A stretch of DNA of 63,912 nt, counting the filler, from Licmophora abbreviata (taxonomy: Eukaryota): NCBI GenBank assembly GCA_900291995.1. It is 11 parts of 11 records of this genome, joined end to end, with 100 filler letters (N's around TTAATTAATTAA, not from the genome) between each part and the next. Parts side by side here need not be neighbours in the genome. Positions count along the whole stretch, not along the records: positions 29,561 to 45,275 come from OLMU01001954.1; 10 more parts are not named here. One strand, given 5' to 3'. The notes beneath the pieces are model-generated. The model was not told the origin of the DNA, did not search any database, and saw only the letters and a list, made by a program, of their open reading frames with translations. Shown here one piece after another: positions 1-63,912 of this stretch; within the stretch, counting starts at the first letter, position 1, and every line of letters begins with the position of its first letter. Position numbers and translations under genes: made by a program.

Positions 1-146
1 TATTTTCTCAAACATGCATGCCAGGCTTCTAACAGCAAAGGCGACCGTTGAGGCCTAAGCGTTGCGATTCTGAACCATTTGGACAGGCATTGTCACGACA
101 GAGAGAAGCGTACAAAGACCTTCTATTTACTCTAACGCAGTCAGTC

Positions 147-1271
147 ATGGACGCTTCTTCTCGGGGATTCCTCTCAAAATGCCTTCTTCTTTTGGGCTGT
201 GTCGGCCTCGCGTCGGTCATGCGCCTGGCTGCCATAGAGAATCAGCTCGTGCTGTTCCATACAGAGCACACGGGCGAGGACATCATTGCTCTTGAAGAGC
301 CAGACGAGGTCGTCTCTTTCAAGGCCCCTCATTCTTACCCAAAAGACAAGATCGAGGTTGTGATTGGTCACTGTCGCGAAAGCATTGACTGGCTGGACAG
401 ATTCAACACCTGCGAGAACATTCACTTTCAAATTTATTCGCCGTGTGGCGCAGACACGCCCGAATTTCGAAACATCAAAGACTGTGTCACTGTCCATAGA
501 AAACAGGACTGTTTCCGAGAGATTCATTCCTATTTTCTCTACGTTACGGAACGGTGGGACAGCCTGCCGCCCATTGTTGCCTTTCTTCAAGGAGGTGCCC
601 TCACGGAGAACCCGCACATTATCAATGATGTGCTGAACTATATCCCTGGGACAATGTATACCGACATGAGTCGACATGTAAGAGGGGCCTGGCACTTTCC
701 GGAGGATCCTATGCGCAGGCATTTTATGAAGATGATGACACCGCATCTGTTCGAGCGAAAGACTTGGTTGACTGGATGGAGAAGCCAGTTCATGGTTTCC
801 GGTGAAGCACTGAAACGTGTCCCTCTTGCCTTTTACGAAGAGTTCAATGCAGCCATGTGCGGAAGGAAATGCAATCTTAATATCGATTGCAATATTGAGA
901 TCTGGATCGGTGCAATGTTTGGTTGCGTTCCACACTTATACGAAGGAGAAGCATGCACCACAAAGGTTCATCCAATGTCGCGGCAGCTCTTTGTCGAGGA
1001 TCTCACAAAGGACTCAATGATGTCTATGAAGCAAAACATTGCTATCGAGACTACAGAAATGACTTGTGGCAATCGTACCCTACTTTCCTCTCAGTCGTCG
1101 ACCAACGGATTGTTCACTTGTGTGGAGAGAGATCCTGCCGAACAGGTCGACTTCCGAGAAGAGCTTTTCACTCATCACGCCGAGACGTTTCCGGATTTGA
1201 GCAACCTGACCTGGAAATTCATAAAGACATGCGAAGAGACCGAGATCACTAAATCACAGAGACGGTGGTGA
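147..1271 (+). CDS. DUF3431-like type II membrane/secretory protein
   Basis: ATG at 147 in the 48..1271 ORF; N-terminal hydrophobic segment (CLLLLGCVGLASVM); VVIGHCRESIDWL and REIHSYFLYVTERWDSLPPIVAFLQG resemble the DUF3431 pattern. Confidence 0.6.
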   Translation: MDASSRGFLSKCLLLLGCVGLASVMRLAAIENQLVLFHTEHTGEDIIALEEPDEVVSFKAPHSYPKDKIEVVIGHCRESIDWLDRFNTCENIHFQIYSPCGADTPEFRNIKDCVTVHRKQDCFREIHSYFLYVTERWDSLPPIVAFLQGGALTENPHIINDVLNYIPGTMYTDMSRHVRGAWHFPEDPMRRHFMKMMTPHLFERKTWLTGWRSQFMVSGEALKRVPLAFYEEFNAAMCGRKCNLNIDCNIEIWIGAMFGCVPHLYEGEACTTKVHPMSRQLFVEDLTKDSMMSMKQNIAIETTEMTCGNRTLLSSQSSTNGLFTCVERDPAEQVDFREELFTHHAETFPDLSNLTWKFIKTCEETEITKSQRRW

Positions 1272-1671
1272 TATCCTTTGCTTTTTGGGAGCGCTCTACG
1301 AGGACTACTCTTCACATATTCTTACATAGCGACTATTCAACACAGGTACTCTCTCTCTCTCTATTGATAGTACGCCCCTGCTGGAGTGGGCGTCCCTCTG
1401 TGCTAACAATCCTTTCAGGGGTGCCAAGGAGTCTATTGTCTACCAGGCACCGGCAAAACAAGCTACTGGTACCTGTTCTCGAAGTTCCGGCTGATAGATC
1501 GACGATTCGAATGAATCAAAATCTTGATCTTCAGACTGATGACTGATGATGACATCAAAAAAGTCAGCGCGACCATGTTGTGATGTCGACCCTTCAGAGG
1601 CCCTCAGAACAATCTTTTTCTTGTCCTTCGATCAGAGTTTTTCCCTGTTCATCTACTGTTGCCAACATACG

Positions 1672-4600
1672 ATGAATCCTGGAACAGAAATCAAAGTTAA
1701 CCAGGCAGTGAAACGGCTAGGGCGCGCCGAAGCTACTCAAACCTCTCGACGACGACGAAAAGTAGTATCACGCTGGTCGATGTCTCCTGCAGTCATCGTT
1801 TCTGCAATACTGGTATTGCACTTTATTCTGGTATACTGCGTCGATGATGAACCGTCTTCTAGTCGTTCTCCGCAGTGGTCAACTTGGGTACGGGACAACG
1901 TCAAGCGAATCCAGCATCACCAGCAGAACGTCGAACGCGCTCTACAAAACATCAAGCGCGCTTGGCAAGTTTCCTACTCCAAGCAAACAGAGCGAAAACG
2001 CAATCAAGAAGTGCTTCTGACGAAGCTACGGGAACAGCAGGGTCGTAGAATGGGGTGCACGACTGATATTCGAGACTCGACAAAGGCGGTTGAGATACGC
2101 GACACGGGTGCGATATCGGAAGTTCTTCAGCCGGGAATGGAAGGCAGTGATGCAGAACCATATATTGGAATGGCCTTTCATGTTTATCCAATCGACCAGA
2201 AGGACACTGATACTGCTTCAGACGACTTTGTGGAAACGGATGTCTACGAACTTCTAGAGCCAGTTGCGCTTGAACTTGGAAAGACGCCGCGCCATCACGC
2301 GGACTACGCCTACAAGCCAGTCGGTTCCATAAGCCAGATTGATCGAGACGCCAGCTTAACACTCAAGGCCGATTCGACTCTTGAGACAATAATGGAGAGT
2401 GCTTGGTGGCAGTGGTGGTTTTCAGTCGTAGGGTTCCAACGGAAGCAGCGGCGAAGGCCCGATGCGTATGAACGAGTCGGGGAGCGTGCCTTTGCTGGTG
2501 GGTCGCACGGGGAAGTCTGGCGTGGGCGGCGGCGATGTGGGCGCCAGAAAGCTCAATCGCAGGGAAATGCACCAGTCTGTGATGAAAATCGTCCATTGAT
2601 TCTCAAACGACTCCGAATCGAGCGGGGACCCGAGATACTGGAAGCCGGACTGAGAGAGGTCTATGTTGGGAACCAGCTTGCAAGTGAAGCCGACTCAGAG
2701 GACCTGTTCACAATCTTTGTAGATCACTTCTTCCGTGAAGTACCCAAACCATCTTTTCTTGGTGGAGCAAAATCCAAGGAGCTGGAGCTTTGGATCGTCT
2801 TCGAGGAGGCTGGAGCCTCACTAAGAAGTTACTTGTATACTCCAGTCTCAGCTGGCGGTTTTCTATTACATCAGCCTTCGTCATTCTGGACAACACTCCG
2901 AATGAAAGCTTCAAATAATTTTGACAAAAAAGATGCAGTGTCACTGAGTTTCATCCATCAAACCAACGGGACGAGTACTGCACGCGAACGTAACGGAGGA
3001 CGTGGCAAAGGAAAAGCGGTGATGCGCGAAATACTTCGCCATATCCTAAGTTCGACTGCGTATCTAAACGAGCACGGGATGATCCATCGCGATATCAAGC
3101 CGTCGAACGTCTTATGCAGATCGAATGTCGATGTCCATTCGAACGCTGAAGACATTGATGCTTCTCAAATTCATTGCGTTTTGGGTGACTTTTCATCCGT
3201 GTGGGATCCGTTCACAGATCAGAATCTATATGCCAGAGGTCCTTCTGCTGCCGAACAGACGGAAGAGTACGCGCCACCAGAAGCTCTTTTTGGCCAGTCG
3301 AAGCTTCCGTTTCACGAAAAGAAGCCACAAAGCTATGACTCTTGGAGCATTGGAGTTCTAGCTTTGGAACTGCTACTCGGCACTCCAAATGTGTTCTCGG
3401 TTGACCAGCGAACGACTGCCCTGCTGACCAACAAGATGAAGAAAGAAGGGGCATCACAGGACGAAATCGATCGTGCGCTCTATCTTGCTGCACTCTCACA
3501 GTTTTGTATTTATATGCCCGCGTCATCTGACAAGAGTTGGCCCCTCAGGCTTGGCGACCCACTTCATAACGCTGCCATGGCAAAAGACTCGTGTAACCTC
3601 GTCGATTTTCACCGCGCGTTGCGAGCCCGTGATCCTCTGGGGATCGGTTTCGACGAATCAGCTGACACACTTCTTCATCTGGTCTGGAAGTTGCTAGCCC
3701 TTGATCCTCTGGAACGTATGACGGCTTCGGAAGCTCTCATGCACCCGTACTTCACTGTGATTAACATACAGAACACGACTGAGGCTATCCCAGACGAATC
3801 GACGGCCCTCGAGTCTCTTATGCTGGATCCTAGAATGGATATGCGTGCCGATGAAACTCCAAGCAAGTTTGAATGCCCGCACTGTGGAAGAAGTTTTTCT
3901 GACTGGCAGTCTTGTCGTGCCCACGCTACCACACGAAAGCACGCAAAGTTCTGTGAATTCGACCGAAGCAAACTCCCGACTTGTTTGAACGCGCATTCCA
4001 TGCTCCCAGCACATCCCAGCTCGGGATATTGTGATATTCAGGGTCGACGACCTACAATTGAGGATTTCCATTCAATCCACTTGCAACAGTCGCATCAGTA
4101 CTATGGTGTGATGGACGGTCACACCGGAAATCTGGCCAGCAAGTACGCGGCATCTATGCTTTACGACGAGGTTACGAATCGGCTGCTCGATTTGCATAGC
4201 CTACTAGACCGGGCTACCGAGGAACAAATGTGGAAGCAGGAAGTGGAACGCAACATGACGGATGCCTTTGAGATGGTTCACGAAAACTTCCTTGACGCTG
4301 TGAGCTCTGCTCCGGTGGGTGCTATGGATCAAAGTGGAACTACCGCCACAACGGTGTACGTCACAGAGGATGTGATCGTTATTGCAAGTGTCGGTGATTC
4401 TCGGGCGGTCATGGCTTCAGCATACAACAACTCACAAGGCTCGTTTGTTGCGCGTGCGCTGACAACCGATCACATCGCGTCGGATCCGGTGGAACGAAGA
4501 CTTGTTGAGAAGCGTGGAGGAGTGGTCACTGGCTCCAACGGAGGCCTTCCACGCGTGAATGGTACGTTGGCTATAACTCGCTCCATTGGCGATGCCCATC

Positions 4601-4929
4601 TTTCTCCCCTACTTTCACGGGTGCCGTCTGTAGTGACTCTAACCCGCACTGAGTTCAGAGACTTGTGCGGTCGACCATCGGGTCGCTACATGGCAGAAAC
4701 CGATGTGCCTTGCTTTCTTGTACTGGCGTCGGACGGTCTTTGGGACGTCACGAGCAACCAAGAAGCTGTAGACATGGTCTCTCAAGTTGTGGCTGCATAC
4801 GACTCAAAACACGGAACTAGCTGGGAAGATGGAGGGGCGTTCCAGGACGCCGCTGAGAAACTGACCCAGGAAGCATTCGTTAGAGGTAGCACCGACAACA
4901 TTGGTGTTTGCGTCATAGCCGTCGACTAG
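1672..4929 (+). CDS. Protein kinase - C2H2 zinc finger - PP2C phosphatase fusion with N-terminal hydrophobic segment
   Basis: Kinase motifs GGSHGEVW, LILKR, HRDIKPSN, GDFSS, YAPPE; zinc finger CPHC-x12-H-x5-H; PP2C motifs RRPTIED, DGHTG, SGTTA, VGDSR, TRSIGD, ASDGLWD, STDN. Start is ATG 1672 or 1546. Confidence 0.9.
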   Translation: MNPGTEIKVNQAVKRLGRAEATQTSRRRRKVVSRWSMSPAVIVSAILVLHFILVYCVDDEPSSSRSPQWSTWVRDNVKRIQHHQQNVERALQNIKRAWQVSYSKQTERKRNQEVLLTKLREQQGRRMGCTTDIRDSTKAVEIRDTGAISEVLQPGMEGSDAEPYIGMAFHVYPIDQKDTDTASDDFVETDVYELLEPVALELGKTPRHHADYAYKPVGSISQIDRDASLTLKADSTLETIMESAWWQWWFSVVGFQRKQRRRPDAYERVGERAFAGGSHGEVWRGRRRCGRQKAQSQGNAPVCDENRPLILKRLRIERGPEILEAGLREVYVGNQLASEADSEDLFTIFVDHFFREVPKPSFLGGAKSKELELWIVFEEAGASLRSYLYTPVSAGGFLLHQPSSFWTTLRMKASNNFDKKDAVSLSFIHQTNGTSTARERNGGRGKGKAVMREILRHILSSTAYLNEHGMIHRDIKPSNVLCRSNVDVHSNAEDIDASQIHCVLGDFSSVWDPFTDQNLYARGPSAAEQTEEYAPPEALFGQSKLPFHEKKPQSYDSWSIGVLALELLLGTPNVFSVDQRTTALLTNKMKKEGASQDEIDRALYLAALSQFCIYMPASSDKSWPLRLGDPLHNAAMAKDSCNLVDFHRALRARDPLGIGFDESADTLLHLVWKLLALDPLERMTASEALMHPYFTVINIQNTTEAIPDESTALESLMLDPRMDMRADETPSKFECPHCGRSFSDWQSCRAHATTRKHAKFCEFDRSKLPTCLNAHSMLPAHPSSGYCDIQGRRPTIEDFHSIHLQQSHQYYGVMDGHTGNLASKYAASMLYDEVTNRLLDLHSLLDRATEEQMWKQEVERNMTDAFEMVHENFLDAVSSAPVGAMDQSGTTATTVYVTEDVIVIASVGDSRAVMASAYNNSQGSFVARALTTDHIASDPVERRLVEKRGGVVTGSNGGLPRVNGTLAITRSIGDAHLSPLLSRVPSVVTLTRTEFRDLCGRPSGRYMAETDVPCFLVLASDGLWDVTSNQEAVDMVSQVVAAYDSKHGTSWEDGGAFQDAAEKLTQEAFVRGSTDNIGVCVIAVD

Positions 4930-5145
4930 AAACGCTCGACATATGCCGCTCGTTCCATAAGAACATATCACCTCCTCGTAAGCTAGACGGAAGCAGCAAT
5001 GTTCCTACCGCACATTGTGAAACGCTAACTCAAAGACACCCACCATTTCTTTGGATTTTAGCCCACTTCTGATTAGTGTCCCTAGCCCTAATCACCCAAC
5101 GCGCAGCCGCCTTTGCTTTTCGTCGATTGCGCCGATGAGCGCCGA

Positions 5146-5245
5146 NNNNNNNNNNNNNNNNNNNNNNNNNNNNNNNNNNNNNNNNNNNNTTAATTAATTA
5201 ANNNNNNNNNNNNNNNNNNNNNNNNNNNNNNNNNNNNNNNNNNNN
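5146..5245. other. Artificial scaffold gap linker N44-TTAATTAATTAA-N44; also at 7233-7332, 20917-21016, 22280-22379, 24531-24630, 29461-29560, 45276-45375, 50395-50494, 58688-58787, 62417-62516
   Basis: Ten 100-nt blocks of the same design; the palindromic 12-mer places stop codons in all six frames. Confidence 0.97.
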
Positions 5246-6603
5246 TGACTGGAAACGGAAATCTTTGGACCTGGGGTGGTGGTATGTACGGAAAGCTCGG
5301 TCACGGAAATGAAAGCGGCCACTCGACACCCAAACGAGTCGAGGGGCTCGTCGGATTGGTAGTATCGCAGATTGCCTGCGGTAGTCGCCACACGGCCGTC
5401 ATCACCTCGACCGGATCGCTATATACGTGGGGCGATAAGGAAAATGGTGTGGCGGGACATGGAGATTGTGAGGGACATCAGTATACGCCGAAATTGCTGG
5501 AAAAATTGAGTGGAAGGCGCGTTGTGCAGTTGAGTGCCTGCGGGTTTCATACCGGGTGTTTGACGGATATGGGAGAGCTCTACACGTGGGGGGAAGGCAA
5601 ATTTGGACGTTTGGGACATGGGACGGAGAGAAACTCTCACTCTCCGCGCCTCGTCGAAACCATGCTGGGCAAGAGGCCGCGTCAAGTCGCATGTGGCGGA
5701 TTCCATACGGCTGTCATTACGGAAGATGGAAAAATGTACACATTCGGTGGCGGCGAGCACGGACAGCTCGGACATGGCGACCGTGTCAACAAGGTCAAAC
5801 CTACATTAGTCCAGGCGTTGGATAATGTCTTCGTCACGCAAATCACGTGCGGGTGGTCTCACTCCGTTGCTCTCACGGCGAATGGACGCGTGTACACTGT
5901 TGGGAATGGCGATCATGGAAAGCTCGGACACGGCTCCGGGCGCAAAGTATCAGTACCACAAATGGTGGATAAACTCAAGGATTATCGAGTGATCCGTGTC
6001 GCATCCTACAATGAACATACGGCTGCTCTCGTGGAACCATTCGATCAAGGCTCGGGCATGGCGGGTGTCCATGCGATTCCGGTCACGACCGAGTACTCGT
6101 CGCAGATGCGAGCGCTCGTGAATGACGAGGAATTTTCGGATGTAACTTTTCTGTTGGATGACCAGCAGCCAGTCTATGCGCATCGTGCTATTCTCGCCCA
6201 GCGGTGCGAGCACTTTGCCGCCATGTTTCGCTCAGGTATGAGGGAAAGCGTTGAACGTACAATCACTATACCCAATATGTCAAGAGAGGTCTTCCTCTTG
6301 CTTCTTGAGTATGTTTATACAGACTCTGTCAAGGTGGAACTGGAACACGCGGTTGATCTATACATTGCCTCGGATTTATATCAGATGGAGCGGCTTCGGG
6401 ACATGTGCTGTACCGTCGTGCGAAGGAATCTGAATGCTGACAATGCACCTGCACTCCTGCAGGTAGCATCGGAAGCCCACTGTCAGGTTCTGAAAGAAGC
6501 TTGCATGACATATATTGTCGACAACTTTGATGTGGTATCGAAGACGGACGGCGTCAAGCAGCTCAGTCACCCGATCCTTCTCGAAATTCTTTCGCTGAGG
6601 TAG
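5246..6603 (+). CDS. RCC1-repeat and BTB/POZ domain protein (RCBTB-like), 5' part lost in gap
   Basis: Repeated (Y/W)TWG..G.LGHG and ACG..HT motifs; C-terminal BTB (FSDVTFLL..VYAHRAILAQRCEHFAAMF..GMRE..LLEYVYTD). A possible start ATG lies at 5135, before the gap. Confidence 0.9.
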
Positions 6604-6681
6604 TTGTTTGGAGAGTCGAAGAGACGGCCATTGTAAACTACCTTACGTCGTACTATATATAAGCCACAGACTACTTATGTG

Positions 6682-8288
6682 TTACATAAGATCGCAACTG
6701 GGTGTTGAGCGTCGACATTTCTGTTCTAGGCGTTCCAGTGTTGTGCGAGTGGCTTGAATTGACGGGTGGTTGGAAGGCAGTAGCTGTTTTTGCAACGCCA
6801 ATACCGTCACAGTTCCCTTGAGAGCAGCCGAATGACTCTTTCGCTTTTCTAGAATAACGTTCTTCTTCATGATGGTCTCACAGCATTCCATAGTCCATCG
6901 ACCGTAGTGTGCGGTTTGTGCGGTGAGCATGATTTCATAGTACTGCGAAAGAGGTTAGTAGAGGAGTGATGCGGTGAGATATGGTAAGATTATGATCTGC
7001 GTGGTGGCGTGTAGAAGTCATGGCGGTGAGACCCCATACCTTGAGGGCGGAACCATAGTTCTTGGCTCTGCAGTGTGCGGCACCAACATTATCCAGAGTC
7101 GTAATCACAAGCGGATGGCATGGTCCCAATAGCTCTTCTTGTTTCTGTGAAACGTGGGCAGACATTGTTGTTGACAGGAGGTCAGTCACCACACAATGAA
7201 CATCACAAAGATCACACCATCTATGAAACGTCNNNNNNNNNNNNNNNNNNNNNNNNNNNNNNNNNNNNNNNNNNNNTTAATTAATTAANNNNNNNNNNNN
7301 NNNNNNNNNNNNNNNNNNNNNNNNNNNNNNNNCGCAGCTGGATTGAGCCAATATTGCAGAGCATTTCAGCCACAACCTCGTCGAGATCTGGCGACTGTGT
7401 TTGATACAAGCCCAAGCAGTCTTGAAAAATTGCAAGGGCTGCCTGTAGCTCACCCATGTCATGATAGACATATCCAAGGTGACATTTCATATCCGTCACG
7501 ACGACATGGTTGTCCCCAAGGTGCAAGCGAGCTCTAGCAAGCGCGTCGCAAAGGGCTGAGATAGAAGCCCGATACAGGTGTCGATGTTTCTTGGCAATGG
7601 CGAGCTTGAGTAGTGAGGTCTAGAAAGATACGATAAAGGATCGACATGGGTAAGTATCAGTATGAATTAAGAGCTAGCCAAAGAAGAGTTCCAGATTTCG
7701 ACTTACCGCCACATCCATCGGGTTCCCACTGGAGCTCTTCTCGAGAATATGCACTGCTCTGGAAAAGAAGTGGTCTGCCAGGTCAAAGCTGTGGTTGTTC
7801 AGGTGGACCATTGCTAGATCATGAGTAGCGATGCCAACTCGGGCATCCTGCGGGCCAAATTGGATCATTGTCATGTGGAGGATCGACTCGTGTGTTGATA
7901 CTGAACTACTCTCTTGCGTAGCAGCGTCATCGTCCTCTTGAGCTTCGGGAAGAAATGGGGGCTCGAGAGAGGAAGCAGAACTCCGAGCTAGTCGGGAATG
8001 CTTCTCGCCAAAGTTCCACATCATTACAGAGCAAGGTGATCCCGGGTTGTCGGACTTTCCAGCCTCTGAGGAGCCGAATGACGACGTCTGCCGCACACTA
8101 CTACTGGCGGCTCCGTTGCTCTTGGTCGACCGGTGTGACGCGGGCGATACCGGAGGGCGAGGGAGCGGCGCGAGCGGCATGGTGGATGCTGTCATGGATC
8201 TCTTGTCACGTGTTGTGGTCGTTGCTCCTCCTCTTGTTGTCTTGTTTATTTTATCGCCATCGACGGTGCTACTCCGAAGCATCTTCAT
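6682..8288 (-). CDS. TPR-repeat protein (kinesin light chain/nephrocystin-3-like TPRs), multi-exon, interrupted by gap
   Basis: Successive minus-strand ORFs with LG..HP.V..TL.N.G-type repeats (LGPCHPLVITTLDNVGAAH; LGDNHVVVTDMKCHLGYVY; LLPSNHPSIQATR) and a low-complexity N-terminus; exon boundaries not fully resolved. Confidence 0.75.
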
Positions 8289-8785
8289 GGTGTCATCACT
8301 ATCATACAGAATAGTTGGAGTTGCGCGAGTTTTTACTGCTGTGATCGAAACGTGGGCTAAAAAAACGTCTGAATCCCACAAATTCGACTCGAATATATAA
8401 GCTCACGAAGCAACTATTGTAGAACTGATAGAACATACCAGTAAGCTACAGTTTTGATGTCAGATCATTAGAAGCGATGCACATGTTTAAGATAAGTCTT
8501 AATATATTTCATTGAAATTTTGACATTGTCATCCACTTATTCCATCATCCATGACTGAAAATATTTTGGATAAATTGGTGTCTGACGTATTCTAAAGCTC
8601 ACAATTTTGGCATCCTCGAACGGGTTTCCACGACCGCGACAGAGAAGTCATTTTCTGAACGCTATTAATGGTCATATTGGATACTTCCATGGATTTGACA
8701 GAGAAGAGAGTCACATGACAGAATTTTCTCGGGAAGATCTGTTGGGAGCTCTGATGTTGCAGAAGGAGATATGTTTTGGGGCACC

Positions 8786-9682
8786 ATGACAACGAGGACG
8801 GCAGCTGTGATGATGGCCGTGATGTTGTTGGGAGTCGTCGTCTTGATCGACCGTGACATACGCTCGTCTTCATCGTCCAGTCTCCGCTCACGACAGCTTC
8901 AATCCAAGCCAGTGATATACACATTCTACAATCGCTTGTTGGAGGACGAGTGGGTGACTGCCATGTCGCCGGAAGCTGACAGCGCACTGTTGAGCGCCTG
9001 GAAATCAGCATGGGAAAATGCGGGGTGGGAGCCCAGAGTTCTGTCACTGGAAGATGCCAAGAAGCACGTAGAGTTTAACTACATACAGCATTCTGTCGAC
9101 CAACTTAATCTGGATGGATACAACAAAATGTGTATCTTCCGATGGGTCGCCATGGCGGCAGTCGACGGTGGGTGGATGAGCGACTACGATACCTTTCCGA
9201 TTCGAGATTTCTCGCACGAGGCCATGCCACTGCCTCATAATGGATTTTTGACGGTACATGATCGTTTTGTTCCAGATTTGGTTTCAGGGAGAGGGAGCGA
9301 ATGGATGAGACTAGCCAAACGCATCGTCGAAAATACACAGAACCATATTACCCCAGACGACAACCCGAGAAGGAGGAAATACACTTTGTGGAGCGACATG
9401 AAGGCATTGGTCGAGCTATATGAGAAGCATGGTGGTCGGATGTTTCAAAGCGAGGCTAAAGTCTTAGGAAATGCATTTCAAACGGATGGGACAAGTTGGA
9501 CCACAGAACTCTGCCAGCAAGTCACACCTACGTCAATAAAGGCTGTTCATTTTTCTCACGCTTCAATCAAGAGGGCCAAAGCCGAGGGGAACCTGAAGCC
9601 AGACCAAGGGATGCATCAGAGAGGGGAAATTGCCACAGATTGGCTTGAGATGTGGAGAGAAAGTTGTGGGAGTGTCAGATAA
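8786..9682 (+). CDS. Putative DxD glycosyltransferase-like type II membrane protein, tandem copy 1
   Basis: N-terminal TM helix; AWENAGWEPRVLSL; RWVAMAAVDGGWMSDYD resembles the GT32 R....GG.Y.DxD motif; late His (VHFSH). Confidence 0.6.
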   Translation: MTTRTAAVMMAVMLLGVVVLIDRDIRSSSSSSLRSRQLQSKPVIYTFYNRLLEDEWVTAMSPEADSALLSAWKSAWENAGWEPRVLSLEDAKKHVEFNYIQHSVDQLNLDGYNKMCIFRWVAMAAVDGGWMSDYDTFPIRDFSHEAMPLPHNGFLTVHDRFVPDLVSGRGSEWMRLAKRIVENTQNHITPDDNPRRRKYTLWSDMKALVELYEKHGGRMFQSEAKVLGNAFQTDGTSWTTELCQQVTPTSIKAVHFSHASIKRAKAEGNLKPDQGMHQRGEIATDWLEMWRESCGSVR

Positions 9683-9895
9683 GATATCTAGCACACCTCT
9701 TATCACTTCATAGGGGTAAGCGATAATGAAGAGAAAACGACGAAAGTTCTACGAGTATTTCAATTTGCCTCCGGGTCTCCCTAAGAAGATGACTTTCCTT
9801 TCCACCTCCTCATCCCGCGAAAAAGAAAATGACCGTGAGTCCCCGTGTCCCCGCGGTGGTCGAGACACAATGAAAAAAGAAGAAGTTACTGCATC

Positions 9896-10816
9896 ATGAT
9901 CGATCGGGAAAGGCTCGCTGTTGCCGGTGGAAAGATAAGCGCGTTCCTTCTGGGAATGTCGCTCGTAGGCGCTCTCTTGGTCGTGTCCAGGCGATCGTCG
10001 TCGTCTGTTTCGAACGCCACCTTTCCTCGTCGTCACCTCCAGGATCGACCAGTTATGACCACCTACGCTCCTAGTCATGCACCGACAGACATGACAGCTG
10101 AAGCCGACGCGGCTCTGCTGCATGTGTGGAAGTCAGCCTGGTACGACTCAGGCTGGCAACCTCGCATTCTCACACTAGACGACGCCAAGAAACATCCCGA
10201 TTTTGATGCCTTAATGGGCCTTGTAGACGAGGAAATTGTCGGACCTCACAATATGGATTGTTACATTCGCTGGATCGCCATGGCAGCAAACGATGGAGGA
10301 TGGATGGCAGAATACGATACCTTGCCTATGAATGCATTTCTAAGACATGGACGAGATCTTCCGAACGGAGGCGTCTTGACTCTTTACGATGGGTCGGTCC
10401 CTGATTTGGTGTCTGGCACAGCCCATGAGTACTTTCGCATCGCCAGGCGCATCGGGGAGAGTCTCAACCGACACGTTCATTCCATCAAGCGGCACAGCGG
10501 TCGTACTAGTCAAGAAGGGCACCAAAATAACACTCAATGGAGCGAGACAGCCGCTCTCCAACAACTCCTGGAGCATCATCCTGACTTGTTCAAGAGTCGA
10601 CAGGATGTACTGCATGGCGAGAACGCCCTAACGGGGACAGTGTGGACAGAAGAGGACTGCGAAATGGGCCGTGGAAAACGAGCAATGCATCTCTCGTATC
10701 GCGCCATGCTAGAAGGGCAATCGCCGTATCGAGGATCCATCCATCGACCAACCGTAGCAACGCAATGGCTGAACATGTGGAGACGAAACTGCGCCGGTAC
10801 TGACGTTGAAGGTTAG
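9896..10816 (+). CDS. Putative glycosyltransferase-like type II membrane protein, tandem copy 2 (EYD variant)
   Basis: Clear paralog of 8786-9682: AWYDSGWQPRILTLDDAKKHP, RWIAMAANDGGWMAEYD, VPDLVSG, WLNMWR..C. Confidence 0.6.
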   Translation: MIDRERLAVAGGKISAFLLGMSLVGALLVVSRRSSSSVSNATFPRRHLQDRPVMTTYAPSHAPTDMTAEADAALLHVWKSAWYDSGWQPRILTLDDAKKHPDFDALMGLVDEEIVGPHNMDCYIRWIAMAANDGGWMAEYDTLPMNAFLRHGRDLPNGGVLTLYDGSVPDLVSGTAHEYFRIARRIGESLNRHVHSIKRHSGRTSQEGHQNNTQWSETAALQQLLEHHPDLFKSRQDVLHGENALTGTVWTEEDCEMGRGKRAMHLSYRAMLEGQSPYRGSIHRPTVATQWLNMWRRNCAGTDVEG

Positions 10817-11145
10817 CAATGGAGTCCGTTGAGTAGGTTGGTGTACTCTAGGCTCTCTATTTTTTCTCAATTTCATTCCAAGCTGTGTGCCGCATTCAGA
10901 AGTAGACGAGGGTTACTCGTAGAAGGAACGGATACTCGTGCACATCAGAGCATGACCTCAGCTCTGTTCACTACAAAGAAGTACTTGGAGCTCGCCCGGC
11001 GCGCGTCTGACCGACGAGCGATGACGACGAGATGAGCACACAGCACACGCGGCATCATGTCATCATGTCGCATGATGCTGTCGATCACATTGTGTGTGCA
11101 GAAGCTGATGGAGGCTTCGCTTGATGTCCGATTGCAGCACGCAGC

Positions 11146-12054
11146 ATGATCCGACCTCTGTTTGTCATACGAAGAGTCAGCTTGCTTATTTTATTGCTTA
11201 CTTCGAGGTCATACGGCTCCAGATTCTCCAATGTCACAGACGGCAACAGCATCAGCTCACGACAGCGAGAAGCACATGGTGCTGCTCGTCGTCCCGTGAT
11301 GTTTACGTTTTTTGAACGATTATCTGCTGATCAGAAATTTTCAAGCGTACAGGATGAGGAGGACGATGCCTTGTTGGAGTTTTGGCAACGGCAATGGCAT
11401 GCTGCCGGATGGGAGCCTCGAGTGTTGACGCTCCTCGATGCCGAGCAGCACCCCGAATACACGGCGCTCAAAGCCAAGCTAGATGGTATTCGCATGGACA
11501 GAATGAGTGAAATTTATATTCTGAGGTGGATTGCCATGGCGCAACAAGGAGGAGGGTTCTGGTGCGACTATGACGTCTTTCCCTTGAGGGACTTTCGCGA
11601 GGAAGCCCATCCCTTACCCAATAGGGGAGAAATGACAGTCTTTGGGATTGGTGGAGCGCCCACGTTGGCTTCCGGCGCTGCTAGTGCATGGTTGAGTACA
11701 GCAAAGTTTCTGGTCGAAGATGCTGTGCGGCACCGAAATCCGAATCATGACAAACTCACCTATTGGACTGACACACTTGGTATGTACAATGCGGTACGCA
11801 CGCCCGAACAGACGGTGCATGTCCAGAAGAGCGTTCTTGGGATAAACAAGGCGATGTCAGAAAAGCCACTGACTGCACAAAGATGCAACGAGAAACCCTA
11901 TCGTGGACAACGCGTGGTACATGTGGATTACACGGGCCTCTTGACGGCCGCCATTCGTCCTGAGCTCAGGCTCCCGAAGCATCGTCTCACGGTCGCGAAC
12001 GAGTGGCTTCCCCTATGGAAGGAGAACTGTTATCTAACGAACGCTCAAGAGTGA
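11146..12054 (+). CDS. Putative DxD glycosyltransferase-like protein, tandem copy 3
   Basis: Paralog: QWHAAGWEPRVLTLLDAEQHP, RWIAMAQQGGGFWCDYDVFP, WLPLWKENC; N-terminal signal or anchor. Confidence 0.6.
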   Translation: MIRPLFVIRRVSLLILLLTSRSYGSRFSNVTDGNSISSRQREAHGAARRPVMFTFFERLSADQKFSSVQDEEDDALLEFWQRQWHAAGWEPRVLTLLDAEQHPEYTALKAKLDGIRMDRMSEIYILRWIAMAQQGGGFWCDYDVFPLRDFREEAHPLPNRGEMTVFGIGGAPTLASGAASAWLSTAKFLVEDAVRHRNPNHDKLTYWTDTLGMYNAVRTPEQTVHVQKSVLGINKAMSEKPLTAQRCNEKPYRGQRVVHVDYTGLLTAAIRPELRLPKHRLTVANEWLPLWKENCYLTNAQE

Positions 12055-12269
12055 GAGGTGATGGTAGGAACTTTTAGAAGCTTGTGCAAGACATCTATCA
12101 TATTTAGTTAAGACTTCCGCTGATGGTTTCACGGTGCGTCTCGCGTCTCGCACCTTCTTTGGCTGCTGAATCACGAAAATGACGTATAACTCGTGACTGC
12201 AGGTTCCGCATCTCGTCCTCTCACCGGCAATTTCAAATTGAACATAATCTCTCTCGCAGCGCCTTCACC

Positions 12270-15200
12270 ATGACGGACGCTTCCATCCAGGCATTTGTTG
12301 CGGCACAGCGACGCCTGCTAGACCTAGAGCTGAAGTCGGAAGAGCAGGAGGAACGCTCCATTGCATCTACTGCTCGTGGCTCGAAACAAACTGCCGGGAA
12401 TGACGGCGACGAACGTCCCTCCCACGTCTTACGACGACTCAATGCCGCCGAAGTCAGCGTAGGGCTGTATGGACGAACAGTTGTCACTTTGACGCCGATG
12501 TCGGCGAGCTCGTCAAACTCAGAAACTCTCCTGCTACCGGCCCATCGATTTACAGTGGGCGACGAGGTGGAAATTTACTCCAAGCAGTCGTCGGAGCGGG
12601 AAAACAGGGGTGGTGTCATCAGTGTCGTTTCCGAGACAAGCTTATCCGTTGCTCTCTTCGGGAAACGTAGAGTGTCGAGAAAGAATGAACACGCCCAAAC
12701 GAAGAATGATGACGACGATGAGAGCGATGACGTACTGGGGGCTCCGCCACTGTCACTGCTTCCCAAGAGTTCGGTCGAGGTTCATCGGAAGCTCGTGAGG
12801 GCTCTCGAGGAACTTGAAACGCACGGAGTGGACCACCCGATTGCCGGAAAAGTAGTCCACTCGCTCTTCGGGGATTCCGAGACCTTCCCCGCTTCTATCG
12901 CCTCACCTAGAATCGAACCCATGAGTAATCTGGACGACAGCCAGCTGGAGGCCGTCTCATTTGCTCTGGACAGTAGGAGACCAATTTCATTGATACATGG
13001 CCCTCCAGGTACTGGTAAGACTTTTTCGGTGGCAGAGCTCATTCACCAGGCGGTCTATGTACAAAAGCTGAAGGTGCTTGTGACCGCCCCCAGTAATGTA
13101 GCTGTTGACAATCTACTGGAACGACTGGTGCAGTCAGCCAGTGGTAGCTTGTCCAAACGAAGTAAGCGGAAAAGACAGACTCGTGGGAGACTGAAGGCGG
13201 TCCGTTTGGGTCATCCGGCACGTATCAAACCGTCCATTCTTCCATACAGTCTAGAATCGCTGGTTCAGAATGCCGAGGGAACGGAGATTGTGGCGGATGT
13301 CAGACGTGAACTGGAGGGCTTCCTTCGTGTCCTTTCGAATCCAAAGAGTCGTGGAGCTGACAAGCGAGTGGCACATCGGGAAGTCAAAGCGTTGAGAAAA
13401 GAAGTGAGGAGTAGAGAAGAAAAGATTGTTAAGGATCTTGTGGCCCGAGCGCAGATCGTCCTGACTACCAACGTCGGTGCCGCCAACCGTATTCTTGACA
13501 AAGTAGAGGGTGGGTTTGATCTCGTTGTTATTGACGAAGCAGCTCAGGCCCTTGAGGCGTCATGCTGGATACCTATGCTGCGCGGAAAGCGGGTTGTTCT
13601 GGCCGGCGATCACTGTCAGCTTCCACCCACTATCAAGAATAAGGCCTCTGAAGTACAGAAAGGCTTGAGCAAGACATTGTTCGAACGTACAATGGAGCTG
13701 CATGGCGACAATGATTCTACTTCGCGGGGAAAGGTGTCTCGCATGCTTAACGTTCAGTACCGAATGCATGAGGATATCGCGAACTGGGCTAGCAGAGCCA
13801 TGTACCACGGAGGTCTAAGGACATTTGAAGGGGTCAGAGATCACAAGCTCGCAGGGCTCAGTGACATTTCTGAATCGGCGAATATAGCGGATGGGATCAA
13901 GGACATGACAATGTTGCTCATTGACACGACGGGCTGTGGTATGCACGAGACCCTGAACAATGCTGGATCTCGGTACAACGAGGGTGAGGCAGATATTGTC
14001 GCTCAACATGTTCGTTCTCTCATAGAGCTCGGTTTAAAACCCGAAGACATAGCTGTCATATCCCCGTACAATGGACAGGTCGAGATCTTGCGTGGTATGC
14101 TGCTCAAGGATATTCCAAAATTGGAAATCAAGAGCGTCGATGGCTTTCAAGGAGGAGAACGCGAAGCCGTGGTAATAAGCTTGGTGCGCAGCAGTGATCG
14201 AGGAGGCGCTGCAGGCATTGGGTTCCTCAAAGATAACCGACGGCTGAATGTGGCGGTCACCCGCGCAAGACGACAGTGCGTTCTCATCTGTGACTGTGAA
14301 ACCGTGTCCCAGAGCGCTTTCATTCAGGGACTCATCACATGGATGGAAGAACACGGCGAAATCCGCTCAGCCGTGGAATATTTTGCGAATGAGAGTAGCA
14401 TAGAAAGAGATGTCATTGACGCTGAAGCAGAACTACTGAACATGATGGAATCGACAGAAATACGGACAGATACGGACCAAGGAAGCAGATTGGCACGCCC
14501 AGACATCAAGTTGAAGGTTCCGAATGCCGATCAGCTTTCCGATCGTGCAGAAGAAACGTCCCGAAGTGACAGGGTCTCCGGAGAGGAAGAAGCCAGGCGA
14601 CAGGCGCTTCTGGACAAGATATCTGATTTCATGGAAAATGGGGGTAAGGGTGATGAGATGAGCTTAAGTCCTGAATTGTCGAGATTCGACCGTCGCGTGG
14701 TCCATGAGTTTGCGACTCAACTCGGACTAGGGCATCGAAGTGAAGGAGTCGACGGTGTTGACCGTCGAATAATTTTAACAATCGAAAATGGGCTGGGAGC
14801 CAACGCGAAACCTACATCTCCCGACACTGTCGCTGAAGGAAAAGAAGAGGACAGAGAGAAGCAAGAATTCAATCTCCGCCCGTCGTTATTCGCTGCTCTC
14901 GATGAGAGTAGCGATGAACTCGTGGCGAGCGACGAAGAAAATCCACCTACTCCAGAGGACAGGCCGATTGCGAACCAGCTCCTGGCTAGTCTCGCTAAAG
15001 AGAGACGAGACAGACAAGGGGGTCATCAGAAGACTTCGCTGGTGAAGACGGAACACAAGAAAAAGAAGAAGACAAAGAAAAGACAAGGTCAGACTTTAGG
15101 CGGTGGCAACAAGCCCAGCTCGATACCGGCAAACTCGTTAGATGAGCTGGACGATATGGCGTTCCTGGATGCACAGATCCACCAAGTTCAGAACTCACAC

Positions 15201-15368
15201 GGTCGAAAGGTGGAAGGTAAGGGAGAGTATCGTTCCATTGCCAACGGCATCCTAATCGGGAAGCCTCCTCCGAGAACTGACACGAAGAATGCAAAGTCTG
15301 CGTCGGCGCTCAATGCCAAGCTGAAACAAGCCCAAGAGGGTAGAAAGAAGAAAGTGGGCAAGAAGTAG
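12270..15368 (+). CDS. IGHMBP2: SF1 Upf1-like helicase IGHMBP2/SMUBP-2 with R3H domain
   Basis: N-terminal LL.LE...E and GLYGRTVV; HGPPGTGKT, APSNVAVDNL, RLGHPAR, IDEAAQALE, GDHCQLPP, QYRMH, VDGFQGGERE, RRLNVAVTRAR; R3H motif DRRVVHEFA..LGLGHRSEG. Confidence 0.92.
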   Translation: MTDASIQAFVAAQRRLLDLELKSEEQEERSIASTARGSKQTAGNDGDERPSHVLRRLNAAEVSVGLYGRTVVTLTPMSASSSNSETLLLPAHRFTVGDEVEIYSKQSSERENRGGVISVVSETSLSVALFGKRRVSRKNEHAQTKNDDDDESDDVLGAPPLSLLPKSSVEVHRKLVRALEELETHGVDHPIAGKVVHSLFGDSETFPASIASPRIEPMSNLDDSQLEAVSFALDSRRPISLIHGPPGTGKTFSVAELIHQAVYVQKLKVLVTAPSNVAVDNLLERLVQSASGSLSKRSKRKRQTRGRLKAVRLGHPARIKPSILPYSLESLVQNAEGTEIVADVRRELEGFLRVLSNPKSRGADKRVAHREVKALRKEVRSREEKIVKDLVARAQIVLTTNVGAANRILDKVEGGFDLVVIDEAAQALEASCWIPMLRGKRVVLAGDHCQLPPTIKNKASEVQKGLSKTLFERTMELHGDNDSTSRGKVSRMLNVQYRMHEDIANWASRAMYHGGLRTFEGVRDHKLAGLSDISESANIADGIKDMTMLLIDTTGCGMHETLNNAGSRYNEGEADIVAQHVRSLIELGLKPEDIAVISPYNGQVEILRGMLLKDIPKLEIKSVDGFQGGEREAVVISLVRSSDRGGAAGIGFLKDNRRLNVAVTRARRQCVLICDCETVSQSAFIQGLITWMEEHGEIRSAVEYFANESSIERDVIDAEAELLNMMESTEIRTDTDQGSRLARPDIKLKVPNADQLSDRAEETSRSDRVSGEEEARRQALLDKISDFMENGGKGDEMSLSPELSRFDRRVVHEFATQLGLGHRSEGVDGVDRRIILTIENGLGANAKPTSPDTVAEGKEEDREKQEFNLRPSLFAALDESSDELVASDEENPPTPEDRPIANQLLASLAKERRDRQGGHQKTSLVKTEHKKKKKTKKRQGQTLGGGNKPSSIPANSLDELDDMAFLDAQIHQVQNSHGRKVEGKGEYRSIANGILIGKPPPRTDTKNAKSASALNAKLKQAQEGRKKKVGKK

Positions 15369-15527
15369 ATTGCACTGTATACTAGTAGAACTGCGGTTGG
15401 TATCTTATTATGTATTGGTTGCAGATCTACTGGAAAGCATATACACTGATTTTGTTCTTGTGCGACCAAGCTCGTTCTGCAAAGACACAGAGTTGTCGCT
15501 GCTGCATGGCGCGTCACAAAACTACCC

Positions 15528-17492
15528 CTAGTCCACACGGCAATGGCCATCCCAGCAGGACGGTCCAGCGGCGGGCACAATCCGAATGAGGTTAGCTGCG
15601 CCTGGGGTGCCAAAAGGAAGACCAGCAGTGACTACCAACAAATCATTAGGATCAGACACGAGGCCTTTCTTCAGGGCTGCACGGCAAGCATTTCGAAGAA
15701 CAAGGTCCAGGTCGTCCGACGCCTTCTCCACAATAGCGCTATCATAATCAAACATGTCTTCTTCGCTCACAGTGTAACCATATGATCCCGCCTTGGGAAG
15801 GTCAGGGTAGACTCCCCACGACAGCACAAGCTGACGAGCCGTTTCCTTGAAGGGACAGAGGGCCATGATAGGAACATTCGGTCTCTTCATGGACGCACGG
15901 CTGACAGTACTACCACGAAGGGAAAAACACACGATTGCCTTGGCTTTGATAGTGGAGCTAATCTGACGAGCGGCAACAATCATGGCATCCGTGGGCGTGT
16001 TATCTGGCTCGGGTGCAACGGCATTCAAAATTCCACGGTAGTGCGAGTCACCCTCCACGCGGTTGATGATGCGTTGCTGCATAGCCACGGATTCTTCGGG
16101 GAACTATGAGCATGAGATACAAGCGTTCAAAAGAGACAGTGAGAAACTCAATCACATTTCACGCTCACCCAGTAAACCTAAAAGAACTTACGCTTCCAGC
16201 AGCACTCTCAGCACTAAGCATGATAGCATCGGCACCATCGTAAATTGCTGTGGCAACATCACTCGCCTCGGCACGCGTCGGGGTTGGCGACTCAATCATA
16301 CTTTCCAGCATCTGCGTGGCGACCACGACGGGCTTACCCTGCTTGCGGCATTCATCGATAATGGTCTTTTGCAGAATCGGTACGTCCTCGGGGGCGCACT
16401 CGACCCCCAAGTCTCCACGGGCAACCATGATTCCATTGCACAAGTCGACAATGCGCTCGAGGTTGTCATCAAGAAAGCAAGAGGGCTTTTCAATCTTGGC
16501 CATGACAGCAGGCTTGAACTGGCCTTCTGGGAGATTTGCATCAATGAGCTGATGGATCTCTTCAATATCTTGAGGACGCTGGACAAAAGAGAGAGCAACC
16601 CAGTCGACGCCTATCTGCAGCATGTATTCCAAGTCGGAGCGATCTTTGGGAGTCAGGGGACTGATTTCAAGGACAGAGTCAGGCGTGTTGACTCCCTTGC
16701 GGTTGGAGATCTTGCCACCAACATCGACGCGGCAGTCGAGGTACCTGTCTCCCTTGCTAGTAACCGTCATCTTGACTTTTCCATCGTCGACCATGAGAAC
16801 ATGTCCAATTTCCGAGGCGGCAATGATCTCGGGGTGGGGGAGCATGACACGATTCCTGTCGCCCTTGGCTTCGTCCAGATCGAATCGGAAGGTCTGACCA
16901 GTCTCGAGGACTTCCCCAGTTTCCGAAGAGAACTCTCCTACCTGCGCAACCATGAGTGTTGGAAAAGAAGGAAATCTATAGTGAGAATTTGCAACAACGA
17001 CGTCACATGAGTGTCGCACCAATTTTCAAAACTTACACGAAGTTTGGGTCCCTGTAGATCACCGAGGACACCGATAGGATGGGAGTACTTCTCCTCGATT
17101 TCCCTGATCATGGCCAAGAGCTCCTTCTTTTGCTCCTGAGATCCATGACTAAAGTTCAGACGGAACACGTCGGCTCCGGCCAAGAAGAGTTTCTCGATCA
17201 TCTCCTTATTGGAGGAAGCGGGTCCAAGAGTGATAACCTGCTTGGTGGACTTGCGCCAGCGCTGAGCGACCTTGGGGACAGCAGCCACAGTCGTTTCCTC
17301 GGCGCTAGGAACGAATGTCATGCCGTATTTGGCGCCATTGGTGACGGTTCCGTTCGCCACCGAGGAGTAGAGAGCCGTTGTCTGCTTGTTCTTGGCCCCG
17401 AGGAAGAAGGACGGTCTAGTGACAGAGGCAGGCACAAAGGCCTTCACCGTGGCTGCTGCAGATGCAGCGATGACGATGGACGAGAGCTTCAT
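15528..17492 (-). CDS. PK: Pyruvate kinase, plastid-targeted, 3 exons (17492-17037, 16941-16192, 16103-15528)
   Basis: [64 protein letters not shown] introns at 16942-17036 and 16104-16191 restore the frame; signal peptide ending VKA-FVP followed by a transit-like peptide. Confidence 0.95.
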
Positions 17493-17889
17493 CTTCTTTG
17501 GGTGAACTTAACAACCTTACTTGCTTTCTCCGAAAAAGATAAACCTGGTGTGCCTCGGTAGCATCACACAGGAAGCTCACACGTTTGATTGACGTCGATC
17601 TCTCCCGAACCCCACCAGCCAGCCAATCAAAGTTCGTGTGGAGATGGATTCGAAGCAGTGAAGTGACGTGTGTCCGAAATTTATCGACTGGCGGACGGAC
17701 GTTTTGACGGTTGTTTGACAACTCCGCGCGAAACGAACGCGCAACAACTTGAGTGGAGTCTGGCCGCCCGGCGTTCCCGATCATCCTCATCACAGCCGTT
17801 CATTTGCGGACAGAACAAATTCCTCGCCTTTCAAGTTTACATCTTTGCTGTCATCGTTCGCTGCGTCGCTGCTTGTTTGTTCACCCACC

Positions 17890-18423
17890 ATGAGAGTCGA
17901 AAAGTGTTACTTTTGCTCTTCCCCGTGCTATCCCGGCCACGGCCTGATGTTCGTCCGCAACGATTCCAAGCAGTTTCGTTTTTGTCGCTCGAAATGTCAT
18001 CGCAATTTCAACAAGAAACGAAATCCCCGCAAGGTCGCGTGGACCAAGGCCTATCGCAAGACTCGCGGCAAGGAAATGGCGGTCGACACTACTTTTGAAT
18101 TCGAGAAACGACGAAACCGACCCGTCAAATACGACAGAAACCTCATGGGCAAGACCATTCTGGCCATGCACAAGGTACAGGCCATTCAAGAGAAACGAGA
18201 AGAACGATTTTTTGCCGAACGAATGAAGGATGCCAAGGCGGAAAAGAAGCAGCAGGCGCGGGTGGAGATCGAAAAGAGTATCGAACTCTTGGCGCCGGCG
18301 GTGGCACAACGAGAAGAGGTCATGCGGAATGTGGTGGACAGCGCGCGTGCAAGAATCGCATCGAGGAAGAAGGCATCGGCTCAAAAAGTTGCCGTCGCTT
18401 CATTGGATCAAATGGAAGAGTAG
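17890..18423 (+). CDS. RLP24: Ribosome biogenesis protein RLP24 (L24e family)
   Basis: [67 protein letters not shown]. Confidence 0.95.
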
Positions 18424-18529
18424 AAGCGCCATCAATGCTGTGCATGTATTTCATTTTCAGACTTTTGGTTAAGAGTGAAATAGTTGTACTCCATGTATTG
18501 CGTTATTCTAGTATAGTTTAGAGTCTCGC

Positions 18530-20146
18530 TCACGCAGCTTCGTCACTAACATACGGATGCCCCTTGGCCCGTTCGGTCCAGTCGTCCATAATGCTGGTAA
18601 AACAGGCACCACACATTGTGGCCAATGTATCGTTCAGAGGTAAAAGGGGTGACAGCTCTTGATACAATATGAGCTTGCTTATCATGTGAAGCGCGGCCTG
18701 GGGACGAAATTGGGGCACCATATGACCAGAGCCATGCACTGTGAGGAACGCCAAGTTGTTTTCATAGTTGACGACTTCTCCGCCGAACTGTGCTCCCGTC
18801 GCTTGCAACAACAGATCTGGACCAAACATGACAGGCTTCTCAAGCAATACTTGGACGCTTGTGGCTGTGTGATTGTAGAACCATGGCCGGTACGAGCCGC
18901 CGTCAACTTCCTTGAACCCGACTCGCTTTATGGCGGTTCGAGTGCCTTCAAAGGAAACGCATGGGTCGGTATCGCCGTTGTAGACCCAAGTAGCCGCAAG
19001 ACGCGGAGCAATCTTGCGATAAAAGGCAATCATCGATAAGGCGCCTTCCTCAACTTCGTCGTTGCACGCATCGTACTCCTTTGTATAGTCAAATCCAGTT
19101 TTGGGATATGGCCAAGTCTCAATGGGCGTTTCTTCGACGTGAAGAGCCGCCTTAACATCAGGTCGGTTCATGTATTCCGCCATGGCTTCATCTTCAGCAT
19201 TTGTAACCGGTGCAAATAGCGAGTAGTCATCAATGAACAGGTCTCGCCAACCCTGGGACAGGGCTCGACTCGTGCTCATCAAGAATTTACGAAAGGCGAG
19301 GCGGCATTCAGGTGTGACCTTGGCTCCTACTGGATAGTCCTTCAGTGAGGATGTGTCTCCCTCGCGATGATGAAGATTCCTCATCAAATAGTTGGGGAGG
19401 CGCACCTCGCACTGGTTCCAGAGTTTGTCAAATACGGCATCGTCCACCAAGCCGTACTTGTGGCCATACCACAAGCTATCCATACTGTCTCGCTGGGCAT
19501 CATTATCGGTACATGGGTCCCCTACCGCCAAACCTTTGAGATTAATGGTATCGACAGTCTGTGTAAGGATTTCATAGGCCAAAGTAGGAATGTAGACGCC
19601 AGCATAGCTTTCCCCAGTGATAAAGAAGTCGTTCGCGGCGAGCTCGGGAAATTTGGTTGTGAAAAAGTCCACCAAGGCAGCACGAGACGCCGACGCAGTA
19701 AACTTGTCGGTGTTTCGGCAGTATCCTCCATTGGCCTGAGCAGCGCAGTACGAGTAGCCGACCCCGACTGGACTTTCAATGGCAATCAGGTTCGCTACCT
19801 TGGTCCACGCATACGGGTTTTCCATAAGACCAGTTGTGGCATTCATCAGGAGTGGACCATTCTCCTGCAAAAATCCAAGAAGGCTGCTGCTTCCTGGACC
19901 TCCGTTCAACCACAAGACGACCGGCTTCTTGGTGTAATCACCCTCAGCGGCTGCGAACCAGTAGTGAATTTTACAAAAGGCGCCGTTGGTGGTCGTGTCG
20001 CAGCCATCGGTCGCGTCGAGGTAGCCAGACCACTGCGGCGTCGGAGGAGGTCCATAAAGGGGCAGATTCTCCACTCTATCTTCCACCGGGGCACATGCAG
20101 CGAGGCAGAGAAGAGACAAGAATACTAGAAGGAGCGGCATGGTCAT
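18530..20146 (-). CDS. Serine carboxypeptidase (S10 family), secreted or vacuolar
   Basis: Signal peptide; WLNGGPGSSS, ESPVGVGYSY, GESYAG (catalytic Ser), NGDTD (Asp), GSGHMVP (His). Confidence 0.93.
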   Translation of the reverse strand: MTMPLLLVFLSLLCLAACAPVEDRVENLPLYGPPPTPQWSGYLDATDGCDTTTNGAFCKIHYWFAAAEGDYTKKPVVLWLNGGPGSSSLLGFLQENGPLLMNATTGLMENPYAWTKVANLIAIESPVGVGYSYCAAQANGGYCRNTDKFTASASRAALVDFFTTKFPELAANDFFITGESYAGVYIPTLAYEILTQTVDTINLKGLAVGDPCTDNDAQRDSMDSLWYGHKYGLVDDAVFDKLWNQCEVRLPNYLMRNLHHREGDTSSLKDYPVGAKVTPECRLAFRKFLMSTSRALSQGWRDLFIDDYSLFAPVTNAEDEAMAEYMNRPDVKAALHVEETPIETWPYPKTGFDYTKEYDACNDEVEEGALSMIAFYRKIAPRLAATWVYNGDTDPCVSFEGTRTAIKRVGFKEVDGGSYRPWFYNHTATSVQVLLEKPVMFGPDLLLQATGAQFGGEVVNYENNLAFLTVHGSGHMVPQFRPQAALHMISKLILYQELSPLLPLNDTLATMCGACFTSIMDDWTERAKGHPYVSDEAA

Positions 20147-20591
20147 GATGTATCTATGATGTGTGGTATCGGATCTTTGTTCCGACGCGATTGGCAATTG
20201 TCAGTTGAAATTGTTGTGATGAGCATGACATCGCGAGAGGCGAAAGGGCCGCGCGGTGACGGCGCGAAAACTGCAAACTAAAAGGCCTAAGGCTCGCTAG
20301 GCTTCAGGGAACGTTGACGGAATAGGAGACGGAAGGTATGATAGCACATTTGTCGTCCCGCATACTTGCAGGAGTGGTCATTTCTTACTAAGGCCACCTA
20401 TTTGTGAAGGCAAAACGAACAAGTCTTTCAAACAAAGATGCCGACCTACCCGCATGAATCAAAACTTGGTTAAAAAGTCTACTAGTCTACAAAAAGAAAA
20501 ACTCGTTGTCCTCAAGCGCGACACCACCGATACGCGGAGTGCGAGTCAATTGAACAACCCATTCCTCGTCCGGTTCCACTGCAGTGCATCC

Positions 20592-21084
20592 CTAGCCCAT
20601 GTGCTCTGGTTCCTTCTTGAAAAATACCAATTTGTCTTTATTTTTCTGTTGCTCCTGCACCGGCCTCGTCGATGGTGGTTTCAAAGCCGAGAACATCTGC
20701 CTCCTGTCGATCTTCTCTTCCGTAACACGGTTTCCTCTTTCTTCTTTCTCGTCGCATGTAGAGTCATTTTCCGCGTCGTCGTCGTCCGATACAGAAGCTT
20801 GGGTGAGATTTCGGAAGGACAAGAATGACTTCCTTACTTCGAGAAGAATCGATTCCTTTGTAGCGTCAATGCAGCCGTGCAGGTCGTGATCAGTGCCCCT
20901 CCCACTTTCTTCATCANNNNNNNNNNNNNNNNNNNNNNNNNNNNNNNNNNNNNNNNNNNNTTAATTAATTAANNNNNNNNNNNNNNNNNNNNNNNNNNNN
21001 NNNNNNNNNNNNNNNNTCTGCTGCCCCGGCCACGACGCTCTGGAAGATCGGACAGCTCTCTAAAAATTCGCAGTCAGCACTCAT
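20592..21084 (-). CDS. Small acidic hypothetical protein, tandem paralog A, middle hidden by gap 20917-21016
   Basis: N-terminus MSADCEFLESCPIFQS from ATG 21084; C-terminus LHGCIDATKESILLEVRK..DRRQMFSALK..KDKLVFFKKEPEHMG*. Confidence 0.65.
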
Positions 21085-21249
21085 AGTGGGAATTTAATAA
21101 GTGATTCTCTTGGTTGGGAGCCATTCGACAGTCATCAGTAACGCAGCGTTTCAGCTCACTCTCTATAATGAAAGGGCAACTTGAAGAATGAATCAATTTG
21201 AAATGAGTGTTTAACAGTTAAGGTGAATTCTGATATGAGTAATACAAGA

Positions 21250-21458
21250 AACGAGGTCCTTTGGGTGAGATCCAAGGAGCCAATCGTACGTCGGGGAAGG
21301 CGACTGTGTCTACGTCCCCATTAGCACATTAGGGGTGACGTTACGGGAATGTTCAAGGGGGGAGTCGTCCCTGGTCTGCGGACTGGTGATCACCTTTGAA
21401 TAGGACGTGACCTATCCCTCGTTCGGTATATCTACCAAAAACCAACCAACCAACCAAC
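21250..21458 (+). repeat. Candidate short interspersed element or non-LTR retroelement 3' end with (ACCA)n tail
   Basis: Non-coding segment with several complementary blocks, ending ACCAAAAACCAACCAACCAACCAAC (21434-21458); no target-site duplication seen. Confidence 0.35.
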
Positions 21459-21964
21459 GGTACGAATATTTATACAATGCTAGTTCCAGTCCTGCCGGCT
21501 GAAACGAGCTTCTGAGGTCGATGAAAGACTCGAGGTACATCAGTACTTGGTAGACTGCCTGTACTAGCAAGGCCGATCCACTTCATCTACAGTACTACGG
21601 ATTCGCTACAGTATATGAACCCTGAACCGGTGATCCACTGGAGTTCCTTTGGAATGTGCCACACTTGACCCAATGCTTCCTTTAAAACTACAACATACGA
21701 TGGGACGAGATCTGTTCCTCCTTTCGTACCGGTGCCGGTAACCCTCGGCGATGTAACGAACTTCACGAAAGCAAGGGCAACCCCCCTTCTCTGACTTGCT
21801 TTCGCGTCAAAACAAGCTTACGCCAGAGTTTTTGTATCTAGTTCTCCCGATGAGCGCAACGCATCACAATAAGTAGAATAAATCTCAGCTCTTATAGCCT
21901 GCTCAGAGCTTCAGCTCAGACAGATTCTTGATAGCTAGCGCTTGCCCGTAGAAACTCGTAATCT

Positions 21965-22447
21965 CTAGTCGTGCGTATACTCCGGTTCCTTCTTGAACAA
22001 GACCAACTTGTCCTTGTCTGCCCGCTGCTCGTTCGTCCCATTGGAAGGATCCTTCAAAACGGAGAACATTTCCCTCCTATCAAAAGTTTCTGCTTCCTCA
22101 GACTTTGCCAGTCCTTCTTCCTCGTCTCCTGAAGTGCTGTCGTCAACAACAACATCTGGCTGTTGGCCGAGACTACGGAATGATGTCGTGAACGTTTTCT
22201 TCACTTCGTTGAGAATCGATTCTCTTGTCGCGTCAATGCAGCCGTGCAGGGCCTGGTCGGTAGCCTTGCCGTCCCCCTCNNNNNNNNNNNNNNNNNNNNN
22301 NNNNNNNNNNNNNNNNNNNNNNNTTAATTAATTAANNNNNNNNNNNNNNNNNNNNNNNNNNNNNNNNNNNNNNNNNNNNCCCTCGGCCGCAGAAGCGAAG
22401 GACTGAAAGGCGGGACATGACTCGAAGAATTCACAATCAGCGCTCAT
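21965..22447 (-). CDS. Small acidic hypothetical protein, tandem paralog B, middle hidden by gap 22280-22379
   Basis: N-terminus MSADCEFFESCPAFQS from ATG 22447; C-terminus LHGCIDATRESILNEVKK..DRREMFSVLK..KDKLVLFKKEPEYTHD*. Confidence 0.65.
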
Positions 22448-23001
22448 GCAGATAACTTGCTCGGCGGGATGTCATCTGTTGTAATGCACTAGTAGCAGAC
22501 CAAGCGTCTTTGACTGGCTCCCATTTGATGAAATCAACGGAACCCAGGTTCATCGTAAGCCAGAAGAGACTGTAAGCAGGATTGCATCGAAACGAGCGAG
22601 ACACGAGTGGGAGTCAGTCACAAAACAAGATTTTGTGTCGCATGCGACAGAAAATGTCGCTTGTGACACCTGGCGAGTTAGTTCGATTTTGCACCTGTTG
22701 AACCCCGTCAGGAACCAGTTGCGGGTGCAACGGTAAAATAGTTTGATGGGGAAGCTTTCGCGTTATGGAATCATATGTGAGAGGCAGCATTGCGCCATGA
22801 AACACAAAGAGCTTCCACCGGAGGTTCCATGATCGGCCTCTCAGCGTTCTCAACAGGGACGGCAGAGATTTGGCGTGCCTCGGAGAGAGAAAAAACTTCC
22901 GTGCATGAGAAGAGCCGGTCACTTAGCAGAGCCGCTCGATGCATCTTCGCTCACTCTCGGATGGATTCAGTGCTTGGTACGATTTGATCCCAGCGGCAAC
23001 G

Positions 23002-24387
23002 TTATGCGCTAGCGTTTGGCGACCTCCGTTCTCGTAGCGCCAACCACAGGCAGTACGGCAAGGTCAAGGTCACGGCGATCCCACAAGATACATTGACCAC
23101 CACATCGTGCCCGTCCGATGCAGCCGCAATCAACGGATACTGAAGCAGACTGAAAACAGCACTTATCAGTAGTCCAAGTCCAGCCAGGGTACCGTAGTTG
23201 GCGTATCCAAAACGCTTTCCCACGTTCGTAAAGTAATTTCCAAATACCAACATTCTTCCGACACTGTAAAACACAAGTCCTACTACTTGTGCATCTAGAC
23301 TGATCCTTGTTGACGCAAGAATAAACATTGAAGCAGCCGAGAGCGCCGTCGCGAGTCCTTGAGCCACTCCGAGGCCGAGTTTGTCGGCGAGATAGCCCGC
23401 GAATGGGGCCAGTACAGCAGCCCCGGCGTAGGTAATGGAGAAGATGTCGGTGTAGAAGCCGTCATCGTCCCCTCGTTCCTCCAATTGGAAGCCGATAGAG
23501 CCAACATAGTACTGTAGTGGAACCAGGAGGATAGAGAACCATAACAACAGGCCCACGTATTCCAAACTTTTCATTTGCTGGATCGCAGTCGGTGGCTCTG
23601 AATCTTCATTCAGAAACTTGTCTGCTGAGTCTGCAGCTGTGTCTATGTCGCTTTCACTTCTTGCACTCTCGTTCTCAAGGCCGTTGCTGTCTTCGCAATC
23701 GGCGACGTCTGTCGCACATGCCTCGTCATCGCCCACCTCGGCCTCATTCAGGGCGGATACAGACGGAACATCGGTTTCGCCAATACCTTCCACTGCGCTT
23801 TCGTCTGCCAGAAGAAAAGATCCATCTCTAGGCAACAGCAAGGCAGCCAAAAGCGCGAGCCCCATAATAAAGAGAGAGAACCCAAGAAAGGAGCTTTTGC
23901 GACTGTCTGATACACTTGTCAGAGCCAGAAAAACTAGTCCCGATAATTGGAATGCCCCCGACAATGACGCCAGAATTGACCCAGAGTGTTCTGGGAAAAG
24001 ACTTGCCACGGGCTGGAGGCACAACTGCGCTCCAGATCCCAGTCCCACGAACAGCATCGACGCTCCCAGAGCCAACCCATTATTCACGTCGCTCAGCGCA
24101 ATCCCAAGCGACCCGGCTGCCGTACACGACAGGGCGAAACATGCCACGCTGCGAGTTCCGTAGCGGTCTCGTGCCACGCCCGTAAAGAATCTTCCTCCCT
24201 GTGTACTCCAAGCGCCGGCGGTGAAGATGGCGCCGAGTTGCTTCTCCGTCAATGTCGAACCGTCATCGCGGAGATCTTGACGCAGTGCTGGCCAGCCGTA
24301 CACGACGCCGGCCCCGAGTGAGATGCTCAGAAACGAAAAAGCGAACAAGACCCATTTCCTCTGTCGATGATAGTACTTCTCAAACAT
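23002..24387 (-). CDS. MFS transporter, SLC43/FMP42-like
   Basis: About 12 hydrophobic segments in a 6+6 arrangement with an acidic central loop; MFS loop motifs GVARDRYGTR and GYLADKLG; GVVYGWPAL near TM1. Confidence 0.8.
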   Translation of the reverse strand: MFEKYYHRQRKWVLFAFSFLSISLGAGVVYGWPALRQDLRDDGSTLTEKQLGAIFTAGAWSTQGGRFFTGVARDRYGTRSVACFALSCTAAGSLGIALSDVNNGLALGASMLFVGLGSGAQLCLQPVASLFPEHSGSILASLSGAFQLSGLVFLALTSVSDSRKSSFLGFSLFIMGLALLAALLLPRDGSFLLADESAVEGIGETDVPSVSALNEAEVGDDEACATDVADCEDSNGLENESARSESDIDTAADSADKFLNEDSEPPTAIQQMKSLEYVGLLLWFSILLVPLQYYVGSIGFQLEERGDDDGFYTDIFSITYAGAAVLAPFAGYLADKLGLGVAQGLATALSAASMFILASTRISLDAQVVGLVFYSVGRMLVFGNYFTNVGKRFGYANYGTLAGLGLLISAVFSLLQYPLIAAASDGHDVVVNVSCGIAVTLTLPYCLWLALRERRSPNASA

Positions 24388-25005
24388 CCAAGCCAATTTT
24401 CAGCACGCTTAAATTGCTGTCATCTTCGCTGTCATTCAAGATGAAGTCACCCATGGACAGTGTGCGACGACGCTGATGTCGTCACAGCAGGACGGAAGTT
24501 TGTGGGCAGTTTGCTTTCCGAATTTCGAATNNNNNNNNNNNNNNNNNNNNNNNNNNNNNNNNNNNNNNNNNNNNTTAATTAATTAANNNNNNNNNNNNNN
24601 NNNNNNNNNNNNNNNNNNNNNNNNNNNNNNCCGAATTCTGCGCGCAGTTCATCATAACCCATATTTTCTAGCGCAATCCAACGTACAGTTCTTGACGGTT
24701 GTCATATAACAAGCAATTTTTTCACTATATGGTCGCTGGGTTGTATTACGTTCACTCTGTCGAGACCAACCGACTACGGAATCATGGACTCTAGACTAGT
24801 CCTACATCACTACTCGTAGAACGATAACTCTAGGAGACGTTATTCCTCACGTTCTAAGATGATGGCTGTCTTAGTAGAGACTGACTTGCGCCTCGTGTTC
24901 ACAATGTACTGCACGTTCCGCACAATAAAAGGTTAAGAGTCACGCTTGTCTTGCGTGGCATCGCATCATTTCGCCACGAGACTACGTACCCTACCGTTTG
25001 GCAGG

Positions 25006-27709
25006 CTAGCAGTCCGTAGCTACTCCCTCTCTCTTCAATACAACCTTCGCAAGGATCCACTCGCCCCTGTCAACCGATTCTATCGATGCTCCCTCCTCAC
25101 TTCCCAGGATGGGCAGAGTTGCCTGCAACTTCAGGTCCCCGCCTTTCCACGCACGAGGGCGATTGTGACGTTTAAATTCGCGAACGAACACAAGTGGGCG
25201 CGGCCCTTTCGAAGTATCAGCAGGCATCTTCACATAGTATTGTACATAACCCTTCATAAACTCTTCCATGGATGGGATCGCTTTTCTCTCAAGAACGGAC
25301 GCATCTTTGTGACGCAGTTCCGTAGCATTCACGACTTCAGCATGTATTGTCCACGGTCCCACAGATACCGCGTTCTCAATTCCAAAAGAAACCGCTGCAG
25401 GAATCGGCACGGCAAGAATGAGATAGGTATCTCCGCGTGGTTAAAAATGACAGTAATCCGCCTTTTAGCTTACCGTTGTCCCAGCAATCAAATTGGTCCG
25501 AATGTCGCAACGGAAAGCTGTCGGGAAACAAAACAAACACTTTGCCGTGGCCCCCAAGGAATACCGCATAGTCCCGTCGACACTGAAGCCACCCTGATCG
25601 AACCTTATCCACCTGTACTCGTTCCAGAAATGCGATTACGCTCTTCTCGCTGAACATCCCGAGCCCGGCTCTGTGCAGTGTTTCTCGTAAAACAAACTTC
25701 CAAAAAAAGATGTCCTGGTCTCTCCAGGGCGCGGTTTCGAAGATCAATCCCATGGGCGTCCGTTCTACATTGTCGAGAAAAGGGTTGAGTATCGTTTGCA
25801 TTAGTAGCTCACGTGCGTCGTCGCTTTCCGTCGCCAGCGTGCTCAAATGCTTCATGCTGCCCTCGCCGTAAATCTCTTCTAGCAAAGGCAGTAGTTTCCC
25901 GCGGAGCTTGCCTCTCGTCGACCAGTGCGGAGTTGTGTCTTTAAAGTAGGGGACCCCGAAGGTATGAGCATAATCAAGTATCTCCTTCTTCTCAAGTGGC
26001 AGGAGGGGGCGATAGATAACGACCCCGTCGTTGCGAGACAACGGTGTCATTCCCGACAAATCAAGCGGACCACACCCCTTGTGTGAGTTTGACAAGACGT
26101 TCTCCCTTAGATCCCCTCGATGATGCCCAAGCATAACTCCAATTTCAGCTGTCGAGTCATGGGATACCTCTTGGCATTCCTTTACCGTGTCTCGGTATAT
26201 TCCATAGCGGACATCTCTGGCGATGCGTTCATAATCATCTCGTGCCGTGACCCCCCGCGTCACTTCGTCGATTCGACGGCACTTGAATTCAATACCAAGC
26301 CGTGCACAGTATCGCCGTACGTAATCTGCTTCTGCATCAGACTCTGGGCGATTCGCATAGTCGATATGAACTGCGACAATATGCAAGTTGTGGCCAGATG
26401 TGTGCGACAGGTGCGAAAGCACGGATGCAATCACCATGCTATCGACACCCCCTGACAATGACACGATGACATGAGTGAACTCGTCACGATTAGTATTCAA
26501 GGGAGCCGTCTTGGAGGTCTTTGACGAAACGGATATTTGCTTCTTGAGAAAGCTTTGCACGGTCTTGAGAACGATATGTTTGTGCGCTAAGGTCATGTCT
26601 GCCTCAAACGGAAATGCTTCCAAGATGTCTTCGTCAGCAAACCCACTTGCTTCGTGTTCAGTTTCTCCTGTCCGTCGAGCTTCGTCCTGCAGAATCGCCA
26701 AACGTCGATTTGTGGCGTTTCTAAATCGGCGAATCAAGGCATTCATCTGCTCTTCTCTACCGGCTGTGCCTTCGATTCTACTTTGCACCACCTTTACGCT
26801 CTCAATCGTGCTGGCATGTCGATACGGCATGAGAGCAAACACGTACATGGGAACTGGTATCATTCCACACTCAATCTCATCCTTGTGCTGTATCGAGAAA
26901 AGCTCTGCCGTCCTATGGGCCAGTGAGTCCAAGATTGTTTGGGAAGAAAGCGATAGCTTGTTCATTGACGTGGCATTCTCCTCTCTGTACCGGCGAATAT
27001 GTCTAGAGAACTGGTCGAGCGCTACAATGGCCGCCACCTTGCCTTGATAGCCATAGATCTGGGAGTCGTGACACAAATCATACCACAAGCCATTCTCTTG
27101 TGATTCCACCAGCTCACATACGATTCCTTCAAAACTCTCTGTGATTTCGCGGTCTACTCGTTTGCGGTGTTCGTGGGAAGACGCGGCAATCATCCAGAGC
27201 TTCTTTTGAGATATCTCCGGTGTATATTGACCGAACCAGTACTTGAGAATAGACGATATCCGCTGATAATTCTCTAGAGTCTTCCTGGAAGCGCCGCGTA
27301 GACCAGTATTTGTGTCGTTATCATACCGTGAAGCAGAAAGATCGACGTCGGCGGTAGACTGGGGGGGCCGTCGCTCTTGCCTCCCACGCAAACTCTTTAG
27401 TCTTCCAAGAGAAGCCTCTACCACCCGACGTGCCATTTCCTGAAGCTCTTTACCCCTTTTGATCAACGCCCGTCCTTGATCGCTTTCCAGTAGCTGCTGT
27501 CGTTGGTTCGCGTCAAGCAAACAGTCGACGCGCATCATCGATCTGAAACGCTGCATGGCGGGCATGTTCCAAAATCGCACGGCGAGCAATAACAGGGCCA
27601 AGGATGCCGACCGAAGCAAAGCTTTGGTACCACGTGATGATGCTTCGCCATTGTGAGGACGGAGAAAGGCGTTGCGACCGGTGGGAGCGTACGGGGAAAC
27701 CGCCGTCAT
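25006..27709 (-). CDS. tilS: DUF924-like domain fused to tRNA(Ile)-lysidine synthase-like PP-loop ATPase; 2 exons (intron 25395-25473)
   Basis: SLSGGVDSMV, HIDYANRPES, YERIARDVRY, LGHHRGD..EN, RPLL, PYFKDTTP..S.RGKLR; N-terminal ILKYWFG..W..D..I / IVALDQFSRHI / FALMPYRH; a GTAAGC..CAG intron joins the last exon in frame. Confidence 0.82.
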
Positions 27710-27884
27710 GGTGAACCCTGCGAGATCGTGAGAATGCAGGTGGATTTTTTTAGTTTAGATTTTTTTTGCAACAAAAAATCCAAAATCTTTCACGTTTGAC
27801 GACGAGACGCGGCGACGCCCTCAGTCGCCATGATCATAATGGCGATGTAGGCGATGGTATAAAGCGCTCCTTCCATTAGAAACG

Positions 27885-30800
27885 ATGCTGACCACTGGCC
27901 TTCTGTCGTTGTCGATTCACGAGACCCTGACCTTTGATGGGATCGAACTAGCTCTCCATCCTGATCTGTTTGCTGATCCCTCTTCTCGGCAGAACAATAT
28001 CTCGACCGCCCGGCAGCTTCATCGTTCTGGCTCTTCGACATCGCTGGCTACCGCTCCTGCAGGGACTACGGGCAAGAAATTACACAATAGGGTTCCTAGT
28101 CTTAGCGAAGCGCTTCCCGATCTCACTGGGGAGGCCGAGTCAACGGTGGAAGGAGATGAGGGTCGCGCTCCGGCGGGGTCGGCTGAGTCTTCTGTGACTT
28201 TGAGTCGACGACTGGAGGTGGGAGACATGATTGAGATACGTGTTTGGGACCCGATCGAAGGGCGAAAAAGGACCGAAGAGTCCTCAGGTCGTGTCTTCAG
28301 ACGACGAGTGTCACCCCCGAGCGCTTCACTCAGGGGTTCTGTCGCTAGCTCAATGGCTGGGGACGTCCAGAGGACTGCTACCACATCTTCTGTTCTGGAG
28401 GCGGATCCTTCATCGCTGAAAGGAAAGACGGACCTTCATCTATTCTCACGCAGTACTCGACTGACTCAGGAGGTGAAAAAGGAACGGGTTCATCGACAGT
28501 GACTGAGTCCGAACAGCATGGCGAACCTAAACACACGTTTGACGAAGCGATAGCGTCCCGTTCGCCGGATGCCCCAAACACGACGCCTGAGTCCAGCAAG
28601 CCTCCGCCAGTCCCCCGCCCCCGTCTTGCCACTGTCGATGCGATACTTTCTCGTAGCAGTGCACCGCTCAAGCCAGATACGGTGTCCAGATCTCGTACCT
28701 CTGCCACTGCACCAGACGACGCGAGGCTGCGCTCCCCCGTTGCGGCCCAATCCTCGAAGTCGATGTTTCGCAGCCATAGTCGCGATGTTTCTGATATGAC
28801 CGTGGACACTGTGTTCGGGGGAGCACACAGCGGTGGTGGCGATTTGCTGATTCAACCGTCCGAACTGGGGACTTTATCTGTGGATAGCTACGATGATGCG
28901 CATGTCGAAGAGCAGAGCACTCTATCCCGAATCGCCAAGTCACACAATGTTCGACTTTCCTTTGTAATGCTCGTGACAGAAAACATGCTGACATCCATCA
29001 AGGGCTCCGCGAGAACACAGGTCTCCATGTTACGTCAGGTGGCTGACTTATATGAGCTCTCATCGTACGATATGATTAGCATCAACAAGATTGAAAAGAC
29101 TGAGGAGGCGTCGGCTCTGGAGAAGGTGTCTGCTGACTTCATTTCGATATCTTTCAAAGAGCAATTCATTTCACGAGCGGATATGCATTATTTTCAGAAT
29201 TTGTTGATTGGGAGATGGGTTTACGAGGGTGAGAGGCTTGTGGACACAACCAAGGTGAGTAAAGCCCACGCAATATGACCATGCTGCAACGACGGGAACA
29301 CCCTGACCACAGATACGTCCTTGGAATCGTTAGGGTATCACTGCACATGCAAGAGAAATAAGACATAAAAAGCGACTTGCAAGATCAGGAATTGTTACCA
29401 GCGACACATTGATAACGTTTCGGAGCAGATCAGCTCGCATTGTCTGGCTGGTCCAGATTTNNNNNNNNNNNNNNNNNNNNNNNNNNNNNNNNNNNNNNNN
29501 NNNNTTAATTAATTAANNNNNNNNNNNNNNNNNNNNNNNNNNNNNNNNNNNNNNNNNNNNAGCGACACATTGATAACGTTTCGGAGCAGATCAGCTCGCA
29601 TTGTCTGGCTGGTCCAGATTTCGTCCGAAATGTGGGATTATGCATCGCCGTACGAAGCAGGCGAGCACGACAAAGATGCAAGAGACGAAGAGGCCTCATC
29701 TGAGTTGTATTTTGAAAAGTTTGTCGGTTTTATGTATCGCCTCTTTGAGAAATGGCAGGCACTCGAGGTAAGAAAATACCTTGGATGGTGCTGTGGTTAG
29801 GGTTAGCTTCACAAGTCTCACCTGTACCTGTCATGCGCTTACAATCAGGTCACTCATTCACTTACTGTCATATTCTTTAGCCGTACATTTTTGGGTTTAT
29901 CTGCTATGTCAGATGGAAATACTGGACATGCAAATGTCGATGTCTATGGTCGCAGATATGAGGTCAGTACTGAATGATCCATCGGATGGGCTGACAACAT
30001 TTGTATCAACATAAGTCTAATCGTAACCTTTCTTGCGGTCAGGATCACTTCAAAACGGTTGTTGGAAACGAGACATGCATTGATTGGGATTCATTGGTAG
30101 TCCAGATCAAAAGGGAATTCATTAGGTATCCGTTTGAAGTTGGCTGGGACCTCTCTTCTCGGAGTCCGTCGACAGCAATGCAGGGGAACATCCTGGAGGC
30201 AATCAATGTGACGTTGAATCTTATGCAGTTTCATTATCTGGACAGAGATCTCCATCGAACTGGAAATAGCATCGTTGTCGTTTCAGCTGGGTGCGGGGTG
30301 TTCGAAGTGGATAGAGGACTGGCCGGTATTACCTACCAACGAATGATGGACCACGGCATTGGGAGCGATATGCTTAGTCTGGGGCTGCCACCATTGCACA
30401 CAGCACCTTTCTTCCATTACACTGTGAGTAATACTCCTGTTATCATGAATCGATCATAATTCTTGCTCACAAGCCAGGGACTCCTTTCGAATACAGAATG
30501 ATGTTGTCAACGCCGACACGCATGGCGTTAATGCCGATACAACATACCATGAAGTGCCTCACTGGATGCATTTGTCTTTTGTCGGATATGAGGACGCAAC
30601 ACCTTTGGCTGAACCATTTCTTAGATCCGGTAAGTCCCTGTAGTGGGTCTGACTGTTGTGTTCATCAAGCACAGCTCACAAAATCACTCGTCGCACTCAA
30701 GAATCACGGACGGTCCCGGAGCTACCAGCTGTTGAGATAGCGCCAAATGGGTTTCTTTTGCCTCGACAGCCAGATAATCGTGACTCGCTTGAAAAGAAGG

Positions 30801-33800
30801 AACCACTCAGTGTGTCGTCCTTCTCGAGGCTCGCCAATGATGCGGCTTCTCCGAAGCCATCAAAATCTCAGAGCCACCAGCGACGTTTAATATCGGGGCG
30901 AAATTTTCGAGATATTCTTGAAGCGTGTCGCCCTCGTAGCTCTGGCTACTCAATGCCCTCTTCTTTGACCTCTCTACTGCGCATTCGCGAAGACGAGGAA
31001 GGCGGGAAGCTGCGGGGACTGAATAGGGATGTCAACGCGAGGACTCTCGCGAAAAGCCCTCCTCTGAAGGAATGGGGCTCGATCGACTTCAACGAAGTAA
31101 GGTACCGAATGAACCCATCCACGAGAACCCTCTCTGGTCAGAGTCTGGTTGGCGTTGGGTTCGTTGAAAGTGAACGATCTGATTCGAGTGGGAAGTCAAG
31201 TCCTGCTTCGAGCTTTGCCAGTCATATTTCCAGTATTATTGGCCGATCTCCGGCGGTTGCCTCCATTGGGAGTTTGCAGCTTCGTTCGAACGAAGTTCGA
31301 ATCAATCGCTCTCCCTCTATCGTCATGGAGGACAGCGAAAAAGATTACGGGGGGCAATCGGTTAGCAATGAATCTTTTCCATCTTCTGGCATCGCACAAT
31401 CGAGTGTGGGTGAGGAAATGCCATCAGAGAGAAATAGGTCAAGTGGAGGCGAAGCGGAAGATACCGACATCGATGAGCTTCGCCAAAGCATGTTGCACTA
31501 CGATGGAGAGTTCTTCGTACGAGCAGCATCGAAATCAATCGATGGGGCGAGCTTAGCCCTTGCTGCTGGCACGATATCCCCCAATAGCGCCAGTCCCATT
31601 TTCGGGAGTATCGCTACACAGGAGTAAGTAAATTTCACAAGCCCAGACCTCGGCTGGCAGGATCTCTGACCCTCTTATCTCTTCTTTGAAATCAGTCATG
31701 TCCCACCATTAGTTGGTGGGTTAGGTGCGGCGCTCACGCAGTATCAACAGCGCGGCTCGCTTGCAGAGTCGCTTTCAGCCGGGGAAGAAACAAGCGTGAA
31801 GAGGGTTCTTAGCTCAGGAAGGATGGCTACGGCAGGTGGGCGGTCCATGTCAAGCGCTTTCGCAACGCCACATTCTATGGGTCACTTTCTCGATAGGCCT
31901 CTTTCGACATCACCGTTCTTGGCAGGCGACGGGATGCCAGCTGAGGCGGAACCGCCTCATCATGTCTCTCGTGGGCATCTCAATCAGAGGAGCTCTCAGG
32001 AGCTTTCCAGTGCTCAAAAGCCACACGGCCTCGGCGCGTCACCGTTTAGTGCGATATCGCAGCCAATTCGCATCAGACAGGTGCGTGAGAGGAGCTTGGG
32101 GACTTCTCATGCAAGCGGCAATTCTCACTTTTAATTACTTTTGGCGTTCGGTAACCAGGCTTCGATCTCTAGAGCATCAAAGAGCGGTTCCCATACCCGA
32201 GGACAAGTATTGGGCCAAGCTTCAAGGAGCCGAAGGCATGCTCCCCATAGAAACAAGCGCATTCTGAACCCATTTAAACAGAAGGACGAAGAGGAGGCTC
32301 TCGCTGAGAGATCGCACAACAGAAGACGATGGTCGCACGTCTTCCCACTTGGAGAGATTGAGTTTAAGCGCAGTGCGGGCCCAAATTGGAAGTCGCTGTG
32401 CCAACCGGCGATCCTTCCGCTAACGATCGATTACCTCTCTACCCCCCAGGAACTGGCGAATATGACCTTCAGTCACTGGAATAAGTTGCTGGTAGGGATG
32501 GAGCACTCGAACTATACAAGTCACAGAGAGCTCCTAATGGAAATGGTTAGGCAGAGGCTGATTCAAGACTACCAGCTAGTTCCTCCTGGGATCGTTCAGG
32601 AAAGTCGACGTCGAGGTGAAGCTGAGAAGTCACGCGAAATTTTCCCTTCGTTGGCACGTCGTCAAACAATAAGACATGGTTCTGAGAAGTCCCTTCTTTC
32701 AAAACGACATGAAAATTCTGGAAGAAGAGACGGTGTGATCGAACACGTACTCAGCATGGGATACACGATTCACATTTTGAAATTCGATCCAACCTCGGAG
32801 AGCCCCACCATCAGTGTCGTCCAGTATAACTCACGGATCTCTCAGAAGGAACTCACAGCTGTGTTCAACTATCGATACTTTTCATACTCAACATCAACCC
32901 AGGTACGTGTCAACATGCGCCGTTCTTATTCGATCATATCACCCGAAGTAAGCGTATGGAAATACTCACAAAAAATCACGTGCAAAACAGAGTTTCACAA
33001 AGGCTGTCCAAGCTTTCAACAAGTACGGAAACCGGTACCTCTGGAGCAGGGCAGACGCATTAGTGTGCGATGGCGAATACAATCTAACTTCAGAAGACAT
33101 GCGGTTCCGTCGTATCATGTTTGCTCTCATCCCGCCGCGATTCCAGGACACACATGAGGAACTCGAATACGCGGAAAAATTCCGGAGACTTGAGGAATAC
33201 CTTGGTAAGCTCTGTGGGGTAGGAGAGGCAGAGCACACATTGAAGATCCAAATTCTATCGAAGGATGAACATGGCCAGGCTCCATTGGACGATCTCAGTT
33301 ATGCAAAGCGAAGAAGGCTTGGTACCACTGATTTGATGAAAAGATACACTGTGCAACTACGCAAAGGAAAGCGCGATCCGTTCGAATGGATGGAAATGGC
33401 CTTGGATCCAAAGTTCAGCACGACACGAACATTCAGGATAATATTCAACTGGTTAGTCGCTAGCTCAAGCAAGGTCGACACGCAGGTGCAACTACTGCAA
33501 AGACGGTGTACACAGTATGGCTTATCTATTCTGCAAATACCAGAGCTGTCGATCAATGCAAATCTTTTCCTGAACCCGGTAAGTTCGCTTGTTTGATTTC
33601 GCCTCGCCATGCGCCGCTTGCTTCTCGTCTAACACCAGGTACGACGACCTTGTGAAAATTATCGTCAGCTCTCTGCCCCTTGGATTCACTGTATCCGGGA
33701 CAAGCACAATGCATCTGGACTGGAGAAGGGAATTCTTGAGAGAGGGTTTGTAGACGATGGGATCTACATGACACAGCCAAACTTTCTGGACTGTATCGAC

Positions 33801-34037
33801 GATGGAAATGATTACGAGTTTTCTCGGAACTGGAGAGGAGATATTGCAAAGATCCCTGCAAGGCAGTTTGTACATGGAAGTGCAACCTTGTTTGTCCGTT
33901 TGATGGTTGACGAGAAAGGTTGGGCGATCGTCACCGCAATCGAGCACAAGCGTTTGATACACCGGGATAACGAGATGCGGACGAAAGCCCAGAAGGCTTT
34001 TCGAGATGTTTCGAATTTCATTATATCTCTGGCCTAG
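27885..34037 (+). CDS. DEPDC5: GATOR1 subunit DEPDC5/IML1, multi-exon, spans gap 29461-29560
   Basis: FRSRSARIVWLVQISSEMWDY; GNILEAINVTLN..HYLDRDLHRTG.SIVVVSAG.GVFEVD..T.QRM...GIG.D...L..PPLH; RRRWSHVFP; WKSLCQPAILPLTIDY; EMVRQRLIQDYQLV; GT-AG introns such as 32081-32158; start approximate. Confidence 0.9.
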
Positions 34038-34121
34038 CTCGATAAAACTCACGGGCTTGGTGGTTGTTGAATAGTTAGCTTACCAATTTGTCGAAACCCC
34101 TGTTTCATACGCCCAATGGAA

Positions 34122-36194
34122 TCAGTCTCGCTCCGGAATCGTTGCATATGCTTTCCCTCTGTAGAGCCATTCAGATAGATCTTCGCCACGATGTTTTAGG
34201 GCAGACAAATCTGTCGATGTAGATGCAGCGATATTGCGCAGCGTTTCGTTCTGATAGATTTCGAGGTATGAGGTTGGCTCACTAGAGTCACCTATCAAAT
34301 GCTTCAGTGGTATTGATCTTGAACTGCCTTCTGCTTCCCATTCCCGCTCTTCCAGCTCCATTCTTCGTGTCCACGGCAATGCCTTCTTTAGAGGGAGCGA
34401 CGATATTCGCCGCATCAGTCTTCCACATGCAGCTGTTGTTTTCCCGATTGGTCCCATAGCGGCCAGCAGTCCCAGAGTGTTTCCTGTAGCCATGGCCAAG
34501 GCAATACGGTACAACAGATATCCATGAGAAGGATACGAATGGATCACTCTCGCTAAGTCTCTCGTGCTCAATTCCGAGCAAATGGCAAGCCCTATTTCGT
34601 TGGCCAGCTCCGCTGCAGCAGGACCACAAGCAGTCATACCCAAGACGACCCCGTGCACGCGGGTGGCGCGAAGTTCCACGAATCCTATCGTGGGACGTTC
34701 CAGGCGTTCCATATCAGCCCGATCCATACCTTCCTCTGGTACATACAGGCAATCAAAGCCGTCCTTTCCGTATTTTTGGACGCACTCAGTATATGACAGA
34801 CCGACGGATGCCAACTCTGGATCTGTGTAGATGACGGAAGGGACTGTGGAGTGGACGGCCCTGCTCCCAACGCGAAGCCATGCCGGTACAACAATGTTCC
34901 GAGCCGCATGGAATCCTGTCCACCCCGCATGAGCTGCACGTCGCTGCCGGGAGTGAATCACAGCTGAGCAGCAATCGCCACAAGCGAAGACATGACTGGT
35001 TGTCTTGGATCGCAGCGTGTTGTTCTGCACAAGTACACCGAATTCGGGATTCCAAGCGACATTGGCCTGTGCCAGATTCAACCCTCTCAAGGAAGACTCT
35101 GGACTTCGACCTAAACACAGGAGCAAGGCATCGACCGGAAGCGAAGATCCATCGTCTAAGCGTACGCAAGTCTTAGATGTATCGTCGTCTTGCTCGACAT
35201 GCGCGACGCGTCGGTTGAGAATAAGGCGAATCCCATCTCGATGCAATAGCTTCATGGCGGCACGACGCAAAGTCACATCTTCGTCGGGCAAAATCTCGGG
35301 TGCCACAATGGTAACAATCATATTGTCACACTCGACATTTAGCCTTGCTAAAGTTTGTCCCAGCTCACATGCTGTCGGGCCTCCACCGGCAATCACCAAG
35401 TGTTTAGGTTGCCCGGCTTGCTCGCTTGAATCCTCGAGTAGATCCCATAGGTTTTCAGCGGTGCTGTTTGTCGGAGGCTGCAGGAGAGTGCGGTACGTAA
35501 AGACGGGAACTTTCGCAACCTTTGCTTCGTTCTCGAGTCGTTCGGGTACAATTGGAGAAGCCCCGGTGGCAATCAAGAACTTTTTGCTTTTGACAATAAT
35601 TTTGGGAATTGCTAAAGTGCTGTTTCTTCTAGGAGCCACCTCCAACTCATGAGGAGAAACGAACCTGCAGCTCTCCACAAACAGCAGGTCCAAATTGGGA
35701 TTTCGTTCTGAAATGAGTGTAGGATCTTCTCTCTGTCTCACAGCTTGAACAGTGCTGTTAGCATGCCTCTGTGCAACTCGAAACCAAGAACCAGATTCAC
35801 CGGGGACTCTTCGTCGATTGCTTGCCATACGTGCTACTGACCGCACTGCCTTGGATGGGACACATGCCGCGTTGGTACAGTCACCACCCACCATTGAGTC
35901 AGGGTGATGATCAATGAGTAACGTTTTGCAGCCCAAGGAGCTGGCAGTGCCCGCAGCGAATAGACCCGACGCTCCCGCTCCGATGACGACAAGGTCGTGG
36001 TCGTACCGAGGCTGTGAACTGAAGAACGGTCGAAGCGCGGTCACTGCGGCAATCCCCTGCCAGGTTACTTTGAAAAGGCATACCAGGTGTAAGGCCCGTG
36101 AGCGCGACAGTTTGCGGCGGTTTACTGTTCCCATGCTGTGGCGCTCCTCTTCCCCGTCATCTTCTCCCATTTCCGCTTCGCTTTCATCATGCAT
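34122..36194 (-). CDS. Class I pyridine nucleotide-disulfide oxidoreductase, mercuric-reductase-like
   Basis: DLVVIGAGASG, redox motif GGDCTNAACVPSK, IATGA, AGGGPTACELG, FACGDC, P.VIYTDPELASVG, IHSYPS; start uncertain. Confidence 0.85.
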   Translation of the reverse strand: MHDESEAEMGEDDGEEERHSMGTVNRRKLSRSRALHLVCLFKVTWQGIAAVTALRPFFSSQPRYDHDLVVIGAGASGLFAAGTASSLGCKTLLIDHHPDSMVGGDCTNAACVPSKAVRSVARMASNRRRVPGESGSWFRVAQRHANSTVQAVRQREDPTLISERNPNLDLLFVESCRFVSPHELEVAPRRNSTLAIPKIIVKSKKFLIATGASPIVPERLENEAKVAKVPVFTYRTLLQPPTNSTAENLWDLLEDSSEQAGQPKHLVIAGGGPTACELGQTLARLNVECDNMIVTIVAPEILPDEDVTLRRAAMKLLHRDGIRLILNRRVAHVEQDDDTSKTCVRLDDGSSLPVDALLLCLGRSPESSLRGLNLAQANVAWNPEFGVLVQNNTLRSKTTSHVFACGDCCSAVIHSRQRRAAHAGWTGFHAARNIVVPAWLRVGSRAVHSTVPSVIYTDPELASVGLSYTECVQKYGKDGFDCLYVPEEGMDRADMERLERPTIGFVELRATRVHGVVLGMTACGPAAAELANEIGLAICSELSTRDLARVIHSYPSHGYLLYRIALAMATGNTLGLLAAMGPIGKTTAACGRLMRRISSLPLKKALPWTRRMELEEREWEAEGSSRSIPLKHLIGDSSEPTSYLEIYQNETLRNIAASTSTDLSALKHRGEDLSEWLYRGKAYATIPERD

Positions 36195-36575
36195 CGCCGC
36201 TTTTCAGCCCATCATCATCACACGACATCATCCGATAGAGAAAAAGCAAAAAGTACGAAGTACGTCATCCAGTCACGAGTCAAGAAGTCGTGGGATAGTC
36301 ACGGGTCAACAAGTCACGAGTGATGACTAGACTGTGGAAAAGCAACAGCTGATCGGCCGACCATGACGCCAGACGGGAAGTCGCACCGCACCACACTGAA
36401 AAGATCGCCTTATGCCAATGGGATCTTGAATTGTGCCTCTCTTTCTGTCTACTGCTCTGTCCTCATTGATCCCGTCGCAAAAGTCAAAATTCCATCTTGG
36501 TAAAATCACCGTAGAAATTCGGAGGAAAAGCAACACGCCAAGTTTCGAACAAGACAATACCGCTTTCGATCGACC

Positions 36576-38732
36576 ATGGCACCCTCCTCGCCGCATCGCT
36601 CGGAAGTACAAGTGAGCAAGTCCCCTGCCGAATTCTTCGCTGAAAATCAAGCCATCGCTGGCTTTGATAACTATGGAAAGTCTCTCTATACGACGATCCG
36701 TGAGCTCGTCGAGAACTCGCTCGATGCCTGTGAGTCGGTGCAGGTATTACCCGATATCAGTGTCAGTATTGAAGAAATGACACAGCACGAATTCAATGTC
36801 GTCCGTGGACTGACCAAGAAGGACGGCAAGAGCTCTCTGGAACGCAAAGACATCGGTCTCTTCACAAATAAGAAGAAGGGTCGCAAGTCTACGTCAACTC
36901 CCTCTGAAACGGAAAGTACGACACAAGAAGCCCCAGGAAATGAAGTTGCCGACACGCTGGATGCTGCCAAGCCTCTCGCAGCAGACACCAAGATGGCTGC
37001 TGCAGCCTCCAAGTCATCCGCTAAGAAGAAAAAGAAGGCTCCATCGGAAGGCTACTTTCGCATCAAGGTGCGCGACAATGGTTGTGGCATGTCCCACGAC
37101 GCCATTCCGAATCTTCTGGGACGCGTGCTATCGGGCTCCAAGTACGGTGTGCGCCAGACGCGAGGGAAGTTTGGACTCGGGGCCAAGATGGCTCTCATAT
37201 GGAGCAAAAAATCGACCGGTGTGCCGATTGAGATTCGGACGGCGCACATGGCGACGCCGGGGGTCGTGGGAACACACGTGAGCAAGTGTGTTCTGGACAT
37301 TGATATCTACAAGAATCGACCGCGGATTCTGGAACACACCAAGCGACCTAATACGGAGCAGTGGGTCGGGACCGAGTTTACCGTCATCATTATGGGAAAC
37401 TGGACAACCTACAAGGCGCGAATCGTTCAGTATCTTCAGCAACTTGCCATCATTACGCCTTACGCCAAGTTGGAAATGAACTATCAGAACATGTCAGAAG
37501 AGAAACGTAATATGAACATTAGATACGACCGTCGTTCAGAGCAGATGCCGGCCCCTGCCAAGGAAGTCAAGCACCATCCGAGCAGCGTCAACAACCTTCT
37601 GGTCTCTCAGCTGCTTGAGCGGACACGATCCAAGACCTTTACCAAGTTTCTGTGTACCGAGTTGAGTAGCGTAAGTCCGGCTCTGGCCAAGCGACTGATT
37701 GCTGAGCTGGGATTCGACGAAAGTATGCATCCCTCAGAGATCGGCGACAAGCAGGTTACGCGGCTGGTACAGCTTTTGCGCAGTGTGGAACTGTTCAAGG
37801 CGCCAGATGGGTCTTGTTTGTCGCCACTGGGAGAGTACAATCTAAACCTGGGCATTCGCAAGGTACTTGAACCCGACGTGGTGGCCACGGCGAGGGACAA
37901 AGCTAGCGCGTACGAAGGACACCCGTTCATTGTAGAAGCGGCAGTGTCAATCGGCGGAAAGGATGTTAAAGAAGGCATCACGGTGGTCCGCTTTGCTAAC
38001 CGAATTCCTCTGCTCTTTGAAGGAGGAGCCGATGTTGCTACGCGAGTGGCACAAACCAAGATTCGATGGACAAATTATAAAATCGACATGAAGCGTGACA
38101 AGATCGGAGTCTTCGTTTCTATTGTGTCGACGAAAGTTCCATTCAAGGGGACGGGAAAGGAGTACATTGGAGACGATATAACGGAGATTCAGCTGTCCGT
38201 GAAGCGAGCCCTTCAGAGCTGCTGTCAGCAGCTGCGAACACACTTGGCCAAGAAGCACGCCTTGAAGGATATCAAGGAGCGTAAGTCGCGCCTAGTCAAG
38301 TACGTCCCCGACGTGGGCCGAGCTCTCTTTGGTCTACTTGACGGGATGCGCAAGCGAAAAAATGAAGAAGGGGGGCAGCACATCGGCGAACGAGGAGAAG
38401 ATGAGGATAGATCTAAGCGAATCAGACTGGACGACCGTGACGCTCGTGACATGATTCGGATGCTGGATCGTGGCCAAGTCACCGAGGATGTTCTCAAGAA
38501 GCGTCTCGTTGAAAACATTGAGTCACAAGGAGACTCGGCCGAACAGCTGGAGGTGTCCGTCAGTGGGGCATCTGGGAACAAGGGGAAACGAAAAGTCAAT
38601 CGAGGGCTGGGTGATGCCCAGCCTCTCTTCCTGCTCTGCCTGCCAAAGATGAAATCCTCAGAACATGACATGCAACACCCTTTATTCACGTTTCGTCCGA
38701 TCAAACCAATTCAAAGTGACGTCGATAACTAG
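36576..38732 (+). CDS. TOP6B: DNA topoisomerase VI subunit B
   Basis: SPAEFFAENQAIAGFDN, TTIRELVENSLDA, DNGCGM, GSKYGVRQTRGKFGLGAK, RFANRIPLLFE, STKVPFKGTGKEYI. Confidence 0.95.
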   Translation: MAPSSPHRSEVQVSKSPAEFFAENQAIAGFDNYGKSLYTTIRELVENSLDACESVQVLPDISVSIEEMTQHEFNVVRGLTKKDGKSSLERKDIGLFTNKKKGRKSTSTPSETESTTQEAPGNEVADTLDAAKPLAADTKMAAAASKSSAKKKKKAPSEGYFRIKVRDNGCGMSHDAIPNLLGRVLSGSKYGVRQTRGKFGLGAKMALIWSKKSTGVPIEIRTAHMATPGVVGTHVSKCVLDIDIYKNRPRILEHTKRPNTEQWVGTEFTVIIMGNWTTYKARIVQYLQQLAIITPYAKLEMNYQNMSEEKRNMNIRYDRRSEQMPAPAKEVKHHPSSVNNLLVSQLLERTRSKTFTKFLCTELSSVSPALAKRLIAELGFDESMHPSEIGDKQVTRLVQLLRSVELFKAPDGSCLSPLGEYNLNLGIRKVLEPDVVATARDKASAYEGHPFIVEAAVSIGGKDVKEGITVVRFANRIPLLFEGGADVATRVAQTKIRWTNYKIDMKRDKIGVFVSIVSTKVPFKGTGKEYIGDDITEIQLSVKRALQSCCQQLRTHLAKKHALKDIKERKSRLVKYVPDVGRALFGLLDGMRKRKNEEGGQHIGERGEDEDRSKRIRLDDRDARDMIRMLDRGQVTEDVLKKRLVENIESQGDSAEQLEVSVSGASGNKGKRKVNRGLGDAQPLFLLCLPKMKSSEHDMQHPLFTFRPIKPIQSDVDN

Positions 38733-39001
38733 CTATTGTAGCAGCTACGATGATAGCATGTTGGGTTTTGAGTTTTGATATCATAACGCGGTGGCAATCT
38801 CAAATACTGTAGGTTTGAAGATGTGTAATTCCGCAGTTCATAAGTGTGACGTCATACACTCCATCCGGGAATTGATTCGATTCGGTTTTCTCGTTTTCTC
38901 TTTCTCACGTGCTTCTTCCATTCAAGAGTCGGAAGAAGTACTCGACCAAGTGCTCCGTGGTCTGTTGCATATCCAGACTACGATCAGAAAGCAGCACAAC
39001 T

Positions 39002-40352
39002 ATGTGGCGACGGCTTGGCAACAGCGCATCGTGGCACGGGGCTGCCGGTATTCGGTTCAAGTCGTCCAGCGCCGGTGGCATCAAGTCCGGATTGAACGTA
39101 TCGAACGTAGCATCAGCACACGGTGTACGTCTCACGAAAACTGAACTACGGTGTCTGCGAAACCAACTCGACATGAACAAAGATGGTCTAGTGTCAGCAG
39201 GAGAGCTGGCCAAGGCAGGGAAGCAAGCATTGGAAAAACAATGGACGCGAGAGTTGTGTTTGAGCGCCGTAGAAAAGCCTCAATCCACCGCAGAACATTT
39301 GGGCTCCCGTGTTCTGTCCTACTTAGATTACGCGGGTACAGCTCTATTCGCTGTGGTAGGAACTCAGCTTGCGGGAGAAAATGGAATGAACGTCATCGGC
39401 TGCGGCCTGGTGTAAGTGAGAACGCTGTATATCCGCTTCACGATAAAGTTTTCTGGTCCAGTTGTTCCAAATGTTCGACTCATCACGCTCGTCCTTCGAT
39501 CGATCCCAGGGGCTGCATCGCTGCCATGGGTGGAGGGACACTCAATAATATCTTGTATGGCAGTTCCGCTTTGTTGCTCGACAAATCTGGGGTATTCTGG
39601 ATTCGGAATCCTTCGTTCTTGATGGTTTCCGTGGTGGCGTCTGTCTTCACGTTCTACTCCTGGCCTCTTTACTGTCGTCAGGCCGCAAAGCATCGACTGG
39701 AACGCTTTATTGGGGAAGACAATCTAAACCCGGATGGCAGTGTAACATACAAGCATTCTTTGAAGCATGTAAGCGGGACAGGGAGTTTGCCAAGAGCGTC
39801 GCTGTGGCGTTCGGCATGGATCCCCTGACGGCGTCGCCCGCAGAGTTGTTCGTTGCCGCGGATGCGGACAAGACGGGGAAGATATCCTTGGCCGAGATGG
39901 AAGCTGTAGTGGCAAAGCAGTTTGATGCGTCGCCGACCATGTATGCTCTTGATACGGCTGCGCTAGCAGCATTTTCTGTCGTGGCTGTCAATGGCGCGGT
40001 CCAGCGTGGCTTACATCCTGTGGTTGCGGCTACTTCGGGTGTGACTATCTGCTTTGGAGGTATCCTGAGAGACGTCTTGTGCGGCCGTGACCTCGCGATT
40101 GGTGGACAAAGCTATGCCTTTGCGACTGGAGCAGGGTCGGCAGTTTATGTTATGTTGAGAGAGTTGAGACTCAGGGGGTATCCTATAACCTTGATAGTTC
40201 GAATTGTCTGTGCCTTCGCTACCACGTCGGGGCTCAGAGCTTGGGAGTACGTCAGAGGTGAACCGCTGCTAAGAGCAATGCATTACCACGATGAAAAGGA
40301 ATCGCGGCTTCTCCAATCTCTGAATCACTATGCGACAGAAAAAGTTACATAA
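39002..40352 (+). CDS. UPF0126/TRIC-like (glycine transporter family) membrane protein with EF-hands; intron 39412-39509; apparent 1-nt frameshift at about 39753
   Basis: Repeat 1 LDYAGTALFAVVG..GMNVIG..CIAAMGGGTLNNIL; repeat 2 LDTAALAAFSV..SGVTICFGGILRDVL..YAFA; EF loops DMNKDGLVSAGE and DADKTGKISLAE; Arg/Ser-rich N-terminus without acidic residues. Confidence 0.8.
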
Positions 40353-40412
40353 AGAAGAAAGAAGTAAAAACTATTCTGATATTATGTGAAGAGTACACGG
40401 ATCTACTGTCTC

Positions 40413-43160
40413 TCAATGAATCATTACGGCCCCATCGTCGTCCAACATTTCAATATCTTCTTCCGTCTGGCGATCCTCGTTTGGGATATCCGTCTCTTCA
40501 AGTCTGTAACGAAGAGTCCGTGGCTTCTTGACCGGAACCCCGCAGTCGTCGAGAGATGCTTCTTCTGCGTCAACCGCCTCGATGTGAACAGTGAATCCAC
40601 TGGCAAGCTCGCCGCTGAGCAGCAATTTACTCAGTGCTGTCACAATCGTTTTCTCCATGTAGCGCTCGACGGGCCGTGCGCCGTAATTCGGATCGTAGCT
40701 CTCTGCCAGGATAGTTTTCACGCCACTGCTCTCCAACACCACCCTCACGCCTTTCGGTTCCAATCGTCTCTTGATGCCCGTGAGTGTATTCTGACAGATC
40801 TTCTCCATTTGCGTCATTCCAAGGGAGTTGAACATCACCGTAGCAGAGAGTCGGTTGAGAAACTCGGGGCTGAAGTGCGATCGCACACTGGTCATAACCT
40901 TGGCGTGTGCCTCTTCAATTCTTTCGTGGTCGTCCTCAGTGAGATCCTGCAAGTATTGGGCTCCAATGTTTGATGTGAGAATGATGACGGTATTCTTGAA
41001 GTCCACGGTATTCTTCTTTGAGTCTGTGAGACGGCCCTCGTCAAGAACTTGCAGTAGGAGGGTTAAAACACGAGGGTGCGCCTTCTCTACCTCGTCGAAA
41101 AGTACAACCGTGTAAGGGCGCCGCCGAACTGCCTCTGTTAGATAGCCCCCTTCGTCAAACCCAACATATCCGGGAGGAGCACCAATGAGCCGGGACACGG
41201 AATGAGGCTCAGTGTACTCGCTCATGTCGATGCGGACCATATGGCGCTCGTCCCCATCGTAGAGTTCGGAGAAAAGGGCCCGACTTAAGAGTGTCTTCCC
41301 GACCCCCGTGCCACCACAGAAGAGAAATGACCCAGTTGGTTGGTTTGGGCGCGACAGTCCAGCCTTGGAACGGAGCACACAGTCAACGACTTCGCTGACG
41401 GCCGCGTCCTGTCCAATTACCCGTTCCCTCAATCGGTCGCCCAGATTGAGGAGACGCTCTCTTTCAGTCTGTGAAAGTTTCGATACTGGAATTCCTGTCC
41501 ATCGAGATATGACTTCCGCAATGTCCTCTGGTGTAACCACCTCGGACACCATGGACTCGTCATCGCTTTCAATTGCCGCTGCTTTGCGCTCTGCCTCTTC
41601 CTTCTGAATGTTCGCCAAATGAGCTTTCAAATCAGGAATAGCGCCGTAGCGAATATCGGCAGCCCTTTCGTAGTCGCCCACGCGCTCAGCTGTCGCCGCC
41701 TTCGCTTCGAGGCCAGCAAGCTTCGCCTTAGCGCTCTTTAGTTCTTCGGCACGTCCACGATCTGCCTCCCACTTTTGGGCGAGAGGGGCAAGCTCCTCGC
41801 GTAGATTGGCAAGTTCCGCCTGAATACTGTGTCTTCGCTTCTTCGAAGCCTTGTCTTTCTCGCGTTTTAACGCCGTCGATTCGATCTCCAGTTGCAGGAT
41901 GCGACGCTCAAGCTGGTCGATTCGTTCGGGTCGACTGTCCAGACTCGTTCTCAAAGTCGCCGCAGCTTCGTCCATAAGATCTATGGCTTTGTCCGGCAGG
42001 AAACGTTGCGTGATGTAGCGATGAGATAGCTGTGCAGCAGCCACCAGGGCCGCGTCGCTGATTCTAACCCCATGATGGGCCTCATATCTGTCAGTCAAGC
42101 CACGGAGGATTGAAATTGTTGACTCGACAGATGGCTCTCGAACGGAAACCTGTTGGAAGCGCCGTTCAAAGGCTGAATCTTTCTCCACATGTTCTCGATA
42201 CTCATCCAAGGTTGTGGCGCCCACCATACGAAGCTCTCCTCTTGCGAGCATGGGCTTTAGCATGTTGCTTGCGTCTAGAGATCCATCGCCTTTGCCAGCC
42301 CCCAGCATTGTGTGCATTTCGTCGACAAACAAAATAATTCTTCCCTCAGCTGTTTTGCATTCGTCAAGAATGGCCTTGAGACGCTCCTCAAAATCGCCTC
42401 GATACTTGGCGCCAGCGACCAACGCGCCCATGTCCAAGGTTCGCAGCGCGATTCCTTTCAAGGTTTCAGGCACGTCGCCTTCCAGAATACGTCGCGCCAG
42501 GCCTTCCACAATTGCAGTTTTTCCCACACCAGGTTCGCCGATTAGCACGGGATTGTTTTTGGTTCTCCGAGAAAGAATCTGAATTACGCGCCGAATCTCC
42601 TCATCGCGTCCAATGACGGGATCAAGTTTTCCCTCCTCTGCCATCTTGACGAGATCTACGCCATACTTTTCAAGTGCTTCGTACGATTCCTCCGCAGACG
42701 CGGACGTCACTTTGCCATCTCCACGAATATCCTTGAGGGTCGAGACAGCCAGCGTTCGCGTCAAGCCAGCCTTTTCCAAAATACCTTTGACTTCCTTGTC
42801 ATCGTACAACCCCTCCACCAGGTGATCTAGTGCTACTAAAGCATCTCCGTTCGACTTGGCCGCCTTTGTGGCACGCTGGAGGAGTTGTGAGGAAGCGTTC
42901 GACAGACTCGCCTCCATCGGTGCAGGGGTCTGAGAAGGCCGCTGCAACAACGCTCTCTGTAGATTGCGTTGAATTACATTCACGTCCAGATCAGCCTTGT
43001 TAGCCTTGGCACAAACACGTGCCCCGATGGATTCGTCTCCAGAGTACAAGACGTTGCCCAAGTGCAACGGGTCCGCCATAGCGTGTCCATAGCTTCTAGC
43101 TAAGGCAAGCGACTGTTCAATCGCCTTTGCTGTCGCATCAGTAATAGTTCGTTCTGTCAT
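40413..43160 (-). CDS. clpB: Hsp100/ClpB chaperone (cytosolic Hsp101/Hsp104 type)
   Basis: GKLDPVIGRDEEIRR, RRTKNNPVLIGEPGVGKT, GAKYRG, RFLPDKAIDL, coiled-coil M domain, GTGVGKT, RIDMSEY, GAPPGYVG; no targeting extension before ATG 43160. Confidence 0.95.
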   Translation of the reverse strand: MTERTITDATAKAIEQSLALARSYGHAMADPLHLGNVLYSGDESIGARVCAKANKADLDVNVIQRNLQRALLQRPSQTPAPMEASLSNASSQLLQRATKAAKSNGDALVALDHLVEGLYDDKEVKGILEKAGLTRTLAVSTLKDIRGDGKVTSASAEESYEALEKYGVDLVKMAEEGKLDPVIGRDEEIRRVIQILSRRTKNNPVLIGEPGVGKTAIVEGLARRILEGDVPETLKGIALRTLDMGALVAGAKYRGDFEERLKAILDECKTAEGRIILFVDEMHTMLGAGKGDGSLDASNMLKPMLARGELRMVGATTLDEYREHVEKDSAFERRFQQVSVREPSVESTISILRGLTDRYEAHHGVRISDAALVAAAQLSHRYITQRFLPDKAIDLMDEAAATLRTSLDSRPERIDQLERRILQLEIESTALKREKDKASKKRRHSIQAELANLREELAPLAQKWEADRGRAEELKSAKAKLAGLEAKAATAERVGDYERAADIRYGAIPDLKAHLANIQKEEAERKAAAIESDDESMVSEVVTPEDIAEVISRWTGIPVSKLSQTERERLLNLGDRLRERVIGQDAAVSEVVDCVLRSKAGLSRPNQPTGSFLFCGGTGVGKTLLSRALFSELYDGDERHMVRIDMSEYTEPHSVSRLIGAPPGYVGFDEGGYLTEAVRRRPYTVVLFDEVEKAHPRVLTLLLQVLDEGRLTDSKKNTVDFKNTVIILTSNIGAQYLQDLTEDDHERIEEAHAKVMTSVRSHFSPEFLNRLSATVMFNSLGMTQMEKICQNTLTGIKRRLEPKGVRVVLESSGVKTILAESYDPNYGARPVERYMEKTIVTALSKLLLSGELASGFTVHIEAVDAEEASLDDCGVPVKKPRTLRYRLEETDIPNEDRQTEEDIEMLDDDGAVMIH

Positions 43161-43440
43161 GGTCAATCAATGTAGGTTGGTGCTACTTTGTGAGAACTTG
43201 GAACGATCGGGATGGAGCGAAATCGATTTCAGAAGCTGGTTTCCACGACTGAGAATTTCTTCGATCGAAATCTTGGACGAGCGTACGAGCTCCTCAAAAA
43301 GGAGCACGATGTAACTCGAACGACACATCGATCGCGATCTCTTCTGAGTGTCCGCGATCATTGGACCCAGTTAACTGACCATGCATGTACATCAGTACCC
43401 GTAGAAGCGCAGAACCCTATCATATGCACTCAGTGCGGTG

Positions 43441-44157
43441 CTAGTGAAGTCGCTTGTCCAGAGTACTGGGACGATGGAGAGCAACCAAATGAGCCAAGTC
43501 CATGACAGAATCCCGCGTGTCCAGAGTTTGGGCCGACGCCGAAGTTCTCGTCTGCGGTGTTTCGGGTACGTGGATTCCATGAATCTGTTCGAGCATTGTA
43601 ATAGCAATGACATTCGCAGCTTCTTCTGGCAATTTGAAGTCGCTGGCTAGTTCCTTGGCAAACTGAAGAATGGATGGATTGTGCTCGCTAGCCACGTCCC
43701 ACTCGAACTCGTCTTGCACCACGACACCATGAATAGACAAATTCAGTCGAATCGTAATCAGTTGCTTGTCACTTTTCAATTTTTGTGGGTGCTCCGTCAA
43801 GCAAGCCCAGAGCTGTGGCCGAATCTGCTGCGCAACACGAGCTTGCAATGCCCGTGACCAAATATCCATGCGTCCCGTAAAATGCCGAGAGGTGCGGCCC
43901 ATACCGCAGACTTCCGCATCGCTCAGTATCGAGTGTGCCAGCTCTTGCGCATTGCGCTCAACGGATTCTTCAAGTGGATAATACAAAGGGATAATCCAAC
44001 AGGAAGGGTCCCACAAGAGGGTATCAAAGAGTCGAATGTTGTCGTCCGAAGTCACGTCAATGCGGAGCGGAATCAGCCTTTCCTTATTCGTAAACGTCAC
44101 AGACGATGATACAGACGACGAATCAGGCTTCGTAGTGGTGCAAGGGGCGTCAGACAT
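43441..44157 (-). CDS. SNF5: SNF5/SMARCB1-family chromatin remodelling subunit (compact)
   Basis: Two SNF5 repeats: LIPLRIDV..IRLFDTLLWD and LITIRLNLSIHGVVVQDEFEWDV..FAKELASDFKLP..IAITMLEQI. Confidence 0.8.
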   Translation of the reverse strand: MSDAPCTTTKPDSSSVSSSVTFTNKERLIPLRIDVTSDDNIRLFDTLLWDPSCWIIPLYYPLEESVERNAQELAHSILSDAEVCGMGRTSRHFTGRMDIWSRALQARVAQQIRPQLWACLTEHPQKLKSDKQLITIRLNLSIHGVVVQDEFEWDVASEHNPSILQFAKELASDFKLPEEAANVIAITMLEQIHGIHVPETPQTRTSASAQTLDTRDSVMDLAHLVALHRPSTLDKRLH

Positions 44158-44521
44158 GATACACGGCGTTTGAAAAAATAACACTTCTGTGCGGTGCAGC
44201 GGCACGTTTGATATCCATCGATCTGTCGTCAGGAACACACATCGGCGGCGCAGTCGCTGTGTCCGTTCGTCGCGAGCGCGCCCGTCCGTTTATATAAGTT
44301 CACGCGCGCCAGTCGGCGTTCCCAAAACAGGGACTGGATGCCGGGTTTCGAATTCATCATCAATCACGTTGTACTCCCGCGGACGGCGACGACGCCGGTC
44401 TCCATCTTCCGTTGCGCGGCCCCTCTTCTTTATGCTCCCCTTACGACGCCGTAGAAACGTCTTTTTGTTGCCAGAAGAAGCACCGGGTGACCTGCTCTTT
44501 ACGTTGCACCGTTCCCAAAAG

Positions 44522-46367
44522 ATGTGCTCCTTGCCGTCGGTCGTCCACGATGAACTCGTAATAGCGGGAGTCAACGAAACCATCACATCATCGGTGCCGA
44601 TGCAGACCAGTCAAGTCGCGTCAGAGCAAGAGTTACATACTCTGATTGCACGTGTTGGAAGTAGGTCTAATTTTGGAGGTGACGCTATGGATCGACAATG
44701 GCGTCGAGTACAGCTACGATGCCAGACGCATCCCAAGGAGGTGGCGGCGCTCGACCGCCGCGGAAGGATGGGTCTGCATGCCGCTTGTGCCAAAAAGCCA
44801 ACGATGGCTGCTGTGAATGCCCTGTTGAATGCTATGAGCTCAGATGATTCTTGTCACAGTGGACTGTTGCATTGCGACAATCATGGACGAACTCCCCTTG
44901 CCACTGCCATTGGGAGTAATGCTAGCTTCCGAGTCGTGAAACGTCTATTGGAGGTTGCACCAGAAGCCTCAGAGTCCACAGATGATGCAGGAATGCTGCC
45001 GTTGCACCTCGCATGCTTTGGATATGATATTGAAAGAGTTGAACTGGTAAGACTCTTGCTCGAGGTATATCCAGAGGGAGCCCATATGGCGAGCTGTCCA
45101 CTCGCGATCGTCGCCGGCCGGGGAAGGACTCCACTCCATGCAGCTCTGGAAGGAAATGCCCCAATGGAAGTAATCCAGATTCTAGTTAAGGCCTTTCCCA
45201 ACGCGGTCATATCCCAGGACAGCCGGGGTAGCTCAAAGTCTCGGGCAGCTGTAGGGAATTACAGTGGCTGCAGCTNNNNNNNNNNNNNNNNNNNNNNNNN
45301 NNNNNNNNNNNNNNNNNNNTTAATTAATTAANNNNNNNNNNNNNNNNNNNNNNNNNNNNNNNNNNNNNNNNNNNNGGGCAGCTGTAGGGAATTACAGTGG
45401 CTGCAGCTCGCTCGACTGGGCCATACGCCACTTCGTGTCGGTAGATGTGATTCGCTGCATGGTGGAGGCATGCCCGGACGTCATACATTCGCATGATGCG
45501 ATGGGGAGTCTCCCCTTGCGCTATGCCGTTGAATCCCAGCGGTCGACTGACGTTTTGGAATGTCTTGTAAATACAAACGCGGCATCGGATATTGTTCTGG
45601 ACACAGAAATGGGAAATACTGTCTTGTACAACGCTCTCTGTGATGGGCGTGTGCCTCAAGAATCCACCGTTCGTTTCTTGGTCCGTTTGGCTCCGCAAGC
45701 GGTGAACCAGAGGGCCAAGGCAGGTCGAACTCCGTTGACACTTGCCTTTCAGACTTTTGAGAAGGGAGTGCGTTCGGCGGCGGGTCGATCGGGCACACTG
45801 CATTTGTGGAACATAATTTGTACAATGCTTCGGGCGGCGCAGTACGGACGACTGGAGAAAAGTGACCCTATCCTACACGCGGCTGTGTCTCGGCTTGGTC
45901 CCCATACAATTGTCGTGAAAGCCCTGCGGCAACATCCGGAGCAGGTTCGAATGGTAGACCAACACGGACACGTCCCCATCTTGTTGGCATTAAATGGACC
46001 GCGCAATGACAAGTCCGCGATTGTGGTGCAAATGCTAGAATCTCATCCAGATGCAGCAATTTTCACCGATCCAGAAGGACGTTCTGTCCTCTCACATGCC
46101 GCTTGCTCCATGTCCGTGACTCCCGACGCCTTAGGCTGTCTGATTCAGGCCCACCCAGCGGCGCTTCGTCAATTGGATCCACTACATTCGCTCTATCCGT
46201 TTCAGCTGGCGGCATTGAAAAAGAGACCGCGTCTCGGTCCAAAAATCACTCATATTGAACTCCAAGAGGGGAACGAAAACGTCAACGAGGATTTGCTTCA
46301 GCTGTCAGCCATCTTCAAACTCCTTCAGGCGGCACCTGATTTGGTTCATGCTCATCGTGCCGAGTGA
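44522..46367 (+). CDS. Ankyrin-like repeat protein spanning gap 45276-45375
   Basis: Repeats GRMGLHAAC, GRTPLATA, GMLPLHLAC, GRTPLHAA, GSLPLRYA, LYPFQLAA; the frame is continuous once the 33-nt duplicated flanks are merged. Confidence 0.8.
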
Positions 46368-46667
46368 GACTATAAACTACTAGAGTCGATGAAGCGAGTG
46401 TCCTTCATTCGTATAGTAGTGATAGGTTCATTTTCTCCAGCAATCAGCGATAAGTTCCTTCGGAAAGAAGTTTAAAAGTAGACAAGGCTGAAAAAGGAAG
46501 TTCGAAAGTTGAAAGTGGGCCTCACGTAAAAAGCCGGGTTCCAATCACACAAAGTATCAATCGCACCCGTCAGGCTTCTGAACTTTTCAGTCACGTATGG
46601 GCCGCCGGTCATCGTAAAATTTAGATTTTCAGTGCCCATGCATATCGTCAAACACACTATCGCATCG

Positions 46668-48230
46668 ATGGGCGGCAACAAGTCGACCGTGAACCTACTC
46701 CTTCTCGCCTTGGGGCTCGGGTGCCTCCTGACGCTCATGTCAGTGCGAACGACGGGGCGCATCAACATGATGGACCGGGATAGGTCGCTTGCTGACGTCC
46801 CACTGCTTCTGACTGAGGAAATAGTATCGAATGTGAAGCGTGATGATACGCAGAGTTTGTCGTATCAACAAGTACCAGTGACCGCAACAGGAGAAGACAT
46901 GCCCAGCTATCAGAAAACTATCGAAAGTAGAACTCCTGAGAGGCCGACTTCGGAGACTCAGACACCCGATAGATCGGCTCTGGTGCTGACAAGTATACCA
47001 TCGACTGAGAAGCGTGACAAGCCTCAAAGTGTGTCTGGTCAACAAGCGCCAATCACCTCACCAGGAGTAGGCACAGCTGACTCTCAAATCACCACCAACA
47101 GGACAGCTCCACAGGAATCTGCTCCCGAGACTCAAACATCCGACAAGACGCCCATAGAAACAAGCAGCACAGTCGATCTGGGACCGCCTGAGCCTTTGCC
47201 AAAAGTCCCCCAGGCACATCCGGAACCAACAGGCAATGAAAACCAAACAAATCTGCAGAAAACAAACGACATTCGAGCAAATATGACAATGGTAAATGGG
47301 ACAAAGAGCCTCGGCGATACCACTACACCAACGACCGTCCAGGTCGACCCGACTTGGCCTCCGCCAATGGGTCACATTGCGGATTCACAAAAGCGAATCA
47401 TCCTTTTGATTGTCAACTGTGGATACATTGATATGGCAGACAATCTAATCCAGTCACTTCTCAATGTCAACGTGACCAATTTTGTCCTTATTCCTCTGGA
47501 CAGTATGACCTACACCACTCTTCGAAAAATTTACCCTGAGCGCGTGGTTCCGCTAATGCCCGGCCTGGAGCAGATAACAGAGACAGCCACATATGGATCA
47601 GAAGCGTTCAAGGCTCTAACGGCATCTCGTGCAAACATTGTCCACCAATTTCTGGAGCAAGGGTATACTATCTTCTATTGTGATCTCGACATGGTATGGA
47701 GGAAGAATGCATTGGAGTATGTTGCGAAGTTAACGGATGTGAACGAGTATGAGCTGGTCGTTGTCAACGATCACAATCGTCACACAGTATGTTCTTGTTT
47801 TCTTTATATGAAACCCACACTCAACAACCTTGAGCTACTCGAAATGTGGGATGCCGAGATAAGGACTGGAGCCCATGAGCAAGACCAACCGGCGTTTCAA
47901 GCTGCACTCAAAGCTAAGACTGAACATCGTGGCGACAAGCGAGAATTGAAGTATCTAAAAATTGCGGCCGACAGCGCATTCATCCCATCAGGAAAGATGT
48001 TTTTTAGGCTTTGGAATGATACAGCGAAAGAGGAGGTAGTTATTGTGCACAACAACTATATTCGTGGATACGAAACGAAGGTAGAGAGGTTTGCGAACTT
48101 CAGTTTATGGAACCCGACAGGGAACCTCGAGAAAGTGTCCTACTCTTGCAAGAATGTCATGACAAGACGACTGGAATCCTGTTCTGCATGGCTTAATCAA
48201 GTAGGGAAGCGGAGGGTGCGGCGCTCATAG
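46668..48230 (+). CDS. Nucleotide-diphospho-sugar transferase (GT77/Nucleotid_trans-like), type II membrane protein
   Basis: N-terminal TM, T/P/S-rich stem, VNCGYIDM, GYTIFYCDLDMVW (DxD), DQPAF, VHNNY. Confidence 0.8.
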   Translation: MGGNKSTVNLLLLALGLGCLLTLMSVRTTGRINMMDRDRSLADVPLLLTEEIVSNVKRDDTQSLSYQQVPVTATGEDMPSYQKTIESRTPERPTSETQTPDRSALVLTSIPSTEKRDKPQSVSGQQAPITSPGVGTADSQITTNRTAPQESAPETQTSDKTPIETSSTVDLGPPEPLPKVPQAHPEPTGNENQTNLQKTNDIRANMTMVNGTKSLGDTTTPTTVQVDPTWPPPMGHIADSQKRIILLIVNCGYIDMADNLIQSLLNVNVTNFVLIPLDSMTYTTLRKIYPERVVPLMPGLEQITETATYGSEAFKALTASRANIVHQFLEQGYTIFYCDLDMVWRKNALEYVAKLTDVNEYELVVVNDHNRHTVCSCFLYMKPTLNNLELLEMWDAEIRTGAHEQDQPAFQAALKAKTEHRGDKRELKYLKIAADSAFIPSGKMFFRLWNDTAKEEVVIVHNNYIRGYETKVERFANFSLWNPTGNLEKVSYSCKNVMTRRLESCSAWLNQVGKRRVRRS

Positions 48231-48272
48231 AAGTTAAAAAGGTTAAATCGTAATGGATGGCAAATACAATTC

Positions 48273-49118
48273 TTAATAGTAGAGTCTAATGCGTCTGGTG
48301 ATTCGCGAGCGACACATGGGACACTCACGTAAACGCCTGGAGCAGGTCGAGCAAGTCTGATGTCCGCACTGCAACGCAACCTCCAGTTCTTGCTCGCAGC
48401 AGATCTTGCACAATGGTACAATTCGTGTGGGGTTCTCCGCGAGGCGTGTCTTGGTGGACCTCTTCATGCGTCGTTCCAGGCGACGTTTGATGGATTCCAG
48501 TTTTTCCGCTTCTGTGACAATCAGGCTCTCGTGATTCTGCCACAACTTGGTCACACGAGATGCGAACGCAACAACGCGCCTCGATTCATGAGCTGATTGC
48601 AAGACGAGGCGAAGGAGATTTCCTTTGGTCGGTCGAAGGTCCAGCGCCTCCGCAATGAACGAGTTCGACAGGTAGCTACACATAGGCGACTCGTTGAGCC
48701 ATTCGGAATATGCTGAGTGTGACGGGATTGTCCGGTGATCGAGAAATCTTTCAACCCGCCTCTGTACGCGGCGAACGCCATGGATCAATGGCAGAATGCT
48801 GCTGATACCAGGAGGGGTTTTTATCTTCTCCTTCGGAACACATGATGTGTTCAGGACAAGAAGAGGTAGCAAATCGTAGTACTCAGCGAAGAACGCATCC
48901 GGAAGAGCAGCGACAGCTGTGGTTCGTTTCTGCGCCGCAACCAGTGAACGAGTCGCAATCGCTTTCTTTTCTTTCGATGACTCCAACTCTTTTCTGACAA
49001 AAACAAGATACTGTGAGAGCGATGCTTCTGCCACGCTGAGCTCATTCCAGAGAGACAACATTGTGAAATCTCCTTCCCCGGCTAACTCAGCCGCCATTTT
49101 ACTTGTCGATCTTGGCAT
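48273..49118 (-). CDS. C-terminal C3HC4 RING finger protein (putative E3 ligase)
   Basis: CKICCEQELEVALQCGHQTCSTCSRRLRECPMCRSRI at the C-terminus after a coiled-coil; 5' end uncertain. Confidence 0.8.
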   Translation of the reverse strand: MPRSTSKMAAELAGEGDFTMLSLWNELSVAEASLSQYLVFVRKELESSKEKKAIATRSLVAAQKRTTAVAALPDAFFAEYYDLLPLLVLNTSCVPKEKIKTPPGISSILPLIHGVRRVQRRVERFLDHRTIPSHSAYSEWLNESPMCSYLSNSFIAEALDLRPTKGNLLRLVLQSAHESRRVVAFASRVTKLWQNHESLIVTEAEKLESIKRRLERRMKRSTKTRLAENPTRIVPLCKICCEQELEVALQCGHQTCSTCSRRLRECPMCRSRITRRIRLYY

Positions 49119-49435
49119 TTCCACCGCCACGCTTTGGCTCTCTAGTAGCGAGTGATTAGGTCAGCCTACCGGTCAATACCAATCATCCAGGTGGTCGATG
49201 GGCAACTCGGTCGGCATCTGTCTGTCATTGGCCGTCATGCACACCTCGGCAGCATGCGGTCGACGGACGGACTCGTATCGCTGCCTTTTGATCTCTCTCA
49301 ACAAAGTCACTTTTCAATTTTCAGCTGGTGAACAAAGGGGTACAGTGGAACAACTGTACCACACCATCATCCGAGCGTCCAACCTTCTGGTTGTGGACTC
49401 TATATGATTGAGTAGAAGCACAGCACCACGGATGC

Positions 49436-50898
49436 TCAGCTGAAGGCCATCTCGGGATGAGGCGAGAGCTCCAAATCGATAGTTGGCATGTCCGTCGTCG
49501 ATTCTACTTCTCTGTTTCTACCACCAGCACCGGTATTGGTTTTCACATAGCCAGATGGATCACTATTCACAGGACTCGGTCCCATTTCATAAATGCAGAC
49601 ACCACTGACAGTCATACTTAGCGCTACCCAGAACAGCGGACTCGGTACGATGCGCTCTCCAACAACGGAAAAGATGACGGACCACAAATCGCCAGTCAGA
49701 AAGGAGAGATTCAAGAATGTCGCTTCCGATACTAATAGAAATCGAGAGGCTCCCACATAGCTCACAGCGTTGGTCACTGCGTATGCAACGAGCAGCCCTA
49801 ATGCCTTTTCCGCAGAACAGACGGAGTCGTCTTTGCCTCGAAACAAGTCGGCAATGTCGTCTTGCTCCAGTATCGCAGTCTGAATGATGGAAATTACAAG
49901 GCAAAAAATCCCATCATTCCCAAAAACTCGGTGGGACCTCCAAAAATGCGGACTGATGTCTCGGCGAGCACATCGTTGGCACCGTAGCAGATGCCCCCCA
50001 GAATCGCCAGCAGATCGCCCCAGGCTTTTCTTGGATACTGTCGCTCGCCCTCCGTGTCCAGCTGGTTATGTGCATCCGATTCGTAATCGGCCAAGACATT
50101 GAATACGACACCCACTAGACACGCAAGGACGCCAACATAATGAATGGCCGTGTAGCGTCGCTTCAAGAACACAACGGAGAGAATCATTGCCGATGGAATG
50201 GCCAAGGCATCAAAGAGTGTTACCGACGTGAGCGTTGTGTATCGGAACGCCAAGACGGTGAAATAGTTGGCCTGGACATCCAGAAAGGCAATGCCCAGGT
50301 AAGTCAGTGGATGGACACGTACTGGTATGACCCAACAGAACCAGTGGGTTCGTGATGGGCAGCTGTTGTCTTGTCGTTCGTCAATAACGACGCCNNNNNN
50401 NNNNNNNNNNNNNNNNNNNNNNNNNNNNNNNNNNNNNNTTAATTAATTAANNNNNNNNNNNNNNNNNNNNNNNNNNNNNNNNNNNNNNNNNNNNATACGG
50501 CGTAACTTTCGTCCTTGATAGTACAACGGGATCAAATGAAGAGACAAAATAAAATAGATGATCCCCGAACTGAATGTAGGTGCCGATAAGTGACACTGAA
50601 AGTGCAGAGTCGCTTGGGACGCCCCGCTGCAGGCAAGAAGAAAGCTCAGAAACTGGCCAAAGAGCACGATTTTGCAGTAGGCTGGGGGAGAAGAAAACTG
50701 ACGGCTGGCATCCTGGGTAGCCTTATATGGGCCCATTGCTCCAATCGACAGTTCCTCCTGTGGATGGTCGAAGAACATGTGGTCCTGGCTGTGTGCTGCA
50801 GAGTCGCCGACACCGGCGTATCGCCCACTCACGTTGATGATGTATCTGCGCGAGGAGGAGCTTAGCTGACTGCCGTCAGGGTAATCGGACTCGTTCAT
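49436..50898 (-). CDS. SLC35F1/F2-like (DUF914) transporter, copy 1; spans gap 50395-50494; apparent frameshift at 49903-49908
   Basis: FGQFLSFLLA, DVQANYFTVLAFRYTTLTSVTLFDALAIP, GDLLAILG..YG..DV..E, SEATFLNLSFLTGDLWS. Confidence 0.85.
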
Positions 50899-51157
50899 GC
50901 AAAACCCGAACGATGTCGAATCATCTTGTCACCATGCGTTAACGAAACTCATCTAAACGGCTACAGAAAGCGCCATTGTAGCATTGCTGTCGTTGAGCTC
51001 ATCATCGGCGGCATTTCTTGTGTGAAAAAAGTGTGATGGCAATGTTGCGAGATCTTTTGTGGATCAAAGTTTGTCCGTCCGTACGTACGTAGTTTCAAAG
51101 TTTCCCGCCAAAAAACTCACAAAACGATCACATCATCGCGTCCTTGGTGAAACTCCC

Positions 51158-51844
51158 ATGATGAACAGCCCGCCCTACTTGCCCCCTCGTCCCGATTTGT
51201 ACGATGGAATAGATCGCTTGTGTCATGCGTTTCCCTTGATGACGTACAAAAATGTACTTTCGGTTCGATGCACCCCCTGCGGCCGCGTCGTCGGGACTAT
51301 GGGAGACGACGGGTGTTCACGCATCGTTCTTGACCGCGACTTGCACGCGGACCTACAGCACAGCTCCCTCGGCACCACAGAGGATGTGCCGTCTGAATAT
51401 ACGGTTCTCACAAGAGATCAGCAACTTGTCTTTAAAGTTTTACGCAACAAGGTGACAAGGGATGAGTCCATGGGGGACGCGGAAAAGCTGCTCGGTCTAG
51501 CGCTGCTCTGGTCGTTTGCTGATGTTTACGGACTCGTTTCGATACACGAGAGTTTGCTGCACGAAGGTGCATGGGGATATGGGTACTCGAATAAAGCTGA
51601 AATTATGCGATGGAAACAGCAGTCTCTACTTAGCCAGAACGGACGACGAAACTATGATGTGTTTGTCGTTCACGAGATTGATACAGAGAATCGAACTGCT
51701 CTGACGGGATGGGAGCGTCTACAGCCTTCTGAGCTGAACGGACGAGGGACTGAAGTCATTCAGTTTTCACAAGACTGGAAAGTCGTTCACGTACAGAGTA
51801 TACCACACAGAACGAAAGCACAAGAGCGGCAACAAATATCGTAA
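51158..51844 (+). CDS. Hypothetical protein
   Basis: 228-aa ORF from ATG 51158 occupying the space between flanking genes; no motif recognised. Confidence 0.5.
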   Translation: MMNSPPYLPPRPDLYDGIDRLCHAFPLMTYKNVLSVRCTPCGRVVGTMGDDGCSRIVLDRDLHADLQHSSLGTTEDVPSEYTVLTRDQQLVFKVLRNKVTRDESMGDAEKLLGLALLWSFADVYGLVSIHESLLHEGAWGYGYSNKAEIMRWKQQSLLSQNGRRNYDVFVVHEIDTENRTALTGWERLQPSELNGRGTEVIQFSQDWKVVHVQSIPHRTKAQERQQIS

Positions 51845-51877
51845 ACATATCATACTTTGCACAATCAATATCAAGCA

Positions 51878-53035
51878 TCAGTCAATACCCTTCTTTCGTT
51901 GAACTGTTGTAGAAGCCGTGGTGCGATTTCCGTAGTGCAACGATGAACTAGGCGCGACAGAACGGTTATAGCTGCCGCTCGCTGCCTTCGGCACAGGGTA
52001 GGATGTTTTTTTGTTTTGCGTCTGCTGTCTTTTTGCTTGTTGCCGTTGCCGTGGCCGGTGCTTTCGTCGCATACCGTGTCCCCCCTGGTGTGGCCTCTCC
52101 TCTCGGAACTGACCAATCAACACTGTGATGAGTAGGGCAAAAATGCCAAACACAAGCATTAAAATTCCTTGCCACGATAGCCCCTTGCTCTCTTTAATGG
52201 TCAGCTTGTGTCGCCTCTGTTTGATGTAGCTTTCGATTCGCGATACCATGCTTCGCGGTCGTCTCCGTGACTCACGATAGTTGAACGGCCGCATGGGTAC
52301 TACAATGTGACCCTGTTCATTCCTTCTAGCACCGATTGACGCTCCTAGCAACGCCGAGACATCTTGGTCTTCCACAGGCTCTTCCGCGTCGTCGTCGTAG
52401 TGACCTGGTACATTCTGAGGCTGTTTCAAAATGACTTCATACGATAGATAGTGGCCATTCTCATCAATCCCTCGCGAGTAGTACGCGGCTTCCGCTCTCT
52501 TCTTCTTCTTCTTATCTTTCTTCCTTTTTCCTTTTCGCCTTTCGTCAAATAAGGATCGATCAAATGGTGGAGCCTCGTCGATTTTCACAAAGTTGCCGTA
52601 TCCATCAATCCTAACAGGATCGACTTTCAATAGCTGCTTTCGAGCGAATGTGACGGACAAAGAGCGGCGACCGGAAGAGGGGGTGATTTCCAACGAGCAG
52701 TCCAATGTACGACATGATAACCAGAGAGACGCTACTCAAGACAACGACACGTATGGAACGGGTGAGAGAACACGTGGGAGGTTCACGTCACGCAAGACTC
52801 TCCGTCCGCGACAACGCACTCCGAACGTACCGTGACTGTTTCGTAGATGTCGATATCCACTGTATGTGATCAGCAGACTGACTACCAGCATAATGTAAGT
52901 TCCTTTCATGAACGGACTCGCTTCTCGCCATACACGATGTAGTGGCGAATCCATCTGAATTCCGCGCCCACTTCCATCGGGGGCTCCCGAGTGGACGGCC
53001 ATAGGTAGCGACTCCTTTCGTCGAAAGAGCATCAT
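51878..53035 (-). CDS. Hypothetical two-TM membrane protein, 2 exons (intron 52732-52830)
   Basis: A GTACGT..TAG intron joins ORFs 52736..53089 and 51878..52705 in frame; hydrophobic segments YIMLVVSLLITY and GILMLVFGIFALLITVLIG. Confidence 0.65.
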
Positions 53036-53638
53036 TTTCTTTGACAACACCAACGAGCGCAATTCGTTATCTGGGGTTATCGAGAACAAGGACTAGACAG
53101 GAGGAGGCAAAAGCGGCTCCAAAAACAAACAAACGGGCTTGTGCTGTTTTAGTTGGTGTAGTAGGCCGCCTTTCGACACAAATGGCGCTGATGCTGGCGG
53201 CGTCTCACTTACTCTCTCGTCGTTGTCGTGCGGCATGCCCGCCGTGCGAAGAACACTTCGTGGTATGTCAAAGACATGTATCATAGATGCCGTATTCCTG
53301 ATTCCGACCAGAGGTGGCGTGAGCGCGGTTCCGGATCAAAGGGCCCTGATGAGGGCCTGAATGCTTGTGATGGCTGACTATCATAGCAAGGACACCAGCC
53401 GAGAATCAGTATCGTTGATAGTCTGAACAATGTCTTCGTGACAAAATTTCACAAGTATAGACGAGGCAAGGCTCTGCTCTCGTGCACGAGACGGCGCAGT
53501 CACATGTCCCGCCTCGACCACGATTGCTACGAATTGCTGTTTAGTAAAGTAAAGCCTAAGCCGTGGCCATCTGTCTAAGCATAGTGTTATATCCTTGGTG
53601 GATCAAAATGTATACATGCCCCCTGCCCCCTCTTTCCT

Positions 53639-54208
53639 TCACGGAAACTTCCCTTTCTTTTCCATATCGATCGAGCCGTCCTCGTCTTCCCCGCCAGTGT
53701 TCCGTGATCCCAGCTCGTTCGCCCACAGGACTACCATGAAGACCAGCATAGTTAGCCCCAGGCCATAACGACGAAGCGTCGGATGATGGGATACCCAAGA
53801 ATAAGCTTTCTCTAGCTGACTCACAGCTTCCTCCGTCCTCTCCTCGGTTTCAATCATGAGCGCCGTCATACCTGTAATTTCTTCATCCTGGCTCTCAACT
53901 AGATCTGCCAGATCATTTGAGATCGCGTGAATCTGTTTCATGTCACTCGTGATGTCTTCCAAATGACCATTTCGCTCCTCCAGGATAGCCTCTTCCAATC
54001 TCATGGGTGGATCATACTCAAACTCCACCATTTCTTCGTCATCCGCCAGGAGGCTGTCGTCGTCGTTGTCGTGCAGTTCTTGTACTTCATTCGAACTCAA
54101 CGCGCTCGTCCATGACGTCCACTTTTTCAATTCCGTCTTCTCGGGGATCCTTTCCTCCAAGAAGGGACGGGAGAGGGCTTCGTCAAATGCCGACGAAGAG
54201 GAAAACAT
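53639..54208 (-). CDS. Syntaxin-like Q-SNARE
   Basis: SNARE heptads ILEERNGHLEDITSDMKQIHAISNDLADLVESQDEEI..EAVSQLEKA with central Q, followed by a TM helix. Confidence 0.8.
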   Translation of the reverse strand: MFSSSSAFDEALSRPFLEERIPEKTELKKWTSWTSALSSNEVQELHDNDDDSLLADDEEMVEFEYDPPMRLEEAILEERNGHLEDITSDMKQIHAISNDLADLVESQDEEITGMTALMIETEERTEEAVSQLEKAYSWVSHHPTLRRYGLGLTMLVFMVVLWANELGSRNTGGEDEDGSIDMEKKGKFP

Positions 54209-54828
54209 GGTGGTGGTGCGTGTCGACGGACGCTCGAATGAGGTGCTCGACGGATGGTTTCACGGAGATCACGTAGAAACAGTACTGAAGTCACGTTGAC
54301 GACGATCGAAGTTGAGACCCAGATGGGGCGGTGCTCATTACTTATGGCCATGCGCACATCTCTAGCGATTACTTATGATCGATGAGCCCACTATAGAGAA
54401 AATAGGAAGAACACGTTTGGAAGCCTGACTAATAGTTCGTATGCATTCGAGCTCGTAGTAGAATTTGTACGACAAATTCTACTCCTCCCGGAATCTCATC
54501 CCTCCCGGCTACTCAGCAGAATTGACTGGGGACATCTTTAAATAGAAAGTCAGCCCTCAATAAGTATTTACGAATTTAGCCGTTTTAGTGTGTGAGCTTT
54601 TCGTGAGATAAATACATCGAGAAGCTCGGACTTTGGATTCGAAAAAAGTGCGGGAAATTCGTGTTTGTTGTATATGTCGACGGTGATTACATTGGACAGG
54701 TCGTGTGGCAGAACACCTATTCATCCAAACAGACGATACACGATGACCGAGAAGCATGGACAGTCTTCCGCAAAGAGATCTCTCGTCTTCGCCTTACAAT
54801 TTGAAAGTCGAAGCAGCACCTTGACATC

Positions 54829-55480
54829 ATGATGAACGAGCCTCTCCTTCCCGCTCGAGTTTACACGTCTATCTCATCATCTGAGCCTCTCGTCGAGCCA
54901 TGCAAGACGAGCTCTGATCTGGACCTTTCTTTTCTCGCAAGGTTCCGAATCTGCTGTTCTCTACTTGGTCTTTTGGTCGGTGCCTTTACCCAGCTCAGTG
55001 ATATTGGTGGACACATCTTGAAGCTTCTGTTGCCACTTGCAACCAACAAGGAGCTTGTACACGGCAGGCTTTATTTTGATGCCATCTGGTCTCTTGTCAG
55101 TTCTGCCACGGTAGTGATATTCCTCCTCCTGCTGCGCGGCGTCTGTGTGTCAAGTTTGAAACAGATCGACAGTCGCAAGAAGCTCTCCCTCAAATGGGTC
55201 TTTGAAATGGACGTTTGGTACGGCATTGGTGCTATCGCTGGACTATGTCTGGCGTTTTATTCTATTCGTGGAGCTACAATGATTCCCATATACATGTGGC
55301 TTCTGGGTCCGCTCTTGAGCAGCGTGATGTTTGGAGGCGTCATGATTCTCGTGGATCGTTGCATCGGCCTTGAACGAGACGACGAAGAAGAAGAAGAAGA
55401 AGATTGATGATGATGAATGTACTAATCAAATGAAAAGACCAACGGCTGCGCAGGCGGACTATGCCTTGGTGGTTGTGTAG
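54829..55480 (+). CDS. Hypothetical multi-TM protein; as sequenced it stops at 55407, and removing one T extends it to 55480
   Basis: Four hydrophobic segments and an acidic tail; the alternative frame continues DDDECTNQMKRPTAAQADYALVVV*. Confidence 0.6.
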
Positions 55481-56193
55481 CGTTGAGACGAGGGGAAAGA
55501 TTGACCCAAGCTATGTTGGCAATGTAGCGGATCGCACATCTAAGAACAAATGCATTTCTGGAGCGAGTCGCTCCGTCTAGCTGCCAGGCAAATAGTAATG
55601 AGAGAGAGAGAAGTAGATCTCTTAGAGAAAGCTATCCACGTATCTATGCTACAGCCATAGGAAGCAATCCTTTGAACTTAGGATGGATTGGACGGGGCAT
55701 GGATTTGAACAAACATGCCAGTGTTCCGAATGAATGAATCGTCTGTGTAGGTCGGGTCACGATCTCCCGCCGCAAGAGTATGGCAGACTGGACTCGTTCG
55801 ACTTGAGATGAAAAATTCTCATCGCTCTCCGCCTTCAATCTGCCACCAACACGTCCTTCAGTATTTAGGAAATAGACTTCGGCTTTCAGAAGAAACGCCA
55901 AGTTTGACACTCCACGTGTGTATCTAATCGCCAACTTCAAGTCGTCACATTTCGCGCAGTACCGGTACGTACGTCATCATGTTCGCATGTAGCCGGAGTA
56001 CGAATACCAGGTATCATATGTCAGTACTGACGTTACGGCATGGCCACGTAGACTGGTTGGCGTTTTCCGCTTTGCCACTTCAAAGCGTTCTCGCCCACGC
56101 CACGGAAGTTCTTTTCGCTTTCACACTTCTTCTCACTTCTGGCTTCCGCCAATCGCTCGTTGTGACGACCGTTACGCACCCCCTTCCTCCACG

Positions 56194-57087
56194 ATGTTGT
56201 CCACCTTCGGCCGCCGTGTCCTTTTGAAGAAAGCGCTCGACACCAATGCCGTCGCTCGTCAGATCCGCCTTTCGTCTTCGTTGACTCCTCCTCCGACCAA
56301 AAAGCCGGAACGACGAGAGCTTCACGGTACTCCTCGCCGTGAAGCCGACGCGGCCGAGGCTGCTGCTCCTGTCGTCGAGACTGCTAAGACGAGTTCCATC
56401 GCTGATCGCTTCATCATTTCTGCGGAAGTCACTGTCAGCAAGATCTTCCCCGCTGGCTTTGGCTGGCAGACGTCCAGCATCATTGCCGAGAACCAGCTTG
56501 GCTACGCCGCGGACAGTATGGCATTTGCCCTGACTACAGGTGTCGGGGATGCCATCGGTGTCCTCTTAGGTCATGTTGCCTTCTATGGAGCCAAGAAGGC
56601 GACCGTGAAAAGCAGCATCAACATGACGAAGGAACTTCACACTGGAATTCTTCTCGGCAGCGCTGCCTTTTGCAGTGGAACTGCCTGGCAACCACTCGTT
56701 GATGCGTTGCAAGGCGCCAACTTGAGTTTTGCACAAGTCTTTACCGGAACCTGGATTGGGTGTGGAACAGCCTTTTACGTCGGTCTGCGTGCGGGCCGCA
56801 CCATCCTCGGCGGATACCTCGAGCACATTGAAGAGCCCACATTTGAGAACAACCTCAATGACAAGTCTCTGTCTGTTGCCATCGGGGGTGCAACAGGTTT
56901 CTTTGTGGGTACCGATGCTGCCTACCTACCCGATCAGAACTTTCTGATTGATATTGTCGGAATCAAGGATGGCACTCCGGACCTTGTCGGGTGCGCCATT
57001 GCCGGCACCTCCACTTCCTTGGGCTTCGTTGCGGCCCAGTCAGCTCTTAACGTTGTCTACCCCAAGGGCAAGTGCTGGAACGATTAA
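56194..57087 (+). CDS. Uncharacterised Gly/Ala-rich membrane protein with mitochondrial-type presequence
   Basis: MLSTFGRRVLLKK..RQIRLSS presequence; several Gly-rich hydrophobic helices (VSKIFPAGFGWQ, FALTTGVGD, FCSGTAWQP, GGATGFFVGTD). Confidence 0.7.
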   Translation: MLSTFGRRVLLKKALDTNAVARQIRLSSSLTPPPTKKPERRELHGTPRREADAAEAAAPVVETAKTSSIADRFIISAEVTVSKIFPAGFGWQTSSIIAENQLGYAADSMAFALTTGVGDAIGVLLGHVAFYGAKKATVKSSINMTKELHTGILLGSAAFCSGTAWQPLVDALQGANLSFAQVFTGTWIGCGTAFYVGLRAGRTILGGYLEHIEEPTFENNLNDKSLSVAIGGATGFFVGTDAAYLPDQNFLIDIVGIKDGTPDLVGCAIAGTSTSLGFVAAQSALNVVYPKGKCWND

Positions 57088-57597
57088 GCAGTTTTGAATG
57101 AACGATTTGATATATTTGTCCTATTTTCCTTGCACCTTGGCACTTTTCAGTACACCTAGGGGGTGGACGGCACGATGCATTGCTTATTTTTTGAACACAA
57201 CATTTTGAACATTGTACACAAGGTTGTAACAAAGTTTTGATTTTCTAACTCTCTAGTTGATTAAGTTTTTGTACTTTTCTTTGCTTTGGCAGCTAAAGAA
57301 AGATATGCTCGCATCGAAGAGTCTGGGGGCCGGAGTTGAGTGATCATATGGAATATGGACACCTACCATTGAACATGACAATCATATCGTGAAATCGAAT
57401 GAATGAAACGATGAGTCGAGTCAGTCGAGTCAATCCATCAATCCCTTTCGCGCGTCTGTGAGAAAAATCGTGCCGTAGAATCTCCCGTAGAAAATACGTA
57501 TCAGGTTCTCCGTTTGAAACTCGAACGAAGCCGGCTCAGATTTCATTTTCGTCGCGAGACGAGAGGCGCGACCAAACCCAGACTGACTCGCCTTCCC

Positions 57598-58650
57598 ATG
57601 GCATCGACTTCTTGTGGCATTGCTCGGGCCACTCGGGTCCTTTGCGGCCCATATAGCCGTATGCTGGATCTTGGAGGCATGTCGGCATCGTCCACTAAGA
57701 GCGTTCGTCGCATGGATAGCAGCAAAAACTGCAAGCTTCGAGCGATAGCTTTTGATTTCGATCTGCTGACACGAGCTGTGGAGAAGCAGGAGGAAGATGT
57801 GACCTTGCGTGTAGCCAGTAAAGAAGAAAATCGTTCGTCCCCCAGCATACAACAAGATGGATCAATACGTTCGAGTATGTCGGGTGTTGTGCAGGAAATG
57901 GCGAGCCTACTAAACGTCAAACTCGGGGGCGAGAGTACACCACACAAACCCGGAGCAAAGGACGATTTGTCGGGTCTATTAGCGGACGATGGCGCCAAAA
58001 CAGAATCGCCGTTGGCTGACGCGCTGCGGTCCAGCAACCCCCTACTCTCATCTGATATTCGTGCCAAGTACGCGGCGAGGCTGAAAGACAGGGGAGGCCT
58101 GGCGGGTGTCGATCGAGCCAAGCAAGAGGTCGAGGAGACCTTGACCAAGGGAGACGCAGCAGGACACTTGGCAGCTCGTGCTATGATGTCCAAACAGAGT
58201 GCTACCGAAACCAAATGGATGGCGCTGACTGGAACAGGTCATCTCTTGAATTACCTCTCGAATCGAACCATGAAGATTGCCCTGTTGCCGATACCAATGG
58301 ACTCTCAGCCTGCCGTTGCCACGAGTCGAATGCGTGATTTTTCGAAACAGCTACCGCATGTCTCATTTGACTTGATGATAACCAATGGAAACGATGCAGC
58401 TGAGATTCTTCAGCAGGTGGAGGATGAGCTCAAGATGGGACCCCTCGTTACCATGGTCGTTTCGGACCGAGATGACTATCTACGAGCCGCCAAGGAGGCC
58501 GGAATGGTTACATGTCGGATACGGCCCAAGAATGGTCGTCGGGGCAACATATCTGCCCACTATTCCTCCGAAACTGTAGCAGGAGTCAAAGACGTGGTTG
58601 ACGAAATCAACGGTATCTCTTTTCAAGCCGTTTTTGCGGCTGGTGCCTGA
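57598..58650 (+). CDS. Divergent HAD-superfamily-like protein
   Basis: Motif I-like LRAIAFDFDLL; motif IV-like MVVSDRDDYLRAAKEAGMVT. Confidence 0.55.
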   Translation: MASTSCGIARATRVLCGPYSRMLDLGGMSASSTKSVRRMDSSKNCKLRAIAFDFDLLTRAVEKQEEDVTLRVASKEENRSSPSIQQDGSIRSSMSGVVQEMASLLNVKLGGESTPHKPGAKDDLSGLLADDGAKTESPLADALRSSNPLLSSDIRAKYAARLKDRGGLAGVDRAKQEVEETLTKGDAAGHLAARAMMSKQSATETKWMALTGTGHLLNYLSNRTMKIALLPIPMDSQPAVATSRMRDFSKQLPHVSFDLMITNGNDAAEILQQVEDELKMGPLVTMVVSDRDDYLRAAKEAGMVTCRIRPKNGRRGNISAHYSSETVAGVKDVVDEINGISFQAVFAAGA

Positions 58651-59184
58651 CCTTTGTTGCTTATTGGCTACAGCCAACACCGACCAGNNNNNNNNNNNNN
58701 NNNNNNNNNNNNNNNNNNNNNNNNNNNNNNNTTAATTAATTAANNNNNNNNNNNNNNNNNNNNNNNNNNNNNNNNNNNNNNNNNNNNGGTGCCTGACCTT
58801 GTTGCTTATTGGCTACAGCCAACACCGGCCAGACGTCGACCGAAGCTAGCTGCGCAAGTATTCATAAGGCTGAGTCAAATATACTTCTCGTCTAGTTTGC
58901 CATGAAAGGGGGCAGTGTGGGTGGGAAGAGAGCAGGGAGGTGAAGCTTTCCATCACTCTGCTGAAGAAAGTGGCTGTCATCAGTGCCTTGAGTCGAATGA
59001 GTCGAACAGGGTCATCGGACATGAAAACTTCACGACGAGATGGACGATGATGTGAACGATGAAGAATTCCGTCAGCCCCGTGTTTCACATTGAGACGTTG
59101 CATTGGAGGGAGAATCGAAAAGAGTGAGCTCCGCGGCCGTTGTGACAGGCTCCCCAGTTTGGAAGTTCGATCTCCTTTCGTATC

Positions 59185-60579
59185 ATGTCGGAGTCATCGG
59201 GAGCATCAGAGACTTCGATGGCCGCGAGCCAGCGTCGCTTGTCACAGAGCCTTCACTCGCATTACAGTTTTCAGGACGACCATCTCTCGGTGGATGGGTA
59301 CGGAGACGAAGAGGATGCTCTGATGAAAAATGAAAAATGCAGAGGATGGGATTCGATCTTGCAGGAAAGGTTGAACTGGAAGATTCTCGCCTTTGGGCAG
59401 ATCCTGAGCTTTCTGTTTGCCAGTCAAGGGGCAGCACAGTCATCGCTACATTTAGACTGTGACCTTTCCGCCCCTACGTTTACAACAGGCATCGTCTATG
59501 TCTTCCTCCTGGTGAATCTGGTCCCCTTGTATCTTTCGGGTCGTCGCATGCTCCGTTCCAAAATAGAAGGGTCTCTCATGAAGGACAGCCAACCCTCGTC
59601 TGCTGCGCCTTATTGGTTCATGAAAAGCATTCCTCTTCACGCATCCCCGTGGGCGTACTTTGGAATTGCCTTGCTGGACGTAGAAGCAAACTATACTTCA
59701 GTCATGTCATTCCAGTTCACGACACTGACATCGGCTTCTGTCTTTGACGCCATGGCTATTCCCTCCGCAATGGCGCTGTCACGGATCTTTCTAAAACGCA
59801 AGTACGTTTGGATTCACCTTCTGGGCGTTTCCATTTGTCTTGGTGGAATCGTTGCGAATGTTTTGATTGATTATGAGAGCCAAGTCAAGGGTGAGCAAGA
59901 GGTTGCGGAGGAGCAAGAGGGGGGACAGGTGAATGAGCAGGACGTTGTTGAAGCAGAAGAGTACCCACATCGCTTGCTGGGTGACATCCTTGCCATTCTG
60001 GGAGGACTTCTCTCTGGTGCACGAGATGTGCTGACTGAAAAAACAGTGCGAGAAGGACAGAGCTCAGTGGAGTATCTTGGAATGATTGGCTTGTTTGGAA
60101 TCGTGGTTTCTTTCATTCAAGTCGTTTTATTGGAGCGTCAAGACGTGGCGAACTTGTTCGCGTCATCTAGCTCGACGTGTTCTGTGCAGACAGGTGTATT
60201 CATATTGTCATCGTATGTTATGGCAAACTTATTGCGATATCTGGGAACTGCGCGCTTCTTGCTTGTGTCCGAGGCGGCGCTCTTGAATCTGTCGCTTCTG
60301 ACCGGTGATTTGTGGTCGGCTGTCTTTTCCGTTCTCGGCGAAAAGATCGTACCGCCACCACTGTTCTGGCTGGCTCTCGTTCTCATTCTGAGTGGCGTTC
60401 TTGTGTATGAGGTCGGTCCCACTCCTGTTATGAAGAGTAAGAGCCAGACATTTAATGAGGAGCGAGTTCGGGAGACCTTGGGTGGCTCTACGAGCCCAGA
60501 TTTTGAGAGCCCCGAGGGCGAGTTAGAGATACCTCAGATGTCCAGACCCCTTCATGGGAGCCTATCTAGTTCTTTATAG
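59185..60579 (+). CDS. SLC35F1/F2-like (DUF914) transporter, copy 2
   Basis: FGQILSFLFA, DVEANY..FQFTTLTS..FDAMAIP, GDILAILG, SEAALLNLSLLTGDLWS; intact ORF. Confidence 0.88.
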   Translation: MSESSGASETSMAASQRRLSQSLHSHYSFQDDHLSVDGYGDEEDALMKNEKCRGWDSILQERLNWKILAFGQILSFLFASQGAAQSSLHLDCDLSAPTFTTGIVYVFLLVNLVPLYLSGRRMLRSKIEGSLMKDSQPSSAAPYWFMKSIPLHASPWAYFGIALLDVEANYTSVMSFQFTTLTSASVFDAMAIPSAMALSRIFLKRKYVWIHLLGVSICLGGIVANVLIDYESQVKGEQEVAEEQEGGQVNEQDVVEAEEYPHRLLGDILAILGGLLSGARDVLTEKTVREGQSSVEYLGMIGLFGIVVSFIQVVLLERQDVANLFASSSSTCSVQTGVFILSSYVMANLLRYLGTARFLLVSEAALLNLSLLTGDLWSAVFSVLGEKIVPPPLFWLALVLILSGVLVYEVGPTPVMKSKSQTFNEERVRETLGGSTSPDFESPEGELEIPQMSRPLHGSLSSSL

Positions 60580-60794
60580 CAGCCCGTTTGAAGGCGCTAG
60601 GCCTCCTTTGAAGTAATAGTATGCATGGTAATGTTAGACTCTTTGTTTACGGGTTGCGGATTTGTGCCGCCCGTCGAACATTCTCATCTCTCATTTTCGG
60701 CCTTACAGACGTATACGCAATGCTGACGTCAGTCTCGTGGTTCCGATTCCAAAGAGTTGAAGTTCAGACACAGCGCCGCGTAAAGACAGGGACC

Positions 60795-62416
60795 ATGGCG
60801 ATGAGAAACGAGGCCGCTACGAGGATGGTGAGGCCATTGAGAGGGATCATCTCCTCTCTGGTACTCTTGAACTTGCTTTTCTCATCGCTAGATGCGGCCT
60901 TTTTGTCCGATTTAACTCACAGAAAGAAAAGACGGTCGAGCGGGTCGTGGACTCAGGCTCCTGCTAGTCGAATGAGAAAACTCGATCGGCCGTCCTTTCT
61001 TTGCAGCAGTAGCACTTCTTCCGACTGGAATCAAGAGGAAATCGACTCATTTCGTCAAGAGCAAACTCGAGTGGCGCTTATGGAGGCCTTGGTCGTTGGT
61101 CCCACTGGGGGAAGTGACGCTTCCAACTTGTTGCCAATTCACTTGGTAGGTCGCAGTGAACTCCCCGTGGCAAGCAGCGACCAGAACAGAAACAGCACGG
61201 TATCCTGTCTGGTGATCTCGACAGCAACACAGAAGGAATTCCCTTCAAGTGCTTGCATCATGATGCCACTTCCTGTAGCGGACGCCCAACGACGCCTCAA
61301 GTTGGTAACTTTCGCTTACCAACGCAAGCCTCTTAGCAAGAGTGTCTTGCTGGGACTCAACATGTTGCTGGTAAATCGTGATGGTGGCTTGTTTGACAAC
61401 TTGCCGTGGACTACATGGAGTGTCGATCCACAGTTGCGGAATCGAGACGCCTCCAACAATCCTGTCGACGCCAAATTTCACTTGGGAAAGAGGGATGCCT
61501 ACTACCAAATGATGGGCAAGGACTGGAAGGGGCGCAGTGCGAGCCTGGGGAATCTGGCACTCAGGCTGAAATACCAGTTGGAGCAGGGTCAAAGAGAGGA
61601 GAGCCATGCGGATCATGATACGGATGACAGTGAGTCGCTGAATGTTCTCGCACGCCGCATGCTGGAACTGCAGATTCGTGAGTTGCACATGGAATTGGCC
61701 GACTTTGAGTCACAGTTGGCGATTGCGAGGACAAACCAGCTAGAAGAGCTAAGGGAACTTGAAGCAGCGCAGCACAAGTGTCGCAACCAACTGAAGGAGG
61801 CACAGGAAGCTCTTCAGGAACTTTCGAGTGCCCCTGATGAGGTAGAGACATCCAGCGCAGTGCAATCGGCGTTGCGGAGCTTGGCCGATCGCTCCATAGG
61901 AAACAACGCAGCTCCTTACCGCGGCGCGATCGGTTATGAACCGATCTTGGATACTGCAAATGATGTCCAGTCCGCCAGTCTTCCATTCACGAGCCCGTTC
62001 GATGTCTTGCGAAGCATCATCGAAGAACAGCTTAATGCCAAAGTGATTGGCGCCGTACTGGAAAATACGAGCTTGTTGGAAGGCACGTTTGCACTCGGTG
62101 GAGCCGTGATTCTGCAACGCAAGACGAAGAAGAAGACTATTTTCGCCAATGGAGAAGAATTGTCAGTACAAGATGAAGACGAGGACTATGGAAATGTAGG
62201 AGTCAAGGGAGGAGAATGCTTTCTGGTGGAATGTACGGGCGACGAAGCAGTCGGGATGGCCCTGGCGAGCAATGCAACGCTTTCCATCGAAAGCGGCACT
62301 TGGGAGAGAGTTAATCTCGCCGCTGAAGTGACGGGTGAGCAAGAGAACACTGACGACGGCATAAATGCGCTGCCTCTGTGGGAGCCTCTGGACAAGGAAG
62401 CGACTCTGCTGGAAGA
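60795..62416 (+). CDS. Hypothetical protein with signal peptide, coiled-coil and possible divergent DUF151/bifunctional-nuclease domain; 3' end lost in gap
   Basis: Hydrophobic signal ending LDA-AF; long coiled-coil; SPFDVLRSIIEEQLNAKVIGAVLE and FLVECTGDEAVGMALASNATLSIE. Confidence 0.6.
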
Positions 62417-62516
62417 NNNNNNNNNNNNNNNNNNNNNNNNNNNNNNNNNNNNNNNNNNNNTTAATTAATTAANNNNNNNNNNNNNNNNNNNNNNNNNNNN
62501 NNNNNNNNNNNNNNNN

Positions 62517-63912
62517 CTAGTGGAGCGATGGAACTTACCGGAGAGCAGAAGCGCCGGGCCCTACAATAACTGATGTACTTGAAACAAAAACGATGTGGTC
62601 GAATCAAGGCTCGAGGATGTGCTGACGGCACTAAACAAAGGCTATGCAAGTCCAAGGAGGAAACAAGCTCACCTACGGTCAGTACTGAAGCTCTGATGAT
62701 TGACGCCTAGCAGAAAAGAAGTCTCGTTACCGTCGATATCCCGGGTGCATTTATGCAGTCAGACATGGACGAGCTGGTGCATGTGCGACTACAGGGACCC
62801 ATGGCCAAACTGTTGACCAGAATAGACCCAGAGAAGTACCGAAAATACCTGGCTCACGAAGATGGAAACCAGTGCTATCTGTGGGGCTGAAGAAGGCTCT
62901 GTACGGAACGCTACAGGAGGAAATCTTATTTTGGAAGAATCTGTCAGGCTTCCTTGTCCTTGGTTTCATCCTCAACCATTATGACTTGTGTTTGGCAAAC
63001 AAGGTCATAAATGAACAATGTACTATCATGTGGCATGTTGACGAAGCTGTCGCACGTGAAACAGTCTGTCCTCGAATGGATCGATAAGAAGCTCAACGAA
63101 AAATATGGGAAGGAGGCCCCACTGACCATGCAGCGCGGAACTAGAAAGGAATACCTTGGTATGACCATTGACTACAGTGTCCCTGGAAAAGTGAAGTACA
63201 TTATGACTGACTACCTTATCAACACCCTCAATGAGGCCCTAGACGAGATGTCAGAAGAAGTCGTGGCTGACCCCAGCAGCTGCACATTTGTTCAACATCA
63301 GCGAACACTTCGCCCCCGCGACTCCATGAGGAAAAGCAAGTGACACTGTCCACCGCCTTAGGGCGCAACTACTGTACGCTGAGAAGCGGGCGCGCCCCGA
63401 CATCCAGACAGCTGTTGCGTTCCTGTGTACCCTGGTGACATGCCCCACTGAGGATGACTGGAAGAAGTTTTCCGGATGCATCAAATACCTGCGCGGTACT
63501 CGCGAGTTGTACCTTACACTTAAGGCCAAACAAGGTATGGGCACACATGTTCATGGAAGCACAAGGTACATACACCACAATGTTTTTTTGCCCAGGATAG
63601 CCAAAGTGCCATGCCTCTGGCCCTCAATGGCCGCTCATCAGCCGGAGAGAAGTCCCGGCACTAAACATCCGACATTTCTCCATCACAGACCACATTGAAA
63701 GTGAAAAGTTAAGTATGTGCATTGCCCGACAGAATCAATGCTTGCCGACTTCTTCAGCAAACCATTGCAGGGACCTCACTCTCGAAAGTTCGGAAGTGTG
63801 ATTCTTGGGCATGTGGGTTAGTGTACTCACGAATGAGACAGTGTCCAAACGCACGGCGACCATCAAACAAGAAGTTAATCCGCTCCACCAGTCTGAGGAG
63901 TGTGTTGGAAAA
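62517..63912 (+). mobile_element. Degenerate Ty1/copia LTR retrotransposon (CoDi-like): RT and RNase H remnants, PPT and start of the 3' LTR
   Basis: IKARGCADG, SSPTVSTEA, DIPGAF, LKKALYG, WHVD, EYLGM, RARPDIQTAVAFL, CPTESMLADFFSKPLQG, broken by stops and frameshifts; AGGAG-TG followed by TGTTGG at 63903. Confidence 0.9.

Follow-up and report, generated by a model that had tools for sequence, protein, structure and literature searches.

The locus at 39002-40352 raises two questions: what kind of protein combines EF-hand-type loops with two UPF0126 repeats, and whether a gene interrupted by a frameshift still counts as alive. It lies, like every part of the gene given below, on the plus strand of a 63,912-nt stretch of DNA from Licmophora abbreviata, referred to here as the window. 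The locus is best explained as a diatom-type nuclear gene belonging to an uncharacterised but conserved eukaryotic branch of the prokaryotic-type TRIC proteins (UPF0126/PF03458).

The gene has two exons. The start ATG is at 39002, with no in-frame ATG between it and the preceding stop at 38873-38875. Exon 1 (39002..39411; 137 codons minus one base) is defined by translation, by an alignment with 17 homologues and by the GTAAGT donor at 39412; it encodes the presequence-like N-terminus, the N-terminal EF domain, TM1 and the beginning of TM2. The following phase 2 intron (39412..39509; 98 nt, GTAAGT...CAG) has stops in all three frames, and its removal joins ...GC(T/G)LV to GCIAAMGGG... as in the homologues, with neither gap nor insertion (alignment A1, 17 homologues). 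Exon 2 (39510..40352) contains the frameshift and ends with a TAA stop at 40350-40352. On either side lie a Topo VI-B-like and a ClpB-type gene, both with their long ORFs intact. Elsewhere the window holds 20 runs of N and a second frameshift, located at a T6 run (about 49,900-49,925) within a conserved SLC35F-like gene.

The lesion near 39753 that had been noticed from the sequence is indeed there: one base is missing at 39751..39755 (frame -1) relative to all 17 homologues of alignment A1, which are in frame across the site and of identical length. The codons AAG (frame-A Lys, 39751-53) and GCA (frame-B Ala, 39753-55) have G39753 in common. We consider it fairly probable that this is an assembly error and not the mark of a dead gene, a view strengthened because another conserved gene of the window is frameshifted at its T6 run. 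If so, the undamaged gene would comprise 415 codons. A real frameshift, signifying a recent pseudogene or the null allele of a diploid genome, is somewhat unlikely but has several points in its favour: the base is lacking against every aligned homologue, frame A terminates at a TGA (39826) 25 codons past the site, the longest homopolymer there is only 3, and both neighbouring ORFs are intact, hence indel errors are not dense in this region. However, both halves of the protein are 60-70 % identical to homologue P0159, the 199 codons downstream contain no further stop or other second lesion, conserved residues are kept, the SLC35F-like gene is frameshifted too, and the runs of N suggest an assembly of draft quality. 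Nine contig pieces from public runs aligned to 38900-40500, all of them outside 39656-39925. In JGI metagenome contigs, a peptide-pattern scan gave 399 raw matches with none confirmed, and a DNA pattern close to the site, written to tolerate wobble positions, had no match. Read-level confirmation of the frameshift is needed before the gene is called dead.

Splicing could in principle restore the frame. A cryptic intron of 77 nt, running from a GTAAGC donor at 39769 to the AG at 39845, would do so at the expense of 31 residues between the second and third EF loops, and its donor, found among 119 frame-restoring GT..AG spans, resembles the GTAAGT of the real intron. Yet this donor is simply formed by the codons TGT AAG CGG, while the skipped stretch is conserved frame-B coding sequence (20/33 residues identical to homologue P0013) and the segment is present in all aligned homologues, which makes such an intron hardly credible. 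Splicing around the frameshift was rejected more generally, as all 119 spans would remove residues kept in every homologue. Programmed -1 frameshifting was also discarded: the sequence GTA ACA TAC AAG CAT contains no slippery X XXY YYZ heptamer.

The membership of the protein in the UPF0126 family is established by profile search, which bears out the proposal of two repeats with GG signatures. Repeat 1 (39311..39672), corresponding to TM1-TM3 and thus to the N-terminal three-helix bundle, is interrupted by the intron and was delimited by profile search and alignment. Its exon-1 part covers positions 2-30 of the PF03458 profile (E 4.9e-5) with 23.5 bits, exactly the cut-off of 23.5, and its exon-2 part covers positions 33-77 (E 1.2e-3, 19.1 bits). 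Repeat 2 (39942..40163), comprising TM4-TM6 of the C-terminal bundle, matches positions 2-77 with an E-value of 1.8e-10 and 41.0 bits against the cut-off of 23.5; the Seminavis robusta orthologue P0160 scores 90.4 bits. At E-values up to 1, no TRIC family besides PF03458 was found, the remaining hits being EF-hand families, and in that search the protein did not group with the animal TRIC (TMEM38) sequence family.

The motifs themselves are found at the expected places, AMGGGTL at 39523-39543 in repeat 1 and CFGGILRD at 40050-40073 in repeat 2. Together with the two following residues the former includes the glycine kink GGGTLNN of TM2, read from the sequence at 39529-39549, so that glycine-rich kink motifs are present in TM2 (AMGGGTLNN) and TM5 (CFGGILRD). 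Such a motif has been described in PMC5477506. The glycines G156, G157, G332 and G333 are each retained in 81-82 of 82 homologues. Repeat 2 also carries the residues of what is known in prokaryotic TRIC as the lock, namely D (in ALDT), RD (in CFGGILRD) and Y (in QSYA), which align to RsTRIC and CpTRIC. Their conservation across the 82 homologues is high: the TM4 position is acidic in all of them, R336 and D337 are each present in 81, and Y351 in 71, with F in a further 8. Beyond repeat 2, TM7 (40191..40244) was placed where the sequence aligns with helix 379-400 in the model of P0160, and a conserved C-terminal tail, EPLLRAMH (40260..40283), follows the family consensus PLLxPMH.

The relationship to TRIC, likewise put forward in the sequence-only reading, is supported both by sequence and by fold. 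Repeat 2 of the window's own protein gave sequence matches to the PDB entries 5h36 and 5wuf. For the fold, an AF2 model was built on orthologue P0160 from 82 sequences, and not on the frameshifted product of the window (pLDDT 88.7, pTM 0.82). The predicted structure has the seven TM helices of the TRIC fold, with its two three-helix bundles inverted relative to each other, and the best nine Foldseek matches of the model are all prokaryotic TRIC chains (5h36, 5wuf, 5wuc/d/e, 5wtr and 5h35), with target-normalised TM scores of 0.79-0.88. In the ESM Atlas no usable feature match was obtained, the only neighbour with a TM-by-row above 0.5 being a bacterial PF03458 cluster. Prediction of a homotrimer scored 0.71 against 0.00 for the best control, a value that the predictor may owe to having memorised TRIC trimers already solved; the mark used was reached by 20/30 proteins solved as one-chain pairs and by 1/23 of those solved as single chains. 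Contact agreement between the trimer runs was at least 87 % and partner pLDDT at least 76, and in the trimer model residues equivalent to the conserved tail would contact the adjacent protomer.

What sets the protein apart from its prokaryotic relatives are the EF-hand loops, for which the canonical rule D-x-[DNS]-x-[DNS/T]-G-x-[ILV]-x-x-x-[ED] over 12 residues was applied. All three loops that had been proposed, one N-terminal and two between the repeats, were recovered at their claimed coordinates. EF1 (DMNKDGLVSAGE, 39170..39205) is canonical at 6/6 key positions. EF2, the pseudo-loop NLNPDGSVTYK followed across the frameshift by A (39721..39755), satisfies 4/6 and has a non-acidic residue at position 12, and EF3 (DADKTGKISLAE, 39861..39896) satisfies 5/6 by the scoring rule used. 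By a second test, a PROSITE-style EF-loop pattern, EF1 and EF3 match and EF2 fails, so the window's protein matches in both modules. The expectation that profile models would recognise these domains held for PF03458, but for the EF-hands only in the orthologue. The window's own pieces all remain under the Pfam gathering threshold (best 17.7 bits vs 25.4), EF1 giving EF-hand_5 with E 0.008 and EF3 giving EF-hand_1 with E 0.0025, whereas P0160 is above gathering for EF-hand_6, EF-hand_1, EF-hand_5 and EF-hand_7 (32-36 bits on these four models) as well as for PF03458.

The predicted recurrence of the loops among homologues was borne out for two of the three. By the key-position rule, EF1 is fully canonical in 30/82 and EF3 in 25/82, while EF2 never exceeds 4/6 and is canonical in none. 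The PROSITE-style pattern is matched in the N-terminal module by 29/82, in the insert by 29/82, in either by 48/82, in both by 10/82 and in neither by 34/82. In distant, ankyrin-bearing homologues the EF loops are lost. Since the loops are degenerate in many homologues, Ca2+ control cannot be universal in the family. The P0160 model nevertheless contains what appears, judged by DSSP marks, to be a paired helix-loop-helix with a short inter-loop bridge: helix-flanked strand marks occur at 227-228 and 273-274, with further marks at 42 and 77 in the N-terminal module, and troponin-C N-domain chains are among the Foldseek matches. In this model the pair occupies the place of the connector between the bundles, adjoining the D-RD-Y lock; the insert corresponds to about residues 205-290 of P0160 and the N-terminal domain to about 42-101. 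Helix 183-216 (TM3) is predicted to extend as far as the EF2 loop, and the exit helix of EF3 (276-288) to lead into TM4 (291-314), with the lock Asp 6 residues into TM4.

The idea that this architecture is peculiar to the window did not survive comparison with public data. Dozens of homologues of 350-600 aa are on record, from Seminavis, Odontella, Nitzschia, Thalassiosira (EJK73825.1 in T. oceanica being one orthologue), Triparma and one haptophyte, and precomputed Pfam matches to both EF-hand and PF03458 exist for many of 62 long homologues and of 84 in a second set. The combination of EF-hand and UPF0126 is thus already widespread in databases, and the homologues are uncharacterised, their labels ('EF-hand domain-containing protein', 'UPF0126 domain containing protein') being automatic. 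A literature search for UPF0126 and EF-hand together found nothing. Among the matches listed, the UPF0126 literature contained no eukaryote-related title or abstract start, that on TRIC and diatoms no diatom TRIC channel by the same parts of the records, and that on Gly_transporter, IPR005115, COG2860, YadS or YicG no eukaryotic forms. By term search, TRIC and UPF0126 are absent from the available main text of a survey of diatom Ca2+ channels (PMC11085791), and a preprint on Shewanella yadS is silent on function. No description of a Ca2+-gated, EF-hand-bearing mitochondrial TRIC was found in the literature searched.

Where in the cell such a protein would act is suggested by its N-terminus. 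The extension MWRRLGNSASWHGAAGIRFKSSSAGGIK (39002..39085) has, as claimed, no acidic residue, with 5 R/K and 5 S/T in 28 residues, and is a candidate mitochondrial presequence; the first acidic residue of the protein is at position 48. Among 78 homologues that start with Met, 60 have an extension of at least 15 aa (median 49 aa). These extensions total 3120 aa, with 129 D+E vs 543 R+K. The first 20 residues lack D/E in 50 of the 60, and none of the 60 has a hydrophobic 12-mer of signal-peptide strength (KD 2.0 or more). The composition is thus of the presequence type, i.e., basic, hydroxylated, acid-poor and without a signal-peptide core, and from these features the protein is probably mitochondrial. 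The C-terminal ankyrin repeats of some homologues count against this localisation, ankyrin repeats being unusual inside mitochondria.

Taken together, the reading we prefer, with about even confidence, is that of a TRIC-type cation channel which is modulated by Ca2+ and probably resides in mitochondria. The basic, acid-free N-terminus would direct it to the mitochondrial inner membrane, where three 7-TM protomers, each with its own pore, would probably assemble into a homotrimer. The TRIC core would have gained two EF-hand modules: a helix-loop-helix domain at the N-terminus, whose single canonical loop is a putative Ca2+ loop, and an EF-hand pair, made of the pseudo-loop and a putative Ca2+ loop, that substitutes for the short inter-bundle connector. 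Since three TM helices lie between them, the modules would face opposite sides of the inner membrane. Binding of Ca2+ to the inserted pair may re-orient the TM3 extension and the helix entering TM4; this movement could work the D(TM4)-RD(TM5)-Y(TM6) lock and in this way gate a pore for monovalent cations of the K+ type. The precedent is the archaeal SaTRIC, which according to the available text of PMC5477506 conducts K+, provides the only direct functional data for the prokaryotic-type fold, closes its pore on the connector side by a D99-R139-D140-Y155 network and changes the conformation of its inter-bundle connector upon opening.

Two other functions have to be weighed against this one. The sequence-only reading had favoured a Ca2+-regulated mitochondrial transporter of glycine, or of small solutes, in which the EF-hands would tune import for glycine decarboxylase. 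PF03458 is named 'Gly_transporter' in Pfam, the N-terminus is presequence-like, and UPF0126 genes are specifically needed for glycine utilisation in five bacteria, as found from genetic fitness data in the available part of 10.1101/072470, which favours a transporter over a K+ channel. We nonetheless judge it unlikely: the bacterial support is genetic and not measured transport, the sole biophysical data for the fold concern a K+-permeable channel (available text of PMC5477506), and neither the window nor the homologues provide any link to glycine metabolism. Quite improbable is a constitutive TRIC-type channel whose EF modules are merely structural, serving as scaffolds for assembly or for partners without Ca2+ regulation. 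While an EF2 that is canonical nowhere, the 34/82 homologues that match in neither module and the loop-free ankyrin-bearing forms are in keeping with such a role, canonical loops are retained in the N-terminal module by 29/82, in the insert by 29/82 and in both by the window's protein, and according to the model they are placed where they would be mechanically coupled to the gate.

Extending the Ca2+-modulated channel to the family at large gives a proposal that is conjectural and, in its entirety, improbable: that diatoms, bolidophytes and haptophytes possess a prokaryote-derived inner-membrane TRIC, gated directly by Ca2+ through the EF pair of the connector, while the other EF module faces the opposite side, and serving as a route for K+ as counter-ion or for glycine. 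If true, the protein would sense Ca2+ in both adjoining compartments, and it would provide a K+ counter-ion path for mitochondrial Ca2+ handling or Ca2+-tuned entry of photorespiratory glycine. For algal biology, the family nominates a widely conserved, unstudied organellar channel or transporter in major marine primary producers, with possible ties to the way mitochondria handle Ca2+ and K+ or to the glycine traffic of photorespiration.

Among known systems, the fusion or partnership of Ca2+-sensing EF-hands with an inner-membrane transport protein has conceptual counterparts in MICU1, LETM1 and Aralar/SCaMC, whose folds are however unrelated to that of TRIC-type proteins. The closest relatives are the prokaryotic TRIC channels (SaTRIC, CpTRIC, RsTRIC, SsTRIC; 5wuc/5wud/5wue, 5wuf, 5h36, 5h35, 5wtr), which likewise consist of two inverted PF03458 repeats plus TM7 and share with the window's protein the glycine kinks of TM2 and TM5, the D-RD-Y lock of the C-terminal bundle, the modelled fold and perhaps, by prediction, the trimer. 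Unlike them, the window's protein is about twice as long, starts with a presequence-like N-terminus, carries an additional N-terminal EF domain and has an EF-hand pair where they have only a short connector between TM3 and TM4. Its gene is a nuclear gene of a eukaryote and contains an intron. At the residue level, TM2 has NN in the diatom form but RD in the four bacterial forms compared (SaTRIC also differs, with S53-N54), the Asn at the three-fold axis gives way to a Cys-x-Arg that hardly varies in the family, with positions matched by hand count, and the charge bias of the loops is on the opposite face.

Animal TRIC-A and TRIC-B (TMEM38; C. elegans TRIC-B1/B2, 5egi/5eik; vertebrate 6iyu-6izf) have the same general trimeric 7-TM plan but match the P0160 model only weakly in Foldseek (target TM 0.53-0.60, E >0.1) and are devoid of EF-hands. 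According to the available text of PMC5477506 they are tied to Ca2+ handling, providing the K+ counter-current for Ca2+ stores, and lack the prokaryotic lock network. The bacterial UPF0126 'glycine transporter' genes (SO1319, Psest_1636; E. coli YicG/YadS) encode the same Pfam domain pair in proteins of about 200 aa without EF-hands, their function being inferred from glycine fitness phenotypes (10.1101/072470, available part). Su et al. describe the physiological stimuli that activate TRICs as unclear, and the physiological role of the prokaryotic and invertebrate forms as almost wholly unknown (PMC5477506, available text). Against this background the diatom family constitutes a natural experiment, with a recognisable putative Ca2+ sensor set within the connector that is linked to opening and adjoining a conserved lock, and this position renders the hypothesis of ligand gating in the TRIC fold directly testable.

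The TRIC-like gene lies on the plus strand (39002–40352) and, according to ORF reading and homologue alignment, is made up of two exons. It starts at the ATG at 39002, the first in-frame Met downstream of an upstream stop. Exon 1 (39002–39411) ends at a GTAAGT donor, and a 98-nt intron (39412–39509, GTAAGT...CAG) with stops in all frames precedes exon 2 (39510–40352), which closes with TAA at 40350–40352. In an alignment with 17 homologues the splice join reads ...LV/GCIAAMGGG... without a gap. As the sequence-only reading had proposed, the product carries two UPF0126 repeats: Pfam matches PF03458 (Gly_transporter, formerly UPF0126) twice, repeat 1 being divided by the intron into profile positions 2–30 and 33–77 and repeat 2 unbroken (E 1.8e-10). 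The three EF-type loops are also exactly where they had been placed, EF1 (DMNKDGLVSAGE) at 39170–39205, EF2 (NLNPDGSVTYK/A) from 39721 across a frameshift, and EF3 (DADKTGKISLAE) at 39861–39896, all on the plus strand; by a six-position rule they score 6/6, 4/6 and 5/6, respectively. A PROSITE-style loop pattern fits EF1 and EF3 but not EF2. In Pfam, P0160, the Seminavis robusta orthologue, exceeds the cut-off for four EF-hand models (32–36 bits) and reaches 90 bits with PF03458, but all window pieces score below the EF-hand gathering cut-offs, a negative result in that the window copy does not formally qualify as a Pfam EF-hand member.

The presumed uniqueness of this architecture had to be abandoned, as a survey gave homologues in diatoms, a bolidophyte and a haptophyte. 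HMMER retrieved 212 relatives (E up to 0.001) from 1.84 billion representatives, many of them 350–600 aa long; a word-indexed search gave 62 long homologues and a profile 84, and many of these bear precomputed EF-hand and PF03458 matches. Members are deposited as “Membrane” (S. robusta), “EF-hand domain-containing protein” (Odontella aurita and Thalassiosira oceanica) and “UPF0126 domain containing protein” (Nitzschia inconspicua), and others come from several further Thalassiosira species, the bolidophyte Triparma laevis and the haptophyte Chrysotila. The nearest homologues (P0157, P0159 and P0160) show 63–69 % identity. The architecture is thus conserved, and databases already list it under automatically assigned names; a literature search found no paper on the combination of EF-hand and UPF0126/PF03458.

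Conservation of the loops is uneven. In an alignment of 82 long homologues, judged by the six-position rule, 30 have a fully canonical EF1 and 25 a fully canonical EF3 (39 reach at least five of six positions in EF3), while EF2 never exceeds four of the six and is therefore a conserved pseudo-EF partner. With the PROSITE-style pattern, the N-terminal module fits in 29 and the insert in 29; either module fits in 48 of the 82 and both in 10, and the window protein belongs to the minority with both intact. In a distant subgroup (homologues P0042, P0043, P0197, P0198, P0204 and P0206, including the ankyrin-tailed Chrysotila form) the EF loops are degenerate and C-terminal ankyrin repeats are found instead.

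The frameshift suspected near 39753 is present in the assembled sequence. Exon 2 switches from a frame ending in ...NLNPDGSVTYK to one resuming with AFFEACKRDREF..., a single G being common to the Lys codon 39751–39753 and the Ala codon 39753–39755. Because 17 of 17 homologues cross this point with the same residue number (e.g., NLNRDGSVDKQAFVEAC in homologue P0013), the window copy is short by exactly one base; uncorrected, the first frame terminates at TGA 39826. Nine contig pieces from public runs aligned to 38900–40500, but none spans 39656–39925, and peptide and DNA pattern scans of metagenome contigs gave no confirmed match to the site. We regard an assembly error as the probable cause. 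A genuine loss, making the gene a null allele or pseudogene, would agree with a longest homopolymer of 3 at the site and with the intact long ORFs of both flanking genes, a topoisomerase VI subunit B-like gene (36576–38729, plus strand; Topo-VIb_trans, E 7.7e-54) and a ClpB/Hsp104-type AAA+ chaperone (40416–43166, minus strand; 917-aa ORF). It is nevertheless less likely, as each half of the gene is still 60–70 % identical to P0159, 199 codons carry no other lesion, and a second frame change with no space for an intron occurs in the window. The 20 runs of N in the window were counted as pointing the same way. What little probability remains goes to rarer scenarios, for instance a cryptic intron of 77 nt (39769–39845), which would restore the frame at the cost of 31 conserved residues. 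The gene is one member of the family, possibly a mis-assembled one.

When 57 large ORFs, out of 131 listed (at least 110 codons; the rest mostly shorter or overlapping), were screened with Pfam, the second frame change came to light. It affects an SLC35F-like gene on the minus strand (region 49897–50065) at about 49,900–49,925, too tight for an intron: one ORF ends ...GMMGFFAL-stop and the next reads ...GIFCLVISIIQ from the same bases, as confirmed against the intact paralogue (LGMIGLFGIVVSFIQ) at 59146–60576. Since it adjoins a T6 run, a homopolymer miscount is plausible.

Several other features of the window may be recorded. The ClpB-type gene is convergent with the TRIC-like gene, their stop codons about 60 nt apart. 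The two SLC35F paralogues (59146–60576, plus; 49439–50442, minus) are about 46 % identical and 9 kb apart along the joined stretch. A pattern of 44 N, 12 real bases and 44 N recurs at ten sites (880 N in total): 5146–5245, 7233–7332, 20917–21016, 22280–22379, 24531–24630, 29461–29560, 45276–45375, 50395–50494, 58688–58787 and 62417–62516. Masking or gaps may account for it, and the first four sites coincide with record-part joins. The site at 45276–45375 lies between two ankyrin-repeat ORFs (44174–45328 and 45324–46364). A pyruvate kinase gene (15531–17507, minus) is spread over three ORFs (PK profile 2–78, PK 85–322, and PK_C), whose gaps of about 100–200 nt are compatible with short introns such as that of 98 nt in the TRIC-like gene. 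One 1128-codon ORF (1543–4926, plus) joins a protein kinase domain to a PP2C phosphatase domain at its C-terminus.

As the window's own product is interrupted by an intron and a frameshift, its orthologue P0160 was modelled instead, with the 82-sequence alignment. The AF2 model (mean pLDDT 88.7, pTM 0.82) confines disorder to the first 27 residues. Its best nine Foldseek PDB matches are all prokaryotic TRICs (5h36, 5wuf, 5wuc/d/e, 5wtr, 5h35; target-normalised TM 0.79–0.88), whereas animal TRICs match weakly (TM 0.53–0.60), and the EF part matches troponin-C N-domains. PDB sequence searches with P0160 and with the window's own repeat 2 agree, and the proposed TRIC kinship holds. Three copies of residues 100–413 gave a score of 0.71 (best control 0.00), with contact agreement between runs of at least 87 % and partner pLDDT of at least 76. 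For comparison, 20 of 30 proteins solved as one-chain pairs attained this mark, as did 1 of 23 proteins whose structures are single chains. As TRIC trimers are solved structures, this pass may be memory; it shows a resemblance and is no proof. Among the confident inter-protomer contacts are the C-terminal PLLxPMH tail (P0160 403–410; window 40260–40283) and residues 277–284 of the EF3 exit helix in the neighbouring copy; the tail may dock on the adjacent protomer.

Judging from the model helix order and the 7-TM topology described in PMC5477506, three TM helices separate the EF module at the N-terminus from the inserted EF pair, so that the two would have to lie on opposite membrane faces. An extension precedes the conserved domain in 60 of 78 Met-starting homologues (median 49 aa). 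These extensions are basic and acid-poor (R+K 543 vs D+E 129 in 3120 residues), in 50 of the 60 the first 20 positions are free of acidic residues, and none contains a signal-peptide-like hydrophobic stretch, in line with the presequence-like N-terminus first read from the window. Diatom plastid proteins are known to require a signal peptide, and the composition therefore favours a mitochondrial presequence. In a crude loop-charge count, nine of ten short forms of bacterial type show K+R enrichment on the connector/C-terminal face, matching the positive-inside rule; for the 82 long forms the net charge amounts to +3.2 at the N-terminal face, compared with +0.2 at the opposite one. This faintly hints that the N-terminal module is on the matrix-equivalent side and the inserted pair outward; the ankyrin-tailed relatives sit uneasily with an intramitochondrial C-terminus.

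As to function, we tentatively rank a Ca2+-modulated cation channel first and a glycine carrier second. The latter draws on the specific need for UPF0126 genes in glycine utilisation in five bacterial species, from which the authors of 10.1101/072470 proposed a glycine transporter; the biophysical data for the TRIC fold (PMC5477506) show K+ conductance. The suggested link to glycine and photorespiration, whose support is this bacterial genetics, was not upheld. The family is most aptly seen as a variation on TRIC channels, and it supplies a concrete, testable gating hypothesis for TRIC-type channels.

According to Su et al. 2017 (PMC5477506), archaeal SaTRIC is a K+-permeable trimer in which each protomer has its own pore, and hydrogen bonds linking D99 (TM4), R139-D140 (TM5) and Y155 (TM6) close this pore towards the cytoplasm. 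The crystal form with an open pore lacks this lock, and its connector of the two three-helix bundles has turned helical; the physiological stimulus for opening is given there as unknown. The 82 homologues keep the lock (the TM4 residue is acidic in 82, the Arg and the Asp are each present in 81, and the Tyr in 71, with Phe in 8), and ALDT, GGILRD and QSYA of the window align to it. In the P0160 model the EF-hand pair sits in the inter-bundle connector: TM3 (helix 183–216) extends to the EF2 loop, and the EF3 exit helix (276–288) runs into TM4 (291–314), six residues into which lies the lock Asp. A Ca2+-driven shift in the EF pair could tug TM3 and TM4 and so work the single remaining lock, in the C-terminal bundle, and on this model we infer Ca2+ control of the lock through the pair. 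At the corresponding site of the N-terminal bundle, the four bacterial forms compared have RD whereas the diatom family has NN; SaTRIC has S53-N54 there, within a permanently unlocked N-terminal bundle.
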